Part shown: positions 1 through 64,000 of the stretch, in pieces | Layout of the letters: every line of letters starts with the position of its first letter | How positions within the stretch are numbered: position 1 is the stretch's first letter | Assembly (NCBI GenBank): GCA_016933675.1 | Contig: JAFGAM010000100.1 | Coordinates: forward strand, 8,928-72,927 | Direction of reading: 5' to 3' | Length of the DNA: 64,000 bases | From: Candidatus Anaeroferrophillacea bacterium | GTDB taxonomy: Bacteria > Desulfobacterota > Anaeroferrophillalia > Anaeroferrophillales > Anaeroferrophillaceae | Notes under the pieces: generated by a model | Seen by the model: only the letters and a program-made list of their open reading frames with translations | What the model was told of the DNA's origin: nothing | Databases searched by the model: none | Position numbers and translations under genes: made by a program

Positions 1-412
1 TCAGCAGCTCCTCGATGACGGTTTCCGGGCCGCGGGCGAAGGCGGCGTTGGCGGCGGTGCCGAAAAACTCGCATACCAGGGCCAGCGGCTCGCCGTCGCC
101 GCGGCGGGCGCGGATGATGACGACGCGGTCATGGTGCGGCTGCTCGATCGCGCTGATCCGCGCCCCCTGGAGGTGGCGCCGCAGGTAGGCGCAGAAACGC
201 GGCGGCCGCGGCGGGTTGGGGAACATGCCGGTGGTCAGATGGAGCCCCGGCGCCCGAGGATCGCATGAGACCATCAACTTCAGGTTCCCGGCCCGGCCCC
301 GCAGACGCAGCACCAGGTGGCGCGGGCCCGGTTGCTGAACCTTGTTGATGAATGCGCCGAGTGCCAGCGGGCGGAGATCGTCGATCATGGCGGTCAGAGT
401 GTCACGGTCCAT
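1..412 (-). CDS. NFACT/FbpA-family (RqcH-like) protein, N-terminal part; gene continues beyond left window edge
   Basis: Minus-strand frame from ATG 410-412 reads MDRDTLTAMIDDLRPLALGAFINKVQQPGPRHLVLRLRG...PPRFCAYLRRHLQGARISAIEQPHHDRVVII. This is colinear with the N-terminus of fibronectin-binding protein A/RqcH. No stop before position 1. Not in the ORF track because it is open at the edge. Confidence 0.7.
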   Translation of the reverse strand, partial: MDRDTLTAMIDDLRPLALGAFINKVQQPGPRHLVLRLRGRAGNLKLMVSCDPRAPGLHLTTGMFPNPPRPPRFCAYLRRHLQGARISAIEQPHHDRVVIIRARRGDGEPLALVCEFFGTAANAAFARGPETVIEELL

Positions 413-852
413 GCCTGCCGTTGTACGCCAGGGGCGCCGCTCTTGTAAAGGGTTTCCGCCGTTTGCCAATTCATCGGCGTTTGCACTTTCCGGCGCTGGT
501 CTGGTGCCGGTCAGCAACGCAAGCATCTTGCCCGCGGCCGCCGGCACGTGGTATATGTGCCAAAAGATTTCCTGCATGGCGCGATTGCCGATTGCTGCCG
601 TGCGCCGCTGGGTAGATGCCGGTGCCTCCGCGTCGAGATGTTTCGCATGCCCTGGGTTCCGTATCCGGCCTATCCTGCTGGTGGCGGCGGAGATGTCCAT
701 CTGCAACTACGATCACCACGCCTGCATACTGGAGGTCGGCATCGGTGCCGGCACAATCTTCGTGATGATTCTGGTCCATTTCATTTATAATGAGGGGCGG
801 CTGCTGGAAAAACAGGTGCATGAAGGCCGCCACGATACGGGAGGGACAGGCG

Positions 853-1473
853 GTGACTGAACTGGTACTCGTTCGTCACGGACAGTCGCTGTGGAACCGG
901 GAAAGCCGCTTTACCGGATCCGTCGATGTGCCGCTTACCGACACCGGCCGCGAGGAGGCCCGGCGGGCGGCGGCGCTGCTGGCCGGCCGTGATTTCGCGG
1001 TAGGCTATACTTCTCTGCTGCGGCGGGCGGCGGAAACCTTGAACATCATCGCCGCCGCCGGCTGGCCGGGGTTGCCGGTGATTGCCGATGCGGCCCTTAA
1101 CGAGCGCCATTACGGTGATCTTCAGGGCCGTTTCAAGGACGAAGTCAGGCAGCGGTACGGTTCTGATGTATACCAACTCTGGCACCGGAGCTACGAGATC
1201 CCGCCGCCCGGCGGCGAGAGCCTGCGGCAGACCGTCGAACGGGTGGGGGATTTCTATCGGCGCACCGCGGAGCCGGACCTGCGCCGGGGGAAGAACGTGC
1301 TGCTGGTGGCCCATGGCAATGTCATCCGGTCGCTGGTCATGATCCTGGACGACCTGGCCCCGGAGGCGCTGGCCGCCGTGGAGGTGCTCACCGGAGTGCC
1401 GCGGATCTATCGCTTTGACGACGAGCTGCGGGTCGTCCACCGCGAATCGCTTGCCGAAGGGTTGACGCCATGA
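853..1473 (+). CDS. gpmA: 2,3-bisphosphoglycerate-dependent phosphoglycerate mutase (histidine phosphatase family)
   Basis: ORF 790-1473 contains LVRHGQSLWNRESRFTG (RHG phosphohistidine motif) and LLVAHGNVIRSL. A GGGAGGG RBS lies 7 nt before the in-frame GTG at 853. In-frame alternatives are the track's ORF start at 790 and an ATG at 820. Confidence 0.85.
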   Translation: MTELVLVRHGQSLWNRESRFTGSVDVPLTDTGREEARRAAALLAGRDFAVGYTSLLRRAAETLNIIAAAGWPGLPVIADAALNERHYGDLQGRFKDEVRQRYGSDVYQLWHRSYEIPPPGGESLRQTVERVGDFYRRTAEPDLRRGKNVLLVAHGNVIRSLVMILDDLAPEALAAVEVLTGVPRIYRFDDELRVVHRESLAEGLTP

Positions 1474-1748
1474 ACCAGCGGCTATCGGTGGTGGTTAGCG
1501 GTCGGGTGCAGGGGGTCTGGTTTCGGGCCCATACCATGCGGGAGGCGGAGCGCCTGGGGCTTGCCGGCCGGGTCTGGAACGCTGCCGACGGCAGCGTGCG
1601 GATTATTGCCGAGGGCCCGGCGGCGGTACTCGACGAATTCATCGCCTGGTGCCATCGGGGCTCGCCCGCGTCCCGGGTGGACGCGGTGGAGGTCAGCCGG
1701 GAGCCGTTCCGGCGCGAATATGCCGATTTCCGCATCGCCCGGGCATGA
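1470..1748 (+). CDS. acyP: acylphosphatase
   Basis: 92 aa with the canonical VSGRVQGVWFR and GRVWNAADGSV motifs. ATGA start/stop overlap with gpmA. Confidence 0.9.
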   Translation: MNQRLSVVVSGRVQGVWFRAHTMREAERLGLAGRVWNAADGSVRIIAEGPAAVLDEFIAWCHRGSPASRVDAVEVSREPFRREYADFRIARA

Positions 1749-1772
1749 TGGCTCGTAACCGCGTCGTCTCCC

Positions 1773-4370
1773 ATGCATGACCATCCCGGCATCCGCCTCG
1801 ATCCCGATACCTATCTGACCTCCGAAGTGCAGGCGGAACTGCGTGCCGCCGTCGCCGCCGCCGGCGGCCGCGAGGTGCTTTTCCAGGGTGTCTGCGATGA
1901 CAATGGCCGGATTGCCGTCGTGCGGGTGCTGGCTCGCGGTAACCCCCGCATGGCACCGGCGGTGGACGCCGGCCTGCAGGCCGGCGAGGTGATTATTCAC
2001 AATCATCCCACCGGCAATCTCGAACCGTCAGATGCCGATATCGCGGTGGCCGCACGCCTTGGCGCCCGCGGTATCGGCTGCCTGATTATCGACAACGCCG
2101 TGGCGGCAATCTACCCGGTGGTCGAACCCCTGCGGCCACCGTCGGCGGCGGTGGTGGACCCGGCGGCGGTGGCCGCCTGTTTTGCCGCCGACGGACCGCT
2201 GGCGGCCGCGTTGCCGTATTTCGAGTCGCGTCCCGCCCAGGTGCGCATGGCGGCGGCGGTTACCGCGGCCCTCGATCACCGCCGGCTGCTGCTGGTCGAA
2301 GCCGGCACCGGCACCGGCAAAAGCCTCGGCTACCTGGTGCCGGCGGCGCAATGGATCCTCGCCGGCGATCGCCGGGTGGCGGTCTCCACCAACACCATCA
2401 ATCTTCAGGAACAGCTTCTCAACAAGGATCTGCCGCTGCTCACCGGGCCGCTGGGGATGTCCCTGGAAGCGGTGCTGGTGAAGGGCCGCGGCAATTATGT
2501 CTGTCGTCGCAAGATGCACGAGCTGCAGGGCGACGCGACCCTGCCGGGGCTGGAGGACGGCGAGCGCGCCCTGCTGGCCGATATCGTCGCCTGGTACGCG
2601 GCCACCACCGACGGCAGCCGGGCGGATTTACCGGTGCCGCCGCCGCCGCACATCTGGGAACAATGCTGCTGCGAGGCCGACATCTGCCTCGGGGTGCGCT
2701 GTCCGGATTACGACTCCTGCTTTTTTCAGGGAGCCCGCCGGCGGGCCTCGAAAGCCCGGCTGCTGGTGGTCAACCACCATCTGCTGTTCGCTGATCTCGG
2801 GCTGCCCGAGGGTGCTTCGCTGCTGCCGTCCTGCCAGGCGGTGATCTTCGACGAGGCGCACCATCTGGAAGACATCGCCACCGACCACCTGGGTGAAACC
2901 GCTTCCATGGTGGGCCTGCAGCGGCTGCTCGGCCGCCTGACCCGGCGGCGGGGCGGGGTGCCCGGCGGCGGCGGGTCGGGGCTGCTGGAGCGGCTGTACC
3001 ACCGGCTGCTGCGCCATGTGAAACCGTCGGGCCGGGATCCGGTGGGGATGATAGTCGGCTTGCTGGAAAGTGAGCTGTTGCCGGCTGCCGGTCATGTTTC
3101 CGGGATGCTGCGGACGCTGACGGCAGAATGGCTGGCGGCGGTGAACGGCCGGCTGCCAACGGGTGACGAAGACGATGCCGGGCGGCGCCGGGACCGGCGG
3201 CTGCGGGTGACCGATGGTTTTCGCGGCGAGCCGTGGTGGATAGATGCGGTGCAGCCCCCGGCGTGTGAACTGCAGGAACTGCTGGCGCCGGTGATGAGTG
3301 GGCTGTTGCGGCTTGACACCCTGCTGGAGTCGGCCATCCGCGAGACGCTGCTGCCGCTGGAGGAGTTCGATTTTCTCCTTATCGAGGCCCGCGGGCTGCG
3401 CAGCCGGCTCGATGCCCTGGCGGGGATTTTCAGCCGTTTCTTCCTCGCCGCCCGGGCCGAGGAAGGAACTGTTTGCTGGATCGAGACCAGCAGTGGCCGA
3501 TGGCCCAATCTCACGGTCGTCATCGCGCCGCTGGAGGTCGGGCCGCGGCTCAAAGAGCTGCTTTACGACCGCCGCGAGGCGGTGGTCATGACCTCCGCCA
3601 CCATGGCGGTGGGTGACCGTTTCGACTATGCCCTGGAACATCTGGGGCTGGCGGACGGAGAGATCCGCCGGCGGGTGGACATGTTGCAGCTTCCCAGTCC
3701 CTTCGACTACGAGCGCCAGGCGCTGCTCATGGTGCCGGACGATTTGCCGGAACCGGCTGACCGCACCTACGGCGAGCGACTCGCCGCCTTCCTTGTCGAT
3801 CTGGCGCTGACGGCGGGCGGGCGGATGATGGTGCTGTTCACCGCCTACGGTCTCATGCGCCGGGTGGCGGAACACTGCCGGCCGGCGCTGGCGGCCGGCG
3901 GCATGCACCTCCTCATGCAGGGGGATGGCTCCCGCGACGTTTTGCTCAACACCTTCCGGCGGCACGCCGCGGCGGTGCTTTTCGGCACCGACAGCTTCTG
4001 GGAGGGGGTGGATGTGCGCGGTCGGGCGCTGGAAACCCTGGTGATCGTCCGGCTGCCCTTCCGGGTGCCGGATGAACCGCTGCTGGAAGCGCGTACCGAA
4101 CTTCTGCGCCGGCGCGGCGGTGACCCGTTCAATGATCTTGCTCTGCCGCTGGCGGCGATCAAATTGAAACAGGGGGTTGGCCGGCTCATCCGCGGCCGTG
4201 ACGACCGCGGCATCGTGGTGATTACCGACCGGCGCCTGGTGACCAAGGGCTACGGCCGGCTGCTGCGCCGCTCGCTGCCCATGTCGCGGTTGCGGACCGG
4301 GAGTGCCGCGGAGCTGCTGGCGGCGGCGCGGGAGTTCCTGTACCGGCAGGACCCGGAGGATTCAGCATGA
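1773..4370 (+). CDS. dinG: JAB/MPN-domain - DinG/XPD-family Fe-S DNA helicase fusion protein
   Basis: 865 aa. Residues ~1-125 carry a JAMM motif (IIHNHPTGNLEPSDAD with upstream GREV). The rest has Walker A VEAGTGTGKS, a Cys cluster (VCRRK...CCCEADICLGVRCPDYDSC), DEAH box FDEAHHLED and C-terminal GTDSFWEGVD. Confidence 0.85.
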   Translation: MHDHPGIRLDPDTYLTSEVQAELRAAVAAAGGREVLFQGVCDDNGRIAVVRVLARGNPRMAPAVDAGLQAGEVIIHNHPTGNLEPSDADIAVAARLGARGIGCLIIDNAVAAIYPVVEPLRPPSAAVVDPAAVAACFAADGPLAAALPYFESRPAQVRMAAAVTAALDHRRLLLVEAGTGTGKSLGYLVPAAQWILAGDRRVAVSTNTINLQEQLLNKDLPLLTGPLGMSLEAVLVKGRGNYVCRRKMHELQGDATLPGLEDGERALLADIVAWYAATTDGSRADLPVPPPPHIWEQCCCEADICLGVRCPDYDSCFFQGARRRASKARLLVVNHHLLFADLGLPEGASLLPSCQAVIFDEAHHLEDIATDHLGETASMVGLQRLLGRLTRRRGGVPGGGGSGLLERLYHRLLRHVKPSGRDPVGMIVGLLESELLPAAGHVSGMLRTLTAEWLAAVNGRLPTGDEDDAGRRRDRRLRVTDGFRGEPWWIDAVQPPACELQELLAPVMSGLLRLDTLLESAIRETLLPLEEFDFLLIEARGLRSRLDALAGIFSRFFLAARAEEGTVCWIETSSGRWPNLTVVIAPLEVGPRLKELLYDRREAVVMTSATMAVGDRFDYALEHLGLADGEIRRRVDMLQLPSPFDYERQALLMVPDDLPEPADRTYGERLAAFLVDLALTAGGRMMVLFTAYGLMRRVAEHCRPALAAGGMHLLMQGDGSRDVLLNTFRRHAAAVLFGTDSFWEGVDVRGRALETLVIVRLPFRVPDEPLLEARTELLRRRGGDPFNDLALPLAAIKLKQGVGRLIRGRDDRGIVVITDRRLVTKGYGRLLRRSLPMSRLRTGSAAELLAAAREFLYRQDPEDSA

Positions 4371-4606
4371 CCAACACGACGGCTGGAAAACCGGGGCCGC
4401 TACCGCCGGCAAAGAAGCATCCGTGTTCCGACTGCCGTTTCTGCCAGTGGTGTTCCGACGACCGCTGTTGTCTGTGCCGCGGCGGGGCAGAAAAAGGCGG
4501 GGGTGAGAACGGCGGCGGTTGCCGGCAGGGGCGGAAGCTGAGCCTTGCGGAACAGATTGCCCTTTACAACCGACGCAATCCCGAGATTGCCGGAAAGGGT
4601 GATTGA
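4367..4606 (+). CDS. small Cys-rich protein of unknown function, translationally coupled to the helicase
   Basis: 79 aa with an ATGA overlap on the dinG-like stop. CSDCRFCQWCSDDRCCLCRG gives 8 Cys in 20 residues. No family recognised. Confidence 0.45.
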   Translation: MTNTTAGKPGPLPPAKKHPCSDCRFCQWCSDDRCCLCRGGAEKGGGENGGGCRQGRKLSLAEQIALYNRRNPEIAGKGD

Positions 4607-4897
4607 TGGCTTTGCAGCGGCTGGGCGGCTGCCGATACCCCGTCCGCGGCACCTATCAGGTAGTCGCTGGTAAACAACGGACCTGAATCTTTCCGTCCAC
4701 CCGGAGCGGCAGTATTTTGGCGGCCGCCTGCCGCGATATATCGGCTCGGCCGAGTTGCCGCAGCAGTTCCGCGCACATCTTCTCGTGTCCGTTGCGGTCC
4801 CTTGCCGTGTTCATCGCCAATTCATCCCGTAGGGGTTGCGGGGAGCTGATTTTTACCGCAGGTGCCGACGGACACGGGCTTTCCCCGGTACCTCGCG

Positions 4898-5101
4898 TCA
4901 CCGCCCCCGCTGCCGGCGTGCGGTGACGGTTTCACCGCCGATGCCCCAGTTGTCCGTGTCCACCTCGTCGATGACCACCATCGTTGTCGCCGGGTTTTTT
5001 GCCAGGACCTGGACAAGCAGGTCCGTCACCCCCTGGACGAGTTCTGCTTTCTGGGCTGCGGTGGCGCCGTCCTTCGTGATTCTGATATTGACGTAGGGCA
5101 T
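4898..5101 (-). CDS. 4-oxalocrotonate tautomerase family protein
   Basis: 67 aa, MPYVNIRITKDGATAAQKAELVQGVTDLLVQVLAKNPATTMVVIDEVDTDNWGIGGE, with catalytic Pro1. GGAGGA RBS upstream. Confidence 0.9.
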   Translation of the reverse strand: MPYVNIRITKDGATAAQKAELVQGVTDLLVQVLAKNPATTMVVIDEVDTDNWGIGGETVTARRQRGR

Positions 5102-5160
5102 GGTTCATCCTCCGTTACGGTTCAGTCCCGCTGATGACTGAACTGACATGGTTGGGACCA

Positions 5161-5595
5161 TCAACGGCCGCGGTTGGCGCGGCAGGTTTTTCTCTGATTT
5201 TCGGTGGCGGGATAACTTCTGCAGATTGCCGATCGCGCTTCGTATATGCTGCACCGATAGGCACCGTGAATGTTATTGAGAAAGATGCAATCTCCGTTTT
5301 CCTGGAATTTCATAAAACGCCTCTCACCGGCTTTGTCGATATTGCCGGTAAATTCATCCGCGTTCAATCCCGTGAATGATGCTATTGCCTCGATATCGTC
5401 CTGAAACAGCCGGATAAATGCGAAGTTCCTGCAGCATGAACCGCAACCGCTGCAAACATGCGCTGCTGATAAATTGATGATATGGTTACCTCGCCGTCGG
5501 GTTTGTCCTGTGGCAATAAGCGGGGGGCCGTTGTGGTGGCCATCCTCCGGCGTGACAAACACGCTGTTTATGGTGTATATGCACTTTTTGATCAT
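5161..5595 (-). CDS. YkgJ/UPF0153 family zinc/iron-chelating cysteine-cluster protein
   Basis: CSGCGSCCRN (CxxCxxCC) plus later C-x-F...RCSIYEARSAICRSYP. The ORF extends to 5700, but that would overlap the divergent gene, so ATG 5595 was chosen. Confidence 0.7.
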   Translation of the reverse strand: MIKKCIYTINSVFVTPEDGHHNGPPLIATGQTRRRGNHIINLSAAHVCSGCGSCCRNFAFIRLFQDDIEAIASFTGLNADEFTGNIDKAGERRFMKFQENGDCIFLNNIHGAYRCSIYEARSAICRSYPATENQRKTCRANRGR

Positions 5596-5617
5596 CGTGT
5601 CGAGGAAAATTCCGGCT

Positions 5618-5899
5618 ATGAGTCCTTTGCTGATCAGCCTGCGACAGGCGCCTGTGGTGGTACCGACGGGAGTGGTGGGGGCGACGGCGTTGCTGCTCAA
5701 CGTGCCGTTGGGTTACCTGCGGGCCGGGGTGGACAGGTACACCGTGGCCTGGTTCGTCTACATCCATCTGTCCATTCCGCTGATCATCTGGCTGCGGCGC
5801 TCGCTGCTGCTGGACTGGCGCTTCGTGCCGCTGTTCATCCTCGCGGCCGCCGCCGGCCAGTACCTCGGCGGGCGGCTGCGACGGCACGAGGCGCCATGA
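5618..5899 (+). CDS. small hydrophobic (membrane) protein, unknown function
   Basis: 93 aa from ATG 5618 within ORF 5474-5899. Hydrophobic stretches VVVPTGVVGATALLL, WFVYIHLSIPLIIWL and FVPLFILAAAAG. ATGA overlap with the next gene. Confidence 0.4.
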   Translation: MSPLLISLRQAPVVVPTGVVGATALLLNVPLGYLRAGVDRYTVAWFVYIHLSIPLIIWLRRSLLLDWRFVPLFILAAAAGQYLGGRLRRHEAP

Positions 5900-6561
5900 A
5901 TTGGTCAGCGGTTTTCCCCGGTCGTGACGGCACCGACGGTGCTCGTCCTGTGAAGGCGGTCATTTTCGACTGTGACGGCGTGCTGTTTGCCAGTGAGGGC
6001 GCCAACCTGGCCTTCTACAATCATATTTTCTCGGTCTTCGGCATGCCGCCGGTATCACCGGCGGACAAGATGCGCCTCCGGGTGCTGCATACCTATTCCT
6101 CCCACCAGGTTTTTATCCACTTCTTTGGCACCGGTCGGCTGTACGATGAGGTTCTGACCTACGCCTGCACGGTGGACTATCGCCGTTTCGTGCCGCTGAT
6201 GATTCCTCACCACGGCCTCTTCGAGGTACTCGACGCGTGCAGCCGGCAGTATCCGCTTGCCATTGCCACCAACCGCCGCGGTTCCATGAGCCTGGTGGCC
6301 GATTACTTCGGTATCGGCGGCTATTTCAGCCATATCCTCACCGCCGCCGACGTGCCCCGGCCCAAACCCGCCCCCGACATGCTGGAGGAGATCATCGGAC
6401 GCCTGGGCATCCTTCCCGCCGAGGCGCTCTACGTCGGCGACTCGGTTCTCGATCGTGACGCCGCCCGGGATGCCGGTATCCCTTTCCTCGGATTTGGTTC
6501 CGCCGCCGGCGCCACCCGCCGCATCGACTGCCTCACCGAACTGCTTCCCTTGGCCGGCTGA
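5896..6561 (+). CDS. HAD-superfamily hydrolase (phosphoglycolate phosphatase-like)
   Basis: 221 aa from ATG 5896, the C-terminal part of track ORF 5482-6561. Motif I is VIFDCDGVLF; later motifs are ATNR, KPAPD and YVGDSVLDRDAA. Confidence 0.85.
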   Translation: MNWSAVFPGRDGTDGARPVKAVIFDCDGVLFASEGANLAFYNHIFSVFGMPPVSPADKMRLRVLHTYSSHQVFIHFFGTGRLYDEVLTYACTVDYRRFVPLMIPHHGLFEVLDACSRQYPLAIATNRRGSMSLVADYFGIGGYFSHILTAADVPRPKPAPDMLEEIIGRLGILPAEALYVGDSVLDRDAARDAGIPFLGFGSAAGATRRIDCLTELLPLAG

Positions 6562-6830
6562 TATAAACCGCGTACAAAGAAGCTGGATTTTTCCATCTGC
6601 CGGCATTAGATTAGCCATTTAGTTGGGTATTAGCGCCCCACATTGCTTCCGGCAGTGGTTTATTATCACGTAACCTTGTACTTTTTGAAGTCTCGGGTCA
6701 AGAATTAAAAAACTTAACCATGTAAAATTAATTAGTTAGCGTCATGTTGCTTGGAAGGATGGTGGTCGCAACCGGGCGGCGGGGCGCAACTGGGCGGCGG
6801 AAAAAATGCGTCGAATCGCGGGAGGGGATC

Positions 6831-7745
6831 ATGCGGGCATTCATTACCGGCGGTACGGGATTCATCGGACGGACTCTCACCGGGCACCTGGCGGCGGCGG
6901 GCTGGGAGGTGACGTTGCTCACCCGCACCCTGCGGCCGCCGAAGAACCTGCCCGACGGGGTGCGTTACCTCGAAGGAGATCCCAATCTGCCGGGGCCGTG
7001 GCAGGAGGCGGTGCGTGGCCATAACCTGATCATCAATCTCGCCGGTGCCAACATCTTCACCCGTTGGACCTCCGAACAGCGGCGGCTGATCTATGACAGC
7101 CGGATCAAAACCACCCGCAACCTGGTCGATGCCCTGGCCGCCGGGCCGTTGCCGGATACGGTGCTTATCAGTACCTCGGCCACCGGTTATTATGGCTACC
7201 ACGGCAATGAAACGGTGACCGAGGAAGCGCCTCCGGGAAATGATTTTCTCGCCCGTCTGGCGGTGGACTGGGAGACCCGGGCGCTGCAGGCGGAGAAGTT
7301 CGGGGTACGTACCGTCATCTGTCGCTTCGGTGTTGTCCTCGGGCGCCGCGGCGGCGCCCTAGCCAAACTGCTGCCGGTGTTCCGCGCCGGTTTCGGGGCG
7401 CCGCTGGGTTCCGGGCGGCAGTGGTTTCCGTGGATTCACGAGGCTGATCTCGCCGGCATCCTGCTGTTTCTCACCCGTCAGCCGGAGGTGCGCGGGGTGG
7501 TGAACTGCGTCGGCCCCGAACCGGTGACCAACCGCGAGTTCACCGTCATGCTGAACCGGCTGCTGGAGCGGCCGACCATCTTCCCCGGCGTGCCGGGGTT
7601 TCTCCTGCGCCTGGCCCTCGGCGAGGTGGCCGGCGTCGTCCTCCACGGTCAGCGGATTTCGGCCCGGCGCCTGCTTGACCTTGGTTACCATTTCCGTTAC
7701 GCGACCGTTGAAGAGGCCCTGCGGGCGTTGCTGACCCATGACTGA
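6831..7745 (+). CDS. TIGR01777/SDR39U1 (YfcH-like) epimerase-family protein with DUF1731 C-terminus
   Basis: [16 protein letters not shown] Rossmann start preceded by a GGGAGGGG RBS. Family-typical [12 protein letters not shown] and [16 protein letters not shown]. Confidence 0.85.
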
Positions 7746-8071
7746 CGGCTCGGATAATAGGGATCGGCCCTGTTCACGTCCAGGTGCCGGGTTCAAATCT
7801 GCCCGGTGTCTGTCACCTCTTTGGTATTCTGGCCATTCTTCCAGCTCCGATGAAAAGCCCTTCTCCGTTACTGATTGTTCGAATTCTGGATCTAGCTCAG
7901 CGCATTCCTGGGCAAGACGGCTTTTCTCAAGGCGCAATAATTTTTCGGCAACAGCCGCCTGAATAGCTTTGCTACGGTGTCGAGGAAAAATTTCCGCTAC
8001 CGTGAAGTGGTTTTTGAGGTGGGCGGGTACGTGCCGTCGGCGGTTCCGGTTGCCGATTCCGCGCTCGCCGC

Positions 8072-8100
8072 TTGACAGGGTGGGGTACTGATGCTAGCCT
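8072..8100 (+). promoter_or_regulatory. sigma70-like promoter candidate for the STAS-domain gene
   Basis: TTGACA (8072-8077), 17-nt spacer, TAGCCT (8095-8100), about 65 nt upstream of ATG 8167. Confidence 0.35.
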
Positions 8101-8166
8101 GTTTTTTGTCGTACGGCTTGAAGCTGGAACGGTGACTACCTTCGGGATGACGGATGGAGGCAAGCA

Positions 8167-9300
8167 ATGGCAGTGACGGTTGACGTACAGGCCCCGGAAA
8201 CCGGGGTGGCGGTACTGGCGGTAACGGGTGATGTCAACCACGGGGCGGGGACAATCCTGCACGACGCCGGCCAGGAGGCGCTGGCCGGGCACCCCGGCGC
8301 AGTGGTGGTCGATCTTGAAAAGGCGGTTGTCGTGGACGGCTTCGGCCTTGCCCATCTGCTGGCCCTGGTGGTGCGGTTGAAACGGCGGCAGGTGGCCGTC
8401 GCCCTGGCAGCTACCGGCTCTCGCTCCTGGCGGCTGCTGGTAGAGCTGGGTATCGACCGTGTCGCCCGCATCTATTCGGCCACCGCCGCGGCGGTGGGCG
8501 ACCTGAAATCCGGCGCCCCGGGCGGAACCTTCACGCCGCCGGTGGTCGGTGCCGACGACGAACACGAGATCTTTCCGGCCGCTACCTGGGCGCCTTCCCT
8601 GGGCGAGACCTGGTTTGATGAACGCCCCGAAGGGATTCGCAATCTCAACGTCCTCGGCCGGCTACCCCAGGGCATCGGTCACGGCTACGGTTCCCTGTGG
8701 CGCAAGACCTACCGGGTACGGCTCACCGCCGATGACGTTACCCCGGCGGCGGTGGCGGCGGCGTTCAAACAGCATCTGCCGGACTACTGGCCCGCCGGTA
8801 ACGTCATCGTCCTGCCCCTCGGGCTGGTCACCGGGGCGCCGGGGATCATTAATCTTACCATCCCCGGCGGGGTGCCGCTGGCCACCGGTATCCGGGTGTT
8901 GAACGTCACCGACCGGAGTTTTTCCTTCGTGCCGCTTCGCGGCCACATGGAGGCCGGCTGGATCACCTTCGGCGCGGTGGAGGAGGAGGGGCGCCCGGTG
9001 GCCATGGTGCAGTCCTTCGCCCGCACCGGTGATCCGCTCTACGAATCCGGCTTCGTCTTCTTCGGCCACCACCAGCAGGAGAGGTTCTGGGACGAGACCC
9101 TGACCGCGCTGGCCGCCGATCTCGGTGTCAGCGCCCTGGTGGAGATGTCCACCACCTGTATCGACCGCCGCCGGCTCGGCCGCGGCTGGCGCAACCTGCC
9201 GGCTAACGGCGCCGTGCGCACCGTGGCAGCAATCATTGCCGACGGTGTCCGGCGGCTGGTACGCCGCCGGTCCAAAGCGTCCGCCCCGGAACGTTCGTGA
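8167..9300 (+). CDS. STAS (anti-sigma-antagonist-like) domain fused to a DUF1990-like domain
   Basis: The N-terminal ~110 aa (VAVLAVTGDV...VVVDLEKAVVVDGFGLAHLLALV) resemble SpoIIAA/STAS. The C-terminal part (SFSFVPLRGHMEAGWITFGAVEEEGRPVAMVQSFART) resembles DUF1990. This is recognition by eye only. Confidence 0.6.
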   Translation: MAVTVDVQAPETGVAVLAVTGDVNHGAGTILHDAGQEALAGHPGAVVVDLEKAVVVDGFGLAHLLALVVRLKRRQVAVALAATGSRSWRLLVELGIDRVARIYSATAAAVGDLKSGAPGGTFTPPVVGADDEHEIFPAATWAPSLGETWFDERPEGIRNLNVLGRLPQGIGHGYGSLWRKTYRVRLTADDVTPAAVAAAFKQHLPDYWPAGNVIVLPLGLVTGAPGIINLTIPGGVPLATGIRVLNVTDRSFSFVPLRGHMEAGWITFGAVEEEGRPVAMVQSFARTGDPLYESGFVFFGHHQQERFWDETLTALAADLGVSALVEMSTTCIDRRRLGRGWRNLPANGAVRTVAAIIADGVRRLVRRRSKASAPERS

Positions 9301-10736
9301 CCGCCGATGTTGTAGTTGTCGGCAGCGGTCCCAACGGCCTGGTGGCGGCGGCGTTTCTTGCCCGCACGGGGTTTTCCGTCACCGTCTTCGAAGGTGAGTC
9401 CACGGTGGGCGGCGGCTGTCGCTCAGCCGCCCTGACCCTGCCGGGGTTTATTCACGACATCTGCGCCGCGGTGCATCCCCTGGGTATCTCTTCGCCCGGT
9501 TTCGCCTCGCTGCCGCTGGCGGCGCACGGGTTGAACTGGCGGCAGCCGGAAATTCCCCTGGCCCATCCCCTGGACGACGGCTCGGCGGCGTTGCTGGAGC
9601 GTTCCCTGGACCGCACCGCCGCCGGTTTCGGCCGCGACGGCGACGCCTACCGCCGGCTGGTGGCGCCCTTCGTTGCCCGCTGGTCCGGTCTGGTACCTGA
9701 CATCCTCGCTCCGGCGGTGACCGGTACCGTTCCGCGCCACCCGCTGCTCATGGCCCGTTTCGGCCTGCATGCTCTGCGTTCCGTGCGCGGCCTGGTCGAC
9801 GGGCGTTTCGTCGAACGGGGCACGAAGGCGCTGTTTGCCGGACTCGCGGTTCACGGCCTGCTGCCGTTGGAACGGCCGCCTACCGCCAGCTTCGCCATGG
9901 TACTCGGCGCCGCCGCCCATGCCGTCGGCTGGCCGCTGGTGGCCGGCGGCTCCCAGAATCTGGCCGACGCCCTGGCGGCCTGTGTCCGCGCCGCCGGCGG
10001 CGATATCGTCCGCGATCATCCGGTACGGGCTGCGGCCGATATCCCCCCCGCCCGGGCGGTGCTGTTCGACATTAGCCCCCGGCACCTGCTGGGCCTCGCC
10101 GGCGACCGCTTTCCGCTGTCGTACCGTCAGGCGCTGCGGCGTTTCCGGCACGGTCCCGGCGTGTTCAAGGTGGACTGGGCACTCTCCGGGCCGATTCCCT
10201 GGCGGAATGGCGCCTGCCGCCGCGCCGGCACCGTGCATCTCGGCGGCACCTTCGGCGAGATCGCCCGCAGTGAACGGCAGGTCTGGCTCGGCGGGCACCC
10301 CGACCGGCCGGCGGTGCTGCTGGTGCAGCCGACCGTCTGCGATGCCTCCCGGGCGCCGGCGGGGAAGCACGTCGCCTGGGCCTACTGCCACGTGCCGGCG
10401 GGCTCGCCGGTGGACATGGCGGCGGCCGTCGAGGCCCAGGTGGAGCGTTTCGCTTCTGGTTTCAAAGACCTGGTGATCGGTCGCCACGTGATGCCGCCGG
10501 CGGCCATGGAGGCTCACAATCCCAACTATATCGGCGGCGATATCACCGGCGGCGTTCAGAGTCTGCGTCAGACCTTCTTCCGGCCGGTGGCGGGCCGCGA
10601 CCCGTACCGCCTGCCGGTGCCCGGCTGGTTTCTCTGCTCGGCGTCGACGCCGCCGGGCGGCGGGGTGCATGGCATGTGCGGGCTGCATGCCGCGCAGCGG
10701 GCGCGGCACTGGCTGGAGAAAAAATCTTCCACCTGA
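9297..10736 (+). CDS. NAD(P)/FAD-dependent oxidoreductase, phytoene-desaturase (CrtI)-related
   Basis: GTG start overlaps the previous stop (GTGA). N-terminal dinucleotide fold VVVVGSGPNGLVAAAFLARTGFSVTVFE..TVGG. Length 479 aa. Confidence 0.8.
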   Translation: MTADVVVVGSGPNGLVAAAFLARTGFSVTVFEGESTVGGGCRSAALTLPGFIHDICAAVHPLGISSPGFASLPLAAHGLNWRQPEIPLAHPLDDGSAALLERSLDRTAAGFGRDGDAYRRLVAPFVARWSGLVPDILAPAVTGTVPRHPLLMARFGLHALRSVRGLVDGRFVERGTKALFAGLAVHGLLPLERPPTASFAMVLGAAAHAVGWPLVAGGSQNLADALAACVRAAGGDIVRDHPVRAAADIPPARAVLFDISPRHLLGLAGDRFPLSYRQALRRFRHGPGVFKVDWALSGPIPWRNGACRRAGTVHLGGTFGEIARSERQVWLGGHPDRPAVLLVQPTVCDASRAPAGKHVAWAYCHVPAGSPVDMAAAVEAQVERFASGFKDLVIGRHVMPPAAMEAHNPNYIGGDITGGVQSLRQTFFRPVAGRDPYRLPVPGWFLCSASTPPGGGVHGMCGLHAAQRARHWLEKKSST

Positions 10737-10875
10737 TCCGGCGCGGCGGCCGCTGTTCCGACCGGTGGATGTGATGTGGCCGTGCGGGGCGTGAACCGGT
10801 GGGCAGCGCAAGGAATGTGATCGGCCGGGGCGTGGAGTCGGCGATCCCGGCGGATGGGCCGGAGGGGGTGCTGTT

Positions 10876-12000
10876 ATGACGAACCGTGGTGAACTGGTAA
10901 TTGTCGGCGGCGGCTACGCCGGCCTTGCCTGCCTGCGTACCGCCGCCCGCGGCCTGCCCGCCGGCTGGCGCATCCGCCTCGTCGATGCCGGTTTCCGGCA
11001 CCAGGTCAAGGCCCGCTTCCACGAACGGGTGGCGCGGCCTTCCCGTGACCGGTTGGTGTGGAAGTCCCTTGGTTCCCTGGCGGCGGCTGCCGGCGCCGAA
11101 TGGGTGCAAGATACGGTGATTGAACTTGACCCGGGGCGGCAGTGGGTGGTCGGCCGCCGGGAGACGTATCGCTACGATATCCTGGTGCTGGCGGCCGGCG
11201 CCGGAATCGCGTATTTCGGTATCCCCGGGGCGGCCGAACACGCCATCCATACCCAGGAATACGAATCCGTGGTGCGCGGTTGTCGCCGGGTGCAGGAGCT
11301 GGCCTCCCGGGCGGCGACCGGGGAACGCGTACGGCTGGCGGTCAGTGGCGCCGGGGTCGAGGGGGTAGAGGTGGCGGCTATGGTCCGCCGGGTGTTGCCG
11401 CGGCCGGCGGGGGAGGTGATCCTAACCGCCCGCAGCGCCGATATCCTGCCGCGGGCCGGTATCACCGATGCTCAACGGGCCTACGTGCGCGAGTACTGCC
11501 GGCGGACGGGCATCGAGCTGCAGTTGGATACCGCCGCCACAGCAGTCACCGCCGCCGGGTTGGAAGTTGCTGGTGACTGCCTGGCGGCGGATCTGGTGCT
11601 CTGGTGTGCCGGGGTGCGGCCGCGGGTGCTGCCGGGCATGCCTGACGGCCGCCCGCTGACCGTCAATCGGTTTTTGCAGAGTGAACGCTGGGCTGACGTG
11701 TTTGCCGTCGGCGATGTTGCCGTGGTCGCCGGCGGTACCGGTGACGCCAACCAGGCCAGCGCCCAGCGGGCGGTGTTCCACGGCGACCGGGCGGGGGCCA
11801 ACGTCCGGCGGCTGGTCGCCGGGAAGCCGTTGCGACGGGTAGATTACCATTCTCACGGGGAGTTGATCGCCCTGGGAGATGGCGACGGGGTGGGCATAGT
11901 CGGCGGGGTGCCGCTGTGCGGTCTGAAGGTGGCGCTGCTTAAACGGGTCAACGAATGGCGTTATGCCGCCATGCTGCGGTCCGGCCGCCGCCGCCGCTGA
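10876..12000 (+). CDS. FAD-dependent pyridine nucleotide-disulfide oxidoreductase (type II NADH dehydrogenase-like)
   Basis: LVIVGGGYAGLA first Rossmann, VSGAGVEGVEVAA second Rossmann, and C-terminal VFAVGDVA motif. Confidence 0.75.
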   Translation: MTNRGELVIVGGGYAGLACLRTAARGLPAGWRIRLVDAGFRHQVKARFHERVARPSRDRLVWKSLGSLAAAAGAEWVQDTVIELDPGRQWVVGRRETYRYDILVLAAGAGIAYFGIPGAAEHAIHTQEYESVVRGCRRVQELASRAATGERVRLAVSGAGVEGVEVAAMVRRVLPRPAGEVILTARSADILPRAGITDAQRAYVREYCRRTGIELQLDTAATAVTAAGLEVAGDCLAADLVLWCAGVRPRVLPGMPDGRPLTVNRFLQSERWADVFAVGDVAVVAGGTGDANQASAQRAVFHGDRAGANVRRLVAGKPLRRVDYHSHGELIALGDGDGVGIVGGVPLCGLKVALLKRVNEWRYAAMLRSGRRRR

Positions 12001-12127
12001 AGTCGGCCCCCCGTGTTCTCTCTCGCCCGTATCCGGGAGCGTATCGAACGCTTCCTGGTCGGTGACGGAACGGGGCATCAATATAATGATAAAAAACTTG
12101 AATTAAAGCTTTGAGGTTGTCGATATC

Positions 12128-12961
12128 ATGAAGCTTATCGATGTTCATCTTCATGTCGGCCAGGTCTTCGAATGGCGGCCGGAGGCGGTGCGCCTGTGGA
12201 TGGATACGGGTCCCTACCGGCCGCTGATCTACGACGATGAGGGCCGGTTGGTGCCGGAGCGCTATCATCGGGTGCTGGCCGGTGAAGGTGTGGTCGGGGG
12301 TGTCCTGCTCCCGGAGTATTCGCCGGAAACCGCCGGCTCGCTGCCGGTGGAACGGGTGTTCGAGGTCTGTCGGCGCTATCCGCGGTATATCCCGTTCGGG
12401 GCCGTGAATCCGCTGGTTCACGACGATCTGCTGGCCGAGGCTCGGCGCCAGCGGCAGCTCGGGGTGGTGGGCTTCAAACTCCACGGGGTGCACGGTCTCT
12501 ACGCCGTCAACGACCGCCGGCTCTACCCGTTTTACGAGTGGTGCCGCTCCGAGGGGCTGCCGGTGATGCTTCATGCCGGCACCTCCATCTTTCCGCGGAC
12601 CAAGCTCAAACACGCCGATCCCTACCTTTACGACGAGGTGGCCACCGACTTCCCGGAATTGACCCTTGTCCTCTGCCATGCCGGGCGGAACTTCTGGTAC
12701 CACCTGGCGGAGTTCATGGTGATCCGCCATCCCCGGGTCTACATCGATGTCTCTGGCCTGCCGCCGCGGAAATTGTTGACATTCTACCCGAGGATGGCGA
12801 AACTGGCCGATCGGTTTCTCTTCGGTACCGATTTCCCCGGCGTTCCCGGTATCCGGAGTAATGCCGAAAAGATCGCCACCCTGGGGCTCGATGATGCGGT
12901 GTTGCATCGCATCTTTTACGCCAATGCCCGCGAACTGCTGCCATTTCCGGACGGGGTGTGA
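12128..12961 (+). CDS. amidohydrolase-2 (TIM-barrel metal-dependent hydrolase) family protein
   Basis: MKLIDVHLHVG metal-binding start, then FKLHG, VMLHAG, LCHAG and FGTDFP motifs typical of PF04909-type hydrolases. Confidence 0.8.
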   Translation: MKLIDVHLHVGQVFEWRPEAVRLWMDTGPYRPLIYDDEGRLVPERYHRVLAGEGVVGGVLLPEYSPETAGSLPVERVFEVCRRYPRYIPFGAVNPLVHDDLLAEARRQRQLGVVGFKLHGVHGLYAVNDRRLYPFYEWCRSEGLPVMLHAGTSIFPRTKLKHADPYLYDEVATDFPELTLVLCHAGRNFWYHLAEFMVIRHPRVYIDVSGLPPRKLLTFYPRMAKLADRFLFGTDFPGVPGIRSNAEKIATLGLDDAVLHRIFYANARELLPFPDGV

Positions 12962-12972
12962 GGTGTCCGAGC

Positions 12973-13416
12973 ATGCTTGATCGTCCCGTGGTGCGAGTCA
13001 CCGGGGTGTTCACGGCCGACTGCCGCACGGCCCAGCCGCTGCCGCTGGCGGTGGCTTCGGTGTCGGCCGGTTTTCCATCCCCTGCCGATGACTACCTGGA
13101 GGGGAGCCTCGATCTCAATCAGTATCTCGTCAAACACCCGGCGGCGACCTTTTTCGTCCGGGTGACCGGGGATTCGATGATCGATGCCGGCGTTCACGAC
13201 GGCGACCTGCTGCTGGTGGACCGTTCCCTGGAGCCCGCCGACGGCCGGGTGGTGATCGCGGTGATCAACGGCGAACTGTTGGTGAAGCGGGTACGCCGCT
13301 TGCGCGGCGGCCTCTACCTGCTGCCGGAAAACGACGATTACCGCCCCATCAGGATCGAAGCGGAGATGGATTTCGAACTCTGGGGCGTGGTTACCCACGT
13401 GATTCATGCCTTGTGA
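12973..13416 (+). CDS. umuD: translesion polymerase V accessory subunit UmuD (S24 peptidase)
   Basis: Colinear with E. coli UmuD: AGFPSPADDYLEGSLDLNQYLVKHPAATFFVRVTGDSMIDAGVHDGDLLLVD...GELLVKR. This covers the Ala-Gly cleavage site and the Ser/Lys dyad. Confidence 0.9.
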   Translation: MLDRPVVRVTGVFTADCRTAQPLPLAVASVSAGFPSPADDYLEGSLDLNQYLVKHPAATFFVRVTGDSMIDAGVHDGDLLLVDRSLEPADGRVVIAVINGELLVKRVRRLRGGLYLLPENDDYRPIRIEAEMDFELWGVVTHVIHAL

Positions 13417-13636
13417 AACGTTGTTCTTTTTCTTCAGGTTAACGTAAAACTGACGAAACTATCACCATGCCGGTGGCCGTTGTTGCCCGATCCACGCCCG
13501 GTGTCGCGGGTTGCAGTCTGTTTTTCGCATGTTCCGGGTGGCTTTACGGAGTGCCTGCCACATGTCGGTGCCGTCGTAGGGGCGAAAGATTTTTCGCCCG
13601 TACAGGGGAAAAGGTTGTGAAAGGAAACGGGAATTG

Positions 13637-16486
13637 ATGCGACGGTGTCTTTCGGTGTTGATGCCGGCCATGTTTTTGCTGTGCGGGCTGCTGCTGTCCG
13701 GTCCGGCGGCGTCTGCCGCCCGCGGCGACGAGCTTTCGCCGGCCCAGCGGCAGTACCTGGCCGAAAAGGGCACCATTACCTTCATCAGCCAGAGTCACTA
13801 CCCGCCGTTTGAATTCATCGCCGCCGATGACGGCGCGCGAACCGGCATGTGCATCGACCTGGTGCGCTGGATGGCCGCCGAATTGGGGTTTCGCGTTCGC
13901 TTTGTCGATGCCCCGTTCCGGGAGGCCCAGGAACGGGTGCTGGCCGGTGATGCCGATGTCCTGACCGGTCTGTCCTTCAGCGACCGGCGGGACGAGGAGT
14001 TCGATTTCACCCGGATGATGTTCGCGGTGCCGGCCTCCATCTTCGTGGTCGCCGAGCGCACCGATATCCATGGCCTGCAGGATCTGCGCGGCCGGTGCGT
14101 CGCCATGCAGGCGGGAGGCTACGCCGCCGGGTTCCTCGAACGGCTGGGGATTGTCTGCGAGATCGTTCCCGCCGCCAGCTTCGCCGCCACCGTCGATTTG
14201 GTGCTGGCCGGCCGGGCCGACGCGGTGATCGGTGACGAGCAGGTGGTGTGGCACCACGTCTATTCCAGCAATCTCGCCGAGAGCATCAAGAAGGTGGGTG
14301 AACCGCTGTATGTCGGCCGCAACTGCATGGCGGTCAAGGGCGGCAACCGGAAACTGCTGAGTATAATCGATATCGGTATCGCCCGGGCGCAGGCGCAGGG
14401 GGTGCTGGACCGGATCACCCGCACCTGGCTGGGGGAACGTTATGCACCTCCGTGTCCCTGGTGGCGGGAGTACGGCTCGGTGCTGCTGGCCGCCGGGCCG
14501 GCGCTGGCGCTGCTGCTGCTCTGGTTCTGGTGGTGGCATCGCCGGCTGAAGGCCGAGGTGGCCGATCGTACCGCTGCCCTGCGGTCGTCCGAGGCCACCC
14601 TGCAGGCCATTCTCGCCGCCTCGCCGGTGGGTATCGGGGTGTCCCGGGGGAGGCGCATCGAGTGGTACAACCAGGCCCTGGCCCGGATGCTGGACGGCGG
14701 CGAGACCGAGCTGGTGGGCCGGGACGTGCGACAGCTCTATCCCGATAACGCTGCTTTCCATGCCGCGGTGGCGGCGGTGAAACCGGAACTCGAAGCGGGT
14801 CGCAGCGGCCCGGTGGCGGTGCGCTGGCAGCGCCGGGACGGGGCGGTGATCGACTGCCGGCTGCATTTTGCGCCGTTGCCCGGTGAGGGGGCCGATAATC
14901 TGCCGCGAACCATCTACACGGTGGAAGATACCACCGGGCAGCGGCGGCGGGACGCGGAGCTTGCCCGCAGCGAGAACCGGCTGCGGGCGATTCTTGCCGC
15001 CAATCCCAATCCTATGGTGGTATATGATGATCGCGGCCATCCGACCTACCTGAATCCGGCGTTCACCGAGTTGTTCGGCTGGACCGCGGAAGAACTGGCG
15101 GGGGGTACCATTCCCTTCGTGCCGGAGTCGGAGCGCGAGCAGGCCATGGCCAAGATCCGCGAACTCTACGCCACCGGCCGGGTGCCGCTGTTCACCACCC
15201 GCCGTCTGACGAAAAAGGGGGATATGCTCGACATCATGCTCAGCGCCCGGCTGGTGCACGACACCGCGGGACGGGCGGTGGAGATGGTGGTCAATCTTGC
15301 CGATATCACCGCCGTCAAGGAGCTGAAGAGCCGCCTGCGCCAGGCCGAAAAGATGGAGGTGGTGGGTACCCTGGCGGGCGGCATCGCCCACGATTTCAAC
15401 AATATCCTGACGGCGATCATGGGGTTCGCCGAGATCGGCCGGGAGAAGATCCGGGCCGGCACGGTCCCTGACAATGAATATGGCAGGATCACGGCGGCGG
15501 CCGAGCGGGCGCGGAACCTGGTGAAGCAGCTGCTGGCCTTCAGCCGGCAGACCGAGCCGGAGATGGTGCCCCTCGACCTGAACCGGCTGTGCGCTCAGAC
15601 CATGGAGATGATCGAACGGGTGATTCCGAAGATGATCACCGTGGACCTGCGGCTGGCCGCCGACCTGCCGCCGGCTACCGGTGATCACCACCAGCTTTCC
15701 CTGGTGCTGTTGAACCTGTGCGGCAATGCCGCCGACGCCATGCCCGAGGGTGGTACCATCCGCATCGAGACCGGCCGGAAGCGGGTATCCGGGCTGGTCT
15801 GCGCCGCCTGCGGCGACGCTTTCAGCGGTGACCTCGTCCGTCTCCGGGTGGCCGATACCGGCTGCGGCATGGACGCTGAAACCCGGAAGCGGATGTTCGA
15901 TCCGTTCTTCACTACCAAGGAGGTGGGCAAGGGGACAGGGCTTGGCATGTCCACGGTGTACGGTATCGTCAAGGGGCATGTCGGCCACGTGACCTGTGAG
16001 AGCGCTCCGGGCGCGGGGACGATCATCGACGTGTTTCTGCCGGTGGCGGCGGTGCCGGCCGCCGTTGTCGACCCGCCGCGCCGGGCTCCGGGGCTCGGGG
16101 AGGAAGTGCACGGTACCGAAACCATTCTGCTGGTGGACGACGAGGATGATATCCGTGAGGTGGGCCGGGAACTGCTGACCACCTTCGGTTATCGACTGAT
16201 GTCGGCCGCCAGCGGTGAGGAGGCACTGGAGATCTACCGGCAGGCCGGCGGTGATCCGGTCGATCTGGTGATTCTCGATCTCAGCATGCCCGGCATGGGC
16301 GGCTTCGCCTGCCTGGCCGAACTCAAGCGCCTCAATCCCGACATCAAGGTGGTGATCGCCAGCGGCTACTTTCCGGAAAATCTGCCTGCCGATACCCCCA
16401 CGGCGGCAGCTTACCTGCACAAGCCTTACAGCCACGCCCAGTTGCTGACGACCATCCGCCGCATCCTGGATTCGGCCCGGGCGTAG
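13637..16486 (+). CDS. hybrid sensor histidine kinase: periplasmic SBP_bac_3-type domain - TM - 2x PAS - HisKA/HATPase - receiver
   Basis: Signal/TM segment, then an amino-acid-binding-protein-like domain ([13 protein letters not shown]...). A second TM ([18 protein letters not shown]) and PAS regions follow. H-box is [14 protein letters not shown], ATPase is DTGCGM...GTGLGMS, and REC is [11 protein letters not shown]...[14 protein letters not shown]. Confidence 0.9.
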
Positions 16487-16496
16487 CGGGGTGGCC

Positions 16497-17768
16497 ATGG
16501 GCTGGATCGCGCTGGTGGATTGCAACAACTTCTATGTCTCATGCGAACGGGTGTTCGACCCCCGCCTCGGCGGCCGGCCGGTGGTGGTGTTGTCCAATAA
16601 CGATGGCTGCGTCATCGCCCGCTCCAACGAGGCCAAGGCCCGGGGCATCGCCATGGGGGAACCCTGGTTCCGGGTGCGGCGGCGTTTCGGCGGCGGGCGG
16701 GATCTCGTCGTGCTGTCCTCCAATTACGCCCTCTACGGCGACATGTCCCGTCGGGTTATGAGTGTCCTTGCCGGCTTCACGCCGGACCTGGAGATATATT
16801 CCATCGACGAGGCGTTTCTCGGCCTCAGCCGCCTGGATGCCTGCCGGCGGTCGGCTTTGGCGCGGGAGATTGTTGCCACGGTGCATCGCTGGACCGGCAT
16901 CCCGGTGTCGGTGGGAATTGCCGCAACCAAGGTGCTGGCGAAGCTCGCCGGCGCCCGGGCGAAACGGTTGCCGGAGGCCGGCGGGGTATTCGATCTCGAT
17001 GCTGCCGTCGACCGCGAAGCACTGCTCGCCGCGGTGCCGGTGGGCGACGTTTGGGGTGTGGGGCGGCAAACGGCGGCGAAACTGGAGTCGTGGGGCATCA
17101 ATACCGCGTTGAAACTGCGGGACGCCGACGACGGCCGGGTGCGCCGGCGGCTGGGGGTGGTCGGCCAGCGGCTGGTGCTGGAGTTGCGGGGTATTTCCTG
17201 CCTGCCGCTGGAAAGTTGTCCGCCGACGCCCAAAAGCATATGCTGTTCGCGTTCCTTCGGGGCTCCGGTGACCGACCGGCGCGAACTTTTGGAAGCGGTT
17301 TCCGCCTACCTTGCCCGGGCGCTGGAAAAGCTGCGCGCCCGGCGGCTCGATGCCGCGGCGGTCACCGTATTCCTCCAGAGCGGCAGCGGCACCCCGGCCG
17401 AACGTCGTTGGGATATGGCGGACCTGCCGCTGCTGGTGGCCAGTTCTTCGACCCCGGAGCTTTTGGGGGTGGCCCGCCGGGCGGTGACCGGGCTGTACCG
17501 GAACGGCTGCCGCTACCGGAAGGCCGGGGTCATCCTCCACGGCCTCGAACCGGCCGGTACCGGCCAGCTTGCGCTGCTGGACGAGCGCGACCGCGAGGCC
17601 GATGACCGCCTGCTGGCGGCGGTGGACGGGCTCAACGCCCGCATGGGGGTGGGAACGGTGCGCTTCGCCGCCGAGGGGCTGGCGCAGTCCTGGCGGATGA
17701 AGGCCGAGCGCCGGACACCGGCCTATACCACCTGCTGGGACGAGTTGCCGGTGGCGGCGGCGCACTGA
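16497..17768 (+). CDS. umuC: Y-family DNA polymerase V catalytic subunit UmuC
   Basis: [24 protein letters not shown]...[18 protein letters not shown]...YSIDEAFL, colinear with UmuC. An in-frame GTG at 16491 is an alternative start. Begins 5-11 nt after the kinase stop. Confidence 0.9.
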
Positions 17769-17965
17769 CGGAGTCGGGACGGCTCCGGACTTCTGATTCT
17801 TTCCCCGTAACTTGACGCCAAGTGCCTGATCTATAGAGGTACATGCTTTTACCTGTAAATGACGTTGGCCGAGTTCAGCGCGAAGTTATTTGATGATGAA
17901 TCGCTGCCGTGGGCGGCCTGGGGCGCTGAATCCCGATTCCTGAATCCTCTATCGAGTAATATACC

Positions 17966-20794
17966 GTGGGCATCTACAATCTGGACAAACTTTTCACGCC
18001 GCGCGCCATCGCCATGGTCGGCCGTTTCGATTGCCGCTCATGCAAGGAGCAGATCATCTACCGTAATCTGCGGGCGAGCCGGGGTGAGCACGTCTACCTC
18101 GTCAACCTGCGTGGCTGCGGCCGCGATGACTGTCCGTTCACCGCGGTGCCGGGCAGCCGCTGCTGTCCCTATCTTACCGCCCTGCCGGAAGAGATCGACC
18201 TGCTCATCAGTTCCCTGCCGCTGGCGGAGACCCCGGCGCTGGTGGATGACTGCCGCGCCGCGGGGGTGAAAAACCTGATCATCACCCGGGGTAAAACCGG
18301 TACCGACGACGATATCCACGAACGGGCCATCGTCGAACGCGCTCGGGAGGGTCGTGTCCGCCTGCTGGGCTTCAATTCCTTCGGCCTGATCGTCCCGCGT
18401 CAGGGGTTCAATACCTCCTTCTTCGAGACCGAGCCGGCGGCCGGCAAGATCGCTCTTATCAGCCAGAGCGGCGCGGTGATCTCCTCGATCCTCGACCTCG
18501 CCCGGGTGCGTCGGGTGGGGTTCAGCCACGTGGTCAGCCTCGGTTCGCTTATCGACGTGGATTTCGGCGACATGATCGACTTTCTCGGCTGGGAATACGA
18601 TGTCCGCTGCATCCTGCTCTACATCGAGAACCTCAAGAACGTGAAGAAGTTCCTCAGTGCGTGCCGTTCGGTGGCGCGCATCAAGCCCATCGTCGCCATC
18701 AAGGGTGGCAAGAACCCCCTGAGCCGGGAGATCATCAAGAAACATACCGGGCACGCCGCCGGCGAGGATCAGGTATATGATTCCGCCCTCAGGCGGGCCG
18801 GGATCATCCGGGTGGAAACCGTGCCGGAACTGCTCAGCGCCGGCGTGTCCCTTTCCACCCAGCCGGTGCCCCGTGGCGAACGCCTGGGGATGGTGACCAA
18901 CTCCGGCGGCCTCGGGGTAGTGGCGGTGGATGAGCTGGCGCTGCTCGGCGTCGCCCTGCCGCCGCTATCGGCGGTGCTGCAGGAGCGGTTGCAGGCGTAC
19001 ATCACCCCCTATTCCGGCGGCCTCAACCCCGTCTGCATCGCCAGCGATGCCGACAACCAGCGCTATATCGATGTCATCCGGCTGGCGATTTCCGCCGGCG
19101 AGTTCGACACCCTGATGGTGATCATGGTATTGTCCGGCTTCCTCGATCCGGAGCTGATTATCAACACCATCCGCCCGGCGGCGGCCGATGGCCGGGTCAA
19201 TATGGTCTATGTCTGGCTCGGGAACCGGGAAAGCTTCATCGACTGTGCCAAACGCCTGGTGGACGCGGGAACCAGTGTCTTCTTCAGCATCGAGGAGGCC
19301 ACCAACGCCTTCGCCTATACCATGCGCTATTATGAAAAACTCGCCAAGGTGGTGGTGGTGCCGCCGCGTTTCGACCGTACCTTCACCTACGACCGCGACC
19401 GCGCCGACGAGCTGATCCGCGGCGCCCTGGCCGCCGGCCGGGAGATCTTCACCGAGCGCGAGGCCAAGGAACTGCTGGCCTGCTACCGCCTGCCGGTGAA
19501 TCCTACCTACGGGGTGAATACCTTCAACGATGCCTCCCGGGTGGCCGAGCGTCTGGGCTACCCGGTGGTGCTGAAGAGCGACCGGCCGGACGCCGTTTTT
19601 CACAAGAGCGACCGCGGCGGGGTGGTACTCAACATCCGTACCGAGGGCGGCCTTTACAACGCCTGGGACCGCCTGACCCGGAGCTGTGGCGGCCCTGAGG
19701 TGGAGGAGGCGGGCATGATCCTGCAGCCGATGTTCGAGGACGGCCACTACGAATTGAACCTCGGGGCGCGCACCGACATCGAATTCGGTCCCTTCCTCTT
19801 CCTCGGCATGGGCGGACCGATGGCCCGGGTGGTCACCGACGAGGCGGTAATCCTGCCACCGGTGGACCGTTTCCTCGCCCGCAAATTGATCAACCGGACG
19901 CCGCTGCCGGGATGCTGCGAATTGCGGCCCTTCAACATGGAGCGCCTCGAGGAGATTATCGTCCGGCTTTCGCAACTGGTGGTTGACTTTCCCCAGGTGC
20001 GCGAACTGCGGCTGGATCCGCTGATCGTTGCCGGTGACCGTTTCGCGGCGGTGGACGCCAAGGTGCGGCTGCGGGAAATCGCGGTGTCGTCGCCGCGGCA
20101 CCTGTGCACCACCCCCTATCCGAACCAGTACGAGTTTCACGAGCGGCTCCGGGACGGGCGCGAGGTCTTCATTCGCCCCATCAAGCCCGAGGATGCCGAG
20201 GCTCATTACGAGATGATCCGTTCCTTCTCGCAGCAGACCCGTTACTATCGCTTTTTCAGCTTCGAGAAGGGGATTACCGACGATCAGATGGTGCGCTTTA
20301 CCCAGATCGACTACGACCGCGAGATCGCCATCGTCGCCAAGGTGACGGACGACGATGGCCGTGAGATCACCATCGGCGTCAACCGCCTGGTCTACTACCC
20401 GCACAACGACGAGTACGAGTTCGCCATTGTTATCCGCGACGACTGGCAGAAGACCGGCGTTGGCAGCCTGCTGATGGAAAAACTCATCCGGATCGCCCGC
20501 GACCGGGAGATTCACAGCATCTACGGCTATGTGCTGGCCGACAACATCAAGATGATGAAGTTCGTCCGCAAGTTCGGTTTCCGGGTTGCAAGCTTCGAGG
20601 AGGACATGATGCATATCCGCCTCGATATTGCCGGCGATGAAACGCATGCCGAAGCCAACCCTTCCCTTGACACGGCTGCCGCCAACATGTCTTCCCCCGG
20701 CACGTATCCTGCCGATAACACTCTTTCCACCGACAGCTCCCCCTCTGCACCGACGGTGGGAGAGAAAGAGGCAAGGGAGGGGACGCCGTCGTGA
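17966..20794 (+). CDS. Pat/YfiQ-like protein: ADP-forming acyl-CoA synthetase domains (CoA-binding, ligase, ATP-grasp) fused to a C-terminal GNAT acetyltransferase
   Basis: 942 aa with a GTG start. FTPRAIAMVG CoA-binding N-terminus, LISQSGAV, ATP-grasp region (TEREAKELLACYRLPV...YPVVLKS), and GNAT region (VFIRPIKPEDAEAHYEMIRSFS...). Low-complexity S/T/P tail. Confidence 0.8.
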   Translation: MGIYNLDKLFTPRAIAMVGRFDCRSCKEQIIYRNLRASRGEHVYLVNLRGCGRDDCPFTAVPGSRCCPYLTALPEEIDLLISSLPLAETPALVDDCRAAGVKNLIITRGKTGTDDDIHERAIVERAREGRVRLLGFNSFGLIVPRQGFNTSFFETEPAAGKIALISQSGAVISSILDLARVRRVGFSHVVSLGSLIDVDFGDMIDFLGWEYDVRCILLYIENLKNVKKFLSACRSVARIKPIVAIKGGKNPLSREIIKKHTGHAAGEDQVYDSALRRAGIIRVETVPELLSAGVSLSTQPVPRGERLGMVTNSGGLGVVAVDELALLGVALPPLSAVLQERLQAYITPYSGGLNPVCIASDADNQRYIDVIRLAISAGEFDTLMVIMVLSGFLDPELIINTIRPAAADGRVNMVYVWLGNRESFIDCAKRLVDAGTSVFFSIEEATNAFAYTMRYYEKLAKVVVVPPRFDRTFTYDRDRADELIRGALAAGREIFTEREAKELLACYRLPVNPTYGVNTFNDASRVAERLGYPVVLKSDRPDAVFHKSDRGGVVLNIRTEGGLYNAWDRLTRSCGGPEVEEAGMILQPMFEDGHYELNLGARTDIEFGPFLFLGMGGPMARVVTDEAVILPPVDRFLARKLINRTPLPGCCELRPFNMERLEEIIVRLSQLVVDFPQVRELRLDPLIVAGDRFAAVDAKVRLREIAVSSPRHLCTTPYPNQYEFHERLRDGREVFIRPIKPEDAEAHYEMIRSFSQQTRYYRFFSFEKGITDDQMVRFTQIDYDREIAIVAKVTDDDGREITIGVNRLVYYPHNDEYEFAIVIRDDWQKTGVGSLLMEKLIRIARDREIHSIYGYVLADNIKMMKFVRKFGFRVASFEEDMMHIRLDIAGDETHAEANPSLDTAAANMSSPGTYPADNTLSTDSSPSAPTVGEKEAREGTPS

Positions 20795-21723
20795 TGCATT
20801 ACGGCTGCGGCATCGATATCGGCTCCACCTCCACCGAGGCGGTGCTGGTGGACGCAGATGGCCGGGTCATCGCCTGGCGCGAGGTTTTAACCGCACCCGG
20901 CCAGGCGGCGCTGGCCGCCGCGTTGCTGGCCGAACTGCGGGCGGAACTGCCGGAGAATTCGCGGGAGGTACGGCGGGGCGAACCGCGGGATGATGTGCGG
21001 GGCGAATCGCATGAGGTACCGTCGGGCGAATCGCGGAAGGACCTGCATGGCGAATCGCGGGATGATGCGCCGGGCAAGCTGCGGCAGGATGCGTGGGGTG
21101 CTGCCGGCAATTCGGCGGTGCCGGAACCGGCGGTGGTCGGTACCGGCTATGGCCGCCGCAACGTTCACGGGGCGCGGCGCACGGTGACCGAGATCAGCTG
21201 CCACGCCCGGGCGGCGGCGGCCTGTTTTCCCGGCGCCCGCGGGGTGATCGACATCGGCGGCCAGGACAGCAAGGTGATCCGCCTCGATGCCGAAGGCAGA
21301 GTCGAGGATTTCCTCATGAACGACAAGTGCGCCGCCGGCACCGGCAAGTTTCTCCAGGTCATGGCCCAGACGCTGCATCTCGAACTGGAGGAGCTTGGTC
21401 CCCGGTCGCTGGGCACCGATGCGGTGCGTCAGATCACCAGCACCTGCACCGTCTTCGCCGAATCGGAGGTCATCTCGCTGCTCGCCGCGGGCGAGGACGT
21501 TCCCACCCTTGCCGCCAGCATCCACCGGGCCATGGCCCGCCGGGTGGCGGGCATGGTCCGCCAGCTCCGCCTTGCCGGCCCTTTGGTGTTTACCGGCGGG
21601 GTGGCGCGCAACCCCGGCATGGTCCGCGCCCTCGAGGGGGTTCTCGACCGCACCCTCAGAGTTCCCGATCATCCCCAGATCATGGGCGCCTGGGGTGCGG
21701 CGCTGATGGCGCTGGAGGAATAG
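20794..21723 (+). CDS. BadF/BadG/BcrA/BcrD-type ATPase (CoA-substrate-specific enzyme activase, HgdC-like) with an internal octapeptide-repeat insertion
   Basis: GIDIGSTSTEAV, IDIGGQDSKVI, NDKCAAGTGKFL and TSTCTVFAESEV are hallmark activase motifs, including the cluster-ligand Cys. TGATG junction with the upstream gene. Confidence 0.85.
   Translation: MHYGCGIDIGSTSTEAVLVDADGRVIAWREVLTAPGQAALAAALLAELRAELPENSREVRRGEPRDDVRGESHEVPSGESRKDLHGESRDDAPGKLRQDAWGAAGNSAVPEPAVVGTGYGRRNVHGARRTVTEISCHARAAAACFPGARGVIDIGGQDSKVIRLDAEGRVEDFLMNDKCAAGTGKFLQVMAQTLHLELEELGPRSLGTDAVRQITSTCTVFAESEVISLLAAGEDVPTLAASIHRAMARRVAGMVRQLRLAGPLVFTGGVARNPGMVRALEGVLDRTLRVPDHPQIMGAWGAALMALEE
20953..21096 (+). repeat. six in-frame tandem 24-bp (8-aa) repeats inside the activase gene
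   Basis: ENSREVRR / GEPRDDVR / GESHEVPS / GESRKDLH / GESRDDAP / GKLRQDAW. The DNA units begin ggcgaa(t/c)cgc... Confidence 0.85.
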
Positions 21724-21791
21724 GAGATTGCCGGCAATGCCGGCATCAACCGAGGACATGCCGGCTGACCGCTACCTGATTCTTGTTGTTT

Positions 21792-21818
21792 ATTGGCCAT
21801 GTGGCATCATATGCCAAT
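21792..21818. promoter_or_regulatory. nested inverted repeats upstream of parD (candidate antitoxin operator)
   Basis: ATTGGC...GCCAAT outer arms enclose GGCAT-CAT-ATGCC, about 25 nt before the parD start. Confidence 0.25.
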
Positions 21819-21841
21819 GATTCCTTGTGATGGAGGCGCGT

Positions 21842-22129
21842 ATGCCGACCCGTAACGTGGTACTCACCGAAACCCAGGCCCGATTTGTTGAAGAATTGGT
21901 GCCCGCAGGGCGTTATCAGAACGCCAGCGAAGTCTTGCGTGATGGCTTGCGGCTGATCCGGCAACGTGAACAGGAGGCTGCCGATCACCTGCAGGTTTTG
22001 CGGGAAGCGGTGGTGGCCGTAGGCCTCACGGATATGCAGGCGGGGCGTTACACCGCCATCAGTGACGAGGAGGCTCTGCGTTCACATATGATCTCACTGT
22101 CTGAGCAGGTTCTAGCGCCGCGCCGATGA
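21842..22129 (+). CDS. parD: ParD-family type II antitoxin
   Basis: MPTRNVVLTETQARFVEELVPAGRYQNASEVLRDGLRLIRQRE, typical of ParD/COG3609. Overlaps the parE start (ATGA). Confidence 0.8.
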   Translation: MPTRNVVLTETQARFVEELVPAGRYQNASEVLRDGLRLIRQREQEAADHLQVLREAVVAVGLTDMQAGRYTAISDEEALRSHMISLSEQVLAPRR

Positions 22130-22452
22130 CTGGTTGGAATGTGCGCATTGCCCGGCGGGCGGACCAGGATATGGCGGACATCCTGGCCTGGACGGCTGAT
22201 CGTTTCAGTCCGCAACAGACTGAAGTTTATGCTGAAACGCTGCTGCTGTCGTTAAATGCATTGCTACAGGGGCCCACGGTTCCGGGAGCAAAAAAGCGTG
22301 ACGATATCCATCCTGATGTTTTTGTTCTGCCTGTGGCACGCCAGGGCCGGCGCGGCTGGTATTTCATTGTTTTCCGACCGGATGAAGTCAACCGCGGTAT
22401 CGACGTGTTGCGCATATTGCACGACAGTATGGATATGCGCCGGCATGTTTGA
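22126..22452 (+). CDS. parE: ParE/RelE-family type II toxin
   Basis: 108 aa with the ParE-like pattern (ADQDMADILAWTADRFSPQQTEVYAETLL...IDVLRILHDSMD), paired with parD. Confidence 0.8.
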   Translation: MTGWNVRIARRADQDMADILAWTADRFSPQQTEVYAETLLLSLNALLQGPTVPGAKKRDDIHPDVFVLPVARQGRRGWYFIVFRPDEVNRGIDVLRILHDSMDMRRHV

Positions 22453-22756
22453 ATGCATTACCGGCAGCTCCATCATGTTGTATCTCATTATTGGCTTTTC
22501 GGTTGTCTGTTCGGCGAGCGTTGCATGGCGGCGTTGGATGTCCATGTTCCCAAAGCGATCCTGTGCGAAAGGCTGCGTGCGCTGTGATTACCGCCGGCTG
22601 GATGTACTTTTCGTGGTATGATCTCTTTTTCTGTCGGGCCGCCACCGCCGACCCGGCGCCGCCGCTCCCGGTGACGGTGATCGCGAAGATACAGTCCCGG
22701 TTGGCGACCATTTTTTTCTTGACGTGGAAAGTCCCTTGTGCTAGCTAACAGGATAA

Positions 22757-22774
22757 ATACTACTATGATAGTAT
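22757..22774. promoter_or_regulatory. perfect 6-6-6 inverted repeat between promoter-like sequence and the rbr RBS (candidate PerR/Fur-family operator)
   Basis: ATACTA-CTATGA-TAGTAT at 22757-22774. A TTGACG box lies about 40 nt upstream and the AAAGGAG RBS downstream. Confidence 0.3.
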
Positions 22775-22808
22775 AGAAAAGCGACGATAACGGGAAAGGA
22801 GACATATC

Positions 22809-23315
22809 ATGAGCAAGACAACCGACAACCTGATGGCCGCCTTCGCCGGTGAAAGCCAGGCTAACCGGAAGTACCTCGCCTTCGCGAAGAAGGCCGACCA
22901 GGAGGGTTTCGGGCAGATCGCCAAGCTGTTCCGCGCCGCCGCGGCGGCGGAGACGGTACACGCCCACAATCATCTGCGGGCCGCCGGCGGCATCAATGAC
23001 ACGAAGGCGAACCTGCAGGAGGCCATCGCCGGCGAGAGCCACGAGTTTAACAACATGTATCCTGAGTTCATCGAAACCGCGAAGGCTGAGGGTGCCCCGT
23101 CCCAGGCGCTGAAAAGCTTCGAGTGGGCCAACGCGGTGGAGCAGGTGCACCACCGCCTCTACAGTGAGGCGCTGGAGACTTTCGAAAAGGGCGGCGACCT
23201 GCCGGCGGCGGACATCTGGGTCTGCAGCGTCTGCGGCAATACCCATTCCGGCGACTGCCCGGATACCTGTGAGGTCTGTGGGGTGCCGGGGAGCAAGTTC
23301 GACCGGATTTCCTGA
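22809..23315 (+). CDS. rbr: rubrerythrin
   Basis: N-terminal diiron four-helix motifs (AGESQANRKY, ETVHAHNH, AGESHEF, EQVHHRLY) plus a C-terminal rubredoxin-like CSVCG...CEVCG. Confidence 0.95.
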   Translation: MSKTTDNLMAAFAGESQANRKYLAFAKKADQEGFGQIAKLFRAAAAAETVHAHNHLRAAGGINDTKANLQEAIAGESHEFNNMYPEFIETAKAEGAPSQALKSFEWANAVEQVHHRLYSEALETFEKGGDLPAADIWVCSVCGNTHSGDCPDTCEVCGVPGSKFDRIS

Positions 23316-23417
23316 TGGTGGTGCGGATGAGAGCAACCGTGCCGGCCCGCCGCCTGCGGGCCCGGCATGGCAGAACATGGTTTTCATCCGCTGATGTCAG
23401 TTTGGTGAGAACGCGAA

Positions 23418-23446
23418 GGGGGCGGACCATCTGGTCCGCCCCCTTT
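23418..23446 (+). terminator. rho-independent terminator of rbr
   Basis: GGGGGCGGACC-atct-GGTCCGCCCCC followed by TTT. Confidence 0.8.
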
Positions 23447-23468
23447 GGGCTGGTGCGCCGGCACCGGC

Positions 23469-23974
23469 ATCAGTTCAGGCTGATGGTTTTTTGCGATCTT
23501 ATTGTTTCGGTTCCCGGCCAAGCCATAAATCAGTCAGCCAGGAGTGGGCGCCGCGGATTTCAAGACCATCGGGAAACGTTTTTCCCCGCGCCGGTTCTTT
23601 CACGATCTGTACCTTGCGCGAGTTGGGGAAAAGATTGCGAACCTGGCAAAATTTCGACTCGGTTGATCGTCGCACCATTTAACCTCCAGCAGCAGATCCG
23701 GACCCTTTTCACCGGTTACCAGAACATCGATCTCATAACCGTTCCTGGTGCGAATATAGTGTTGTTCATACGACTCTCCATAGATGTCACTCAAGCGGTG
23801 AATCTCCTTCAGCAGAGTACAGGCGGTTAGCTTCTCGAGCTTTTTGCCTTTGTCTTCCCCGACCTGGCCGGTATCGTAAAAATATTTGGGGGCCTTAAGC
23901 AGTGACCTGGCTATATTTTCATGGTAATAACGTGCCGGTGCCGGCGCGTCGGGTTGATGACGTGTCGGTGCCAT
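23469..23974 (-). pseudogene. N-terminally truncated and frameshifted AAA_14/DUF4143-type ATPase remnant
   Basis: Only the C-terminal part is present (NIARSLLKAPKYFYDTG...GYEIDVLV...LLLEVKW). The reading stops at 23600, but the family-like tail KVQIVKEPARGKTFPDGLEIRGAHSWL continues in another frame to 23469. There is no Walker A region upstream. Confidence 0.6.
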
Positions 23975-24146
23975 GGGGCCGGACCGACTGGTCGGGTCGA
24001 TGACGTGCCGGGCCGGCGGGGGCGGTCGGGGCGGGGATTGAAATCATCGGGGACGGAACGCATGGGTGACGGAACGCATGGGTGACCGGGCGGTTATAAT
24101 GCTATTCCCTTTCTCGGCGGATGTTGGTCCTGGTTGCGGATTCGTC

Positions 24147-24770
24147 ATGGGTGATTCGACCAGCCGGAAGGAAGCCATCGCCGCCGCGGCACTGGCGCTG
24201 TTCGCCGAACAGGGCTACGCCGCTGCCGGGACCGGCGAGATTGCCCGCCGCGCCGGGGTTGCCCAAGACACGGCATTCTACCATTTCGGCAGCAAGGAAG
24301 GGATTCTCGAATACATCCTCGCCGGTATCACCGACGATCTGCTGGAGGCCTACCGCGACGAACTGGCAGCGGCGGCTGACGGGATCGCGGCGGTGCTCGC
24401 CATGCTGGCCTCCAACCGTCGCTTCAGCGCCGAGCGGAAACTGGAAAGCATGGTCCTGCTACGCGATCCGCCGGCCGATATGCTGAGCCGCGAATCGTCG
24501 ATCCAGGCGCGTCTGGAGGTGTTTCTCCCCGAGGTTTGCGGCTTGCTGCGAGTCACCCTGGCGCAGGGTGTGGCCGATGCTTCCATCCGCCCCCTCGCGG
24601 CGCCGGCGGTGAGTTGGATCCTCCACAGCTTCACCTGCGGGATCGTCCAGAACACCTTTTTCGGGCCGCCGCGGCCGGCGGAGACCGAGGCGGAGATTGC
24701 CGCCTTCCTTCGCCACGCCCTGATGGCATCGTCACCGCACCATCTTCCGATTACAGGAGAGCGGGAATGA
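24147..24770 (+). CDS. TetR/AcrR-family transcriptional regulator
   Basis: N-terminal HTH (RKEAIAAAALALFAEQGYAAAGTGEIARRAGVAQDTAFYHFGSKEGIL). A perfect TATAAT at 24095-24100 lies inside the longer track ORF, which favours ATG 24147. ATGA overlap with the MFP gene. Confidence 0.8.
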   Translation: MGDSTSRKEAIAAAALALFAEQGYAAAGTGEIARRAGVAQDTAFYHFGSKEGILEYILAGITDDLLEAYRDELAAAADGIAAVLAMLASNRRFSAERKLESMVLLRDPPADMLSRESSIQARLEVFLPEVCGLLRVTLAQGVADASIRPLAAPAVSWILHSFTCGIVQNTFFGPPRPAETEAEIAAFLRHALMASSPHHLPITGERE

Positions 24771-25903
24771 ACATGTCAGCAATCCACCGATATTCGCGAC
24801 GGTTCGCCCTGTTGCTGCCGGCGGTCGTTTGCTTCGTACTGCCGTTGCCGGTGCCGCTGGCGGCCATTGCCGCCGACGGCCCTCCCGCCGCGCCGCCGCC
24901 GGCGTTGGTGCGCACCGTGCCCGCCGAAGCCGGCCGCCTGGCACCGGAGACCACCGTTACCGGCACCCTGTTCTTCGATTCACTCGCCGATGTGTCGGCC
25001 GAGATCTCCGCCCGCGTCGAGGCGGTCCACGTTCGCGTCGGCGACCGGGTGGCCGCCGGGGCGCCGCTGGTGGACCTCAATCACGACTTCATCGATGTCG
25101 ATATCGCCCGCCGGGAGGCCGCCCGCGACGCGGTGGCGGCGCGCCTCGAACAGGCGCGGCGCGATCTTAAGCGCTACGAGCAACTCCACGCCGAGGGTGC
25201 CGCCAGCGTCAGCACCTACGAGGAACTGCTGTACTGCCGCGATGCCCAGGCGGCGGAACTCAGGGTCCAGCATGCCGCTCTCGACGACGCCCGGCTGCGA
25301 CTGAAGAAGTGCCGGGTCACGGCGCCTTTTGCCGCTCTGGTGGTGGCCCGACCGGCGGCGGTGGGCGCCTGGGTTGATCCGGGGCGGGCGGTGGCCAGGC
25401 TCGGCTCCCTGGCCGAGGTTTTTGTCCGCCTGCCGCTGGCCGAAACCCTGCTGCCCTTCAATCCGGCGGGCAGTGAAATCCGCCTCGTCCACGCCGCCTC
25501 CGGTGCCGCGGTGGCCGGGGTTGTCACCGGCATCGACGGGCAGGCGGACCTGCAGACCAAAAACGTCTTTTTGCGCCTTCACCTGTCCGAACCGCCGGCG
25601 CTGCTGGCGGAGCATATGTCGCTTACCGCCGCCGTCGCCGCCGGGCCGCCCCGCGAAGTGGTTTTCATCTCCCGCGACGCCCTGGTGAATTTTCAGGGTG
25701 GGAACTTTGTCTATACCGTCGAAGACAACGCCGCGGCCATCGTGCCGGTGGAGATCGTCGGCCGCGACGGCGGCCGCGTCGGCGTCGCCAGCCCGGTGTT
25801 GAAACCCGGCATGCCGGTGGTGGTGGACGGCAACGAGCGCCTGCGGCCCGGTCAGCCGGTGCGCGTTGCCGGAAATGCGGCCGCGGCGGAGCAGCGTCCG
25901 TGA
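24767..25903 (+). CDS. efflux RND transporter periplasmic adaptor (MFP/HlyD family)
   Basis: 378 aa from ATG 24767 (track ORF 24536-25903). Signal peptide, coiled-coil segment and C-terminal beta-barrel, sitting between tetR and the RND pump. Confidence 0.85.
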   Translation: MNMSAIHRYSRRFALLLPAVVCFVLPLPVPLAAIAADGPPAAPPPALVRTVPAEAGRLAPETTVTGTLFFDSLADVSAEISARVEAVHVRVGDRVAAGAPLVDLNHDFIDVDIARREAARDAVAARLEQARRDLKRYEQLHAEGAASVSTYEELLYCRDAQAAELRVQHAALDDARLRLKKCRVTAPFAALVVARPAAVGAWVDPGRAVARLGSLAEVFVRLPLAETLLPFNPAGSEIRLVHAASGAAVAGVVTGIDGQADLQTKNVFLRLHLSEPPALLAEHMSLTAAVAAGPPREVVFISRDALVNFQGGNFVYTVEDNAAAIVPVEIVGRDGGRVGVASPVLKPGMPVVVDGNERLRPGQPVRVAGNAAAAEQRP

Positions 25904-28900
25904 ACCTTATTCGTTACTTCATCGAGAAACCGGTGACCGCCGCGGTGGCGGTCATCCTGGTGGTGATGTTCGGCATCATCGGACTGAAAAGGCTGCCGGT
26001 GCAGCTCACCCCCGACGTCCAGTTGCCGGAAATCACCGTGCGTACCACCTGGCCCGGCGCCACCCCCTACGAGATCGAGCAGGAGATCATCGAGGATCAG
26101 GAGGACGCCCTCAAGGGACTGGAAAACCTCGTTGAACTGGAGAGCAGTAGCTACAACGATTTCGGCGAGATCCGGCTCACCTTCAGGGTCGGTACCGACA
26201 TCGACGCCGCCCTGCTGCGTACCTCCAACAAGCTCGACGAGGTGCCGGACTACCCCGAAAACGTCGACCGGCCGATCATCGACGCCGCCGGTGCCAACAG
26301 CTCACCGGTAATCTGGCTGCTGATGCAGATGAAGGCGGGCGATCCGGAGCTGATCAACCATTACCGGACCTTCTTCGAGGACGAGGTGCGCCAGCACCTG
26401 GAACGGGTGCCCGGCGTCGGTTCCCTGTTTATCGGCGGCGGCACCGAACGGGAGTTGCACATCGAGATCGAACCCACCGCCCTGGCGCGCCGGCGGATCA
26501 GTATCATGCAGGTGGTGGACGCGGTGCAGAGTGCCAACCGCAACGTTTCCGCCGGGGTGCTGGGCATCGGCAAGAAGGACTACCGCGTCCGCACCGTGAG
26601 CCAGTACCAGACGCCGCAGGAGCCCCTGGAGACGGTGATTGCCGACAGCGGCTACGACCGCGTCCGGCTCGGTGAGGTGGCGACCTCGGGCATCGGCTAC
26701 GACCGCGAAACCGTGTCGGTGATGCTCAAGGGGGTGCCCTCCCTGGTGGTGGGGGTGCGCAAGGAGCAGGGGGCCAACGTTATCGAGCTCACCGAACGCG
26801 TCCGCGGCGTGGTGGATGATCTCAATGCCGGCCTGCTGGCGGACCACAACCTTCATTTCCACTGGGCCTACGACCAGACCCCCTACATCTTCACCGCCAT
26901 CGACATTGTCAAGGACAACGTCCTCATCGGCGGCCTGCTGGCCATCGCCGTGCTGCTTCTGTTTCTGCGCAGCGTCAGCTCCACCGCCATCACCGCGGTG
27001 GCGATCCCGGTGTCGGTGATCGGCACTTTCATTTCCCTGTGGGTGCTGAAACGCAATCTCAACGTCGTCAGCCTCGCCGGCATCTCCTTTGCCGTCGGGA
27101 TGCTGGTGGATAACGCCATCGTTGTACTGGAGAACATCGACCGTCATCGCAAACTGGGCAAGGACGCCTTCGCCGCCGCCTACGACGGCACCCGTGAGGT
27201 TGTCGGGGCGGTGCTGGCCTCTACCATCACAACCGTGGCGGTGTTCCTGCCGGTGATCTTCATCGCCCAGGAGGCCGGCCAGCTTTTCCGCGACATCGCC
27301 ATTGCCATCAGCTTTTCCATCCTCCTGAGTTTCTTCGTTTCGGTCTCGGTCATCCCCAGCCTGGCCTTCCAGCTCTACCGCCGGCGCGCGCCCGACGCCC
27401 GTACCGGCGGTCTCGTCGGCTGCTTCAACGCCGCCATCGGCCGGATCGGCGAGCGGCTTGCGGGCGGTATCATGGCGCTGGTGAACGTCGCGCTGCATAC
27501 CGCCTGGAGTCGAATAGGCACCGTTTTACTGCTGACCCTGGCCGGCGTCGCGGTGACCGCCTGGCTTATCCCCAAGGCGGAATACCTGCCCCAGGGCAAC
27601 CGCAACCTGCTGCTCAATATCCTCGTGCCGCCGCCGGGGCTGTCGGTGAAGAAGCGCAAGGAGATCGGCCACCAGATCTACGACCGGGTGCGGCCCTACG
27701 CCGAGGCCGACGGCGTCGACGGCCTGCCGCAGATCGACGACCTGTTCTATGTCGCCGCCCCGGAGGTCAACCTCTTCGGTGTCACCAGTACCCACGAAAC
27801 CGAGGCCCGGCGCCTGTTGCCGCTGATGAACCGGGTGATCAACGGTCTGCCGGACATCTTCGGCGTCAGTCTCCAGGTGGGGATCTTCGAGAGCGACATC
27901 GGCGAGGGCCGGAGCATCGACGTCAACCTTTCCGGGGCGCGGTTGGAGGATCTGGTGGGGGCCGGGCGGCTGTTGTTCAGTGCCATCCAGCTACAGATTC
28001 CCGGCAGCCAGGTACGGCCGGTACCGTCACTGGAGATCAGCTATCCGGAGGCGGTAATCCTTCCCGACAAGGAACGTCTCATCGCCCACGGCATGCGCGA
28101 GGACGAGCTGGGGATCTATGCCGACATCCTCATGGATGGCCGCCAGGCGGGCGAATACAAGCCCGACGGCCAGCGTCAGATCGATCTAGTCATCACCGGC
28201 AGCGACCGTCGTTTCACCTCCCCCGAGGCGATTCTCGCGGCGCCGCTGAGCAACGCCCGCGGCGACCTCCTGCGCCTCGGCGATGTTGCCCGGCTGGAAT
28301 ACCGCCAGGGCATGACCCAGGTGAACCACCTGGAGCGCCGGCGGACGGTGAAGCTCCAGGTGACGCCGCCCGAGGAGATGCCGCTGCAGGAGGCGATGGA
28401 GACCATTGCGACGGCGCTGGTGGCACCGCTACAGGAGCAGGGGAAGCTCGCGGGCGTGGCGGTGGCGCTGGGCGGCAATGCCGACAAGCTGGTGCAGACG
28501 CGGGACGCGCTGCAGTGGAACCTGCTCTTGGCGGTGGTCATCGTCTACCTGCTGATGGCGGCATTGTTCGAAAACTTCTTTTACCCACTGATCATCCTCT
28601 TTTCGGTGCCCCTGGCGGCGGCCGGCGGTTTCGTCGGGCTCAGGCTGGTGAACCTCTTCATTGCCCCCCAGGGCTTCGACGTGGTCACCATGCTGGGGTT
28701 CATTATCCTCGTCGGTACCGTGGTCAACAACGCCATTCTGATTGTTCACCAGACCCTCAACAATGTCCGCTACGAGGGGTTTGCCGGTATCGAGGCGGTG
28801 CGCGAGTCGGTAAAAACCCGCATCCGGCCGATCTTCATGAGCACCATCACGACCCTGTTCGGCATGCTGCCGCTGGTGGTCGCCACCGGTTCGGGGAGTG

Positions 28901-29034
28901 AACTCTACCGTGGCATCGGCAGCGTGCTGCTGGGCGGCCTGCTGGTGAGCACGGTGTTCACCCTCTTTATCATTCCCTCGCTGCTGGTCTTTTTCATCGG
29001 CCGGGAGCAGGCGCGGGAGGAACCGCAGGTATGA
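25900..29034 (+). CDS. RND efflux permease (AcrB/AcrD/AcrF family)
   Basis: 1044 aa with a 12-TM pattern and two large periplasmic loops. N-terminus LIRYFIEKPVTAAVAVILVVMFG. GTGA overlap with the MFP stop. Confidence 0.95.
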   Translation: MNLIRYFIEKPVTAAVAVILVVMFGIIGLKRLPVQLTPDVQLPEITVRTTWPGATPYEIEQEIIEDQEDALKGLENLVELESSSYNDFGEIRLTFRVGTDIDAALLRTSNKLDEVPDYPENVDRPIIDAAGANSSPVIWLLMQMKAGDPELINHYRTFFEDEVRQHLERVPGVGSLFIGGGTERELHIEIEPTALARRRISIMQVVDAVQSANRNVSAGVLGIGKKDYRVRTVSQYQTPQEPLETVIADSGYDRVRLGEVATSGIGYDRETVSVMLKGVPSLVVGVRKEQGANVIELTERVRGVVDDLNAGLLADHNLHFHWAYDQTPYIFTAIDIVKDNVLIGGLLAIAVLLLFLRSVSSTAITAVAIPVSVIGTFISLWVLKRNLNVVSLAGISFAVGMLVDNAIVVLENIDRHRKLGKDAFAAAYDGTREVVGAVLASTITTVAVFLPVIFIAQEAGQLFRDIAIAISFSILLSFFVSVSVIPSLAFQLYRRRAPDARTGGLVGCFNAAIGRIGERLAGGIMALVNVALHTAWSRIGTVLLLTLAGVAVTAWLIPKAEYLPQGNRNLLLNILVPPPGLSVKKRKEIGHQIYDRVRPYAEADGVDGLPQIDDLFYVAAPEVNLFGVTSTHETEARRLLPLMNRVINGLPDIFGVSLQVGIFESDIGEGRSIDVNLSGARLEDLVGAGRLLFSAIQLQIPGSQVRPVPSLEISYPEAVILPDKERLIAHGMREDELGIYADILMDGRQAGEYKPDGQRQIDLVITGSDRRFTSPEAILAAPLSNARGDLLRLGDVARLEYRQGMTQVNHLERRRTVKLQVTPPEEMPLQEAMETIATALVAPLQEQGKLAGVAVALGGNADKLVQTRDALQWNLLLAVVIVYLLMAALFENFFYPLIILFSVPLAAAGGFVGLRLVNLFIAPQGFDVVTMLGFIILVGTVVNNAILIVHQTLNNVRYEGFAGIEAVRESVKTRIRPIFMSTITTLFGMLPLVVATGSGSELYRGIGSVLLGGLLVSTVFTLFIIPSLLVFFIGREQAREEPQV

Positions 29035-29200
29035 CGGCTTGGTAACAACTCCATCTTCCGTACTGCGCCGGCCGGGCGCGTTCCACACCGACAGGCGCTG
29101 CGACATGACTCGTTCAACCTGGGGCTATGCCGGACTCAGCATGCCGGGACACGTCGTGAATCCGTAAGGGCGATGCCTGCATCGCCTTTACGGTGCCATT
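29031..29200 (-). repeat. interspersed structured repeat, copy 3 (minus orientation)
   Basis: The reverse complement starts AATGGCACCGTAAAGGCGATGCAGGCATCGCC and ends GCAGCGCCTGTCGG...GGAAGATGGAGTTGTTACCAAGCCGTCAT. Its terminal TCA provides the TGA stop of the RND gene. Confidence 0.7.
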
Positions 29201-29274
29201 CCTGGTGCGCCGGATTCTGGCGGGTGCTACGGTTTCATCCAGTGATCAGACAACAAGCATTTTACGAGGCCGAG

Positions 29275-30672
29275 ATGTGCAGGTGGTGTGGTTATTCCGT
29301 TCCGTGGCAGGGCGCCGCGGTCCGATTGGTGATCCCGGTTTCCGTCATGGTGTTGACCGCCGTGTTGTTCGGTGTGTTCGCCGTACCGCCGCTGGCGACC
29401 GGCTTCACCCTCGCCGAATTGCAGCGCGTGGCGCTGGAGAACCGCCGAGTGCTGGCGGAGCAGGGACACCAGATGCGCTACCACGAGGCCCGGGAGGCGG
29501 AGCAGCGCGGCACCTTCCATCCCCGGCTCGACCTGGTCTATCGCGGCAGCGATCGCTCGGCGGCGGACTACTATTACGCCGTCGCTCCGAGCCATTCCGT
29601 CGGTGCCGCCATCGACTGGAATCTCTACCGCGGCGGTGCCGATCGGGCTGAGCGCGCCGCCCGTGAGCGCGAGCTGGCCGCGGCCGGCATCGCGCGCCAC
29701 GGTACCGCCCAGGAACTGCAACTGGCGGTGGCCCTGGCGCTGGTGGATGTCTGGCAGCGGGACCAGGCGCTGATGGTGGCGGCACAGGATCTGGAACGCC
29801 GCGAGCGCGAATATGCCGATGCCCGAACCCGCTACCGGGTGGGGGTGATCCGCCGCGACGAACTGCTGGCCCTTGAAGTCGCCGCCCGCCAGGCGCGGCT
29901 GGCGCTCAATAGCGTCCGCGCCGCCCGTGAGCAGGCGCTGAACATCCTGGAACGGGAAACCGGCCTGACGCCGATCACCGTGGACGGGCTGGATTTCAGC
30001 GGCCTGGAACAGCCGGCGGCGCTGCCGGCGCCGGAGGAATGTTGCCGGCGGCTGGCGGAACACAGCAGCGTGCTGCGCCTGAGCGCTGCCGAGGACGCGG
30101 CGCTGAACCGGGCCCGGGCGGCGGCCGCTGAACGGCTGCCGCGAGCCGACCTCGGCCTCGGCTGGGAGCGCATCGAGGACAGTTGGCTGCCCGGCCGGGG
30201 CGACGAGGACGAGGAGGATCTCCAGGTGATGCTGGAGTTGCGCTGGAACCTGTACCAGGGCGGCCAGGTGAAGAACCGCGAACGCCAGCAGGAGGAGCAG
30301 GCCCGGGCCGCCGCCGCCCGTCGGGATGAAACCGTGGAGCACCTGCGGCTGTTGCTGGACAATCTGCTGCTTGACCGCGAGGTGGCGGCGGAGAATCTCG
30401 AGGTGGCGCGCCGCAACGTTGTCCAGGCGGCGGAGAGCCTGCGCATCGGCCGCCTGAGCTACGGCGAGGGGATCAGCACCGTGGCCGAACTCATGCAGCA
30501 GCTCACCCTCCACGCCGGAGCCGAATACGACGTGGTTCGCGCCCGCTGCGACCTGCGCCGGGCGGAGCTGCGGCTGCGCGGCCTGCTGGAGGATTTTCCG
30601 CCGCCGCCGGCGTTGCCGGATACCGCGCCGCCGGCCATGAAGCGGCGGCTGCCCGGGCGGGTGAAAGAATGA
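29275..30672 (+). CDS. TolC-family outer membrane efflux protein
   Basis: OEP repeats (LTLAELQRVALENRRVL..., RTRYRVGVIRRDELLALEVAARQARL...) and coiled-coil-rich sequence. Start uncertain (ATG 29275 chosen within ORF 29173-30672). Confidence 0.8.
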   Translation: MCRWCGYSVPWQGAAVRLVIPVSVMVLTAVLFGVFAVPPLATGFTLAELQRVALENRRVLAEQGHQMRYHEAREAEQRGTFHPRLDLVYRGSDRSAADYYYAVAPSHSVGAAIDWNLYRGGADRAERAARERELAAAGIARHGTAQELQLAVALALVDVWQRDQALMVAAQDLERREREYADARTRYRVGVIRRDELLALEVAARQARLALNSVRAAREQALNILERETGLTPITVDGLDFSGLEQPAALPAPEECCRRLAEHSSVLRLSAAEDAALNRARAAAAERLPRADLGLGWERIEDSWLPGRGDEDEEDLQVMLELRWNLYQGGQVKNRERQQEEQARAAAARRDETVEHLRLLLDNLLLDREVAAENLEVARRNVVQAAESLRIGRLSYGEGISTVAELMQQLTLHAGAEYDVVRARCDLRRAELRLRGLLEDFPPPPALPDTAPPAMKRRLPGRVKE

Positions 30673-30792
30673 ACACAAAACCTTTGGCGCGTCCAGAATC
30701 TGGAGTTGCTACGGTGCCATGCCGTTTCGGCGCGTTTTGGCGGTTGTCACGATTCCATCATTACCGCTGCTCTTGACAAGGTGACGACATGA

Positions 30793-30816
30793 TGTATATG
30801 TGTGGTGTATATGTTG
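30793..30816. promoter_or_regulatory. direct repeats TGTATATGT x2 overlapping the promoter-like region of vapBC
   Basis: TTGACA-16 nt-TATATG followed by tgtatatgtgtgg / tgtatatgttgtag, about 30 nt before the vapB ATG. Confidence 0.3.
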
Positions 30817-30843
30817 TAGTGTGGTTATGCCGGGAGGTGTTGG

Positions 30844-31074
30844 ATGATCCGCACACAGATTTACCTTACTGATGAGCAGCGTGAAGAACTTGCTGTCATT
30901 GCGGAACACAGGGGGAAAAAGCAGAGTGAAGTCATTCGTGAGGCAATTGACGGCCTCATCGATCGAGCCCGGCGGAAACGGAAAAAAACCGCGTTGAGAG
31001 ATGCTGCCGGAATCTGGAAGAACCGGGATGACCTTCCTGATTTCAGGACGATGCGATCTGAATGGGACAGGTAA
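30844..31074 (+). CDS. vapB: ribbon-helix-helix (CopG-type) VapB-like antitoxin
   Basis: MIRTQIYLTDEQREELAVIAEHRGKKQSEVIREAIDGLI, a typical RHH fold. Immediately precedes the PIN gene. Confidence 0.8.
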   Translation: MIRTQIYLTDEQREELAVIAEHRGKKQSEVIREAIDGLIDRARRKRKKTALRDAAGIWKNRDDLPDFRTMRSEWDR

Positions 31075-31079
31075 TTGAC

Positions 31080-31463
31080 ATGTCGAAACAGTTTCTGGTG
31101 GATACCGACGTGTTGATCGATTTTCTCCGTGGCAATGAAAGAGCCATAGCATTCATAGAAGAATATGCGCCGCATATTATGCTTTCCGCGATCGTGGTTG
31201 CGGAACTTTACGCCGGGGTGAAAGGGGCCAATGAATTGTCGGTCCTGGACAACTTTATCTCTTTTTTCCGTGTTGTCCCGATTGACAACGAACTTGCGAA
31301 AGCAGGCGGGTTGTACAAGCGTGATTTTGGTGAATCTCATGACGTCGGTCTGGCAGATGCAATTTTAGCGGCGACCGCCGTGCGGGAAGATGCCGAATTG
31401 AAAACTTTGCATGTCAGACATTATCCGATGGTCAAGGATCTGAAGCCGGCCTATATCAAATGA
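31080..31463 (+). CDS. vapC: PIN-domain VapC toxin
   Basis: FLVDTDVLIDFL (first acidic residue), SAIVVAELY and GLADAILAATA motifs. 127 aa. Confidence 0.85.
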   Translation: MSKQFLVDTDVLIDFLRGNERAIAFIEEYAPHIMLSAIVVAELYAGVKGANELSVLDNFISFFRVVPIDNELAKAGGLYKRDFGESHDVGLADAILAATAVREDAELKTLHVRHYPMVKDLKPAYIK

Positions 31464-31573
31464 TGGCGTCTTCATGAGACCACCACCTTCCTGCTTCTTG
31501 CCTGCCCGCGCATACTTTTTTCCCCCGAAACGTATCAACAGCGGCGGTTGAAATTCTTGAGCGGAGTGTTTCC

Positions 31574-33016
31574 ATGATTTGGATTTCCTTTCGGCGGCAG
31601 TGCCGCCGGCGATCCACGGTGGGCGGCGGTGTTGTCCCGCTGCTGGCGCTGTGTGTTTTGGTGCTGCTTTTCGCCGGTTGTGCCGCCGTTGGTCCCGAAT
31701 ACATCGCGCCGAATTCCGCGGTGCCTCCCGCCTGGCATACGGAAACTGGGTCGGGGACGAGCGGTGCCGCCGCCGACCCCCGGGAGCTGTCGGCGTGGTG
31801 GACCAACCTCGGCGACCCGGTGCTGGTCGATCTTGAGGCCCGGGCCGTTGCTGGCAACCTCGATCTGAAACAGGCCGTCGCCCGGATGCACGAGGCTCGT
31901 GCCCGCCTCGGCGTCAGCCGCGCGGCGCAGTTTCCCGCCGGCGATGCCGCCGGCTCAGTCAGTCGCAGCAAGGGCCGCGGCGAGGCGTCGAGCCGCGGGT
32001 TCTATGCCGCCGGGTTCGACGCCGGTTGGGAGCTGGACATTTTCGGCGGGGTCCGCCGCGCGGTGGAGGCGGCGGCGGCCGATCTCGCCGCCGGTGAGGA
32101 AAACGTCCGCGACGTGCTGGTATCCCTCACCGCCGAGGTAGCGCTGGATTACCTGGAACTCCGTACCCTCCAGCGGCGCCTGGCGGTGGCGACGGAAAAT
32201 ATCGCCGCCCGGGAGCAGACCTTTGAGCTCGTCCGGTTGCGCCGCGATACCGGCCTGGCCGACGAACTGGAACTGCAGCAGGCGCGCGCCGCCCTGGAGA
32301 ACGCCCGTGCCCTGATTCCATCCCTGCGCGCCGATCGTGAAGCGGCGAAAAACCGCCTGGCGGTACTGACCGGCGTGGTCCCCGGTACCCTGGGCGAACT
32401 GCTGGCCGAACCCCGGTCCGTGCCCCTGGCGTCCCCCCTGGTGGCGGTGGAGGTGCCGGCCGAAACCCTGCGTCGGCGGCCGGACATCCGCCGGGCCGAG
32501 CGTGAACTGGCCGGTGCCACCGCCCGCATCGGCGTCGCTACCGCCGATCTCTATCCCCGTTTCCGGCTGGCGGGTTCCATCGGGCTCGAATCCCTCCAGT
32601 CCGGCGATCTGTTCGACCGCGTCAGCCGTACTTGGAATATCGGGCCGTCGGTCTCGTGGAAGGTGTTCGACGCCGGTGCCATCCGCCGGAATATCGAGGT
32701 GCAGACCGCGATTCAGGAACGCTACCTGCTGGCTTGGGAGGCGGCGGTGCTGGGGGCTTACGAGGAGGTGGAGAGCGCCCTGAGTGCCTATGCCGAGGAA
32801 CAGGTGCGTCATGACCGCCTGTTCGATGCCGCGGCGGCGGCGCGGGAAGCGGAGGGGCTGGCGCGGGAGCGCTACGCCGCTGGCCTGGCGGATTTTCTCA
32901 CCGTGCTGGATGCCCAGCGCACCCGGCTGTCCTACGAGGATCAACTGGCCGCCGGTGACGGCGCCGTGACCGCGGAACTGGTACGGCTGTACAAGGCCCT
33001 GGGTGGCGGCTGGTGA
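31574..33016 (+). CDS. NodT-family efflux outer-membrane lipoprotein
   Basis: Lipobox LLFAGC. Family-typical WWTNLGDPVLVDLEARAVAGNLDLKQAVARMHEA and two OEP repeats. Confidence 0.9.
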   Translation: MIWISFRRQCRRRSTVGGGVVPLLALCVLVLLFAGCAAVGPEYIAPNSAVPPAWHTETGSGTSGAAADPRELSAWWTNLGDPVLVDLEARAVAGNLDLKQAVARMHEARARLGVSRAAQFPAGDAAGSVSRSKGRGEASSRGFYAAGFDAGWELDIFGGVRRAVEAAAADLAAGEENVRDVLVSLTAEVALDYLELRTLQRRLAVATENIAAREQTFELVRLRRDTGLADELELQQARAALENARALIPSLRADREAAKNRLAVLTGVVPGTLGELLAEPRSVPLASPLVAVEVPAETLRRRPDIRRAERELAGATARIGVATADLYPRFRLAGSIGLESLQSGDLFDRVSRTWNIGPSVSWKVFDAGAIRRNIEVQTAIQERYLLAWEAAVLGAYEEVESALSAYAEEQVRHDRLFDAAAAAREAEGLARERYAAGLADFLTVLDAQRTRLSYEDQLAAGDGAVTAELVRLYKALGGGW

Positions 33017-33312
33017 TGGCTTCGTTGCCCGGGCAGAGTAGTGATTGCTTCGTTTGGCGTCAGAAATTGGTATCGGTAGTCGGTATCGGACGGATGATGG
33101 AGGGGATTCGGACCCGGTAAGCTGGATGTGTACCGTGCCGTAAAAAGGATCTGCCCGATTGCATCGCGGCGTCGCTGGCGCGGCTCGGACAGCGCGGCGA
33201 TGGCGTTCTCGAGGACCGGGAGCCGGACCCGATTGGGACCGATACCGATTCCGACCCTGGAACCGATGAAAGGCATTTCCGACCCCGACATACCTACACA
33301 GCGTAACTGAAG

Positions 33313-34632
33313 GTGGGCATGATGGCTGAAACGGAAGGGCAACAACCCGGCGATGTCGAACTGCAGCGGTTGCTGGCGGTTGAAGCCGGCGGCGGCCGGC
33401 GGCGGAGGATCATCCGCCGGCTGGTGTTCACGGTGGTCGTTCTGGTCGCGGCGGGCCTGGCGGCGGTGTATTTCTTCGGTCGCAACGGCCGCGGCGCGGC
33501 GGTGGAATACCGCACCGCCGCCGCCGTGCGCGGCGATCTCACGGTTACCGTCACCGCTACCGGCAATCTCGAACCCACCAATCAGGTGGAGGTGGGCTCG
33601 GAGGTTTCGGGCACCATAGAAACCGTGATGGTGGACTACAACGACGCGGTTACCGCCGGGCAGGTGCTGGCGCGGCTGGATACCACCAAGCTCGAGGCCC
33701 AGGCGAACCAGTCCCGGGCGGCGGTGGCGTCGGCGCGGGCGGCGCTGCTGCAGGCCGAAGCCACCCTGGCGGAGACCGCCGCCGAACTCGCCCGGCTCGA
33801 ACGCGTCCGGGAGCTGAGCGACGGCCGCCTGCCGTCACGCCATGAGCTGGATGCCGCCCGGGCGGCAGAGCGCCGCGCCGAGGCTGATGTCGCCCGGGCT
33901 CGGGCGGGGATCGCCGAGGCTGAGGCGCGCCTCGGGGTGGACGAAACCAACCTCGAAAAGGCGACCATCTACTCTCCGGTTGATGGCGTCGTTCTCGTCC
34001 GCAGCGTCGATCCCGGCCAGACCGTGGCCGCCTCGCTGCAGGCGCCCGTCCTCTTCACCCTGGCCGAGGATCTGCGGCGCATGGAGCTGCAGGTGGACGT
34101 GGACGAGGCCGATGTCGGCCAGGTGCGGGAAGGGCAGGGGGCGACCTTTACCGTGGACGCCTGGCCCGAGCGCACCTTTCCGGCCCGTATCGTCCAGGTG
34201 CGCTACGGGTCGCAATCCAGCGAAGGGGTGGTGACCTACCCGACGGTACTCGATGTTGAGAATACCGATCTCACCCTGCGGCCGGGGATGACCGCCACCG
34301 CTGACATCGTCGTGCGGGAGCTTCATGACGCCCTGCTGGTGCCCAATGCCGCCCTGCGCTACGCGCCGCCGCCGGCCGCGAAAACGAACGGTACTGCCGG
34401 CGGCAGTCTCCTGAGCAAGCTCTTTCCCCGCCCGGCACGCACACGGCCGCAGCGCACCGGCAATGGCGGCGGCGTGCGGCAGGGCCGCCGGGTCTGGACC
34501 CTCAGGGACGGGAAGCCGGTAGGGGTGCCGGTGACTGTCGGGGCTACCGACGGGGTGTTGACCGAGATCATCGGTGGCGAGGTCGCCCTCGGAATGCCGC
34601 TGATCATCGAATCGGTGAGCCGGAAACCATGA
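33313..34632 (+). CDS. MacA-like periplasmic adaptor subunit (MFP)
   Basis: TM anchor, VTATGNLEPTNQVEVGSEVSGTI, long coiled coil, IYSPVDGVV, and C-terminal barrel. GTG at 33313, or ATG at 33319 or 33322, as start. Confidence 0.88.
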   Translation: MGMMAETEGQQPGDVELQRLLAVEAGGGRRRRIIRRLVFTVVVLVAAGLAAVYFFGRNGRGAAVEYRTAAAVRGDLTVTVTATGNLEPTNQVEVGSEVSGTIETVMVDYNDAVTAGQVLARLDTTKLEAQANQSRAAVASARAALLQAEATLAETAAELARLERVRELSDGRLPSRHELDAARAAERRAEADVARARAGIAEAEARLGVDETNLEKATIYSPVDGVVLVRSVDPGQTVAASLQAPVLFTLAEDLRRMELQVDVDEADVGQVREGQGATFTVDAWPERTFPARIVQVRYGSQSSEGVVTYPTVLDVENTDLTLRPGMTATADIVVRELHDALLVPNAALRYAPPPAAKTNGTAGGSLLSKLFPRPARTRPQRTGNGGGVRQGRRVWTLRDGKPVGVPVTVGATDGVLTEIIGGEVALGMPLIIESVSRKP

Positions 34633-35360
34633 ACGCCGCCGCTGCCGTTTCGCCGCCTGCTCCTCCGCCGCTGGTGGCGCTTGCCGCCATCACCAAGATC
34701 TACGGCACCGGCACCGCAGCGATGCGCGCCCTGCGCGGTATCGATCTGGCCATCGGCCGGGGGGAGTTCGTCGCCGTCATGGGTCCCAGCGGTTCGGGGA
34801 AATCCACCTGCATGAACATCCTCGGTTGTCTCGATACCCCCACCGCCGGCGGCTACCGCTTCCTCGGTGTCGACGTCGGCAGCCTGGACCGCAACCGCCG
34901 CGCCCTGCTGCGGCGCCACTATCTCGGCTTCGTCTTCCAGGGGTTCAACCTGCTCAACCGTACCTCGGCGCTGGAAAACGTCGAATTGCCGTTGATCTAC
35001 CGCGGTATGGGGCGTGCCGAACGGCATCGGCGAGCCGCCGCGGCCCTGGCTGCCGTCGGCCTCACCGGCTGGGAGCATCACACCCCCGGGGAACTGTCCG
35101 GCGGGCAGCAGCAGCGGGTGGCCATCGCCCGTGCCATTGTCACCGAGCCGGCGCTGCTGCTGGCCGACGAGCCTACCGGCAACCTCGATACCGCACGCAG
35201 CATCGAGATCATGGAACTGCTGACAACATTCAACCGCGACCGGGGTCTAACCATCATTATGGTGACCCACGAGGCCGACATGGCCCGTTACGCCCGTCGG
35301 GTGGTGCATTTCCGCGACGGTCTGGTGGATGCCGACGAGCGGCAGGGGGAGACGGACTGA
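34629..35360 (+). CDS. ABC transporter ATP-binding protein (MacB/LolD family)
   Basis: Walker A GPSGSGKST, signature LSGGQQQRVAIARA, Walker B LLLADEPTGNLD, and H-loop VTHE. Confidence 0.95.
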   Translation: MNAAAAVSPPAPPPLVALAAITKIYGTGTAAMRALRGIDLAIGRGEFVAVMGPSGSGKSTCMNILGCLDTPTAGGYRFLGVDVGSLDRNRRALLRRHYLGFVFQGFNLLNRTSALENVELPLIYRGMGRAERHRRAAAALAAVGLTGWEHHTPGELSGGQQQRVAIARAIVTEPALLLADEPTGNLDTARSIEIMELLTTFNRDRGLTIIMVTHEADMARYARRVVHFRDGLVDADERQGETD

Positions 35361-36565
35361 TGCTGACCAATACCCTGCGTCTGGCGCTCAGGGAGATCCG
35401 CCGCAACGTGCTGCGTTCCTTTCTGACCATTCTCGGCATCGTCATCGGTGTCGCCGCGGTGATCGTCATGGTCACCGTCGGCGCCGGCGCCACCGCCCAG
35501 GTCACCGAGCAGATCGCCAGCCTCGGCAGCAACCTGCTGATGATCCGCACCGGCCAGCGCATGGGTCCGGGGCAGACCACCGCCGCGCCGCCCTTCGACA
35601 TGGACGATGTCGAGGCCCTGGGCCGCGATATCCCCGCCGTTGCCGCCGTCGCTCCGTCCGCCTCGCAGCGGCTGGTGGCGGTCTACGGCAACGCCAACTG
35701 GGCCACCATGGTCACCGGCGTCGACAATCAGTTCTTCATCGTCCGCAACTGGGCCGTCGCCTCCGGCCGCCGTTTCCTGGAAACCGAATTGCGTGCGGGC
35801 AAGGCGGTGTGCGTCGTCGGCGCCACCATCGCCCGGGAACTGTTCGGGCCCCAGGAACCCCTCGACCAGCTCATCCGCGTCGGCACCTTCACCTGCACCG
35901 TGATCGGTGTGCTGGAGGCCAAGGGGCAATCCACCTTCGGCTCCGACCAGGATGACCTCGTGCTCGTTCCCCTGCGTACCTTTCAGCGGCGCGTCGCCGG
36001 CAACCGCGACATCGGGCTGATCCAGGTCTCGGTGGCCGAGGGCCGTTCCACCGACAAGGCAAAAAGCGATATCGAGTACCTGCTGCGCGAGCGTCGCCGC
36101 ATCACCGGCTCCGAAAGCGACAATTTTCAGGTGATGGACATGAAGGAGATCACCAAAATGCTCACCGGCACCACCCGGATTCTCACTACCCTGCTGGGCG
36201 CGGTGGCGGCGGTGAGCCTGCTGGTGGGCGGTATCGGCATCATGAACATCATGCTGGTGTCGGTGACCGAACGCACCCGGGAGATCGGTATCCGCCTGGC
36301 CATCGGGGCGCTGGAGCGTGAGGTACTGCTCCAGTTCCTCGTCGAAGCGGTGGTGCTTTCCTCCTTCGGTGGTGTCATCGGTATCCTGCTGGCCCTCTCC
36401 GCCTCGCTGGGCCTCTCCCGGCTGCTGCAGATTCCCTTCGTTTTCAACCCCGGCATCATGGCCGTCGCCTTCCTCTTTTCCGCCGCCGTCGGCATCGTTT
36501 TCGGCTTCTTTCCCGCCCGCAAGGCCGCCCGCCTCGACCCCATCGACGCCCTGCGCCACGAGTGA
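35360..36565 (+). CDS. ABC transporter permease (MacB-like periplasmic core + FtsX domain)
   Basis: 401 aa from ATG 35360, with a 1-nt overlap on the ATPase stop. MLTNTLRLALREIRRNVLRSFLTILGIVIGVAAV and the C-terminal FtsX motif TREIGIRLAIGA. Confidence 0.9.
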   Translation: MLTNTLRLALREIRRNVLRSFLTILGIVIGVAAVIVMVTVGAGATAQVTEQIASLGSNLLMIRTGQRMGPGQTTAAPPFDMDDVEALGRDIPAVAAVAPSASQRLVAVYGNANWATMVTGVDNQFFIVRNWAVASGRRFLETELRAGKAVCVVGATIARELFGPQEPLDQLIRVGTFTCTVIGVLEAKGQSTFGSDQDDLVLVPLRTFQRRVAGNRDIGLIQVSVAEGRSTDKAKSDIEYLLRERRRITGSESDNFQVMDMKEITKMLTGTTRILTTLLGAVAAVSLLVGGIGIMNIMLVSVTERTREIGIRLAIGALEREVLLQFLVEAVVLSSFGGVIGILLALSASLGLSRLLQIPFVFNPGIMAVAFLFSAAVGIVFGFFPARKAARLDPIDALRHE

Positions 36566-36811
36566 GGACGATTACTGCGCACTTTCCGGGCCCGGCGGTC
36601 CGGTTTCCGAGGAAAGATGATGGCACTTGCCGGGATTCTGCCGGTGAATAATATTTGACATAAAGGGTCAGGATGTGTAGGTGGATATAACATCGTCTTA
36701 ACAAAAGGCTTTGGTGGGCCGATCCGATCTGTTTCGGGAGCGTGGTCTGCCGGTCGGCCTTGATGGAACCGTAACAAGTGCCGAGTCCGGGCCGTACCGA
36801 AACCGCTTCAG

Positions 36812-37804
36812 ATGCCTTCTATCAGACCCTGTCCTTTTCACAAACGCCTGCGTGATTATCTCTTCTATGCCCTTATCAGGGGGCTGGTATCCGGGGTGCG
36901 GATCCTGCCCCGAAGCCCCGCCATCGCCGTCCTGCGTTTTCTGGGGGGACTTGTCTTTGCCGTAGGGGGGGAAGAGCGGTGCAAAACCATCCGCCACCTC
37001 ACCCATGCGCTTGGGAAGGAGAAATCTTCGGCGGAGATCGAAGCTATTGCGCGCGGGGTGTTCCGGCATTTCGCCGCGGCAGGTGTCGATTTCGTGCGGA
37101 TGGATGCCTATGTCGCCGACGGGTTCCGGGGGCTGGTTTCCTGCACCGGTTTCGAGCATCTGGAAACCGCGGTCGCGGGGGGCCGGGGGGTGATCGCTCT
37201 GACGGCCCATTTCGGCAACTGGGAGCTGCTGGGGGCCTATGTCAGTTTCCGGGGGGTGCCGCTGCGGGTCGTCGGCACGCCGCTGAAACATCGCCGGTTG
37301 GACGATCTGCTCGTTGCCGCCCGCAACCGGGCCGGCTACGGCAATATCGCCCGCGGCCGGGATACCAGGGAGATTATCCGGGCGCTGCACCGGGGCGACG
37401 TGCTGGGCATGCTCATCGACCAGGATACCCGGGTCAACGGCGTGTTTGCCGATTTCTTCGGCCACCCGGCCCATACCCCCGCCGGCCCGCTGCTGCTGGC
37501 CCGCAAGTACGATGTGCCCGTGGTGCCGATGTTCATGTGGCTGCGGGATGATCTGACCTATCAGTTCGAATGCCTGCCGCCTCTCGATTTGGTGCATAGT
37601 GATGATCAGGATCATGATCTGCGCGTAAACGTCCGGAAATGCAATGAGATGTACGAAAGCATGATCCGCCGCCATCCCGAACAGTGGGTCTGGATGCACA
37701 AGCGTTGGAAGAAGCGGCCGCCGCCGGAGGGGGACGGCGCGGAACGGGGAAAAACTGCGGCGTCCCGTTCCCGGCGTTCATCGCGGTCCCGCCGGGCGGC
37801 CTGA
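36812..37804 (+). CDS. lysophospholipid/lipid A biosynthesis acyltransferase (LpxL/HtrB family)
   Basis: Catalytic LTAHFGNWE (HX4E-type), DQD motif and PEQWVWMHKRWK C-terminal signature. Confidence 0.8.
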   Translation: MPSIRPCPFHKRLRDYLFYALIRGLVSGVRILPRSPAIAVLRFLGGLVFAVGGEERCKTIRHLTHALGKEKSSAEIEAIARGVFRHFAAAGVDFVRMDAYVADGFRGLVSCTGFEHLETAVAGGRGVIALTAHFGNWELLGAYVSFRGVPLRVVGTPLKHRRLDDLLVAARNRAGYGNIARGRDTREIIRALHRGDVLGMLIDQDTRVNGVFADFFGHPAHTPAGPLLLARKYDVPVVPMFMWLRDDLTYQFECLPPLDLVHSDDQDHDLRVNVRKCNEMYESMIRRHPEQWVWMHKRWKKRPPPEGDGAERGKTAASRSRRSSRSRRAA

Positions 37805-37881
37805 CGGGCATGGACGGATATCCGTAGTTTCCAAAACCGTGATGATTGCCAAAACACGGCAAAACGGCGTGTCACCCTGAA

Positions 37882-38026
37882 ATGGCCCCCCATACGCGCA
37901 GCGCGTAACATCCGGGAAGCAAGGCGTACCTGGCCGCACCTTGAGCGATGCGGGTTGCGGCGCCTGCCGGTCGCTGGCACGCACCGGCGGGCAGTGAGGA
38001 AGATGGTGCCGTTACGAAACCATCAG
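37882..38026 (+). repeat. interspersed structured repeat, copy 1
   Basis: AATGGCCCCCC...AAGGCGTACCTGG...GCGGCGCCTGCCGGTCGCTGGCACGCACCGGCGGGCAGTGAGGAAGATGGTGCCGTTACGAAACCATCAGG. The terminal TCA is the stop codon (minus strand) of the glycerate kinase gene. Confidence 0.7.
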
Positions 38027-39360
38027 GTACCGCCCACCACCACCAGCCGTACATCCATGACGTTGGTGTTGGTGGGGCCGGTGATAAGCAGGTCGTCGAG
38101 TTTCGCGAAGAAGTGATAGGCGTCGTTGGCGGCGAGGAAGTCCTCCGGTTTGAGACCCAGTTGCCGCGCCCGTGAGACGGTGTCACCGTCGGCGATGGCG
38201 CCGGCGGCGTTGGTGGGGCCGTCGGTGCCGTCGGTGCCGCCGCTCAGAACCGCCACTCTCGGCAGACCGGCGATATCCAGTGCCGCCGCCAGCACGAACT
38301 CCTGGTTGCGCCCTCCCTTTCCTTTGCCGCGAATTGTCACCGTGGTTTCGCCGCCGCTGATGATGCATGCCGGGGGGGCGGCAGGGTTGCCGCTGACCGT
38401 TGCTTCGCGGGCGATGGCGGCGTGCATCCGGGCGATCTCCCGGGTTTCCCCCTCGATGAAGGTTGAGAGGATAAGCGGTTGGTAGCCGTGCTCCCGGGCC
38501 GCCGCCGCCGCCGCGTCCACCGCCTGGCGGCTACTGGCGACGATGCGGTTGACGACTCGGGCAAAGAGCGGGTCGTCGGGCTTCGGGGTTTCCGGCCGGC
38601 GGCCTGCGGCGCCGGCCTCGATGTGTTCGTACACCGCCGGCGGCAACCGGTCGGCGAGCCGGTATTTCTCGACGATTGCCCGGCAGTCACTGAAGGTCGT
38701 GGGGTCGCCCACCGTCGGCCCCGAGGCGATGCTGGTGAGGGGGTCGCCGATGACATCCGAAAGTACCAGGGTAAGCAGGGTCGCCGGGGCCGCCAATCGT
38801 GCCAGTTGGCCGCCCTTGAGTTGTGAGAGGTGCTTGCGGATGGTGTTGATCTCGGTGATGTCGGCGCCGCATTCCAGCAGCCGGGCAGTGGTCTCCTGCT
38901 TGTCGGCCAGGGTGATGCCGGCGGCGGGCAGGGGCAGGAGGGCGGAGCCGCCGCCGGAGATGAGGCAGATCACCAGATCCCGCTCACCGGCCCGGGACGC
39001 CAGCTCCGCCATCCGCCGGGCGCCCTCGACGCCGGCGGCGTCAGGTACCGGGTGTCCCGCCTCGATCACTGCCACCGTCCGCACCGGCGCCAGGTGACCG
39101 TATTTTACCACCACCACCCCGGCGGTGAGCCGGTCGGCCAGCAGCTTTTCCATTGCTCCGGCCATCGCTGCGCCGGCCTTGCCGCCGCCGATGACGAAGA
39201 TGTTGTCGAAATTCTCCAGGTTCCATTCGTGCCCGCCGCAGACAAGGCGGCTGCCGTCACGCTCGACGTAGCGGTTGATGGCTTCCTCGGGGTCCGCCGC
39301 GCGGACGGCGGCGGTGAAGATGGCGCGGGCGTCCTCCCGCAGGCGGGCAGTAGCGGTCAT
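38023..39360 (-). CDS. glycerate 2-kinase / hydroxypyruvate reductase (DUF4147 + MOFRL family)
   Basis: 445 aa. VIGGGKAGAAMA, LISGGGSALL, IRKHLSQLKGGQLA and LSGGTDGTDGPT are typical of TtuD/GckA-type glycerate kinases. Confidence 0.88.
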   Translation of the reverse strand: MTATARLREDARAIFTAAVRAADPEEAINRYVERDGSRLVCGGHEWNLENFDNIFVIGGGKAGAAMAGAMEKLLADRLTAGVVVVKYGHLAPVRTVAVIEAGHPVPDAAGVEGARRMAELASRAGERDLVICLISGGGSALLPLPAAGITLADKQETTARLLECGADITEINTIRKHLSQLKGGQLARLAAPATLLTLVLSDVIGDPLTSIASGPTVGDPTTFSDCRAIVEKYRLADRLPPAVYEHIEAGAAGRRPETPKPDDPLFARVVNRIVASSRQAVDAAAAAAREHGYQPLILSTFIEGETREIARMHAAIAREATVSGNPAAPPACIISGGETTVTIRGKGKGGRNQEFVLAAALDIAGLPRVAVLSGGTDGTDGPTNAAGAIADGDTVSRARQLGLKPEDFLAANDAYHFFAKLDDLLITGPTNTNVMDVRLVVVGGT

Positions 39361-39651
39361 GACGATGCTCCTTCACCTTGTCTCGACATCCATGCGATAT
39401 CTATGCGATCGGCCGGCATGGCCTCATTCCACACTTTTTATTAACTCGAATTATGAGGTAAAAACAATCGTGAAGTGATGCAAATGTGAGGTTTCTCTTG
39501 AGAAGTCGACAATTCACCTGGTGCGTGCGGGTGCGGTTTCATACCGAGGAAAAATCCGTGCTGGTCGGGGCCGAATCCGCCGCTTTACGGCCGCCCCGAT
39601 ATCGGTTATATTCCGGTGCATCCGCTAACGTTTACGAATAAGGAGTTTGCC

Positions 39652-40422
39652 GTGAAAAGGATGTTTTCATTATCGGTCACGATTTTGCTGCTGTTTGTCT
39701 TTGCTTCCGTGGCCGCCGCCGCGCCCACCGACATCACCGTGCGGGTGCGAAGCAAAGGAGCGAAGTTTATCGGTTCGAGCATGGGTGGGGTACTGATCAC
39801 GATTAAAGATGCCGACACCGGCGAACTGCTGGCCAGAGGGACGGTCGTCGGCGGTACCGGGGATACCGAGTTGATCATGAAACAGGCGCACCGTACCGGC
39901 GAGTCCTATGCCGACACCAAAACCGCCGCGTTCACCGCCACCTTTGACCTCGATGCGCCCCGTTATCTGGAGATCGCCGCCTTCGGCCCCCTGGCCCAGC
40001 GGCAGGCCGCCAACCGTGTCACCCTGACCCAGTGGGTGGTGCCCGGCAAGCATCTCACCGGCGGTGATGCGATGATGCTGGAGATGCCCGGCCTAGTGGT
40101 CGACGTGCAGTCGCCCGCGACGCACATCAAGTTGTCCGGGACGCCGCAAACTGTGAAGATCGAGGCCAATGTGACGATGATGTGCGGCTGCCCCATCGAA
40201 CCTGACGGTCCCTGGGGCGCGGATGACATCGAGGTGCGAGCGCTCATCAGGAGGAACGGCAAAGCATACACCGAAATTTCGCTGGGCTATGCTGGCCGCA
40301 CCAGCCAGTTCGCCGCTGATTTCACCATCACTGAACCCGGGGTTTATGACGGCACGGTATACGGCTACGAGGCCGCCACCGGCAATACCGGGCTGGACCG
40401 GTTTACCGTAGTGGTCAAGTAA
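39652..40422 (+). CDS. secreted protein of unknown function
   Basis: AAGGAG RBS then GTG 39652 (an ATG at 39661 is also possible). Signal peptide MFSLSVTILLLFVFASVAAA. No family recognised. Confidence 0.5.
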   Translation: MKRMFSLSVTILLLFVFASVAAAAPTDITVRVRSKGAKFIGSSMGGVLITIKDADTGELLARGTVVGGTGDTELIMKQAHRTGESYADTKTAAFTATFDLDAPRYLEIAAFGPLAQRQAANRVTLTQWVVPGKHLTGGDAMMLEMPGLVVDVQSPATHIKLSGTPQTVKIEANVTMMCGCPIEPDGPWGADDIEVRALIRRNGKAYTEISLGYAGRTSQFAADFTITEPGVYDGTVYGYEAATGNTGLDRFTVVVK

Positions 40423-40445
40423 GTCATCGGTACCGGGTTTTGCTC

Positions 40446-40475
40446 TTGACAATCCGGTTTTCCGGGGGGTACAAA
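40446..40475 (+). promoter_or_regulatory. promoter candidate of riboswitch A
   Basis: TTGACA-atccggttttccgggggg-TACAAA. The same architecture recurs at 48379-48407. Confidence 0.4.
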
Positions 40476-40508
40476 GACAGGCTAAGAACATAGTAAGAAC
40501 ATAATAGA

Positions 40509-40675
40509 TTCGTTCGGGTGCTGTTTCAGCCTAACAGGGAACCCCGTGCAAACCGGGGACGGGCCCGCCGCTGTAATCGCCGACGAAAACCGCAAGATGC
40601 CACTGGCCGGCGCTGCCGTCCGGGAAGGCGCGGTGAGTAGATTGACGCGAGAGTCAGAAGACCTGCCCGAACGAA
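40509..40675 (+). promoter_or_regulatory. cobalamin (B12) riboswitch A, complete aptamer
   Basis: P1 TTCGTTCGGG/CCCGAACGAA encloses GGGTGC, AGGGAA, CCCGCCGCTGTAA, GCCACTG, GGGAAGGC and the B12 box AGTCAGAAGACCTGCC. Confidence 0.85.
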
Positions 40676-40738
40676 GCGGCTTCTCCCTTGGGTGAGGGAT
40701 GGCGTCGAGGAACTGTGAACGGGGCGTAAAAACGGATG

Positions 40739-40774
40739 CCCCCGTATCGGCTGCGGTCGATACGGGGGTTTTTT
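40739..40774 (+). terminator. intrinsic terminator (expression platform of riboswitch A)
   Basis: CCCCCGTATCG-gctgcggt-CGATACGGGGG followed by TTTTTT. Confidence 0.8.
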
Positions 40775-40854
40775 GTGCCCGGCACCTTGCATGCGCATGG
40801 AAACATCTGTTCCGGTCACTGATGGCGGGCGGTGGCGCGGGCAGCAGAGGAATC

Positions 40855-41700
40855 ATGGACATTGCCGCCGTTTTCCGGTCGCTGGAGCCGTTCCGTCAAC
40901 TGGAAGAAGATCGGCTTGTCGCCATCGTCGCGGGATTTACCCGGCGTTACTACCCGGTGGGTTTGCCGCTTTTCGGGGTCGATGAAGCTATTGCCGAGAT
41001 CGGCCTGGTTACCGCCGGGCAGGTGCGGCTGGAGGTTGCCGTCGGCAGGAATCGGTTCGTGTCTTTTCAGCGCATCGGCAGGGGCGAATTCGTCGGCCTG
41101 GAAAGTGTGCTGCTCGATGGCGGTTCACTGGTAAGAAATTTATCCGAAATTGCCGTCCGGGGATATTTCTGTTCCCGGAAAGATTTTTTCGCTTCACTGG
41201 GATCACTTCCCGATGTCCGGGGGTACTTTATGCGGGAAGCGGCCTCCCGGCTGGAAAAAGCGTTTCAGATCCTCCAGCGGGAGACGGTACCGGGCCCGGC
41301 TGCCGGCGACGCGGTATCGGCCGAACCGGTGCCTCGTGCCGTCGTGCCGCCTGCAGCCGCGTCCCCGGTTGCCCGTGCCCTGCGCTACATCGAGCAACGC
41401 TTCGCGCAGCCCATCGCACTTGACGAGATCGCCCGGGTCAACGCCATGAGCAAATCCCATTTCTCCCGGGTATTCAAGGTGGAAACCGGCTGCACCTTCA
41501 AGCGCTACCTGAACTGCCGGCGTATCGAGGCAGCAAAGGAACTGCTTTCCCGACGCGGGATGACGATAACTGAAGTCGCCATGGAGGTGGGCTTCAACGA
41601 CTTTGCCTATTTCAGCCGCACGTTTCACCGTTGTGCGGGGATGACGCCGTCCGAGTACCGGAAAACCCGCGCCGGCATGCCCCCGGCGTGGCAGACGTGA
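40855..41700 (+). CDS. transcriptional regulator: cNMP-binding-like (Crp-type) sensor domain + AraC-family HTH
   Basis: 281 aa from ATG 40855 (AGAGG RBS). The N-terminus FRSLEPFRQLEEDRLVAIVAGFTRRYYPVGLPLF...IGRGEFVGLESVL is Crp-domain-like. C-terminal AraC motifs are MSKSHFSRVFK and VGFNDFAYFSRTFHRCAGMTPSEYR. Confidence 0.8.
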   Translation: MDIAAVFRSLEPFRQLEEDRLVAIVAGFTRRYYPVGLPLFGVDEAIAEIGLVTAGQVRLEVAVGRNRFVSFQRIGRGEFVGLESVLLDGGSLVRNLSEIAVRGYFCSRKDFFASLGSLPDVRGYFMREAASRLEKAFQILQRETVPGPAAGDAVSAEPVPRAVVPPAAASPVARALRYIEQRFAQPIALDEIARVNAMSKSHFSRVFKVETGCTFKRYLNCRRIEAAKELLSRRGMTITEVAMEVGFNDFAYFSRTFHRCAGMTPSEYRKTRAGMPPAWQT

Positions 41701-41868
41701 AACAATCGCCGGCGCCGAGGGGCGTACCGGGAGGCGCGCCGGTGCCGAAACGGTGGACGGCTCCGGCCGGCCGCATGATTATGGTAATTTTGTTATAGTT
41801 TTTGGCAAACAACTCCAAGTATCAATATTTTTTTTGCGGTATACATGGCATCGTTCTCCATCATGAGA

Positions 41869-42036
41869 GGAACAGGAAAAGGGAATGCGGTGAAATTCCG
41901 CAACTGCCCCGCAACTGTAAATCCCGGTTGTCCGATCACGGACAATCAGTGCCGCGGCCAGGAATGCCACTGCTTCCTCATGGATGAGGCGGGAAGGCGG
42001 TCGCGGTCGGGAAAGTCAGGAAACCTTGCCTGTTCG
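41869..42036 (+). promoter_or_regulatory. cobalamin (B12) riboswitch B, canonical
   Basis: P1 GGAACAGG/CCTGTTC. AGGGAATGCGGTGAAATTCCGCAACTGCCCCGCAACTGTAA, GCCACTG, GGGAAGGC and the B12 box AGTCAGGAAACCTTGCC. Confidence 0.88.
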
Positions 42037-42532
42037 GTATGTTGTCGGGCTCTGTCGAGGGGCGGAGTGGCGATGAAGGTGCCGGCCGAATAACCGGGAG
42101 ATCCCCCGGTCGACCAAAGGCGCATTTCATTCTCTTCTCCTTCCCGATACGCAACATTCCGTCACATTCGTTTTCCGGCGGCTGCCGGAAATCCTCTCCC
42201 GAAAGTGGTGCCGGCAGTGCCGGCGCCGCAACCAGCGGACAAAGCCACACCCCGAGTGATCGGGGGCCGGAAAGCCATCGGGTCTCCACATTCCATGAGA
42301 CGGCCGGGTTGCCTACTGAAACATACGTACGGCGGCCCGGCCTTTTTTCCCGGGCCCGGAGCAGGGGAGGTGATGCCGGGCGCAAAGACGGTGCAGGGAT
42401 GTGGCGATGTGCGGGCGTACGGAGACTGGATACTGGATTGGAGCTTTGATCAGCGGACGCGAGAGCGCTGCCGCCCGCCGGGAACAGCAGGCGAAGCAAA
42501 GTGAAGAGGAAAGATAAAGGAGGTTTGTCATT

Positions 42533-43339
42533 ATGAAACGCAGTTTGTTGTTTGGCTGGATCATGATCGGGGTCGTATCCGCGTGGCTGCTTCCGGGCAG
42601 TGAAGCCCTGGCGGGATACTATGCCCCGGCGGCCGGTCAGGCCGGCTCGACCGCTATCTATATGAATGATGCCGCTTTTGTCGGCTGGGCCACCGGCTGG
42701 GAGGATTACAATGTCGGTAGCAACGTCGATGCCGGATGGCGGACGCCGGACAAGGCCCTCGGCAAGGCCATAGGGAGTTCTTATGATATCGTCTGTCTCG
42801 GCCGGGGTGGCTCGATTACGATGACCTTTGCCGACCCAATTGCCAACGGCAGCGGTGATGATTTTGCCGTCTTCGAGAACAGCTTCAACGATACCTTCCT
42901 CGAACTGGCCTATGTCGAGGTTTCCTCCAACGGGACGGATTTCTTCCGTTTCGCCAACGATTCCCAGACCGCAAGCGCGGTTGGCGGGTTCGGAGCGGTC
43001 GATCCGACGAATATCGGCGGTCTCGGTAGTAAATACAGACAGGGTTACGGCACGCCGTTCGACCTGGCCAGCCTGGCCGGTGTCAGTCCTCTGCTTGATT
43101 TAAACAATATCGGCTATGTGCGACTGGTCGATATCGTCGGTGACGGAACCTATTTTGATACCAGCGGTGATGTCATCTACGATCCCTATCCCACGGTCGG
43201 TTCCGCCGGTTTCGATCTGGATGCCGTCGGCGTGCTCAACAATGCCTCTCCGGTGCCGATTCCCAGTGCCGTCTGGCTGCTGGGCTCCGGTCTGGCGGGG
43301 CTGGTCGGAATTAGCCGCAAACGCGGGAACAGAGCATAA
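42533..43339 (+). CDS. secreted protein with unassigned ~200-aa domain and exosortase-type (VPxP/PEP-CTERM-like) C-terminal anchor
   Basis: AAGGAGG RBS and a signal peptide. Domain shared with 46475-48316 ([70 protein letters not shown]). Tail is [29 protein letters not shown]. Confidence 0.75.
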
Positions 43340-43390
43340 ATACGCCTCGCGGCGGATTACATTTAAACCTAATGATATTGGGAGGAAAGC

Positions 43391-44215
43391 ATGAAACGTT
43401 TCACCCTTAAAATTGCTTGCGCCATGGCGCTGCTGCTGCTGCTGACGCCGTCGCTTTACGCGGCCACGGCGACCTTCGATGATTTTGCCCTCGCTCCGGA
43501 GTCTCATTACGGCGGTGCCGGTTCAGGCGCAACCGGGTTTTCCGACGGCGGCGCCTTTTTCGAGCATAACTCCTCTGACTGGGCCTGGAACGGCTGGAGC
43601 TATTCCAATCACACCGATACCACTACCGCGGGGTATACCAACCAGTTTTCCGCCATTACCGGCGGCGGTGCCGGCGGAACGGCCAATTATGCCGTGGCCT
43701 ATGTCCCTACAGATTGGGCGGGCGGATCCTATGCTTCGCTCCCGATATCGATCATGCTGGATGATACCAGCGGCTCGTCATTGTCCGGCATGTACATCAC
43801 CAACACCACCTACGCCTACCTGTCCATGACCGGTGGCGATCAGTTCGGTAAAACCTTCGGCGGTGATACGGGAAATGATGCCGACTGGTTCAAGATGACC
43901 TACCAGGGAATCAGGTCCGACGGCTCTTTAACCGCTGCCTATGATTTTTATCTTGCCGACTATCGCTTCGCTGACAACTCTCAAGACTATATCATCGACG
44001 ACTGGACCTGGCTGAATCTCTCAGGTCTGGGCAATGGTCTCAAGGGTATCCAGTTTACCATGGCATCGTCGGATACCGGAGATTGGGGTATGAACACCCC
44101 CGCATATTTTGCCATCGACAACTTCAACGGTTCACCCGTCCCGATTCCCGGCGCCGTCTGGCTGCTGGGTTCCGGGCTGGCGGGGCTGGTCGGCCTGCGC
44201 CGGCGGCGTTTCTGA
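43391..44215 (+). CDS. DUF4465-like protein with exosortase-type C-terminal anchor
   Basis: Signal peptide. ATFDDFALAPESHY...NGWSYSNHTDTTTAGYTNQFSA...ANYAVAY...YITNTTYAYLSM..GDQFGK...FYLADY...WTWLNLSGLG...GMNTPAYFAIDNF matches my recollection of DUF4465. Tail is [26 protein letters not shown]. Confidence 0.75.
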   Translation: MKRFTLKIACAMALLLLLTPSLYAATATFDDFALAPESHYGGAGSGATGFSDGGAFFEHNSSDWAWNGWSYSNHTDTTTAGYTNQFSAITGGGAGGTANYAVAYVPTDWAGGSYASLPISIMLDDTSGSSLSGMYITNTTYAYLSMTGGDQFGKTFGGDTGNDADWFKMTYQGIRSDGSLTAAYDFYLADYRFADNSQDYIIDDWTWLNLSGLGNGLKGIQFTMASSDTGDWGMNTPAYFAIDNFNGSPVPIPGAVWLLGSGLAGLVGLRRRRF

Positions 44216-44480
44216 AACCTGGCCGCGACTGCTGTTTGACCACGGCCAGGTAACGGGATCACACCACATTAATTAAAAACAACGGCATTGATTTGACCGG
44301 GGCGGTGGTTCGTTTTTTGCGGATTGCCGCCCCGGTATGATGGCTTCGTGGTAAGAACGCCATTTTCATTCGTTGTATTGTCGATCGGGTTGTTCAGCGT
44401 ACGGCTGCGCGCACCACACGCCACAGTTTGTGCGCGCCTGGAATGAATTTCCAGCATTTACGGAAGAAAAATCAGCCTTG

Positions 44481-46418
44481 ATGAAAAAAACCGTTTGCTG
44501 GGTGCTGGTTCTCTGCTTGAGCTGGTTCGGGGTCGCGGCCGCCGAAACCACGGTGACAAACCAGACCTTGCCGCGCTTCCAGATGGATGAGATGGTGGTG
44601 ACCGCCGGGCGGGACGTGGAGCGGATCATCAACGTGCCCGCCAATGTCACCGTGATCAGCGCCGAGGACATCGAGAAATCCACCGCTACCACGATTACCG
44701 ATCTTCTCGCCGCCGAAGGGGGGCTGGTACGGCGGGGGTTTCTCGGCAACGACAAGAAGGCGGGCGTCGATATCCGCGGCATGGGCGAAACCAGCGTCAG
44801 CAGTGTCCTGGTGCTGGTCGACGGGGTGCGGATCAACCCGGCCGACATGGCCGGTCCCGATTTCAGCAGCCTGGCTCTGGACCAGGTGGAACGCATCGAG
44901 ATTCTGCGTGGTTCCGGCTCGGTGCTCTACGGCAACGGGGCCGTGGGCGGGGTGATCAACATTATTACCCGTCCCGAAGGCGGTCCGCCGGGCGGTATGG
45001 TGCGGCTGGAACGGGGGCGCTACGGGGCGGAAAAGGCGACCGTGCAGGCGCGCGGTACGGCCGGTGATTTCCGTTTCGCGGTTCTCGGGAACTACGCCTG
45101 CGAGGACGGTTACCGGGAGAACGGCGATCTGACCAACCGCAACCTCGATGCCCGGGCGGCGTGGGATATCGGCACCCGGCTGACCCTCTCGGGCGAGATG
45201 CGGTATCACCGGGACCATTACGGCTTTCCCGGCCCCCTGACCGAATCACAGTTCGAAGAAGACCCCCGGCAGAGCCTGGATGATACCGGCAGCGACGGTG
45301 ACACGGAAGAAGAGGCATATGTCGCCGGTCTGGACGGTTTTTTCGGGGCGTATGGCGACCTGTCGGTCAAGTTTACCGCCCGGGAGCGGGAGAACCGCTG
45401 GGTCATGCTCAGGTCGCCCGGTGAAATCCGCGAGCGCAGCCGGGATCTCAACCTGAAACACCGCCTCGAACATGACTTTACCGGCTGGCTGCAGAGCGAA
45501 CTGATTGCCGGGATTGATTACCGGGAAGCGGATTATCATCAGGTAACCTCGTTCGCGGTCAAGCCCTACGATCTCGACAGCGCCGGCTGGTATGCCCTTG
45601 AAAAAATCACCCTCTTCGACCACTGGATCATCCAGGCCGGCTACCGCCGCACCGATTTCACCTATGACGTCAGGAAGACCGACGCCGGCGAAACCTGGCA
45701 TTCGAATGATGTTACCCTCGGCATTGTGCGCCGCTTCTCCTGCGGCGACTTCCTTTCCGGCAGCCTGTTCGCCAATTACGCCACCAGCTTCCGGGTGCCC
45801 GATGTCGACGAACTGGGATTCGCCACCGACGATATCCGGCCCCAGGACGGCGAGCATCGTGACGCCGGGGTGAAACTCCGCTTCCGGAATCGCGCCGAGC
45901 TGATGCTGACCTGGTTTGATACCCGTATCGAGGATGAGATCTGGTTCGATGCCTTCAACTACATCAACACCAATTACGATCATCCGACGCGAAGAACCGG
46001 GCTGGAAACGAGCTTCCGGCTCTTTCTGCCGGCCGCGCTGCGCTGCTGGGGGAGTCATACCTATACCAAAGCGCGCTTCGAAGGCATCGATTACAAGGTG
46101 CCCACGGTGCCGCGGCACAAGCTGGTTCTGGGGTTGAATTGGGCGCCCCTGGAATGGCTGGAGGTGGGGGCGACCTACGACCGCGTGGGATCACGCCCCC
46201 AGGGCGGTGATCCCACCGTGGGCAGCCGGTATAAGGACATGCCGTCCTACGAGGTGGTGAACTGCAAGGTGACCGCCAGATACGAGCCGTACAACCTGAA
46301 GGTGTTCGTTGCGCTTACCAACCTCTTCAATGAACACTATTACAGTCTTTCGTATTACGATAACGTCTATCCGTCGCCGGGCCTCGGGGCGCGTCTCGGC
46401 CTCGAGTGGCGGATATAG
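44481..46418 (+). CDS. TonB-dependent receptor, BtuB-like size and context
   Basis: 645 aa from ATG 44481. Signal peptide, TonB box DEMVVTA, plug (NVTVISAEDIEKSTATTITDLL...VLVDGVRIN...IEILRGSGSVLYGNGAVGGVINIIT), and a beta-barrel to the C-terminus. Confidence 0.88.
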   Translation: MKKTVCWVLVLCLSWFGVAAAETTVTNQTLPRFQMDEMVVTAGRDVERIINVPANVTVISAEDIEKSTATTITDLLAAEGGLVRRGFLGNDKKAGVDIRGMGETSVSSVLVLVDGVRINPADMAGPDFSSLALDQVERIEILRGSGSVLYGNGAVGGVINIITRPEGGPPGGMVRLERGRYGAEKATVQARGTAGDFRFAVLGNYACEDGYRENGDLTNRNLDARAAWDIGTRLTLSGEMRYHRDHYGFPGPLTESQFEEDPRQSLDDTGSDGDTEEEAYVAGLDGFFGAYGDLSVKFTARERENRWVMLRSPGEIRERSRDLNLKHRLEHDFTGWLQSELIAGIDYREADYHQVTSFAVKPYDLDSAGWYALEKITLFDHWIIQAGYRRTDFTYDVRKTDAGETWHSNDVTLGIVRRFSCGDFLSGSLFANYATSFRVPDVDELGFATDDIRPQDGEHRDAGVKLRFRNRAELMLTWFDTRIEDEIWFDAFNYINTNYDHPTRRTGLETSFRLFLPAALRCWGSHTYTKARFEGIDYKVPTVPRHKLVLGLNWAPLEWLEVGATYDRVGSRPQGGDPTVGSRYKDMPSYEVVNCKVTARYEPYNLKVFVALTNLFNEHYYSLSYYDNVYPSPGLGARLGLEWRI

Positions 46419-46474
46419 ACAGAGCTTGATGAACCGGCATCTTGAACATCATTAACATGCGGGGAGAATAATTG

Positions 46475-48316
46475 ATGAAAGTAGCGATGGTGCGCAAACT
46501 TATGGTAAATATTATTCTTTTTCTTTCATTGCTGCTGGCCGGTGCCGCGCCGGTGTTCGCGGCCTACGGCGACCATGCCGGCCTATATGGTGAGAATGAC
46601 GGGATTCATGGCGGCAACCGCCTGGATCCGGGGGCTTACCCGAGCATGGATTCGCGTATCAAGGGCTGGGCCACCGAAGTGGTGAACTCGTGGCGTCCCG
46701 ATGCCGCCACTTTCGGTTCCCCGACCGATGTGCTCGGCCAGCCGGGCGGTACCTTCGACGTATTTTCGCTTGGCGATGGCGGCAGTATCACGGTGACCTT
46801 CCCGGTACCCATCGGCCGGGGTGACGGACCCGATTTCGCGGTCTGGGAAAATGGTTTTGTCTCCGTGCAGGGAGGTGAAACGGGGATGCTGTTCGCCGAA
46901 CTGTGTTATGTGGAGGTTTCCTCCGACGGCGTGCATTTTGTCCGTTTTCCCAGTGTGAACGGCAGTCCCGATTCCCTGGGCGGCTTCGACTGCATCGATC
47001 CGACCTACTATCACAATCTTGCCGGCAAGCATCCCAACGGCAACGACGGCCGCGATGAGGGCACGCCGTTCGAACTGAATGTTCTTGCCAACGACCCTGA
47101 GGTACTGAACGGAAATGTCGATCTCGACAATATTCTCTATGTCAGACTGATCGACCTGGTCGGCGACGGCTCGACCTTCGATTCTCTGGGCAATCCCATA
47201 TACGATCCGTATCCCACCCCCTTCGGCACCGGCGGCTGCGATGTCGACGCGGTGGGGGTTTTGAATCAGGGCGGGATCAACCAGCCGCCTGATCAGCCGA
47301 CGCCTGTAGCTCCGGAGGATGGCGCGGCCGAGGTGACCTTGCCGGTAGTCTTGTCAAGTTCCGCTTTCAGCGATCCGGATATTGATTCAGAACATGGGTC
47401 AACCCAGTGGCAGGTCAGTGTGAGTGCCGGCTTCGAAACAACGGTTTTCGATAGCACAAGTGCGACCGAGCTGATCGATATTACCCTGGATGACTCCGAT
47501 CTCAACGACGGTATCACCTACTACTGGCGGGCGCGGCATTACGACGATGACGGCGCCGCATCGGCCTGGTCGGCGACATCCAGCTTCACCACCGCGGCGG
47601 CGGTGATTCCGAATTCGGCGCCGAATCAGCCGAGCCTGAGCGCCCCGGCAAACGGTGCGACGGATATCTCTATGCCGGTGACTTTGTCAACCTCGGTCTT
47701 CAGCGATCCGGATGTTGATTCAGAACATGGGTCAACCCAGTGGCAGGTGAGCGAAAGTTCCGGTTTCGGTACGACGGCGTACGATGCAACGAGCAGTGAA
47801 CATCTGACCGCCTTGACACTCGACAATACCTTCCTGCTGGCGGATACGACCTATTACTGGCGGGCGCGTCATTACGACGATGACGGTGTAGCATCGGCCT
47901 GGTCGGCGACATCCAGCTTCACCACCATTGTCGGCGGCAACAGCCAGGCCTGGCCGGAGAATCCGCTGGTGCCGGTGGTCTGGCCCGCCCAGGTGGACCC
48001 GTTGACCACCCCGGTTCAGGTGGGTGCCTGCCCCGATGTTACGGTGCGGCCGTCGCTGCAGGTGTCGGCCGCCGATGTCGGCAAAACGGCGACGCTGATC
48101 ATGTATATCTATTTTCCTGATTACGGCTTCGGGATCAGTATGCGTTCCGCGTCGAAGAAACTGACAACCGAAACCGTTTTCGACCTGATCCCGACCGAAC
48201 TTGATCTCAGCGATGTCGGGAGGTACTCGTTCCACATCTACTACGGCTATATGGTCGGTTCAGATATCATCTACAGCGCCTACGCGCTGACGGTGGGTGA
48301 TGCCTGTGGTAATTGA
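46475..48316 (+). CDS. large secreted multidomain protein: paralog of the 42533 domain + two FN3-like 111-aa repeats + unique C-terminal domain
   Basis: GGGGAG RBS and a signal peptide. [70 protein letters not shown]. Then 2x (SDPD[IV][12 protein letters not shown]...[24 protein letters not shown]). Confidence 0.75.
47261..47926 (+). repeat. intragenic tandem duplication, 2 x 333 bp (FN3-like modules)
   Basis: Unit ends (ttcaccacc) lie at 47593 and 47926. Long near-identical stretches include ttcagcgatccggat.ttgattcagaacatgggtcaacccagtggcaggt and tactactggcgggcgcg.cattacgacgatgacgg. Confidence 0.8.
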
Positions 48317-48378
48317 CGAACCTCTTCGGGGTTGCCGCGAGCACGGTGTGTGCCGTGCCCGGCGGTACCCTTTTACCC

Positions 48379-48407
48379 TTGATAACCCGGTTTCCTGAGG
48401 GTAAACG
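48379..48407 (+). promoter_or_regulatory. promoter candidate of riboswitch-like element C (paralog of 40446-40475)
   Basis: TTGATA-acccggtttcctgaggg-TAAACG. Confidence 0.35.
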
Positions 48408-48430
48408 GGTGAAAAACGAATTATGAACAA

Positions 48431-48519
48431 TTCGTTCGGGTGCTATTTCAGCCTGACAGGGAACCCCGTGCAAGTCGGGGGCGGGTCACTGAATCGCAAC
48501 CGGGGCGATAAAACGGATG
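48431..48519 (+). promoter_or_regulatory. truncated cobalamin-riboswitch paralog C (5' half only; B12 box and 3' P1 strand missing)
   Basis: TTCGTTCGGGTGCTATTTCAGCCTGACAGGGAACCCCGTGCAAGTCGGGG is about 92% identical to the start of riboswitch A. It then jumps to AACCGGGGCGATAAAACGGATGCC, which matches the pre-terminator segment of A. There is no AGTCAG..CCTGCC box and no CCCGAACGAA. Confidence 0.55.
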
Positions 48520-48554
48520 CCCCATACCGGCGGATGCCGGTATGGGGCTTTTTT
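48520..48554 (+). terminator. intrinsic terminator following element C
   Basis: CCCCATACCGGC-ggat-GCCGGTATGGGG followed by CTTTTTT. Confidence 0.8.
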
Positions 48555-49068
48555 ACCCGTAACGCGATGTTAATCCGCTGCCGGCATGATTTATGGAACC
48601 GTAACAACCGCCGCTGAAGTTTAGCGCTTACACGTTTCCCATGCCCCGCATGAGACATCGGGGTTGAAAGCTCATTGAAAAAAGAAGATTGTCTAAGCTA
48701 CGCTGCTTTTTCCAATTCTGGCGGCTGTTTGTCTCTCGCCAAGCCTTTACTCGGCCCGAATTTTCCTGATTTCGGGTTCCAGAGAGAGCGAATGTCGACC
48801 TGTGCAAAAATCCGTTGCAGGCCCAGCCGCAGCCGCCCGGCGGTAATCGGATGACCTCCCCGCCAAGGGGCCAGATTTGCCAGCTCATGCAGAGGAAGGT
48901 TTTGATCCTTCTTCCAGGGCCGCGCAAAATTGCCGCAGTGTCAAGCACTTTTTTAACATTTTTTGCTTCGACAACTTTTTTTCAAAGAGCGCAGGTGAGG
49001 CCAAGGTGAGCGTGCTCACGAAGTGCTCAGAACTCTAAACTTCAGAACCGCCGGAATACGCTGAAAAG

Positions 49069-49233
49069 AGATGGCACGGGAGGGTCGATTCGCGAATCGC
49101 CCCTCCAAATTCACGGCGCTTTTAATGAAGCGTACATGGAGGTGCGGCGAATGACTCAACTTGCAGCGCCTGTCTGCGTGCGGCACGCACAGGCAGGCAA
49201 CGAAGAAGATGGAGTTGTCGCGAAGCCATCATG
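49069..49233 (+). repeat. interspersed structured repeat, copy 2 (longest)
   Basis: GATGGCACGGGAGGGTCGATTCGCGAATCGCCCCTCC...GAAGCGTACATGGAGGTGCGG...GCAGCGCCTGTCTGCGTGCGGCACGCACAGGCAGGCAACGAAGAAGATGGAGTTGTCGCGAAGCCATCATG. Confidence 0.7.
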
Positions 49234-49234
49234 A

Positions 49235-49263
49235 TTGACACCGCGTTGTGCCCCTGTTATAGT
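49235..49263 (+). promoter_or_regulatory. sigma70-type promoter of the TonB2-type energizer operon
   Basis: TTGACA (49235-49240), 17 nt, TATAGT (49258-49263), about 110 nt upstream of ATG 49372. Confidence 0.5.
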
Positions 49264-49371
49264 GAGGAAACCGCTCACGAAGAGCGGATACCCCGCCTGA
49301 AGCAACGGGCAGAAGCCCAGCCTTGATCTGATGTTCATTTTATCCCGTTATTCACTTGTTTACCGTCGAGG

Positions 49372-50157
49372 ATGCTGCCGATGAGGATTCCTCTCCATCT
49401 GTTCCTGTGCCTGTTCTGCCTGGCGATGGTGCTGCCGCCTGCTGTGGTCCGGGCTGCAACGGTGCCGGTGGATGCCGCCGGCGACACGGTGAATCGCACT
49501 GTCGCCGAGCAGGAAAAACGTCAGCGCGAGGTTTCCGCCTGGGAGGAAGAGCGCCGCGAACTGCTGGAAACCCGTCACGAACTGGAGCAGCGGCTCGAAC
49601 TGCTGCGCTTCCGTTGCGCGAAGTACGAGGGCTATACCGACCGGCGGCGGCAGACCATCGCCGAGCTGGAGGCGGGTATCGCCGCCCAGCGGCAGATTGC
49701 CGACGAGCTGGAGCCGCTGCTGGATGAAACCCTGGCGAAAACCCGGATGTTTGCTGCCGCCGATCTGCCGTTTCTCGTCGACGAGCGGGAGAACCGGTTT
49801 CTCCAGATCGCCGAGCTGCTGGATAGCTACGATGCCTCGCTGGCGGAGAAGCTTCGCCGGGTGCTGGAGATGCTGCACATCGAGGCGCGATACGGCCAGG
49901 GGGTCGAGGCCTATGACGCCCGGCTGCCGGTGGGCGGCGGCGAGGCCGCGGTCAAGGTGCTGCGGGTGGGACGCGTTGGGCTGTATTACCTGACCCTCGA
50001 CGGCACCGCGGCCGGCTGGTACAATCCTGCCGCCGGGGTCTGGGAGCCGCTTTCCGGCGGATCCCGCGACGCTGTGCGCGAGGCGTTGCGAATGGCGATG
50101 AAGCAGCGCGCGGTGGATCTCGTCACCCTGCCGGTGGCGGCAGGAGGGCGGCCATGA
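49372..50157 (+). CDS. DUF3450-domain protein (TtpB-like component of TonB2-type systems)
   Basis: Signal peptide then a long coiled coil, with a C-terminal LRVGRVGLYYLTLDG...GWYNPAAGVWEPL pattern. First gene of the ExbB/ExbD/TonB cluster. Confidence 0.75.
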   Translation: MLPMRIPLHLFLCLFCLAMVLPPAVVRAATVPVDAAGDTVNRTVAEQEKRQREVSAWEEERRELLETRHELEQRLELLRFRCAKYEGYTDRRRQTIAELEAGIAAQRQIADELEPLLDETLAKTRMFAAADLPFLVDERENRFLQIAELLDSYDASLAEKLRRVLEMLHIEARYGQGVEAYDARLPVGGGEAAVKVLRVGRVGLYYLTLDGTAAGWYNPAAGVWEPLSGGSRDAVREALRMAMKQRAVDLVTLPVAAGGRP

Positions 50158-51809
50158 GCTTCCGCATGAATCGTGTACCGAATCCCGATTTGCATGATGC
50201 ATTTCGTTGTGCAGACCGACCCTGCTATACGGTCATACAGACCGGTTTTTCGCCGGGCGGCGATGAATTCGCCGCAACCCTGTGTCAAGTTCCTGCAGGT
50301 GCCGGTTGCGGATGTGCCAAGCCGGCGTCCGCGGCCGGCCGGATGATACGGACGGGGCTGTACGGCCGATTGCCGTGGGTTGCCGTCACCGTGATTCCGC
50401 TGCTGTTTATCATCCTCTGCGTCGCGATGATCGATGGCGGACCGCCGGCCACTGCCGCCGAATCCGCCGATGGCTTCGCCGCCGTGCGCCGGGGACTGCA
50501 GGAAGAACTGAACGCGGCCCACGCGGAACGGCGGCAGACCACGGCTGACATCGCCGCCGAACGCCGTGGACTTCAGGATGACATCGTCGCTCTGCAGCGT
50601 GATGTGGCGGCGGCGGAGGCCGAACTGAACCGCCTGGAGAAGGTCCACGACCAACTGCTGGCGGAGGAAAAACGGCTCGCGGAAGCTCAGCGCGAGGCGA
50701 TCGCCGCCATGGACGAGGTCCGGGGTACCGTGCGTACCGGGGCCCGGGACCTGCTGGCGCTGCTGGAAAGTTCCCTGGTGTCGGGCCACCGGCCAGGCCG
50801 GGCAGAGCCGTTTCGGGAACTGCTGGCCGCCGGCCGGGCGCCGCGGATGGAGGAAATCCGCGCGCTCATCGCCGCCTATGACGACGAACTGTGGGGCAGC
50901 GGCACGGTCGAGCGGCAGCCGGCGGCGATGGTGGGGCTCGACGGCCGCCGGCGGCAGGCCGAGGTGACCCGTATCGGTGCGCTCACCGCCATCTGCCAGG
51001 ATGACGAGGCGGGCCTGTCCTTCGCCGTCTACGGCAAGGAACATGACGCCTTCCTGGCCGTTTCCCGCGTCCCCTGGTTCCACCGCCGGACGGTGAAGCG
51101 CTTCCTCGCCGGTGAGGATGCGGATGTCTGCCTCGATTTCTCCGGCGGCGCCACGGTGCAGCGCCTGGCATTGCAGCCCACCCCCTGGGAGCGGCTCAAA
51201 TCCGGCGGCGTGCTGGTCTGGCCGATTCTTTTTATCGGCATTGTTGCTCTCGGTCTGAGCGTCGAGCGCTTTTTCTTCCTGCGCCGGGTGAAGAGTAACA
51301 CCGACACGGTGATGGGGCGGGTGACCGGCCTGGTGGCCGGCGGCGAGTGGGACGCGAGTCTCGAGCTGGTACAGCGGCGCACCGGGCCGGTATACAACGT
51401 GCTCGCCGCCGGGCTGCGGGCCCGTCGGAGTACCCGGGAGGTGTTGGAGCACGTCTTCGAGGAAGCGATCATGAAGGAGCTGCCGCGGTTGGAGAAGTTT
51501 CTGCCCACCCTCCAAGTGCTGGCGGCGGTGGCGCCGCTTTTGGGCCTGCTGGGTACCGTCACCGGGATGATCGACACCTTCCAGGTCATCACCATCTACG
51601 GCACCGGTGACCCCAAGATGATGTCCGGCGGCATCTCCGAGGCCCTCGTCACCACCAAACTCGGCCTGATGGTGGCCATTCCCATTATCCTCATTCATAC
51701 CTTCTTCTCCCGCCGGGTGGAGGCGATCATCGGCGATATGGAGGAGAAGGCCGTGGGCCTCACGGTGGCAATCATCAACCGCGACAACGGCCGCGCTGAG
51801 GGCGCCTGA
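50154..51809 (+). CDS. large MotA/TolQ/ExbB proton-channel family protein (TtpC-like)
   Basis: N-terminal TM + coiled coil + C-terminal ExbB core (LAAVAPLLGLLGTVTGMIDTF...GISEALVTTKLGLMVAIP). ATGA overlap at 50154. An alternative start at ATG 50343 is plausible because 50160-50340 looks non-coding. Confidence 0.8.
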   Translation: MSFRMNRVPNPDLHDAFRCADRPCYTVIQTGFSPGGDEFAATLCQVPAGAGCGCAKPASAAGRMIRTGLYGRLPWVAVTVIPLLFIILCVAMIDGGPPATAAESADGFAAVRRGLQEELNAAHAERRQTTADIAAERRGLQDDIVALQRDVAAAEAELNRLEKVHDQLLAEEKRLAEAQREAIAAMDEVRGTVRTGARDLLALLESSLVSGHRPGRAEPFRELLAAGRAPRMEEIRALIAAYDDELWGSGTVERQPAAMVGLDGRRRQAEVTRIGALTAICQDDEAGLSFAVYGKEHDAFLAVSRVPWFHRRTVKRFLAGEDADVCLDFSGGATVQRLALQPTPWERLKSGGVLVWPILFIGIVALGLSVERFFFLRRVKSNTDTVMGRVTGLVAGGEWDASLELVQRRTGPVYNVLAAGLRARRSTREVLEHVFEEAIMKELPRLEKFLPTLQVLAAVAPLLGLLGTVTGMIDTFQVITIYGTGDPKMMSGGISEALVTTKLGLMVAIPIILIHTFFSRRVEAIIGDMEEKAVGLTVAIINRDNGRAEGA

Positions 51810-51828
51810 GGCGGACGGGGAGGTAAGC

Positions 51829-52452
51829 ATGGAACTGCTGACCCGCATCTATCACTACGTTACGAGCGGGGGCCCGCTGATGGTGCCCATCGCCGCGGTG
51901 TCGCTGCTGCTCTGGGTGCTGGTGATCATGAAACTGCAGGAGGTTTACGAACTTTCGCGCCGGGAGGTGGGCGCCGGTGAGGCGGTGGCCATGGTTGTTC
52001 GTGGTGACGACGGTTCGCTGACGGGTACCGTACTCGGCCACGTGGTGTTCCATTTTCTCGAACAGCGTACCGCCGACCGGCAGGTCAACCTGGCGTTGCT
52101 CTCGTCCCTGGTGGCCCGGGAGCAGCGGCGCCTGGAGCAGGGCCTCGACGTCATCCTCGTACTTGCCACAGTGGCGCCGCTTTTGGGTCTGCTGGGCACG
52201 GTTGCCGGTATGATCGGTACCTTCGACAGCATCGCGGTGCATGGCACCGGCAACGCCCGGGCTATGGCCGGGGGCATCTCCGAGGCGCTGATTACCACCC
52301 AGAGCGGCCTCTTCGTCTCCATCCCGGGGCTGTTCATGGCCAACTTCCTGCGCCGGCGGGTGGAAGGGTTTGCGCATATGCTCGAGGAATTCCGCGCCGG
52401 GATGATGCAGACCGTCGGCGGGCCGGCGGCTGCGGCGGAGGGCGGCCGATGA
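51829..52452 (+). CDS. exbB: ExbB (MotA/TolQ/ExbB family)
   Basis: 207 aa. LATVAPLLGLLGTVAGMIGTF and GISEALITTQSGLFVSIP. Confidence 0.9.
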   Translation: MELLTRIYHYVTSGGPLMVPIAAVSLLLWVLVIMKLQEVYELSRREVGAGEAVAMVVRGDDGSLTGTVLGHVVFHFLEQRTADRQVNLALLSSLVAREQRRLEQGLDVILVLATVAPLLGLLGTVAGMIGTFDSIAVHGTGNARAMAGGISEALITTQSGLFVSIPGLFMANFLRRRVEGFAHMLEEFRAGMMQTVGGPAAAAEGGR

Positions 52453-52862
52453 TCAACGCTAGAGGCCGGCTGCGCCGGCAGCGCGGGGCGGCGGAGATCA
52501 ACATGGCGCCCATGCTGGACATGGTGTTCATCCTGCTGATCTTCTTTCTTGTCACCACCAGTTTCGTCCGTGAGGCCGGAGTCGAGGTGCGCCGCCCGGT
52601 GGCCCGCACCGCTGCCGCCGAGGCCGCCGCCAGCCTGCGGGTGGGTATCGAGGCGTCAGGGCGGATATTCATGGATGGCCGGCAGGTGGACGAACGCAGT
52701 GTCCGCGCCCTGGTGGAACGCTTTCTGGCCGAGAATCCCGATGGCAGCGTCGTCATCGTCGCCGACCGCGAGACGCCTACCGGGGTGACCATCAGGGTGG
52801 TGGACAACTGCCGCCTGGCGGGGGCGGTGAACGTCGCCGTTGCCGCCACCCGGGAGTCCTGA
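52449..52862 (+). CDS. exbD: ExbD/TolR biopolymer transport protein
   Basis: 137 aa. INMAPMLDMVFILLIFFLVTT and a C-terminal periplasmic domain. ATGA overlap with exbB. Confidence 0.9.
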   Translation: MINARGRLRRQRGAAEINMAPMLDMVFILLIFFLVTTSFVREAGVEVRRPVARTAAAEAAASLRVGIEASGRIFMDGRQVDERSVRALVERFLAENPDGSVVIVADRETPTGVTIRVVDNCRLAGAVNVAVAATRES

Positions 52863-52863
52863 G

Positions 52864-53550
52864 ATGTCCTGCGAACACGGCACCTCCCGGCGACTGCCGC
52901 TGGGGATTGCCGGCGCCGTGGTGATCAACATCGTCCTGCTGGCGCTTATTCCGCTGCTGTTTCAGCGCCGGTCGCTGCCCAAACGACTGCCGCGGATCGA
53001 CCCGATACCGGTCTGGCAGCCGGCCGCGGCGTGCGCAGAGGACCGGCGGAAGATGGAACCGGAGAAGCCGGAGTCGATGGAACCGCTCTTCCAGCCGCCG
53101 GCGCCGGTGCTGCCGCCGCTGGATTTGGCGCCCGAACTGCCGCGGCCGGATGTCGACGCGCCGCAGCTTGACATGACCTTTTCGCCGGAACTGAAAGCGG
53201 TGGTGCCGTCGATCACCATGCCTCGGCCGGCGGCGCCGGCCCCCGAGCCGGTCGGCCCCTTCAGCCCCGGCGACCTGGACCGGCAGCCCATGGCGCTGCA
53301 GACGGTGGAGCCGGTCTATCCCTTCGCCGCCCGGCGAAGGGGGATCGAAGGACAGGTGGAAGTCCGCTTTGTTGTCGATGCCGCCGGGGCGGTGCGGGAC
53401 ATTTTCATCGTCAACGCCGAGCCGCCGGGGATCTTCGAGGACGCCGTGCGCCGCACTCTTTCCCGCTGGCGTTTCAAGCCCGGCATGCGCCGCGGCGAAG
53501 CCGTGGCGACGCTGGTGCAGACTGCCATCGTCTTCAAGCTGGACCGCTGA
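52864..53550 (+). CDS. tonB: energy transducer TonB
   Basis: N-terminal TM, Pro-rich spacer (PPAPVLPPLDLAPELPRPDVDAP...), and C-terminal TonB domain (YPFAARRRGIEGQVEVRFVVDAAGAVRD...AVRRTLSRWRFKPG). Confidence 0.88.
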   Translation: MSCEHGTSRRLPLGIAGAVVINIVLLALIPLLFQRRSLPKRLPRIDPIPVWQPAAACAEDRRKMEPEKPESMEPLFQPPAPVLPPLDLAPELPRPDVDAPQLDMTFSPELKAVVPSITMPRPAAPAPEPVGPFSPGDLDRQPMALQTVEPVYPFAARRRGIEGQVEVRFVVDAAGAVRDIFIVNAEPPGIFEDAVRRTLSRWRFKPGMRRGEAVATLVQTAIVFKLDR

Positions 53551-53578
53551 TTTCCTGCAGGAGTCAGGAGTCGGAATC

Positions 53579-53642
53579 GATGGCGCCGTAACCGTGGCCG
53601 AAATATACCGAAAAGGGATGGCACCCTGACAGTTCCATCGAA
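53579..53642 (+). repeat. mini-copy of the interspersed repeat (5' box + 3' hairpin only)
   Basis: GATGGCGCCGTAACCGTGG ... GGGATGGCACCCTGACAGTTCCATCGAAG, about 30 nt after the tonB stop. Confidence 0.55.
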
Positions 53643-53762
53643 GCGCCCTGAATCTGGAGGGGCCCCCTGTGGTTACCCGATTCGCCGGACTGATCTGGAT
53701 CTCGGGGGGATCGCGTGAAGGTCGAGCGATACGGCATCAATTGGGCCAACCTTGATTCTATC

Positions 53763-54980
53763 ATGGATGCAGATATCGACAAGACACGTCATTTTCCCCC
53801 GCTGTTGCTGTTTCTGTTGCTGTTCCTGCTGCCGCCGCGGCCGGCGGCCGCGGCGGCGGAGCGCTGGGTGCGCGAGCTGCCGCCGGCGGTCGCCCGGGTG
53901 GTGGCCGCGGCCCAGGAACTGGCGGGGAAGGGTAATGAGCGGGAGGCCGTCGCCCGGCTGGCCCAGGTTCGGCAACCGAACGGGCCGCCGCGCTACGTCC
54001 TTGTTGAATTGCTGGCCGGCAATCTCGCCTTCATGGTCGAGGATTATGCCGCCGCGGCGGCGGCCTATGAGCGGGTGCTGCACCTGGCGCCGGACCATGC
54101 CGGCGCCCGGGAGAATCTCGCCATGGCTCTGATGGCCGGTGGTGAATATGCGGCCGCAGCACCACTTTTTCTGTGTCTGGCCAACGGCACCGGGCAAGAC
54201 CTCGCGGCGCGTGACCGGTTCCTCGGCTATGCCGGCAGCGCCCTTCTTCATGCCGGCGACTACCGCGCCGCCCTGGTGCCGTACCGTGAATTGACGGTTG
54301 ACCGCCCGGTACCGGACCCCGGCCATCTCCGGGCGCTGCTGCGTATATACCTCGAACTGGAGGAGTATCCCGCTGCCGAAGCGGCGGCCGCCCGACTGGT
54401 GAATCTTCGTCCTGACGATGCCGCCGGCTGGCGCGCCCTGGGGCAGGTCCGTCTCCAGCGGCAGCGTTATGGGGCGGCCCTGGCGGCCTACGCCGTGCTG
54501 CGTGAACTGGGCGCCGCTTCCGCCGATGAACTGGGAACCCTGGCGCGCCTTTATCAGCATCGCGGTGTCCCTCTCGCTGCCGCGCGAATTCTTGCGGAGT
54601 CATTCACCGGTGCCGCGACCCTCGAACCGCGACAGTACGACCTGCTGGTCGGTCTCTATGCCGAGGGCGGAGAAACCGATGCCGCGTTGCGCTGGCTGGA
54701 GCGTCGTCAGCGGGAGCATTCCGACCCCGCCGCCTTCATGCGTCGGGGCGATCTGCTGTACCGCGTCGGGCGCTACGCCGAGGCGCTCGCCGCCTACCGG
54801 CAGGTGGAAAAGCTCCCCGGAGACAACGGTCGCCAGTTTCTCATGGCGGCCTACAGCGCCTGGTATCTCAACGACCACGATCTGACCCGGATGCTGGCGG
54901 AACGTGCCCGGCGCCACGATGCCTCACGGCCGGGGGCCGTTGCCCTGCTGGCGGCCCTGGACCGTCTGCGGTCCGAGTGA
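53763..54980 (+). CDS. tetratricopeptide-repeat protein (TtpD-like)
   Basis: Signal/TM (PLLLFLLLFLLPP) then multiple TPR-like A/L/Y-rich repeats. Last gene of the energizer cluster. GTG 53715 is an alternative start. Confidence 0.7.
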   Translation: MDADIDKTRHFPPLLLFLLLFLLPPRPAAAAAERWVRELPPAVARVVAAAQELAGKGNEREAVARLAQVRQPNGPPRYVLVELLAGNLAFMVEDYAAAAAAYERVLHLAPDHAGARENLAMALMAGGEYAAAAPLFLCLANGTGQDLAARDRFLGYAGSALLHAGDYRAALVPYRELTVDRPVPDPGHLRALLRIYLELEEYPAAEAAAARLVNLRPDDAAGWRALGQVRLQRQRYGAALAAYAVLRELGAASADELGTLARLYQHRGVPLAAARILAESFTGAATLEPRQYDLLVGLYAEGGETDAALRWLERRQREHSDPAAFMRRGDLLYRVGRYAEALAAYRQVEKLPGDNGRQFLMAAYSAWYLNDHDLTRMLAERARRHDASRPGAVALLAALDRLRSE

Positions 54981-55211
54981 GTTTTTTACCCCGCGGCGGA
55001 CCAATTGCGATGGCATTGCAACCATCGAGCGCGGTTTGGCGGATGTTGGAGACCCATATGATTATAAAAATGTTTTAAATAATCCTTGACAATCCCTCAC
55101 CGTTTTGATTAATTGACGCTAATGTAAAAGTGAGCGACGGTTCAGGATATGTTCGTTCTTGTTGCCGACCGCCGCTCATAACCGGTCGTTACCGAAGAGG
55201 GAGAGGGGAAG

Positions 55212-57155
55212 ATGGCGAAACGATTGACGATGGCGCTGCTCATTGCCGTCCTGCTGGCGTGGACCGGCGGCGTCATGGCGGCGGAGCAGGGCAACGGGCT
55301 GCAGCAGGCGGCGGAAGACATCACCGAGGCGGGCATCGTCGGCCCGGGGAGCATCAACGTCCACAAGGCGGGCGATATCCAGATGAGCTTCGGGGCCACG
55401 GTGCGGATCATCCCCACCAGTGAGGACGATTACGATTTCGGCCTCGGGGACAAGATCGGCACGGATATCTTCCAGTCCCACGCCAACGAGGGCGGCTGGG
55501 TGAACGACTCCCACATTCGCACCGAGAACAAGCTCTACTTCAACGCCATGCCCAACGACCAGATGTGGAGTTTCTACGCCGCGCTGGAATTCGACGGCAT
55601 CCTCGATAACCATGTGGTCGACGATCGCGGCAATAACGACGGCGGCAAGATCGACAATGGCTCCAGTAACAGCAACTACGGTCTCGAGCGTCTCCACGGC
55701 ACCATGCGCCTGCCTTTCGCCAAGGATCTCAACCTGCGTCTGCATGCCGGCTGGGATATCTACCAGCTGGATGTCTTTGACGGCGGCGGTCTGGTCTACG
55801 GCGATGACAACCCCGGGTTCTGGCTTACGGGCAGCTGGTGTGACACCATCGATTTCCAGGTCGGTTTCCACAAGTTGAAGGAAAACGACTGGCAGATCAG
55901 TGATCTCGGTATCGGTAACTACGACGACGACCGCGACCTCTACACCGCAGCGGTGGACTACAAGATCAACAAGACCAACCACGTCAAATTCTTCTACGCC
56001 TTCAACAATATGCGCAACGTAGCCGCCAATACCATCCAGGGCTATCTGTTCGGTGACGCCATCAGCGCGAAGCTGGACGAGAAACAGGGTGACGTGGTCA
56101 GCGGGCAGAACGGCCTGTCGAGTACCGCCTACAACATCAATCCCGCCTTTGTCACCGGCGGTACCGTGGTGGGTACCGATCTGGCCACCGGGGCGAGCAT
56201 CGTCGAGGGCGGCCGGGTGAACACCGGCGGCTTGGTGGCGGCGCTGGACGGCGGCCAGGCCCAGATCGATGCCGGCCGGGCGCAGATCGACGCCGCACGG
56301 ATGTCACTGACGAACAACTACTTTTACGGTAACGATGTCCAGGCGGATACCATGTCTCACCACCTGGGCTTCTACTACCAGGGTCAATTCGGCATCGTCA
56401 AGCCGTTCTTTGAAGCGGTCTATCAGTTTGGTGAAGCCGACAACACCGGCCTGTCCCAGTATCTCGATCCCTATACCGGCCAGTACCTGAAGGAAGACTA
56501 CGATATCGACGCCTACGCCCTGGCCGCCGACGTGGCCTTCGATTTGAAGGAGCTGGTGGGCTTCAAGTTCGAGCCCCATATCGGCATCATGTACACTTCG
56601 GGTGACGATGACCCCACCGACGGCGACCTGGAAGGGTATACCGGTGTGGTCAACGCCCAGCGCTTCTCCTACCACTGGGGCGGTGAGAACACCATCATCG
56701 GCGATACCAACCTGATGATGGGGAGCATCCTTTACGGCTACCTGCCGGAACTCTACGGCAGCGGAACCCCGGTTTCCACCGGCGGTCTGCAGAACTTCGC
56801 CGGTGCCGGCGGCGGCCGCGGCGACAACCCCGGCCTGACCATGGTCAGTGTCGGCCTGAATATGGCGCCCAAGCGCTTCATCATCTTCCGTACCAATCTG
56901 AATTACTTCGAGTTCAACGAGGACTTCCGCCTGCCGACGCTGGACGGCCGCATCGTTCCCATCGACGCCGACTATGCCGGTACCGAGTGGGACAACGAAC
57001 TCACCATTGCCTTCAGCAAGAACACCTTCATCAAAACCCAGGTTTCCTTTCTCTTCCCGGGTGACGTGATGGAAGATATCGCCGAAGCCTACAGCGGCGA
57101 AGAGACCGACGACGTCGCCACCCGCCTGGCGATGGAGCTGATCTGGAATTTCTAG
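55212..57155 (+). CDS. large outer-membrane beta-barrel (porin-like) protein, family not recognised
   Basis: GGGAGAGGGG RBS. Signal peptide MAKRLTMALLIAVLLAWTGGVMAAE, alternating amphipathic, aromatic and Gly/Asp/Asn-rich sequence, and a C-terminal ...LAMELIWNF (terminal Phe). Confidence 0.6.
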   Translation: MAKRLTMALLIAVLLAWTGGVMAAEQGNGLQQAAEDITEAGIVGPGSINVHKAGDIQMSFGATVRIIPTSEDDYDFGLGDKIGTDIFQSHANEGGWVNDSHIRTENKLYFNAMPNDQMWSFYAALEFDGILDNHVVDDRGNNDGGKIDNGSSNSNYGLERLHGTMRLPFAKDLNLRLHAGWDIYQLDVFDGGGLVYGDDNPGFWLTGSWCDTIDFQVGFHKLKENDWQISDLGIGNYDDDRDLYTAAVDYKINKTNHVKFFYAFNNMRNVAANTIQGYLFGDAISAKLDEKQGDVVSGQNGLSSTAYNINPAFVTGGTVVGTDLATGASIVEGGRVNTGGLVAALDGGQAQIDAGRAQIDAARMSLTNNYFYGNDVQADTMSHHLGFYYQGQFGIVKPFFEAVYQFGEADNTGLSQYLDPYTGQYLKEDYDIDAYALAADVAFDLKELVGFKFEPHIGIMYTSGDDDPTDGDLEGYTGVVNAQRFSYHWGGENTIIGDTNLMMGSILYGYLPELYGSGTPVSTGGLQNFAGAGGGRGDNPGLTMVSVGLNMAPKRFIIFRTNLNYFEFNEDFRLPTLDGRIVPIDADYAGTEWDNELTIAFSKNTFIKTQVSFLFPGDVMEDIAEAYSGEETDDVATRLAMELIWNF

Positions 57156-57185
57156 GTTTGGGCGCCGTTGCAGTTTGATTTTCAG

Positions 57186-57227
57186 GGGACACGCATGGAT
57201 GTAACCAACCATGCGTGTCCCTTTTTT
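57186..57227 (+). terminator. rho-independent terminator of the porin-like gene
   Basis: GGGACACGCATGG-atgtaaccaa-CCATGCGTGTCCC followed by TTTTTT. Confidence 0.85.
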
Positions 57228-57241
57228 GTGCCATCAATGGA

Positions 57242-57366
57242 TTGATGGCTGCTTAACAACGCCATCTTTTTCGTTGCGCGTCAGGCTGATTCCTTCGACG
57301 TACCTTCATGTACGCCTTTCCTCAGCTCTTGTGTGCCGCCAATCAGGAGCGGTTACGGTGCCATCC
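57242..57366 (-). repeat. interspersed structured repeat, copy 4 (minus orientation, short form)
   Basis: The reverse complement reads GATGGCACCGTAACCGCTCC...AAAGGCGTACATGAAGGTACGTCGAAGGAATCAGCCTGACGCGCAACGAAAAAGATGGCGTTGTTAAGCAGCCATCA. Confidence 0.65.
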
Positions 57367-57479
57367 CGCTTTGCCGGGTTTTGTCACTCGTTACGGTTTC
57401 ATCTATCATTGAGTTGTGCGCCGATCTGCGCTATAAGGAAACGCTCTGTTGCTGATCACCCCGAGACAGGATCGGTCCG

Positions 57480-58463
57480 ATGAAACGTTCTGCGGGAATG
57501 TTCCCGGCGACGGTCGTTGTGGTCGTCGTCATGTGTTTGGTGCTGCTGCGCGGCGCCATGGCGCCGGCGTTGGCGGCGGAGCTCGATTTCGGCAATATCA
57601 GCGATGCCGATACCCGGAAGATATTCTATCCGTCCCTCGTGTCCGGTGACGATGTCCGGGAGGGAACGATCACCGAGCGCCAGGTCAATATCAGCCGGAT
57701 GCTGCGCAATGAGCCGGAGACGCCGCCCGGCGCGGTCTTTCCCCTCGCCGCCATGCCGCCGCTCAGGCCCAAGGCAGGGCTGTTCTGCGGCGCGCCGCTG
57801 CCGCGTCATCCCGTCGTCGACGAACTCATGCACCGCCTGCCGGCGATGATGCAGGAGTGCGGTCTGGTGCCGGTGCCCAGCGCCGAACTGCACGCCGTCT
57901 TCGGGCGTTATCCCTGGCGCGACCGACTTCAGGGGCCGCCGGCCATCGGCCGCTTTCTGGCCGAATATCCCGGCAGCCGTTTCCTGTTCTACGTCCGCGG
58001 ATTTTCGCTGCCTGCCGCCGTACCCGGCGAGGTGCGTCTGGACTGCCTGCTGGTGGATGGTGAAAGCGGCGCGGTGTACCCGTCGCCGGTGTTCCGGCGG
58101 CCGGTCTATCATCCCTCGGCCCTGACCGGGGCGGTGCCGGCGGTATTTCAGGATATGCTCCGCTATCATCGGCTGCAGCTGACCGGGGCTGCCTGGAGTA
58201 CGAAGATATTTCTGGTGCAGAACAACCTGGCCTATATCGGCGCCGGCCGCCTGAGCGGTCTGGTGCCGGCCCGGGAATTGACGGTGAACGGCCCCGGCCG
58301 GCCGCTGATCGATCCGCGTACCGGGACCATGGTGGGCTTCGTCCCCGGTGAAGTCCGTGCCCGGCTGCGGGTGCGGCGGCTATTCGGTCCCGACCTGGCC
58401 GAAGTCGAGGTGGTTTCCGGTGGCCCGGTGCGCATGGGGAATGTCGTCCATTCTCTGCAATAA
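57480..58463 (+). CDS. secreted/periplasmic protein of unknown function
   Basis: 327 aa. Signal peptide MFPATVVVVVVMCLVLLRGAMAPALAAE. No family recognised. Confidence 0.5.
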   Translation: MKRSAGMFPATVVVVVVMCLVLLRGAMAPALAAELDFGNISDADTRKIFYPSLVSGDDVREGTITERQVNISRMLRNEPETPPGAVFPLAAMPPLRPKAGLFCGAPLPRHPVVDELMHRLPAMMQECGLVPVPSAELHAVFGRYPWRDRLQGPPAIGRFLAEYPGSRFLFYVRGFSLPAAVPGEVRLDCLLVDGESGAVYPSPVFRRPVYHPSALTGAVPAVFQDMLRYHRLQLTGAAWSTKIFLVQNNLAYIGAGRLSGLVPARELTVNGPGRPLIDPRTGTMVGFVPGEVRARLRVRRLFGPDLAEVEVVSGGPVRMGNVVHSLQ

Positions 58464-58531
58464 ATAATCGATCCCGATCACTATCCCGGGGTAAAGGGAT
58501 GATGTCCCGGTAAGTTAAAGGATTTGCGGCA

Positions 58532-59782
<1,251 letters not shown>

Positions 59783-60215
59783 GGTACGGCCGGGCATTTT
59801 TTCATGAGGAATCGACAACCGCTTGATCTCCTTCATGAACCCTCTTGACAACCCGGCCGATTTTTTTTACAAGGTCTTTCCGGCGCTGACCGGCCGCTGA
59901 ATCGCCGGGTTGCGAGAGAAAGACGGAACCGTATTCACCGCCGAAATCAGGCAGAATGTAATGGCACCATAACCGCGCCATATTTCCTGCCGCGGTTTCC
60001 GCATCCGGTTTTCCGGCGGGGACGGCGGCTAAGCGATCTGTATGTATCGTTGTTGCGGCAGCGAAGCGTATGTATCCGCGGGAAATGTACCTTTCTCCAC
60101 CCGGAGCGGCGGTTTTCACCTGACCGTTCCGGGTCCTTCCGGCGCCGGGAGCGCCGCTTCAGCCGCACTCAACCGACCATCCGGATCCCTTTCTCAGACC
60201 ACGAGGAGCCGCATC

Positions 60216-61169
60216 ATGATCCATGTGGAAAACCTGACCAGATTCTACGGTGATTTCTGCGCCGTCGATCATCTCGACCTTGATATCTCCCGGGGTGAGG
60301 TCGTCGGCCTGCTGGGGCCCAACGGGGCCGGCAAGACCACCACCCTCAGGATGCTCACCGGCTATCTGCCGCCCAGCGACGGTGACATCCGTGTCAACGA
60401 CTTCTCCATCCGCGATGACCTGCTGGAGATCAAGCGCCTTACCGGCTACCTGCCGGAATCGGCGCCGCTGTACCACAACATGCTGGTCTACGATTATCTC
60501 ACGTACATCGCCCGCATCCGTGGTCTGGATGGCGACCGGCAGCGTAACCGCATCCGCGAACTGGCCGCCTTGTGCGGTCTGACGCACATCATGCACAAGA
60601 GCATCGAGACCCTTTCCAAGGGGCTCAAACAGCGCGTCGGTCTGGCCCACGCGATGATGAGCGACCCGGAGATCCTCGTTCTCGACGAACCCACCTCGGG
60701 ACTCGATCCCAACCAGATCATCGAGATCCGCGACATAATCAAGGAAATCGGCCGCGAGAAGACGGTTATCCTCTCGACCCACATCCTCAGTGAGGCGGAA
60801 GCCTCCTGCGACCGCATCGTGATTATCAATAACGGCCGGATCATCGCCGACGACAATACCGCGGACCTCAAGGGGGCGAATCGCGGCAGCGGCTTGCGGC
60901 TCATCCTGCGGCGGGCGGCATTGCCTGACGCCGTCGACCGGCTCGCGGCCCTCGCGGGGGTCGAATCGGTACTGCCGGAAAACGGCGTCGCCGGTGCCGG
61001 GTCCGGGGAGGTTGCCGAACTTCGCCTCCGGTTGCAGTCCGGCGGTGACACCGACATCCGCCCGGCGGTCTATGCCGCGATCAAGGACACCGACTGGGTG
61101 CTGGTGGAAATGGTCCGTGAAACCCGGACCCTGGAAAGCATCTTCCGTGAACTGACGAGGGAGAACTAG
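60216..61169 (+). CDS. ABC transporter ATP-binding protein (ABC-2/GldA-like)
   Basis: 317 aa from ATG 60216. Walker A GPNGAGKTT, signature LSKGLKQRVGLAHA, and Walker B ILVLDEPTSGLD. Confidence 0.9.
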   Translation: MIHVENLTRFYGDFCAVDHLDLDISRGEVVGLLGPNGAGKTTTLRMLTGYLPPSDGDIRVNDFSIRDDLLEIKRLTGYLPESAPLYHNMLVYDYLTYIARIRGLDGDRQRNRIRELAALCGLTHIMHKSIETLSKGLKQRVGLAHAMMSDPEILVLDEPTSGLDPNQIIEIRDIIKEIGREKTVILSTHILSEAEASCDRIVIINNGRIIADDNTADLKGANRGSGLRLILRRAALPDAVDRLAALAGVESVLPENGVAGAGSGEVAELRLRLQSGGDTDIRPAVYAAIKDTDWVLVEMVRETRTLESIFRELTREN

Positions 61170-61171
61170 TT

Positions 61172-61876
61172 ATGCAGCAGGTGTTACACATTCTCAACAA
61201 GGAATGGAAGGACTACTTCCTGTCGCCCATCGCCTACCTGGTGATCGCCGTTTTTCTGCTGGTCACCGGCTGGCTCTTCTTTTCCACCTTCTTCATCTAC
61301 AACCAGGCCGACATGCGCAACTTCTTCGGCATGCTGCCCATCACCTTTGCCTTCGTGGTCCCGGCGATCACCATGAAACAGTTCTCCGAGGAGCTCAACA
61401 CCGGCTCCTACGAGCTGCTCATGACCCTGCCGGTTTCCTTCCGGGACGTGATTCTGGGCAAGTTCCTCGCCTGCGTCCTTTTCATTGCCGTCACCCTGGC
61501 ACCGACCCTGGTCTATGCCCTGTGCATCGCCCTGATGGGCGAACTTGACTGGGGGGTGGTGGCCGGCGGCTATCTCGGGGCGCTGCTGCTGGGCGGCGCC
61601 TATGCCGCCGTCGGCCTGCTGGCGTCGTCATTGACCCGCAACCAGATCATCGCCTACATCGTCGGTATCGCCGTCTGCTTTCTGCTCACCATCGTCGACA
61701 AGATGCTGTTCTTCTTCCCGCGTCACCTGCTCGGCCTGGTGAACCACCTGGCGGCGGAGGCGCATTTCAGAAATATTGCCAAGGGCATCGTCGATTCCCG
61801 TGACTTGCTGTATTTCTTCAGCATCATGTTCATCGGCCTCTACGCCACCCACCTGACGATGCGGGAACGGATGTAG
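61172..61876 (+). CDS. ABC-2 type transporter permease (GldF-like)
   Basis: 234 aa with six hydrophobic segments. N-terminal ILNKEWKDYFLSPIAYLVIAVFLL is typical of GldF-type permeases. Confidence 0.8.
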   Translation: MQQVLHILNKEWKDYFLSPIAYLVIAVFLLVTGWLFFSTFFIYNQADMRNFFGMLPITFAFVVPAITMKQFSEELNTGSYELLMTLPVSFRDVILGKFLACVLFIAVTLAPTLVYALCIALMGELDWGVVAGGYLGALLLGGAYAAVGLLASSLTRNQIIAYIVGIAVCFLLTIVDKMLFFFPRHLLGLVNHLAAEAHFRNIAKGIVDSRDLLYFFSIMFIGLYATHLTMRERM

Positions 61877-61893
61877 GGGAGGAGGAAACGACC

Positions 61894-64000
61894 ATGCGCA
61901 TGCATATAGAGGATATGGGCAGGTTTCTCAAACTGGGTGTTTACCTGGTGGTTATCGTGCTGGTGAACCTGGCGGGGATGACCGTGTTCTTCCGGGCCGA
62001 CCTGACCACCGACCGGATCTACACCCTGTCGGCGGCGAGCCGGGAGACGGTGGCGACGCTGTCCGAACCGCTGACGGTGAAGGTTTTCTTCACCCGCGAT
62101 CTGCCGGCGCCCCACAACCAGACCGAACGCTACCTGCACGATCTGCTGGAGGAGTACGCCATTGCCGGCAACCGTTATTTCAACTACCGGTTCCACGATG
62201 TCAGCGCCGAGGCCGACAGCCTCGATCCGGCGGCGGCGGAAAATCGCGATCTGGCGCGGGAATATGGTATTTCGCCGGTGCAGATCCAGATGGTGGAGAA
62301 CGACGAGATCAAGTTCAAACAGGCCTATATGGGCCTGGTGCTGATCCACGGCGACCTGGTGGAGCGCATTCCGGCATTGACCACCGTCAGCGGTCTCGAG
62401 TACCGTTTGACCACCGCCATGCAGAAGCTCAACAACAAGGTCAGCGCCCTGCTCAACGTCGATGGTGACATTGCCGTCAGACTGGTGCTGTCTTCCTCCC
62501 TCGAGCGTGTCGCGCCCCTCATGGGATTGGACGCACTGCCGGGTTTCGTCAACGATGTCAAGGCAATTGTCGAGAAGGTCAATGCCCGGAACTACGGCAA
62601 ACTGAAATTTGTCCACATCGATCCCGATACCGATCCGGCGACGGCGGCAAAGCTGGCCGACCGCCAGTTGATGCAGTTGAGCTGGCCGGATGTTCCCCAG
62701 GCGGGCGTTGCCGCCGGCGAGGGGATGATCGGCATGGTGATGGCATACGGCGACCGGACCCGTGATCTGCCGGTGCTCAACGTTTTCCGCCTCCCCATTA
62801 TCGGTACCCGCTACGAGCTTGCCGATGCCGCCGCCATCGAGGAGATGATCAACACCGCCATCGACCGGCTGGTGGACATCAACACTGAGCTGGGCATGCT
62901 CTCCGGCCACGGTTGTCTTGATGCCGGGGGGTTCGATCCGATGATGGGCGGCGGCAGTCCCGATGCCCTGAACAACTTTGCCGCCCTCGCCGGGCAGAAC
63001 TATTCCCTGAAACCGGTGCGCCTCGCCGACGGCGGTATCCCTCCGGGCCTGAGGACCCTGGTCATCGTCCGGCCGACGGAGTCCCTCAGTGATTATGAAC
63101 TCTACCAGATCGACCAGGCACTGATGCACGGCACCAGCCTTGCACTGTTCGTCGATACCTTCGCCGAAGCGCAGCCTCCCGCCGGGCAGCAGATGTTCAG
63201 CCGTCAGCCGACCTACAAGCCGCTGGACACGGGGCTTGAAAAGCTCCTGGCCCACTACGGGGTACGGCTGCAGAACGCCCTGGTGCTGGATGAAAAATGC
63301 TACCACCAGCGGCTCGACCGGCGCATGGGCGGCGGCGAGCAGCCGATCTATTACGCGCCGCTCATCGAGCGTGAGAACATCAACCAGGAACTCGACTATA
63401 TCAAAAACGTCAAGGGCCTGATCGCCTTGAAGATTGCTCCTCTGGAGCTGGACCGGGAGCGCCTGGAGGCGCAATCGGCGGCGGCCCACCTGCTGTTTTC
63501 GTCGTCCGACCGCTCCTGGGTGGTGCGCGATAATATCACCCTGAACCCCATGTTCATGCGTCCGCCGGCGGCGGCGGAGGAGTTTGCCGGCCGACCGCTG
63601 GCGTACCTGCTGGAGGGATCATTCACCAGCTATTTCAGCGGCAAACCGCGGCCGGAGAAGCCGGCAGGTACAACGGCGGACGACAAGGATGCCACCGGTG
63701 GCGGCAGCGAGACCGAGACCGCGGCCGCCGGGGATGGGGCGGCGAAGACCGCGGCAAAAGAAACCGCCGGCAAACCTTCCCTGCGGGCCGATGTCCGGGG
63801 GGAGGGCGATTTTGTCGAACGCAGCCCGGCGGTGAAGATTCTCGTGGTGCCTTCGGGTGACATGTTGCGGGACAATCTGCTGGATGAGCAGGGACAGACC
63901 ACCAACACCATGTTCGTTCTCAACCTGATCGATGTACTCAACGGCCGCGAGGATATCGCCGCCATGCGCAGCAAGGAACAGCGCTTCAACCCGCTGGCGG
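61894..64000 (+). CDS. GldG-like ABC-transporter auxiliary protein, 3' end beyond window
   Basis: GGGGAGGAGG RBS then ATG 61894. N-terminal TM then DLTTDRIYTLSAASRETVATLSEPLTVKVFFTRDLP, typical of the GldG family. Open to position 64000, and not in the ORF track because no stop is reached. Confidence 0.8.
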   Translation, partial: MRMHIEDMGRFLKLGVYLVVIVLVNLAGMTVFFRADLTTDRIYTLSAASRETVATLSEPLTVKVFFTRDLPAPHNQTERYLHDLLEEYAIAGNRYFNYRFHDVSAEADSLDPAAAENRDLAREYGISPVQIQMVENDEIKFKQAYMGLVLIHGDLVERIPALTTVSGLEYRLTTAMQKLNNKVSALLNVDGDIAVRLVLSSSLERVAPLMGLDALPGFVNDVKAIVEKVNARNYGKLKFVHIDPDTDPATAAKLADRQLMQLSWPDVPQAGVAAGEGMIGMVMAYGDRTRDLPVLNVFRLPIIGTRYELADAAAIEEMINTAIDRLVDINTELGMLSGHGCLDAGGFDPMMGGGSPDALNNFAALAGQNYSLKPVRLADGGIPPGLRTLVIVRPTESLSDYELYQIDQALMHGTSLALFVDTFAEAQPPAGQQMFSRQPTYKPLDTGLEKLLAHYGVRLQNALVLDEKCYHQRLDRRMGGGEQPIYYAPLIERENINQELDYIKNVKGLIALKIAPLELDRERLEAQSAAAHLLFSSSDRSWVVRDNITLNPMFMRPPAAAEEFAGRPLAYLLEGSFTSYFSGKPRPEKPAGTTADDKDATGGGSETETAAAGDGAAKTAAKETAGKPSLRADVRGEGDFVERSPAVKILVVPSGDMLRDNLLDEQGQTTNTMFVLNLIDVLNGREDIAAMRSKEQRFNPLA

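Follow-up and report, generated by a model that had tools for sequence, protein, structure and literature searches.

The window analyzed here is a 64,000-nt stretch of DNA from Candidatus Anaeroferrophillacea bacterium. On its forward strand lie a cobalamin riboswitch (riboswitch A) with an intrinsic terminator, the gene of a 281-residue regulator, a second cobalamin riboswitch (riboswitch B) in tandem with a c-di-GMP-I riboswitch, and a corrinoid-scavenging operon.

Riboswitch A and its expression platform

A promoter-like element, read directly from the sequence, is located at 40446–40475 (+). It comprises TTGACA (40446–40451), an 18-nt spacer, and TACAAA (40470–40475), just as an earlier sequence-only reading had claimed, with a weak −10. 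The element is missing from the list produced by our consensus scan because that scan accepts only −10 hexamers with T in the sixth position. Of 20 leaders of the regulator family described below, 15 have a TTGAC[ATG] box no more than 60 nt 5′ of the aptamer.

The full-length aptamer of riboswitch A (aptamer A) spans 40499–40684 (+). In cmscan it matches RF00174 with 115.3 bits (E = 3.5e-28; gathering score, 31.5) and aligns to model positions 1–189, which is the whole model, so that the full B12 aptamer proposed from the sequence alone passes the covariance-model check. In the alignment, the B12 box AGUCAGAAGACCUGCC, GCCACUG, AGGGAA, and the C-rich L5 are all at consensus positions. P1 is formed by 40509–40519 paired with 40666–40676, and the L5 loop GCCCG is located at 40563–40567. 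By score and motifs, aptamer A belongs to the cobalamin riboswitch class and is predicted to bind and respond to a corrinoid. In a strain variant (L009), identity over the aligned region 40300–41000 is 98%. Other RF00174 copies in the same genome precede canonical targets, namely two TonB receptors, CbiK, and CdhD.

RNAfold places a P13-like hairpin immediately after the aptamer (40677–40707, +). Its apical loop GGGU is complementary to the CCC of L5, and an equivalent hairpin is present in most family leaders. The post-aptamer hairpin may thus act as the partner in an L5–P13 kissing loop; when the leaders are compared by eye for L5–L13 covariation, the pairing registers are ambiguous.

An intrinsic terminator follows at 40738–40774 (+). 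The hairpin proper (40738–40769) has a 14-bp stem with nine G–C pairs and a 4-nt loop, and runs into a U6 tract (TTTTTT, 40769–40774), with a folding energy of −29.2 kcal/mol. The terminator proposed earlier is therefore present, with 14 pairs in the stem instead of the claimed 11. A G+C-rich hairpin with a U-tract between aptamer A and the open reading frame is the arrangement of a terminator-type expression platform. The candidate antiterminator (40719–40745, +) is derived from the fold of a transcript ending before the terminator 3′ arm and from RNAduplex; in it, ACGGGGCG (40719–40726) pairs with the terminator 5′ arm (40738–40745). Across the family candidates, the RNAduplex energies between the pre-terminator sequence and the terminator 5′ arm have z-scores from −2.4 to +1.1, with no significant advantage over shuffled sequences. 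In seven leaders (L016, L018, L021, L026, L029, L030, and L031), the terminator 5′ arm pairs best with the 3′ arm of the post-aptamer hairpin, which is a classic OFF design. The antiterminator of the window differs from this family-typical one, and with three hairpins its layout would also be compatible with ON logic.

The U-tract is separated from the start codon by a gap of 80 nt (40775–40854). Our consensus scan finds no promoter-like site in it, but the gap is long enough for an unrecognized promoter to hide.

A CNB-fold regulator with an AraC-type DNA-binding domain

The regulator gene (40855–41700, +) is an open reading frame of 281 codons preceded by GAGG 4 nt 5′ of the ATG. An upstream ATG at 40699, which would give a protein of 333 residues, was rejected because its reading frame would run through the terminator and because the N-termini of the family align with the start at 40855. 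The protein consists of a cyclic-nucleotide-binding (CNB)-fold N-terminal domain (residues ~1–145), a Pro/Ala-rich linker (~145–170), and an AraC-type double helix-turn-helix (HTH; ~171–273). Residues 192–270 match Pfam HTH_18 (PF12833; E = 1.7e-26; 92.8 bits, cut-off 33.6) and HTH_AraC (PF00165; 69.8 bits, cut-off 26.6). With its C-terminal double HTH above the curated cut-offs, the regulator is assigned by these profiles to the AraC/XylS family, in agreement with the 281-residue AraC-type protein predicted previously to start 80 nt past the terminator. Identity with PocR was rejected, as NF047788 scores 78.8 bits against a cut-off of 500 and only the HTH region is aligned.

The N-terminal domain is more divergent. 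The window regulator alone gives no Pfam match to the CNB domain (PF00027), and 18 of 19 homologues do match it. A profile of the family matches the CNB domains of PKG, PKA, and CAP in the PDB, with E-values down to 1e-29 for PKG; the strongest match is a multi-CNB PCR12 chain (6e-40). An AlphaFold (AF2) model built from the family alignment has a pLDDT of 87.6 and resembles the CNB structures of CAP, GlxR, Clp, and PKG with an rmsd of ~2 Å. It was used instead of a single-sequence model, which was dropped because the pLDDT of its N-terminal half is below 50. As modeled, the N-terminal half of the regulator is a CNB fold, with the same β-barrel and long C-helix as the CRP/FNR proteins CAP, GlxR, and Clp. 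However, in the phosphate-binding cassette (Gly-Glu ... Arg-Ser/Thr-Ala), which is required for cAMP or cGMP binding, Glu and Arg are not conserved in the family. In place of the canonical GE and R[ST]A, family members have G followed by a variable residue and a variable residue followed by Ser, respectively; the window regulator has G-L and G-S-L. The ligand of the CNB-like domain is therefore probably neither cAMP nor cGMP.

HTH_Crp gives no match in the regulator or its family, and the C-terminal half has the same double HTH as the AraC/XylS regulators. Membership in CRP/FNR was accordingly rejected: a CNB domain is present without the CRP-type winged HTH. The regulator is thus a hybrid, in which a CNB sensor lacking conservation of the cassette Glu and Arg is joined to an AraC HTH that replaces the CRP winged helix. 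Of the cNMP-binding-like or 'Crp-domain' sensor suggested from the sequence, the CNB fold stands, while the cNMP phosphate-binding residues and CRP/FNR membership do not.

Conservation of the riboswitch–regulator pair

To collect homologues we searched with the regulator N-terminal domain alone. The resulting family is small, very divergent (25–55% pairwise identity), and mostly from Desulfobacterota. A strong RF00174 aptamer lies directly 5′ of the regulator gene in 21 of the 24 loci with readable upstream DNA, and the homologues in the paired loci are only 25–40% identical to the window regulator. The scores range from 92 to 124 bits (L016–L019, L021, L026–L031, L033, L034, L036–L038, L106, L109, and L111), and in a relative from the same phylum (G405) the upstream aptamer was found by nhmmer. 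In contrast, none of 21 generic AraC loci has an RF00174 match (Fisher p = 1e-9 for family versus control AraC loci, computed on 20 of 23 loci). A clear upstream aptamer is missing in three family lineages (L022; L110; L107/L108), and L107/L108 retains a mere 30.7-bit remnant.

The terminator is also conserved, with 15 of 17 family leaders carrying one in the corresponding place. The recurrence of aptamer and terminator 5′ of family members is far beyond chance. In ten of the terminator-containing leaders, the U-run ends 6 nt (L016 and L029) to 31 nt 5′ of the start codon, leaving no space for a separate promoter; co-transcription is the sole option in these leaders. In the Desulfosarcina/Desulfobulbus/Desulfobacter clade, the riboswitch–regulator pair is retained beside other, unrelated genes, and variants reduced to the HTH (L035 and L189) also keep the riboswitch. 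The conserved pairing and the tight spacing between terminator and start codon therefore indicate that riboswitch A is cis-acting and most likely B12-OFF. The direct relay from riboswitch to transcription factor that had been proposed from the sequence is supported by this comparison.

The regulator is missing from all 40 of the closest relatives searched, as is the upstream gene of 268 residues. Therefore, synteny with close relatives is uninformative, and the role of the regulator cannot be linked to core physiology. A word-based protein search gives HTH-level matches only; the best of them, P0002, was rejected as an orthologue, as it adjoins Tad-pilus genes and has no riboswitch.

The scavenging operon and the proposed circuit

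Downstream of the regulator, riboswitch B (41829–42046, +; RF00174, 74.1 bits) forms the operon leader in tandem with a c-di-GMP-I riboswitch (42234–42316, +; RF01051, 48.7 bits). The candidate target operon (42533–48316, +) encodes a PEP-CTERM secreted protein (42533–43339, +), a DUF4465/BtuJ-type PEP-CTERM protein (43391–44215, +), a TonB-dependent receptor (44373–46418, +), and a 614-residue surface protein (46472–48316, +). DUF4465 is a B12-binding domain (PMC13398666). A corrinoid-scavenging operon (BtuJ/DUF4465, BtuH-like, TonB receptor) is located just 3′ of the regulator in about half of the loci, the window included, and DUF4465 and BtuH-like genes lie 3′ of the regulator in at least nine homologous loci. 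Past the operon, a truncated paralogue of the riboswitch A leader (48379–48558, +) contains a copy of the promoter, the 5′ third of the aptamer, the pre-terminator segment, and the terminator. Over 51 nt, its aptamer part shows 92% identity; the ligand-binding core has been lost by deletion, and RF00174 has no match in 48379–48558.

In the circuit we propose, the regulator mRNA would be monocistronic or operon-initial and would start at ~40482 from the TTGACA/TACAAA promoter. Binding of adenosylcobalamin or another corrinoid would hold the aptamer fold through P1 and the L5–P13 loop contact, allowing the 14-bp terminator to form and transcripts to end in the U-tract. When corrinoid is scarce, alternative pairing with the terminator 5′ arm would let RNA polymerase read through, and the regulator would be translated from the ATG at 40855, only under B12 limitation. 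The regulator would then probably activate the neighboring scavenging operon, whose own leader would impose two further gates, a second B12 OFF switch and an ON switch responding to c-di-GMP, making a coherent feed-forward loop; such a loop is suggested by the B12 and c-di-GMP riboswitches of the operon itself. The CNB-like domain would supply a further small-molecule input. In this scheme we infer the ligand, the OFF logic, the exact antiterminator, and the targets and effector of the regulator.

Control of the regulator in cis by riboswitch A is very likely, and OFF logic is quite likely. Taken as a whole, the explanation that a B12 riboswitch sits in cis in the leader of the mRNA of a CNB-fold/AraC-type regulator is likely. 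Most likely, then, a transcription factor is present in amounts governed by the B12 level, a rare form of control in two steps, first by RNA and then by protein. That the adjacent operon is the target of the regulator is a little short of an even prospect. The regulation of neighboring uptake genes envisaged earlier gains from the synteny in at least nine loci, but not from an operator: no shared motif was found 5′ of either promoter. This search covered the 110 nt 5′ of riboswitch A in 17 loci and of riboswitch B in 10 loci; k-mers allowing one mismatch did not exceed the shuffled controls. The word 'AGCAAA' repeats 5′ of riboswitch B and is marginal only.

Three other explanations bear on the same elements. 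In one, the regulator is simply the first cistron of a single B12-repressed transcript that runs through riboswitch B and the c-di-GMP riboswitch into the uptake genes; riboswitch A would be a first checkpoint for uptake, and the function of the regulator would be unrelated to B12. There is indeed no terminator between the regulator stop codon (41700) and riboswitch B, and the distance from the stop codon to the next aptamer is 48–65 nt in L029, L021, and L016. However, a promoter-like TTGGCA, 16 nt, AATATT (41802–41829) precedes riboswitch B, and both the solitary pairs of the Desulfosarcina/Desulfobulbus/Desulfobacter clade and the riboswitch-bearing HTH-only variants argue against this explanation, which we consider unlikely. 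Reversed polarity is slightly more unlikely still: B12 binding would free ACGGGGCG to pair with the terminator 5′ arm, and the regulator would be made when B12 is plentiful. The window platform, which has one hairpin more than its relatives, can be folded accordingly. If the P1 3′ strand is left unpaired, UGCCC (40664–40668) pairs with the GGGGC element, and the terminator forms; once the aptamer is folded, a nascent GGGGCGU/AUGCCCC hairpin covers the terminator 5′ arm. However, the terminator coexists with folded aptamer A in the full-length fold, and the leaders of clearest design (L016, L018, L021, L029, and L030) show standard OFF architecture. In addition, to our knowledge, the cis-acting cobalamin riboswitches validated so far are OFF switches, and it would be physiologically odd to produce an activator of B12 scavenging only at times of B12 abundance.

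The third explanation separates riboswitch A from the gene. The short terminated transcript would be a trans-acting sRNA or a sponge for a protein, comparable to EutX/Rli55, and a separate promoter within the 80-nt gap would drive the regulator. In favor, the terminator is very strong, its A-tract/U-tract flanks could give a stable 3′ end, the gap before the ATG exists, and the truncated paralogue is a promoter and terminator without a coding gene. However, the gap contains no promoter-like site, the spacing in the ten homologous leaders is too tight for one, and a trans-acting sRNA does not need a pairing with one protein family that is kept at 25–40% identity. The sRNA alternative raised in the sequence-only reading gains no support from the conserved tight spacing and is highly improbable, although at the window locus itself, with its 80-nt gap, it keeps a small probability.

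Returning to cis control, a tentative and somewhat doubtful extension is a conserved 'B12-starvation regulon' in Desulfobacterota and neighbors. In it, the riboswitch would be the corrinoid sensor for a family of AraC-type activators, comprising full-length members whose degenerate CNB domain senses a non-cNMP signal (possibly c-di-GMP, a corrinoid, or a tetrapyrrole) as well as HTH-only forms about the size of MarA. In most descriptions, riboswitches act as short feedback loops on transport and biosynthesis genes. If a cobalamin riboswitch directly gates a transcription factor here and has been retained over long evolutionary time, RNA sensors can top protein-based regulatory cascades, and the B12 regulon of these anaerobes exceeds the riboswitch-bearing genes, with B12 control reaching promoters without a riboswitch. 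Together with the tandem B12/c-di-GMP riboswitches on the BtuJ/BtuH/TonB operon, a conserved regulon would make a multi-input feed-forward circuit. The circuit would be defined and testable: two B12 switches and one c-di-GMP switch would act together with a single ligand-binding activator on the scavenging of extracellular corrinoids, which is of central importance in the competition for B12 in sediments and guts. Experiments are feasible, as two carriers are available in culture (Desulfosarcina cetonica JCM 12296 and Desulfobulbus elongatus DSM 2908).

The locus shares the RF00174 class, the terminator platform, and the corrinoid-uptake setting with btuB of E. coli/Salmonella and btuB/btuG/btuJ of Bacteroides. 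Unlike in classic cobalamin riboswitches, the controlled gene encodes a transcription factor, not a transporter, biosynthetic enzyme, or B12-independent isozyme. EutX and Rli55 are sRNAs under B12-riboswitch control, and they sequester the ANTAR regulator EutV; there, too, B12 sensed by RNA is relayed to a protein regulator, but in trans by sequestration, whereas here the mRNA is controlled in cis. The Vc2 c-di-GMP riboswitch of Vibrio cholerae lies upstream of tfoY; in that case, too, the 5′ UTR of a regulator gene contains a riboswitch, giving an RNA-then-protein cascade, with a different ligand class and regulator family. Our literature search found no published description of a B12 riboswitch–AraC regulator pairing. 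In Listeria monocytogenes, the B12-riboswitch-controlled antisense RNA AspocR acts against the AraC-type PocR (cited in PMC11124144 and in the sequence-only reading), so that the level of an AraC-family factor depends on a cobalamin riboswitch there as well. In Listeria that control is indirect: the antisense RNA comes from the opposite strand, and B12 permits PocR expression, whereas here it is in sense, from the gene's own 5′ leader, and most likely a shut-off.

Tandem AdoCbl/c-di-GMP-I riboswitches are reported from Desulfobacca acetoxidans (Sherlock et al. 2022, PMC9481103), and the leader at 41829–42316 has the same 'NOT B12 AND c-di-GMP' tandem. The passages of that paper drawn on here cover tandem gates and contain no riboswitch-controlled transcription factor; riboswitch A, in comparison, is a single aptamer before a regulator. 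The tandem of riboswitch B and the c-di-GMP riboswitch recurs in homologous loci, where several such riboswitches are also clustered within a few kb.

The cobalamin riboswitch in front of the regulator gene

Riboswitch A, the cobalamin aptamer 5' of the regulator gene, matches RF00174 over the full model length at 40499-40684 with 115.3 bits (E 3.5e-28; gathering score, 31.5). P1 pairs 40509-40519 with 40666-40676 in an 11-bp stem, and a canonical B12 box is present. The terminator hairpin at 40738-40769 has 14 bp, 9 of them G-C, a 4-nt loop and an energy of -29.2 kcal/mol, and is followed by TTTTTT. By direct reading, a promoter-like element comprises TTGACA at 40446-40451, an 18-nt spacer and a weak -10, TACAAA, at 40470-40475; it is not in the output of the consensus scan, which demands T as the last -10 base. 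The same scan reveals no promoter-like site in the 80-nt gap between terminator and ATG. The regulator ORF (281 aa) starts from the ATG at 40855, with GAGG just before it. Re-reading 40300-41800 thus recovers the elements of the sequence-only reading: the promoter-like element, the full B12 aptamer, the terminator (described there as an 11-bp stem with U6 at 40739-40774) and the 281-aa regulator 80 nt further on. A metagenome contig (L009) carries a strain-level variant with 98% identity across aligned 40300-41000.

The aptamer is an ordinary RF00174 member; the unusual part is its target gene. The genome's remaining RF00174 copies lie 5' of CbiK, a corrinoid protein of CdhD type and two TonB receptors, and riboswitch A is the copy with an unusual target. 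To our knowledge, the routes known to lead from a B12 riboswitch to a regulator are indirect: AspocR is an antisense RNA against PocR, and EutX/Rli55 is a sponge for EutV. In contrast, riboswitch A appears to lie in the regulator's own leader. A literature search of incomplete coverage found no account of a CNB-AraC regulator (CNB, cyclic-nucleotide-binding fold, PF00027) whose leader contains a cobalamin riboswitch.

The CdhD-type gene, encoding a subunit of the CO dehydrogenase/acetyl-CoA synthase corrinoid iron-sulfur protein, is itself an uncommon target; its riboswitch (98.5 bits) lies at G000:C97:93858-94029 (L007:1501-1672), with the ORF at L007:1735-3081 downstream. Just 5' of riboswitch A, 39616-40422 encodes a 268-aa signal-peptide protein with no match in Pfam or NCBIfam and a single homologue among 40 relatives (39% identity, G003). 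No terminator is found between this gene and the riboswitch A promoter.

Conservation of the pair and switch logic

The regulator is not found among the 40 closest genomes and is rare in the phylum (a 400-genome sample gives two full-length matches and two that are HTH-only), and the informative remote homologues are drawn from public assemblies and GTDB genomes. RF00174 aptamers of 92-124 bits lie directly 5' of the gene in L016-L019, L021, L026-L031, L034, L037, L038, L106, L109 and L111, and in two cultured carriers, Desulfosarcina cetonica JCM 12296 (L033) and Desulfobulbus elongatus DSM 2908 (L036). In the phylum relative G405, the aptamer is detected with an nhmmer profile of riboswitch A aptamers. 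Overall, 21 of 24 loci have the pairing, and generic AraC genes from the same scans have it in 0 of 21 (Fisher's exact p = 1e-9, calculated on the 20 of 23 loci then known). The question whether relatives also carry a B12 riboswitch before this regulator is thereby answered positively. Three lineages have no clear aptamer: L022/L023, L107/L108 and L110. In L110, an ABC-ATPase ORF on the upstream side overlaps the gene, and just 320 nt of upstream DNA is available. Pairwise identity within the family is just 25-55%, indicating that the linkage is old.

Several side observations concern this family. A degenerate aptamer remnant of 30.7 bits, just below the gathering score, precedes the gene at L107:2201-2358 and L108:2175-2251, with the nhmmer match confined to model positions 28-83; it looks like a riboswitch decaying while the regulator gene remains intact. 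Two of three HTH-only, MarA-sized relatives (112-136 aa) keep a riboswitch-A-type aptamer directly 5' (L035:2698-3411; L189 in G250:C14, ~2440-1501, minus strand), and the third (L002/G032) has an aptamer downstream of the gene only. At L019:2415-3852, a cobalt-chelatase gene (CbiK) that has a cobalamin riboswitch of its own lies immediately 5' of the riboswitch-regulator unit, placing two B12 switches on one strand inside 1.5 kb.

The leaders point to control in cis. A strong hairpin with a U-run separates aptamer and start codon in 15 of 17 family leaders. In L016 and L029, 6 nt separate the U-run from the start codon; eight other leaders have 18-31 nt there, and the remainder, window included, 61-102 nt. 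Since 6-31 nt leaves no space for a separate promoter, the riboswitch in those leaders must, judged from sequence, belong to the 5' UTR of the regulator mRNA itself; riboswitch A, by homology, would do likewise. The direct relay from riboswitch to transcription factor that had been proposed gains support accordingly. In 15 of 20 leaders, a TTGAC[ATG] box occurs in the 60 nt before the aptamer, which fits a self-contained transcription unit. Across the Desulfosarcina/Desulfobulbus/Desulfobacter clade, the pair is kept among unrelated neighbours (PepSY, phage replication protein, M20 peptidase, DnaE), indicating that the pair itself is the conserved unit.

In the cobalamin OFF design, ligand-dependent docking of the post-P1 hairpin on L5 releases the terminator. 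In seven family leaders (L016, L018, L021, L026, L029-L031), the best partner of the terminator 5' arm is the 3' arm of the post-P1 hairpin (in L021, UCAAGGCG with UGCCUUGA), an arrangement that by its predicted pairing is the textbook OFF design. The window has the hairpin, at 40677-40707, with a GGGU loop opposite CCC of L5, and its best antiterminator candidate in the nascent transcript is a separate ACGGGGCG element, 40719-40726 with 40738-40745. The energies of candidate antiterminator duplexes have no significant advantage over shuffles. Because of these energies and the differing antiterminator, we consider OFF logic likely for riboswitch A, and no firmer than that, the rival being that it works as an ON switch.

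A CNB-like domain joined to an AraC HTH

The C-terminal 100 residues of the regulator form a standard AraC double HTH (HTH_18, 92.8 bits; HTH_AraC, 69.8 bits). For the N-terminal half, the window sequence alone gives no Pfam match, and single-sequence AlphaFold gives no usable model. Residues 1-165, as a phmmer query against 1.8 billion representative proteins, retrieve a small family of 264-288 aa (P0062-P0067, P0069), whose precomputed annotation is cNMP_binding plus HTH_AraC. PF00027 matches 18 of the 19 members in the family alignment (A4). The family profile matches PDB CNB domains of PKG, PKA-R and CAP (E to 1e-29, PKG), with a multi-CNB PCR12 chain on top (6e-40). The AlphaFold model from the family alignment is confident (pLDDT 87.6) and resembles the CNB domains of CAP, GlxR, Clp and PKG, isolated CNB domains fitting at ~2 Å. 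These matches and the model argue for a predicted layout of CNB beta-barrel and long C-helix, disordered Pro/Ala linker and AraC HTH.

The canonical form of the phosphate-binding cassette is G-E ... R-[ST]-A. In the family, the Glu position and the residue before Ser are variable (G-L and G-S-L in the window), so binding of cAMP or cGMP seems unlikely.

The regulator differs from PocR: the NF047788 match is limited to the HTH region and scores 78.8 bits, where the cut-off is 500, and this identity is rejected. It also differs from CRP/FNR proteins, which are rejected because its DNA-binding domain is AraC-type. The earlier Crp-domain/AraC label holds for the CNB fold and the AraC HTH, with the proviso that the protein is no CRP/FNR family member.

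The downstream scavenging operon

Riboswitch B, a second cobalamin aptamer (41829-42046; RF00174, 74.1 bits), is next after the regulator, and a c-di-GMP-I aptamer (42234-42316, 48.7 bits) follows 188 nt later. These tandem aptamers (41829-42316) occupy the ~700-nt leader of a BtuJ/BtuH-like/TonB operon, encoding in order a secreted protein with PEP-CTERM, a second PEP-CTERM protein with DUF4465, a TonB-dependent receptor whose best matches in NCBIfam are receptors for siderophores and B12, and a surface protein of 614 aa. DUF4465 is the B12-binding BtuJ domain (PMC13398666). AdoCbl and c-di-GMP-I aptamers in tandem are known from Desulfobacca acetoxidans, where they are described as a 'NOT A AND B' gate (PMC9481103).

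DUF4465 and/or BtuH-like genes lie 3' of the regulator in L016, L018, L021, L026-L029, L031 and L032, and in homologous loci such genes are mostly preceded by the same tandem riboswitches. On the sole basis of this synteny, the regulator may control the scavenging operon. Comparison of k-mers for a common operator yielded no signal above shuffles; the suggested control of neighbouring uptake genes thus keeps its support from synteny and finds none from a common motif. If the regulator is an activator produced only at low B12, the circuit would be a feed-forward loop of the coherent type, to which c-di-GMP and the ligand of the CNB-like domain would add further inputs. We infer the ligand of riboswitch A, the targets of the regulator and its effector.

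The cobalamin/c-di-GMP-I tandem occurs in at least 10 homologous loci. Its aptamer order is reversed in L017 and L031, and L016 has three successive riboswitches, two Cbl and one c-di-GMP.

Between the last operon gene and a TonB2-type energiser cluster, 48379-48558 holds a shortened paralogue of leader A. It opens with a copy of the promoter, joins 51 nt of the 5' aptamer (92% identity) directly to a CGGGGCG-A-tract segment and ends in a terminator of 12 bp and U6; it has lost the ligand-binding core, and RF00174 does not match it. It could be a decayed duplicate, a constitutive terminator or a small RNA.

What the first reader, a model, noticed from the sequence alone, without database searches (positions are those of the whole stretch)
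41869..48316. Cobalamin-riboswitch operon: BtuB-like receptor plus exosortase-anchored DUF4465 protein and a paralogous pair of unassigned secreted domains (candidate novel corrinoid-capture system)
Seen in the sequence:
- A canonical B12 riboswitch at 41869-42036, followed by a leader of about 500 nt.
- Four co-directional genes follow.
- (1) 42533-43339: signal peptide, an unassigned domain of about 200 aa, and the tail [25 protein letters not shown].
- (2) 43391-44215: DUF4465-like with a nearly identical tail, [26 protein letters not shown].
- (3) 44481-46418: TonB-dependent receptor with the TonB box DEMVVTA.
- (4) 46475-48316: the same unassigned domain as gene 1, then two FN3-like repeats and a unique C-terminal domain, with no anchor.

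Established knowledge: B12 riboswitches gate btuB-type uptake loci. To my recollection, DUF4465 proteins are the BtuH class of surface B12 binders, described as lipoproteins in Bacteroides.

Inference: here the accessory proteins are tethered by a PEP-CTERM/VPxP-type exosortase signal instead of a lipid anchor. The duplicated domain (GGSIT.TF / DF.V.EN / YVEVSS.G..F.RF / GTPF.L / VRL.D.VGDG..FD / YDPYPT / D.DAVGVLN) has no function I can assign. It is a good candidate for a new extracellular corrinoid-binding or corrinoid-processing module.
Basis: partly seen in the sequence, partly recalled or inferred. Interest (0 to 1): 0.78.

Follow-up and report, generated by a model that had tools for sequence, protein, structure and literature searches.

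The report
B12-scavenging operon with BtuH-like proteins
This operon is predicted to be switched off by vitamin B12 and on by the biofilm signal c-di-GMP, and it encodes an outer-membrane B12 importer plus three surface proteins, two of which carry a widespread, unannotated domain that is a distant relative of the Bacteroides B12-binding domain BtuH.

Summary
A cobalamin riboswitch lies at 41829-42046 (74 bits). Four co-directional secreted-protein genes follow. Genes 1 and 4 share a domain (46% identity, E 3e-44). Genes 1 and 2 end in near-identical PEP-CTERM-like tails.

Three corrections:
- The "500-nt leader" holds a second riboswitch, a c-di-GMP-I-class aptamer (42234-42317). Its 3' half forms the 5' arm of an intrinsic terminator (42302-42348). 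This is the rare AdoCbl/c-di-GMP "NOT A AND B" gate described in 2022.
- DUF4465 is the BtuJ class of B12 binders, not BtuH.
- The "unassigned" domain X is itself BtuH-like. The best Foldseek hits are BtuG1-H and BtuH2 (TM 0.53-0.54). The only PDB sequence hit is BtuG1's H-domain. hhalign against BtuH gives 92% probability.

Domain X has no Pfam or NCBIfam model. It occurs in at least 585 species genomes. In the 80 best loci, spanning about 9 phyla:
- 59 carry a B12-class riboswitch.
- 59 carry DUF4465.
- 50 carry a BtuB-like receptor.
- In Planctomycetota, X and DUF4465 are fused in one protein.

Best reading: a corrinoid-capture system analogous to Bacteroides BtuB/H/J, apparently anchored through the C-terminus rather than an N-terminal lipid. 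I rate it a new variant of a known kind. Corrinoid binding by X is inferred, not shown.

The parts
40499..40684 (+). Cobalamin riboswitch 1, upstream of the AraC-family regulator
   Evidence: RF00174, 115.3 bits, E 3.5e-28.
40738..40775 (+). Intrinsic terminator of riboswitch 1: a 14-bp stem followed by T6
   Evidence: Terminator scan.
40855..41700 (+). AraC-family transcription regulator (281 aa); orthologs carry an N-terminal cNMP-binding domain
   Evidence: HTH_18 and HTH_AraC. The gene call in L081 gives this start. Orthologs in L083 and L085 carry PF00027. The order Cbl -> AraC -> Cbl -> operon is conserved in L002, L085 and L086; L082 and L083 show variants of it.
41802..41831 (+). Promoter-like site (TTGGCA, 16-18 nt spacer, TATTTT) just upstream of riboswitch 2
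   Evidence: Consensus scan only, 9 of 12 matches.
41829..42046 (+). Cobalamin riboswitch 2 aptamer (the one in the finding)
   Evidence: RF00174, 74.1 bits, E 2.1e-16, full-length match to the model.
42031..42166 (+). Long purine-arm/pyrimidine-arm hairpin that overlaps the 3' strand of the aptamer P1; candidate expression platform with an unresolved mechanism
   Evidence: MFE fold, z-score -3.6, no shuffle folded as well. No U-tract follows. A similar purine/pyrimidine design is visible in L002.
42234..42317 (+). c-di-GMP-I-class (GEMM-I) aptamer
   Evidence: RF01051 48.7 bits (gathering 35). RF03167 57.4 bits (gathering 59). Five related aptamers upstream of X or DUF4465 genes show compensatory changes in 7 of 17 predicted pairs.
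42302..42348 (+). Intrinsic terminator (GGCCGGGUUGCCUAC...GGCGGCCCGGCC plus U6) whose 5' arm is the 3' part of the c-di-GMP aptamer, which implies an ON switch
   Evidence: The MFE of 42228-42365 forms this hairpin. L002 and L082 show the same design.
42517..42523 (+). Shine-Dalgarno sequence AAGGAGG of gene 1
   Evidence: Read from the sequence.
42533..43339 (+). Gene 1: signal peptide, BtuH-like domain X (42614-43252) and a VPxP/PEP-CTERM-like tail
   Evidence: No Pfam match. AF2 model pLDDT 91, pTM 0.91. Foldseek best hits 8blw_B and 7biz. hhalign against BtuH 92%. Tail scores 22.2 bits against TIGR03370.
43391..44215 (+). Gene 2: BtuJ-like DUF4465 B12-binding jellyroll with a PEP-CTERM-like tail
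   Evidence: PF14717, 1.6e-56. PDB hits: 9HMU (B12 complex) 1.6e-28 and 9FCT (BtuJ1) 1.5e-23. The NTPAYF loop holding the conserved B12-binding Tyr is present (one search read against PMC13398666).
44481..46418 (+). Gene 3: BtuB-like TonB-dependent transporter (TonB box DEMVVTA)
   Evidence: Plug and barrel domains. Nearest solved structure is E. coli BtuB, 1.5e-19. TIGR01779 scores 150 bits, below the equivalog cutoff of 600.
46475..48316 (+). Gene 4: signal peptide, domain X (46601-47275), two Ig-like repeats (47291-47614 and 47615-47938) and an orphan C-terminal domain (47939-48313); no anchor
   Evidence: Orthologs with the same architecture follow the transporter gene in L011, L021, L028, L082 and L086; L018 has the architecture without a transporter hit.
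48519..48548 (+). Strong bidirectional terminator that closes the operon
   Evidence: 13-bp stem with 10 GC pairs, followed by T6.
49372..53550 (+). Adjacent DUF3450-ExbB-ExbB-ExbD-TonB energising cluster with its own promoter (49235-49263)
   Evidence: Pfam and promoter scan (11 of 12 matches). Functional coupling to gene 3 is inferred.

Best explanation
The locus is an outer-membrane corrinoid-scavenging system.

Components:
- Gene 3 is a BtuB-like TonB-dependent transporter. It is probably energised by the adjacent ExbB/ExbD/TonB cluster.
- Gene 2 is a surface BtuJ-type (DUF4465) B12 binder.
- Genes 1 and 4 carry domain X, a remote homolog of the Bacteroides BtuH B12-binding domain.

Proposed roles of X (inferred). 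X captures corrinoids outside the cell and passes them to the transporter. Gene 1 is held at the surface by a PEP-CTERM/exosortase-type C-terminal signal. Gene 4 presents X at the end of a two-Ig stalk. This mirrors BtuH1 (domain only) and BtuH2 (Ig stalk plus domain), with the polarity reversed because the anchor in relatives of gene 4 is C-terminal rather than an N-terminal lipid.

Regulation (predicted from sequence and folding). Transcription from about 41.8 kb must pass two independent riboswitches. The AdoCbl aptamer is a predicted OFF switch. The c-di-GMP-I-class aptamer is a predicted ON switch, because ligand binding would sequester the 5' arm of the terminator. The operon would therefore be made only when B12 is scarce and c-di-GMP is high. 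That is the sessile, matrix-producing state in which exosortase-dependent surface proteins are expected to be deployed. A second B12 riboswitch controls an adjacent AraC-type regulator, which suggests a further regulatory layer.
For: Shown:
- Both aptamers pass Rfam gathering scores.
- The terminator overlaps the 3' part of the c-di-GMP aptamer in the MFE fold, and the same design recurs in L002 and L082.
- The DUF4465 assignment is supported by the conserved NTPAYF loop and by PDB B12-complex homologs.
- The nearest solved structure to gene 3 is BtuB.

X resembles BtuH by three independent routes:
- Foldseek finds TMq above 0.5 only for BtuG1-H (8blw_B, E 1e-4) and BtuH2 (7biz).
- A diverse X profile searched against 177,635 PDB sequences has one hit below E=1: BtuG1 residues 427-476, inside its H-domain (E 0.026).
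- hhalign of the X profile against a BtuH alignment gives 91.9% probability and E 7e-7. The invariant Asn116 of X aligns with the BtuH2 B12 contact Asn399.

Comparative genomics of the 80 best loci, out of at least 585 species hits:
- A B12-class riboswitch is present in 59 of 80 loci. In 11 of the 21 negatives, under 700 nt of sequence is held upstream of the cluster (contig end or fetch limit).
- DUF4465 is present in 59 of 80, and a gene-3-like receptor in 50 of 80.
- The commonest gene orders are riboswitch-J-B-X (13 loci) and riboswitch-X-J-B (11 loci).
- X and DUF4465 are fused in single Planctomycetota proteins, for example L010 (X, three DUF4465 domains and a dockerin) and L007.
- BtuF, BtuC and BtuD genes sit directly upstream in L082.

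c-di-GMP-class aptamers recur upstream of X or DUF4465 genes in four relatives (L001, L002, L082, L083).

Literature:
- The AdoCbl/c-di-GMP-I tandem is a described NOT-A-AND-B gate (PMC9481103).
- BtuH binds B12 (PMC8941943). BtuG1 carries a fused BtuH domain (PMC10404256).
- c-di-GMP riboswitches precede PEP-CTERM genes in another bacterium (PMC12530212).
Against: - No binding or expression data exist for this system.
- The sequence-level link between X and BtuH covers only about 36-60 residues.
- The BtuH2 contacts His476, Tyr510, Trp511 and Trp577 lie in a region that is about 60 aa shorter in X and cannot be aligned. The binding pocket may therefore differ or be absent.
- Foldseek also returns CBM32/discoidin-type sandwiches at E of about 1e-3.
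- The expression platform of cobalamin riboswitch 2 has no recognisable U-tract terminator in the window. Its OFF mechanism is assumed.
- The c-di-GMP aptamer scores better against the RF03167 variant model. I did not find that variant's ligand reported in the papers I read.
- Gene 3 is far below the BtuB equivalog cutoff.
- The tails are just below the VPLPA-CTERM cutoff, and no exosortase gene is in the window.
- The 80 loci are the closest relatives of gene 1. The wider family (2,029 representatives of 50%-identity clusters) was not sampled for context.
Confidence: 0.72

Rival explanations
1. Domain X is a glycan- or matrix-binding module of the CBM32/discoidin type. It would position the real B12 binder (DUF4465) in the exopolysaccharide layer and would not bind corrinoids itself.
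For: - Foldseek returns many F5/8-C, CBM32, CBM6 and CBM35 sandwiches at E of 1e-3 to 1e-2, with TM of about 0.5 when normalised by target length.
- PEP-CTERM proteins and c-di-GMP control are linked to exopolysaccharide in the literature (PMC12530212).
- The X-DUF4465 fusions would also fit an anchor-plus-binder design.
Against: - Gene 1 would then be an anchor domain joined to an anchor tail, with no functional part.
- X occurs with the receptor and without DUF4465 in 11 of the 21 loci that lack a DUF4465 hit, with gene orders BX (7 loci) and riboswitch-B-X (3 loci).
- The best structural coverage and the only sequence or profile signal point to the BtuH B12-binding domain. Its authors likewise reported only modest similarity to a CBM32 protein, AlyQ (PMC8941943).
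- A B12-riboswitch association of 74% is not expected for a generic glycan binder.
Confidence: 0.12
2. X is a transporter partner, acting as a lid or hand-off adaptor in the way BtuG does for Bacteroides BtuB. It would dock on the receptor and accept B12 from BtuJ-like proteins without being a high-affinity free scavenger.
For: - The X gene sits immediately downstream of the receptor gene in many loci. In Desulfobacterales loci the two ORFs overlap by 4 nt, for example L013, L019, L021, L031, L046 and L055.
- X is conserved far more strongly (52-79% identity) than the DUF4465 (33-50%) or receptor (24-37%) genes in the same loci. That pattern would fit a domain with multiple interaction surfaces.
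Against: - Planctomycetota loci have X and DUF4465 under B12 riboswitches with no gene-3-like receptor within the roughly 6 kb fetched on each side (0 of 17).
- Homology to a domain that binds B12 directly (BtuH) makes ligand binding the simpler expectation.
- This rival overlaps with the best explanation and is not exclusive of it.
Confidence: 0.12
3. The operon imports or processes something other than complete corrinoids, such as cobalt chelates, cobinamide precursors or another tetrapyrrole. The B12 riboswitch would then only report cofactor status.
For: - Gene 3 is not a BtuB equivalog (150 bits against a cutoff of 600).
- Cobalamin riboswitches also control cobalt transport genes (stated in PMC9481103).
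Against: - Eight divergent DUF4465 proteins bind B12 (PMC13398666), and gene 2 keeps the binding-loop motif.
- BtuFCD-type genes are adjacent in L082.
- The nearest solved structure to gene 3 is BtuB.
Confidence: 0.04

Closest known systems
BtuH (BtuH1 BT1488, BtuH2 BT1956, and the H-domain of BtuG1 BT1490) of Bacteroides thetaiotaomicron
   Same: - Secreted, apparently surface-displayed domain encoded in B12-riboswitch loci beside a BtuB-type transporter.
- Same fold by Foldseek (TMq 0.53-0.54).
- Shared core motif SLG-GG-IT-F...G-DF-V-N-F at 92% hhalign probability.
- Paralogs occur both as a domain-only protein and as a domain on an Ig-like stalk.
   Different: - No similarity detectable by ordinary single-sequence or shallow-profile search.
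- X is about 55 aa shorter (213 against 267 aa), and most BtuH2 B12 contacts cannot be aligned.
- The anchor is C-terminal (PEP-CTERM-like, or other C-terminal signals in relatives), not an N-terminal lipid. The stalk polarity is reversed accordingly.
- X is found in Desulfobacterota, Planctomycetota, Verrucomicrobiota, Proteobacteria and other phyla. A 2026 review places BtuH homologs predominantly in Bacteroidota plus three Firmicutes (PMC13616437).
BtuJ1/BtuJ2 and other DUF4465 (PF14717) B12-binding jellyroll proteins
   Same: Gene 2 is a clear member: 191.9 bits, the NTPAYF HI-loop tyrosine, and PDB homologs solved with B12.
   Different: Gene 2 carries a PEP-CTERM-like tail rather than a lipoprotein signal. 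The DUF4465 paper I read does not mention such tails.
The tandem AdoCbl / c-di-GMP-I riboswitch 'NOT A AND B' gate of Desulfobacca acetoxidans (Sherlock et al. 2022, PMC9481103)
   Same: - A cobalamin aptamer followed by a c-di-GMP-I-class aptamer with its own terminator.
- Several cobalamin and c-di-GMP aptamers clustered within a few kb.
   Different: - That paper did not identify the regulated genes and speculated about conductive pili. Here the regulated genes are a corrinoid-capture operon.
- In relative L083 the aptamer order is reversed.
- In the window, no U-tract terminator follows the cobalamin aptamer.
- Whether the D. acetoxidans locus encodes X or DUF4465 could not be checked.
E. 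coli BtuB with TonB-ExbBD
   Same: A small TonB-dependent transporter with a TonB box, under a B12 riboswitch, with BtuB as the nearest solved structure.
   Different: - Only plug-level sequence similarity, below the equivalog cutoff.
- It works with three extracellular accessory proteins that E. coli lacks.
PEP-CTERM/exosortase protein sorting (VPLPA-CTERM subclass, TIGR03370)
   Same: Signal peptide, a C-terminal VPxP motif, a hydrophobic helix and an Arg/Lys cluster.
   Different: - The two window tails score just below the curated cutoff.
- The cargo is a vitamin-binding protein rather than the usual low-complexity matrix protein.
- No exosortase gene lies within the 64 kb.

Membership tests
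Cobalamin riboswitch (RF00174) | Covariance-model score at or above the gathering threshold, over the full aptamer | tested here: met
   74.1 bits against 31.5, model positions 1-189.
Cobalamin riboswitch (RF00174) | Ligand-dependent expression platform (terminator or RBS sequestration) | tested here: inconclusive
   A long hairpin at 42031-42166 overlaps the P1 3' strand, but no U-tract terminator was found. Riboswitch 1 at 40499-40684 does have one.
c-di-GMP-I riboswitch (RF01051 / clan CL00126) | Covariance-model score at or above the gathering threshold | tested here: met
   RF01051: 48.7 bits against 35. The sister model RF03167 scores 57.4 against 59.
c-di-GMP-I riboswitch (RF01051 / clan CL00126) | Ligand-contact nucleotides equivalent to G20, A47 and C92 of Vc2 | tested here: inconclusive
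   My reading of the alignment gives G, A and C at the corresponding positions, which would predict c-di-GMP rather than c-AMP-GMP. The position mapping rests on my memory of the Vc2 structure. Binding was not tested.
c-di-GMP-I riboswitch (RF01051 / clan CL00126) | Expression platform coupled to the aptamer | tested here: met
   The terminator at 42302-42348 shares its 5' arm with the aptamer 3' half. The design is conserved in L002 and L082.
DUF4465 / BtuJ B12-binding proteins (PF14717) | Pfam model above the cutoff | tested here: met
   191.9 bits against 25.
DUF4465 / BtuJ B12-binding proteins (PF14717) | Conserved HI-loop motif (G/N)TPAYF with the B12-binding tyrosine | tested here: met
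   Gene 2 reads ...GMNTPAYFAIDNF. Pro237 and Tyr239 are invariant in 17 homologs. The motif is defined in PMC13398666.
DUF4465 / BtuJ B12-binding proteins (PF14717) | Binds cobalamin | not testable with these tools
   Needs purified protein.
BtuH B12-binding domain family | Sequence homology to BT1956, BT1488 or BT1490 (BLAST E <= 0.03 in Putnam 2022) | tested here: not met
   A shallow X profile finds nothing in the PDB even at E=10. Only a diverse profile reaches BtuG1-H, at E 0.026. hhalign gives 92% over 36 columns. X is a remote relative, not a member by the published criterion.
BtuH B12-binding domain family | Same fold as the 7BIZ C-terminal domain | tested here: met
   Foldseek: 8blw_B E 1e-4 and TMq 0.53; 7biz_B TMq 0.54. 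All other hits have TMq of 0.45 or less. The AF2 model has pLDDT 91.
BtuH B12-binding domain family | B12-contact residues Gln333, Asn399, His476, Tyr510, Trp511, Trp577 | tested here: inconclusive
   Asn399 aligns with the invariant Asn116 of X. Gln333 lies in a PAPGQF insert that is absent from X. The other four lie in a region that cannot be aligned.
BtuB (TIGR01779 / NF007926 equivalog) | Equivalog model score above the cutoff | tested here: not met
   150 bits against 599.7, and 102 bits against 836. Gene 3 is BtuB-like by context and by nearest structure only.
PEP-CTERM / VPLPA-CTERM exosortase substrates | C-terminal motif, transmembrane helix and basic cluster, with an N-terminal signal peptide | tested here: met
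   Read directly. hhalign aligns the X and DUF4465 family profiles only over these tails.
PEP-CTERM / VPLPA-CTERM exosortase substrates | Curated HMM (TIGR03370 or TIGR02595) above the cutoff | tested here: not met
   22.2 and 24.0 bits against 25.35. Relatives do better: 27 of 48 match TIGR03370 and 25 of 48 match TIGR02595 at E <= 0.1.
PEP-CTERM / VPLPA-CTERM exosortase substrates | An exosortase (EpsH/XrtA) encoded in the genome | not testable with these tools
   None among the window ORFs scanned. The rest of the genome is not available.

The most novel reading that the evidence does not exclude
Domain X defines a large, cross-phylum family of extracellular corrinoid binders that has not been recognised. 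It is present in at least 585 species genomes and in 2,029 representatives of 50%-identity clusters.

On this reading, X is an ancient sister of Bacteroides BtuH. Together with BtuJ-like proteins and a small TonB-dependent transporter, it would form the common surface B12-capture module of Desulfobacterota, Planctomycetota, Verrucomicrobiota, Kiritimatiellota and many Proteobacteria.

In Desulfobacterota, deployment would be tied to the biofilm state through a B12/c-di-GMP RNA logic gate and C-terminal sorting signals. This would also supply a gene context for the tandem AdoCbl/c-di-GMP riboswitches reported in 2022.
Probability: 0.55. Interest if true: 0.75.

Novelty: new variant of a known kind. 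Interest (0 to 1): 0.66.

Why it matters
Vitamin B12 is made by few microbes and needed by most. How cells capture it shapes microbial communities.

Multi-protein surface relays for B12 (BtuG, BtuH, BtuJ) are known in detail only from gut Bacteroides. The latest review I read places BtuH essentially within Bacteroidota. This locus indicates three things:
- A remote BtuH-like domain with no Pfam or NCBIfam model is a core part of B12-riboswitch-controlled uptake loci in many environmental phyla.
- Such binders are attached through several different C-terminal signals rather than lipid anchors.
- In sulfate-reducer relatives their production is gated by both B12 and c-di-GMP.

The locus gives a directly testable candidate: a 213-aa domain that models confidently. 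It also supplies a plausible gene context for a published riboswitch logic gate whose regulated genes were not identified.

Tried and rejected
- Pfam and NCBIfam scans of gene 1 and of 48 family members found no model for the domain. The only matches were the sorting tails and a weak, consistent hit to the Leptospira LIC_13355 lipoprotein family.
- A shallow X profile searched against PDB sequences found nothing, even at E=10. Only a deliberately diverse profile worked.
- I tested whether X is a divergent DUF4465. hhalign aligns only the PEP-CTERM tails, so I rejected this.
- A 50-aa BtuG1 fragment used as a database query returned a single 80-aa fragment. It was rescued by stitching frameshifted ORFs in L087.
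- A search for an exosortase in the window found none.
- A search for a canonical terminator after cobalamin riboswitch 2 found none in the window or in L086, and one terminator-like hairpin in L085.
- I tried to link the Desulfobacca acetoxidans riboswitch cluster to these genes.
- The gene 4 C-terminal domain (residues 489-613) has no homolog in the 86 loci and no Pfam match. It is left unassigned.
- The apparent X-DUF4465 fusions in the Aquabacterium MAGs L012 and L029 have a PEP-CTERM motif in mid-protein, so I did not count them as clean fusions.

Full report
**Observation**

Rfam places a full-length cobalamin riboswitch at 41829-42046 on the + strand (74.1 bits, E 2e-16). An independent assembly that carries an identical gene 1 calls the same four genes (L081).
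- Gene 2 is DUF4465 (1.6e-56).
- Gene 3 has Plug and barrel domains.
- Gene 4 has two Ig_Rha78A_N-like repeats that are 65% identical to each other.
- Gene 1 and the gene 4 N-terminus share a domain of about 210 aa (46% identity, E 3e-44).
- The tails of genes 1 and 2 are nearly identical. They score just under the VPLPA-CTERM cutoff (22.2 and 24.0 bits against 25.35), while 36 of 48 relatives hit Pfam PEP-CTERM.

The same Rfam scan finds a c-di-GMP-I-class aptamer at 42234-42317. RF01051 scores 48.7 bits, above gathering. The sister model RF03167 scores 57.4 bits against 59.

Folding 42228-42365 gives a hairpin of about 14 base pairs at 42302-42342, followed by U6. Its 5' arm is the 3' part of the aptamer. 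Ligand binding should therefore prevent termination, which makes this an ON switch. L002 and L082 have the same design. Five such aptamers upstream of related operons show compensatory changes in 7 of 17 predicted pairs.

A cobalamin aptamer followed by a c-di-GMP-I aptamer is the rare "NOT A AND B" gate reported from Desulfobacca acetoxidans, with two c-di-GMP examples and one c-AMP-GMP example. Its regulated genes were not identified there (PMC9481103).

The platform of the cobalamin aptamer is unresolved. A long hairpin at 42031-42166 overlaps the P1 3' strand (z-score -3.6), but no U-tract follows.

**The known parts**

DUF4465 is now a characterised B12-binding augmented jellyroll. It comprises BtuJ1 and BtuJ2 of B. 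thetaiotaomicron plus divergent members from other clades; it is not BtuH (PMC13398666). Gene 2 matches the B12-bound structure 9HMU at 1.6e-28 and BtuJ1 (9FCT) at 1.5e-23. It keeps the NTPAYF loop with the binding tyrosine.

The closest solved structure to gene 3 is E. coli BtuB (1.5e-19), but gene 3 is far below the BtuB equivalog cutoff.

Downstream, a strong terminator at 48519-48548 and a near-consensus promoter precede a DUF3450-ExbB-ExbB-ExbD-TonB-TPR cluster.

**The unassigned domain X**

X has no Pfam or NCBIfam model and no PDB sequence relative when searched with a shallow profile. The family is nevertheless large:
- More than 5,400 database hits.
- 2,029 representatives of 50%-identity clusters at E <= 1e-3, in proteins of 171 to 2,569 aa among the 150 listed.
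- At least 585 species genomes.

An AlphaFold2 model of residues 28-240 is confident (pLDDT 91, pTM 0.91). Foldseek against the PDB gives 8blw_B as the best hit (E 1e-4, TMq 0.53), and 7biz_B and 7biz_A have the highest coverage (TMq 0.54 and 0.52). Every other hit is a discoidin or CBM32-type sandwich with TMq of 0.45 or less.
- 7BIZ is BtuH2, whose C-terminal globular domain binds B12 and had "no known structural homologs" (PMC8941943).
- 8BLW chain B is BtuG1, which carries a fused BtuH domain (PMC10404256).

I then looked for sequence-level support.
- A profile built from 27 diverse X domains has a single PDB hit below E=1. It is BtuG1 residues 427-476, inside the H-domain (E 0.026).
- That fragment led to a frameshifted Bacteroidota-type B12 locus (L087). 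Two BtuH-like domains stitched from it score E 8.5e-5 and 6e-4 against the X profile at PDB-size Z.
- One stitched domain is a genuine BtuH-family member (7biz 4e-60).
- The printed alignments let me rebuild the BtuH2 domain sequence. Its numbering reproduces the published contacts Q333, N399, H476, Y510, W511 and W577.
- hhalign of the X profile against a BtuH alignment gives 91.9% probability (E 7e-7) over the core [32 protein letters not shown]. The invariant Asn116 of X aligns with Asn399 of BtuH2.

The remaining contacts lie in a region about 60 aa shorter in X and cannot be aligned. X is therefore a remote BtuH relative. It is not a member by the published BLAST criterion, and its pocket is unverified. 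X is not a divergent DUF4465 either: the two profiles align only over the sorting tails.

**Comparative genomics**

The 80 best genome loci span Desulfobacterota, Planctomycetota, Verrucomicrobiota, Kiritimatiellota, Beta- and Gammaproteobacteria, Spirochaetota, Gemmatimonadota and Myxococcota.
- tblastn finds a DUF4465 gene in 59 loci and a gene-3-like receptor in 50.
- An iterated nhmmer model finds cobalamin riboswitches in 57 loci, nearly all upstream on the same strand. Rfam confirmed every nhmmer-positive locus it re-scanned (13 in all) and added 2 more, giving 59 of 80.
- In 11 of the 21 negatives, under 700 nt of sequence is held upstream of the cluster.
- The commonest gene orders are riboswitch-J-B-X (13 loci), riboswitch-X-J-B (11 loci) and riboswitch-X-J-J-J (7 loci).
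- In Planctomycetota, X and DUF4465 are fused in one protein. L010 has X, three DUF4465 domains and a dockerin in 2,013 aa. L007 has DUF4465 followed by X.
- In several Desulfobacterales loci the X ORF overlaps the end of the receptor ORF by 4 nt.
- In L082, BtuF-, BtuC- and BtuD-type genes under their own B12 riboswitch lie directly upstream.
- X is much better conserved than its neighbours: 52-79% identity, against 33-50% for DUF4465 and 24-37% for the receptor.

The caveat is that these are the closest relatives of gene 1. Context across the wider family was not sampled.

**Regulatory architecture in close relatives**

The window, L002, L085 and L086 show the order cobalamin riboswitch -> AraC-type regulator -> cobalamin riboswitch -> operon (the window and L002 with a c-di-GMP aptamer after the second riboswitch). 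L082 and L083 show variants of it, and the regulator often has a cNMP-binding N-terminus. c-di-GMP-class aptamers lie directly upstream of X or DUF4465 genes in the window, L001, L002, L082 and L083. In L083 the c-di-GMP aptamer precedes the cobalamin aptamer, which argues that the two switches act independently.

**Mechanism**

Shown: the aptamers, the terminator overlap, the domain identities, the fold and profile similarity, and the genomic linkage.

Inferred:
- X binds corrinoids.
- X and the DUF4465 protein hand corrinoids to the transporter.
- The tails are exosortase substrates.
- The cobalamin switch is OFF and the c-di-GMP switch is ON, so expression needs low B12 and high c-di-GMP.

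The c-di-GMP input makes sense if PEP-CTERM cargo can be deployed only when the matrix and exosortase machinery are active. c-di-GMP riboswitches precede PEP-CTERM genes in another bacterium (PMC12530212).

The architectures mirror Bacteroides. Gene 1 resembles BtuH1 (domain only). Gene 4 resembles BtuH2 (Ig stalk plus domain), with polarity reversed to suit C-terminal anchoring. Some gene-4-like proteins in other genomes do end in hydrophobic, basic tails (L011 and L028).

**Novelty**

Each regulatory and transport element is known. The following are not in the literature I could search:
- Domain X as a BtuH-like family outside Bacteroidota. A September 2026 review places BtuH predominantly in Bacteroidota plus three Firmicutes.
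- PEP-CTERM-type display of B12 binders.
- The link between the AdoCbl/c-di-GMP gate and a corrinoid-capture operon.

I rate the finding a new variant of a known kind, with interest 0.66. My confidence is about 0.9 that the operon serves corrinoid acquisition and about 0.6 that X itself binds corrinoids.

Noticed in passing
window 40499-41700: A second, stronger cobalamin riboswitch (115 bits) with a clean terminator (40738-40769 plus T6) controls an AraC-family transcription regulator rather than a transporter or enzyme gene. The order Cbl -> AraC -> Cbl -> operon recurs in L002, L085 and L086, with variants in L082 and L083. Orthologs in L083 and L085 carry a cNMP-binding domain. The target and ligand of the regulator are unknown.
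   Followed up: partly
L013, L018, L019, L021, L031, L046, L055 (C-termini of X and DUF4465 proteins): In Desulfobacterales-type loci, the X and DUF4465 proteins end in a Gly-rich stretch followed by 'GCF[IV]' and a few more residues, instead of a PEP-CTERM tail. This may be a different C-terminal sorting signal. Verrucomicrobial X proteins instead end in 'RF[WY]R[LV]...'.
   Followed up: no
L010, L033, L041, L043, L076, L078 (Planctomycetota): Giant proteins of about 2,000 aa under B12 riboswitches. Pfam confirmed the L010 architecture: N-terminal X, three DUF4465 domains and a dockerin. The others have X and three DUF4465 tblastn hits inside a single ORF. No gene-3-like receptor was found within about 6 kb in any of the 17 Planctomycetota loci.
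   Followed up: partly
L001-L080, tblastn identities: X is far better conserved across phyla (52-79% identity to gene 1) than the DUF4465 (33-50%) or receptor (24-37%) genes in the same loci. The cause is unexplained; it could be strong constraint or horizontal transfer.
   Followed up: no
X family core GGSIT..DFxVFEN..YVEVS (gene 1 residues 90-143): 41 of 48 family members give weak hits (best 2.8e-5) to NCBIfam NF033170, the LIC_13355 family lipoprotein of Leptospira. This may be another distant, lipid-anchored branch of the same superfamily.
   Followed up: no
window 42128-42175, and L002 around 3490-3530: A C-rich, G-poor stretch forms the 3' arm of the long hairpin after cobalamin riboswitch 2. 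It could act as a Rho utilisation site when unpaired. This is speculation and was not tested.
   Followed up: no
L012 5833-7635 and L029 5899-7491 (Aquabacterium MAGs): Single ORFs read through X, a PEP-CTERM motif, DUF4465 and a second PEP-CTERM tail with no stop codon between. This could be a real fusion or an assembly error.
   Followed up: no
L084 (Desulfosarcina sp. BuS5, CP087952.1): The homologous locus is broken up by two identical group II introns with reverse-transcriptase genes. The DUF4465 gene there is a 106-aa fragment.
   Followed up: no
window 47939-48313 (gene 4 residues 489-613): The C-terminal domain of gene 4 has no Pfam match and no homolog in any of the 86 fetched loci, including syntenic gene-4-like proteins.
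   Followed up: partly
window 39616-40422, 55212-57155 and 57480-58463: Three sizeable ORFs (268, 647 and 327 aa) with no Pfam family. The first has a signal-peptide-like N-terminus and lies just upstream of riboswitch 1.
   Followed up: no
window 49372-54980: A DUF3450-ExbB-ExbB-ExbD-TonB-TPR cluster with a near-consensus promoter (TTGACA, 17-nt spacer, TATAGT at 49235-49263) lies immediately downstream of the operon terminator.
   Followed up: partly

What the first reader, a model, noticed from the sequence alone, without database searches (positions are those of the whole stretch)
48379..48554. Duplicate of the riboswitch-A promoter and 5' aptamer half with the ligand-binding 3' half deleted, retaining a strong terminator
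Seen in the sequence:
- 48379-48490 is a close paralog of 40446-40560, with the same promoter architecture and about 92% identity over TTCGTTCGGGTGCT.TTTCAGCCT.ACAGGGAACCCCGTGCAA..CGGGG.
- The sequence then joins directly to AACCGGGGCGATAAAACGGATGCC plus a 12-bp-stem/U6 terminator. These match the pre-terminator segment and terminator position of element A.
- About 150 nt present in A are absent here. The missing part carries GCCACTG, GGGAAGGC, the B12 box and the 3' P1 strand.
- Downstream lies about 500 nt of AT-rich ORF-poor DNA, a repeat copy, and then the promoter of the TonB2-type operon.

Inference, three options:
- (a) A riboswitch fossil left after the energizer operon lost B12 control.
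- (b) A constitutively terminated short RNA of about 150 nt.
- (c) A minimal variant aptamer. This seems unlikely to me because the core B12 box is missing.
Basis: partly seen in the sequence, partly recalled or inferred. Interest (0 to 1): 0.6.

Follow-up and report, generated by a model that had tools for sequence, protein, structure and literature searches.

The report
Broken copy of a B12 riboswitch
This is an internally deleted, almost certainly non-sensing duplicate of a neighbouring vitamin-B12 riboswitch leader; it keeps only a promoter-like region, the front half of the sensor and a strong terminator, so it is an evolutionary relic, not a new kind of switch.

Summary
Element B (48363-48554) is a paralogue of the cobalamin riboswitch leader A (40428-40775).

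- **Identity to A:** promoter and leader 76%, P1-P3 half of the aptamer 91% (51/56), platform plus terminator 77%. No homology remains after the T-tract.
- **What is missing:** about 140 nt, comprising P4-P6, GCCACUG, GGGAAGGC, the B12 box and the 3' P1 strand.
- **Rfam score:** B scores 11-17 bits on RF00174 (cut-off 31.5). A scores 115 bits.
- **Distribution:** B is confined to this genome. Every hit of its 5' half in 40 relatives lies inside a complete riboswitch.
- **Relatives and homologous loci:** 15 relatives' DUF3450/TonB2 loci and two homologous B12 loci readable past that gene have no riboswitch at this position.
- **TonB2 operon:** it has its own -35 box, shared across the order. 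Two nested repeat/MITE-like insertions separate it from B.

Best reading: a relic of a lineage-specific leader duplication. Its 13-bp/U6 terminator kept perfect pairing through two compensatory swaps and now most likely ends the upstream B12-uptake operon.

The scan has already found comparable relics of S-box and fluoride riboswitches in other genomes. Interest is low to moderate.

The parts
40428..40775 (+). Element A, the reference copy: promoter (-35 TTGACA 40446-40451), complete cobalamin riboswitch aptamer (40499-40684), platform and intrinsic terminator (40738-40775), followed by an AraC-family regulator gene (40816-41700).
   Evidence: RF00174 115.3 bits, full model 1-189; terminator scan; Pfam HTH_18/HTH_AraC.
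48363..48429 (+). B: promoter-like region and 5' leader. It has -35 TTGATA at 48379-48384, a 17-nt spacer and -10 TAAACG at 48402-48407; the inferred start is near 48415.
   Evidence: 76% identity to A 40428-40507, and 25/29 from the -35 to the -10 box. Relatives' riboswitch leaders of this class have the same TTGACA-17-TAnnnn layout. Not detected by the strict sigma-70 scan. Activity is untested.
48430..48485 (+). B: retained 5' aptamer half, comprising the P1 5' strand (UUCGUUCGGG), P2, the GGGAA core and the P3 hairpin.
   Evidence: 51/56 identical to A 40508-40563. Aligns to RF00174 model positions about 1-75. B-specific changes break one P2 pair (G to A gives A.C) and alter the conserved AA before GGGAA (UAAC to UGAC).
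48486..48499 (+). B: degraded J3/4 remnant (UCACUGAAUCGCAA) and the deletion junction.
   Evidence: 10/14 aligned identities plus 5 gap columns against A 40564-40582. About 137 nt of A (about 40579-40715) have no counterpart.
48500..48518 (+). B: platform segment CCGGGGCGAUAAAACGGAU. Its GGGGC can pair either with GCCCC of the terminator 5' arm (antiterminator-like hairpin, -9.6 kcal/mol) or with the free P1 5' strand.
   Evidence: 21/23 identical to A 40720-40742; prefix folds.
48519..48554 (+). B: intrinsic terminator with a 13-bp perfect stem, GGAU loop and U6.
   Evidence: Terminator scan; -29.5 kcal/mol. Compared with A's stem there are two fully compensatory pair swaps (T-A to C-G, G-C to A-T) and two G.U to G-C changes (read). 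It is the only strong + strand terminator between the 614-aa gene (stop at 48316) and the TonB2-type operon.
48587..48613 (+). Left part of a copy of the abundant genome-wide repeat (box ATGGAACCGTAACAACCGCCG), ending in the target-site copy AACCGCCG at 48606-48613.
   Evidence: Pattern and BLAST against the genome.
48614..49045 (.). 432-bp low-GC MITE-like insertion. It has 11-bp terminal inverted repeats (CTGAAGTTTAG / CTAAACTTCAG) and an 8-bp target-site duplication AACCGCCG (48606-13 and 49046-53).
   Evidence: The right end is shared with C53:56067-56191 (87.5%) and C74:48649-48716 (95.7%), and homology stops at the same CTTCAG boundary with different flanks.
49046..49232 (+). Right part of the same copy of the abundant repeat, abutting the TonB2-type promoter.
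   Evidence: About 90 BLAST HSPs genome-wide.
49235..49263 (+). The TonB2-type operon's own promoter (TTGACA-17-TATAGT), 109 nt before the DUF3450 gene at 49372.
   Evidence: Promoter scan 11/12. The -35 box aligns with (CC)GGTTGAC(A/T) in 7 of 8 relatives of two families.

Best explanation
B is a non-sensing relic of a cobalamin riboswitch leader.

**Origin (inferred).** In this lineage the promoter-to-terminator cassette of leader A, or of their common ancestor, was duplicated within a lower-GC B12-uptake block. Both copies were kept long enough for their spacers to diverge. B then lost about 140 nt in an internal deletion that removed P4-P6, the B12 box and the 3' P1 strand.

**What B can no longer do.** Without those parts it cannot form the cobalamin pocket or close P1.

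**What it most likely does now.**
- The 13-bp/U6 terminator forms by default.
- Its most likely present role is structural. It ends transcription of the upstream B12-uptake operon (42533-48316) and insulates the TonB2-type operon, which uses its own ancestral promoter.
- If B's own promoter still fires, it makes a constitutively terminated RNA of about 140 nt with no sensing function.

**Shown versus inferred.**
- Shown: the paralogy, the deletion, the failure of the covariance model, the intact terminator, and the absence of B from relatives.
- Inferred: the order of events, terminator use by the upstream operon, and promoter activity.
For: - **Paralogy and deletion.** Segment identities are 76%, 91%, 71% and 77%, with about 143 nt missing. 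Homology stops at the T-tract.
- **Not an aptamer.** RF00174 gives 11.3 bits (E=3.4), or 17 bits in truncated mode, against a cut-off of 31.5; A gives 115.3 bits. No displaced 3' half lies within 48300-49400.
- **Relaxed constraint on the remnant.** One P2 pair is broken, the conserved AA is changed and J3/4 is scrambled. The stability of the 5' domain is not unusual (z = -1.56).
- **Terminator kept.** The stem has 13 perfect pairs despite 77% identity to A, through two compensatory swaps. It is the only strong + strand terminator after the operon. The full-length minimum-energy fold has the terminator formed.
- **Lineage-specific.**
  - Only A and B exist in the genome.
  - The junction pattern is found in 1 of 27 genomes of the order.
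  - All 5'-half hits in 40 relatives lie inside full RF00174 matches.
- **No riboswitch at this position elsewhere.** None follows the gene in the two homologous B12 loci that can be read past it (L041, L043); L042 ends 11 nt after the gene, so it gives no evidence on this. None lies next to the operon in 15 TonB2 loci.
- **Native TonB2 promoter.** Its -35 box aligns across the order.
Against: - Promoter activity, terminator use and the existence of a short RNA are therefore all untested.
- The retained modules (core promoter 25/29, 5' half 51/56, perfect terminator) are better conserved than the spacers. This could also mean that the truncated element itself is under selection. With so few sites the difference is not significant: about 3 B-lineage changes in 56 nt against about 7 expected.
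- There is a single genome and no conspecific or congeneric sequences, so neither the age of the deletion nor purifying selection on B can be measured.
Confidence: 0.7

Rival explanations
1. B is a riboswitch-derived small RNA. Its retained promoter drives a constitutively terminated RNA of about 140 nt (a 5' irregular hairpin, then an A-rich linker, then the terminator hairpin with a U-tail). This RNA would have a trans function, for example mimicking the terminated A leader, pairing with the 3' P1 strand of A, or titrating a protein.
For: - The promoter layout is conserved with A and with the clade's riboswitch leaders.
- The two-hairpin-plus-U-tail architecture is typical of sRNAs.
- Functional modules are better conserved than spacers.
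- Terminated riboswitch leaders can act in trans: SreA/SreB and Rli55 in Listeria (reviews PMC5449094, PMC8079631), and a SAM-I leader in Desulfovibrio (bioRxiv 10.1101/803072).
Against: - The 5' domain fold is not more stable than shuffles (z = -1.56).
- It is not conserved in any of 40 relatives.
- B-specific substitutions look like decay.
- No target and no expression evidence are available.
Confidence: 0.12
2. B is a fossil of B12 control over the TonB2-type energizer operon. A full-length B once gated read-through into the DUF3450-ExbB-ExbD-TonB operon. Control was lost when the aptamer was deleted and mobile repeats were inserted.
For: - B is the last element before that operon and lies on the same strand.
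- Once the 432-bp insertion and the interspersed repeat are removed, B's terminator lies only about 35 nt from the operon's promoter.
- A TonB energizer is functionally linked to BtuB-type uptake (established knowledge).
Against: - None of 15 relatives' DUF3450 loci has a cobalamin riboswitch next to the operon.
- The operon's own -35 box is shared across the order and in several relatives abuts a divergent gene.
- B belongs to a lower-GC block (0.55-0.61) whose regulator and 614-aa genes lack orthologues in the order, apart from partial matches to the 614-aa gene in G003. The TonB2 operon has native GC of 0.65-0.69.
Confidence: 0.12
3. B is a minimal or variant cobalamin aptamer that still senses a corrinoid or another ligand.
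For: Only that the P1 5' strand, P2, the GGGAA core and P3 are retained, and that a P1-like closing helix (UCGUUC/GGGGCGA) appears in the minimum-energy fold.
Against: - Far below the RF00174 cut-off, with no better hit in the clan.
- The B12 box, P4-P6 and the 3' P1 strand are absent.
- The closing helix is not statistically supported.
- It is unique to one genome.
Confidence: 0.02
4. B is an assembly artefact of a metagenome-assembled genome, for example a chimeric join or a collapsed repeat.
For: The genome is a 146-contig MAG, 87% complete. Reads could not be inspected.
Against: - B differs from A by 9-24% in every segment, so it cannot be built from A's reads.
- Both flanks are unique and continuous with intact genes.
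Confidence: 0.03

Closest known systems
Cobalamin riboswitch (Rfam RF00174); specifically the adjacent leader A at 40499-40684 and the same leader class in related genomes
   Same: - Homologous promoter, P1 5' strand, P2, GGGAA core, P3 hairpin, platform segment (GGGGCG-A-rich-CGGAUGCCCC) and intrinsic terminator.
- Same strand and same B12-uptake neighbourhood.
   Different: - Lacks P4-P6, GCCACUG, GGGAAGGC, the B12 box and the 3' P1 strand.
- Scores 11-17 bits against a 31.5 cut-off.
- No gene follows within 800 nt.
- It cannot be filed as a functional member.
Internally deleted or degenerate riboswitch relics noted earlier by this scan (S-box remnant before metF, e1-2206608; degenerate fluoride riboswitch, e1-984233)
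   Same: One internal deletion or decay removes the ligand-binding core while the terminator module survives, and the relic is confined to one lineage.
   Different: A different riboswitch class. Here the relic is a duplicate at the end of an operon, not in the leader of a surviving gene.
Riboswitch leaders that act as small RNAs after termination (Listeria SreA/SreB; AdoCbl-riboswitch RNAs Rli55/EutX)
   Same: A short RNA made of a riboswitch 5' part plus an intrinsic terminator, with its own promoter.
   Different: Those keep a complete, ligand-responsive aptamer and have demonstrated targets. B has no sensor and no evidence of expression or of a target.

Membership tests
Cobalamin riboswitch (RF00174) | Covariance-model score at or above the gathering threshold (31.5 bits) | tested here: not met
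   11.3 bits (E=3.4) in a 1.1-kb search and 17.0 bits in 3'-truncated mode in a 156-nt search. A scores 115.3 bits.
Cobalamin riboswitch (RF00174) | B12 box and the J6/3-P6 core (GCCACUG ... GGGAAGGC ... AGUCAGAAGACCUGCC) | tested here: not met
   Absent from 48430-48554 on direct reading. No second partial Cobalamin hit in 48300-49400.
Cobalamin riboswitch (RF00174) | P1 helix closed by a 3' strand complementary to the 5' strand | tested here: not met
   The CCCGAACGAA equivalent is missing. A surrogate helix UCGUUC/GGGGCGA appears only in the minimum-energy fold and is not significant (z = -1.56).
Cobalamin riboswitch (RF00174) | 5' half: P2, GGGAA core and P3 hairpin | tested here: met
   51/56 identical to A and aligned to model positions about 1-75. 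One P2 pair and one conserved A are altered.
Cobalamin riboswitch (RF00174) | Lies in the 5' leader of a B12-related gene that it controls | tested here: not met
   The next gene starts 818 nt downstream, behind two nested insertions and its own promoter.
Cobalamin riboswitch (RF00174) | Binds a cobalamin | not testable with these tools
   Needs in-line probing or ITC.
Rho-independent (intrinsic) terminator | GC-rich hairpin immediately followed by a U-tract | tested here: met
   13 bp with 10 G-C pairs, a 4-nt loop and T6; -29.5 kcal/mol.
Riboswitch-derived / terminated-leader sRNA | A discrete transcript from its own promoter, with a trans target | not testable with these tools
Only a promoter-like layout is seen.

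The most novel reading that the evidence does not exclude
The truncated leader is not dead. Its conserved promoter makes a constitutive RNA of about 140 nt that mimics the prematurely terminated A leader but is uncoupled from B12. It would act in trans, for example on the A leader's 3' P1 strand or on a shared protein partner. It might share an operator with A's promoter and so be under the AraC-type regulator that A gates. That would be an example of a riboswitch turned into an sRNA by duplication and loss of its sensor.
Probability: 0.1. Interest if true: 0.6.

Novelty: new member of a known kind. Interest (0 to 1): 0.25.

Why it matters
- **A clean example of riboswitch birth and death inside one locus.** A promoter-to-terminator leader cassette was duplicated, then lost its sensor in a single internal deletion, while its terminator stayed useful.
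- **Annotation.** A half-aptamer should not be called a B12 riboswitch, and the TonB2-type operon here should not be assigned to the B12 regulon.
- **Limits.** It opens no new mechanism unless the short RNA proves to be expressed and functional.

Tried and rejected
2. **Closer relatives.** Scans of genome contigs and metagenome contigs with the DUF3450 protein gave only hits of 55-57% identity. The exact-protein look-up found nothing.
3. **A B-like truncated element in relatives.** None was found. The junction pattern occurs only in G000 among the 27 genomes of the order, and all 5'-half hits lie inside full riboswitches. The 27-nt hit in G006:C311 is an unrelated A-rich stretch.
4. **A displaced 3' aptamer half or a gene remnant after B.** None was found:
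   - no Rfam hit;
   - no Pfam hit for the small ORFs;
   - tblastx shows only repeat DNA;
   - there is no homology to A beyond the T-tract.
5. **A riboswitch upstream of the TonB2 operon in relatives.** None in 15 loci.
6. **A riboswitch after the homologue of the 614-aa gene in homologous B12 loci from metagenomes.**
   - None on that strand in L041 or L043.
   - L043 has a convergent riboswitch-exosortase pair.
   - L042 ends 11 nt after the gene, so it cannot be judged.
7. **Orthologues of A's regulator or of the 614-aa gene in the order.** Essentially none were found. G003:C92 has a similar two-riboswitch arrangement but runs off its contig.
8. **New selected structure in B's 5' domain.** Not supported (z = -1.56).
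9. **Exact deletion breakpoints.** They are ambiguous. B's AACCGGGGCGAUAAAACGG resembles both A's platform (best match) and the clade consensus for the P4 5' strand.

Full report
**What is in the sequence**

Rfam finds three riboswitches in the window:
- a complete cobalamin riboswitch A at 40499-40684 (115.3 bits);
- a second cobalamin riboswitch at 41829-42046 (74.1 bits);
- a c-di-GMP-I riboswitch at 42234-42316 (48.7 bits).

The gene layout is as follows.
- A has its own terminator (40738-40775) and precedes an AraC-family regulator gene (40816-41700; Pfam).
- The second riboswitch and the c-di-GMP element precede an operon at 42533-48316. Its products are:
  - a 268-aa protein;
  - a DUF4465 protein;
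  - a TonB-dependent receptor;
  - a 614-aa Ig-domain protein.
- The element in question, B, starts 47 nt after that operon's stop codon.
- A DUF3450/ExbB/ExbB/ExbD (TonB2-type) operon starts at 49372.

**Check of the observation**

Identities between A and B by segment:

| Segment | A | B | Identity |
|---|---|---|---|
| Promoter and 5' leader | 40423-40507 | 48345-48429 | 76% over 72 aligned columns, 26 gap columns |
| P1-P3 half of the aptamer | 40508-40563 | 48430-48485 | 51/56 (91%) |
| J3/4 remnant | 40564-40582 | 48486-48499 | 71%, with a 5-nt loss |
| Platform plus terminator | 40712-40780 | 48494-48560 | 49/64 (77%), T-tracts in register |

- Against the whole 2.68-Mb assembly the match has E=3.6e-17, and A and B are the only copies.
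- Homology stops at the T-tract and starts just after the stop codon of the gene upstream of A. The duplicated unit is therefore exactly a promoter-to-terminator leader cassette.
- About 143 nt of A have no counterpart in B. They contain P4-P6, GCCACUG, GGGAAGGC, the B12 box and the 3' P1 strand.
- The terminator stem has 13 perfect pairs, a GGAU loop and T6.

**Is B an aptamer?**

No.
- RF00174 gives 11.3 bits (E=3.4) in a 1.1-kb search. In a 156-nt search, in 3'-truncated mode, it gives 17 bits. The cut-off is 31.5.
- No other member of the cobalamin clan does better, because only the best clan hit is kept.
- No displaced 3' half lies within 48300-49400.
- The B-specific substitutions in the retained half look like decay. 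One breaks a P2 pair (GCUG/CAGC in A, GCUA/CAGC in B), and one changes the conserved AA before GGGAA (UAAC to UGAC).
- The 5' domain folds into an irregular hairpin closed by UCGUUC/GGGGCGA, but it is no more stable than shuffled sequences (z = -1.56).
- The z-score of -3.56 for the whole element is due to the terminator.

**The terminator module**

- B keeps A's platform segment (CGGGGCG-A-rich-CGGAUGCCCC; 21/23 identical). It can form a small antiterminator-like hairpin: -9.6 kcal/mol in B and -12.5 in A.
- The terminator hairpins are far more stable: -29.5 kcal/mol in B and -28.7 in A.
- In B the free P1 5' strand can also sequester GGGGC. All full-length folds have the terminator formed.
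- Compared with A's stem, B's stem has two fully compensatory pair swaps (T-A to C-G, G-C to A-T) and two G.U to G-C changes (read). The hairpin was therefore maintained after the copies diverged.
- It is the only strong + strand terminator between the 614-aa gene and the next operon.

**Comparison with relatives**

- The order holds only 27 species genomes, and the genus only this one.
- B's junction pattern is found only in this genome.
- Every hit of B's 5' half in 40 relatives falls inside a complete RF00174 match.
- Relatives have a leader class like A. It has a -35 TTGACA, a 17-nt spacer and a TAnnnn -10. The P1-P3 sequence is very similar, and the platform is GGAUAAAAAAGGGAAAUCCCC followed by a terminator.
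- These leaders sit in front of varied genes and never before an AraC regulator: a btuC-like permease, a CobI-like methyltransferase, a TonB-dependent receptor, and a 100-aa protein.
- A and B share extra similarity around and upstream of the -35 box that relatives lack. They are therefore lineage-specific paralogues.
- In the L3 loop B keeps the clade-typical GUC while A has ACC. Both copies have thus changed since the duplication, which means the duplication is not very recent.

**Was B the switch of the TonB2-type operon?**

There is no support for this.
- None of 15 relatives' DUF3450 loci has a cobalamin riboswitch next to the operon. The only hit is about 14 kb upstream in G002, before a receptor gene.
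- The operon's own -35 box (CCGGTTGACA) aligns in 7 of 8 relatives from both families. In several of them it abuts a divergent gene.
- The region from about 39000 to 49200 has GC of 0.55-0.61, against 0.65-0.69 on both sides.
- Its regulator has no orthologue in the order. The 614-aa gene has none either, apart from partial matches in G003.
- Homologous B12 loci exist in metagenome contigs.
  - L041 has the same riboswitch-AraC-riboswitch-operon layout.
  - Neither L041 nor L043 has a riboswitch after the homologue of the 614-aa gene on that strand.
  - L043 has a convergent riboswitch-exosortase pair.
  - L042 ends 11 nt after the gene and so is uninformative.
- B therefore belongs to the lower-GC B12 block, and the TonB2 operon is native. 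What a full-length B once controlled is unknown. The DNA after it holds no gene remnant.

**What lies between B and the TonB2 promoter**

- Thirty-three nucleotides after B's T-tract a copy of a very abundant interspersed repeat begins (about 90 BLAST HSPs genome-wide).
- That copy (48587-48613 plus 49046-49232) is split by a 432-bp, 51%-GC insertion at 48614-49045.
- The insertion has 11-bp terminal inverted repeats (CTGAAGTTTAG/CTAAACTTCAG) and an 8-bp target-site duplication, AACCGCCG.
- Its right end recurs on contigs C53 and C74. There the homology stops at the same boundary and the flanks differ.

**Interpretation**

- The best-supported reading (about 0.7) is a relic. A duplicated cobalamin leader was functional for some time, then lost its sensor in one internal deletion. 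Its terminator now serves as the 3' end of the B12-uptake operon and as an insulator before the TonB2 operon.
- The retained modules are better conserved than the spacers. This fits a recent deletion in a previously functional switch. It would also fit selection on a riboswitch-derived short RNA (about 0.12).
- With about 3 B-lineage changes in 56 nt against about 7 expected, the data cannot separate these two readings.
- A variant aptamer (0.02) and an assembly artefact (0.03) are unlikely.

**Limits**

- No conspecific or congeneric genomes were available.

**Context**

- This scan has already reported internally deleted or degenerate S-box and fluoride riboswitches in other genomes.
- Terminated riboswitch leaders acting in trans are known from Listeria (PMC5449094, PMC8079631) and have been reported for Desulfovibrio (bioRxiv 10.1101/803072).
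- B is a further example of a known kind of evolutionary debris and is of low to moderate interest.

Noticed in passing
window 48614-49045 (flanks 48606-48613 and 49046-49053): A 432-bp low-GC (51%) MITE-like element with 11-bp terminal inverted repeats CTGAAGTTTAG/CTAAACTTCAG and an 8-bp target-site duplication AACCGCCG, inserted into a copy of the abundant repeat. Its right end recurs at C53:56067-56191 and C74:48649-48716 (the latter upstream of another cobalamin riboswitch), with different flanks. An internal piece recurs at C52:9012-9084.
   Followed up: partly
window 48587-48613 + 49046-49232; about 90 HSPs genome-wide (also about 36760 in the window): A very abundant interspersed repeat of about 200 nt: a 5' box GATGGAACCGTAACAACTGCC, then GGGATGGCACCGTAAC, and a 3' end GAAGATGGAGTTGTCGCGAAGCCATCAT. 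In many copies a start codon or promoter follows within a few dozen nucleotides, so it may be a leader or cis-regulatory element and not mere debris. Already noted by the scan (e1-2773587).
   Followed up: partly
window 41829-42046 and 42234-42316: A cobalamin riboswitch and a c-di-GMP-I riboswitch sit in series in one leader before the receptor operon. The homologous metagenome locus L041 instead has two cobalamin riboswitches in tandem (1317-1528 and 1649-1835).
   Followed up: no
loci L004-L012, L019 (relatives) and window 40446-40775: The order shares a conserved class of cobalamin leader in front of unrelated B12 genes. It has a -35 TTGACA, a 17-nt spacer and a TAnnnn -10, a near-identical P1-P3, an extra hairpin after P1, and the platform GGAUAAAAAAGGGAAAUCCCCGGG followed by a terminator.
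   Followed up: partly
window 39000-49200: A block of about 10 kb has lower GC (0.55-0.61 against 0.65-0.69 on both sides). It holds riboswitch A, the AraC regulator and the B12-uptake operon. The regulator has no orthologue in the 26 other genomes of the order, and the 614-aa gene has only partial matches in G003. This is consistent with horizontal acquisition.
   Followed up: partly
window 49225-49240 and loci L023-L034: The -35 region (CC)GGTTGAC(A/T) of the DUF3450/TonB2-type operon aligns in 7 of 8 relatives from two families, an unusually well-kept promoter element.
   Followed up: no
L043 9746-11393: In a homologous B12 locus from a metagenome, a cobalamin riboswitch (11186-11393, minus strand) precedes an exosortase (EpsH) gene that is convergent with the homologue of the 614-aa gene. 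B12 may therefore control the sorting enzyme for the PEP-CTERM surface proteins of these loci.
   Followed up: no
window 40577-40601 and 40723-40741: Within leader A, the P4 5' region (CGACGAAAACCGCAAGAUGCC) and the platform (GGCGUAAAAACGGAUGCC) resemble each other. This may have favoured the internal deletion seen in B, and it makes the breakpoints ambiguous.
   Followed up: no
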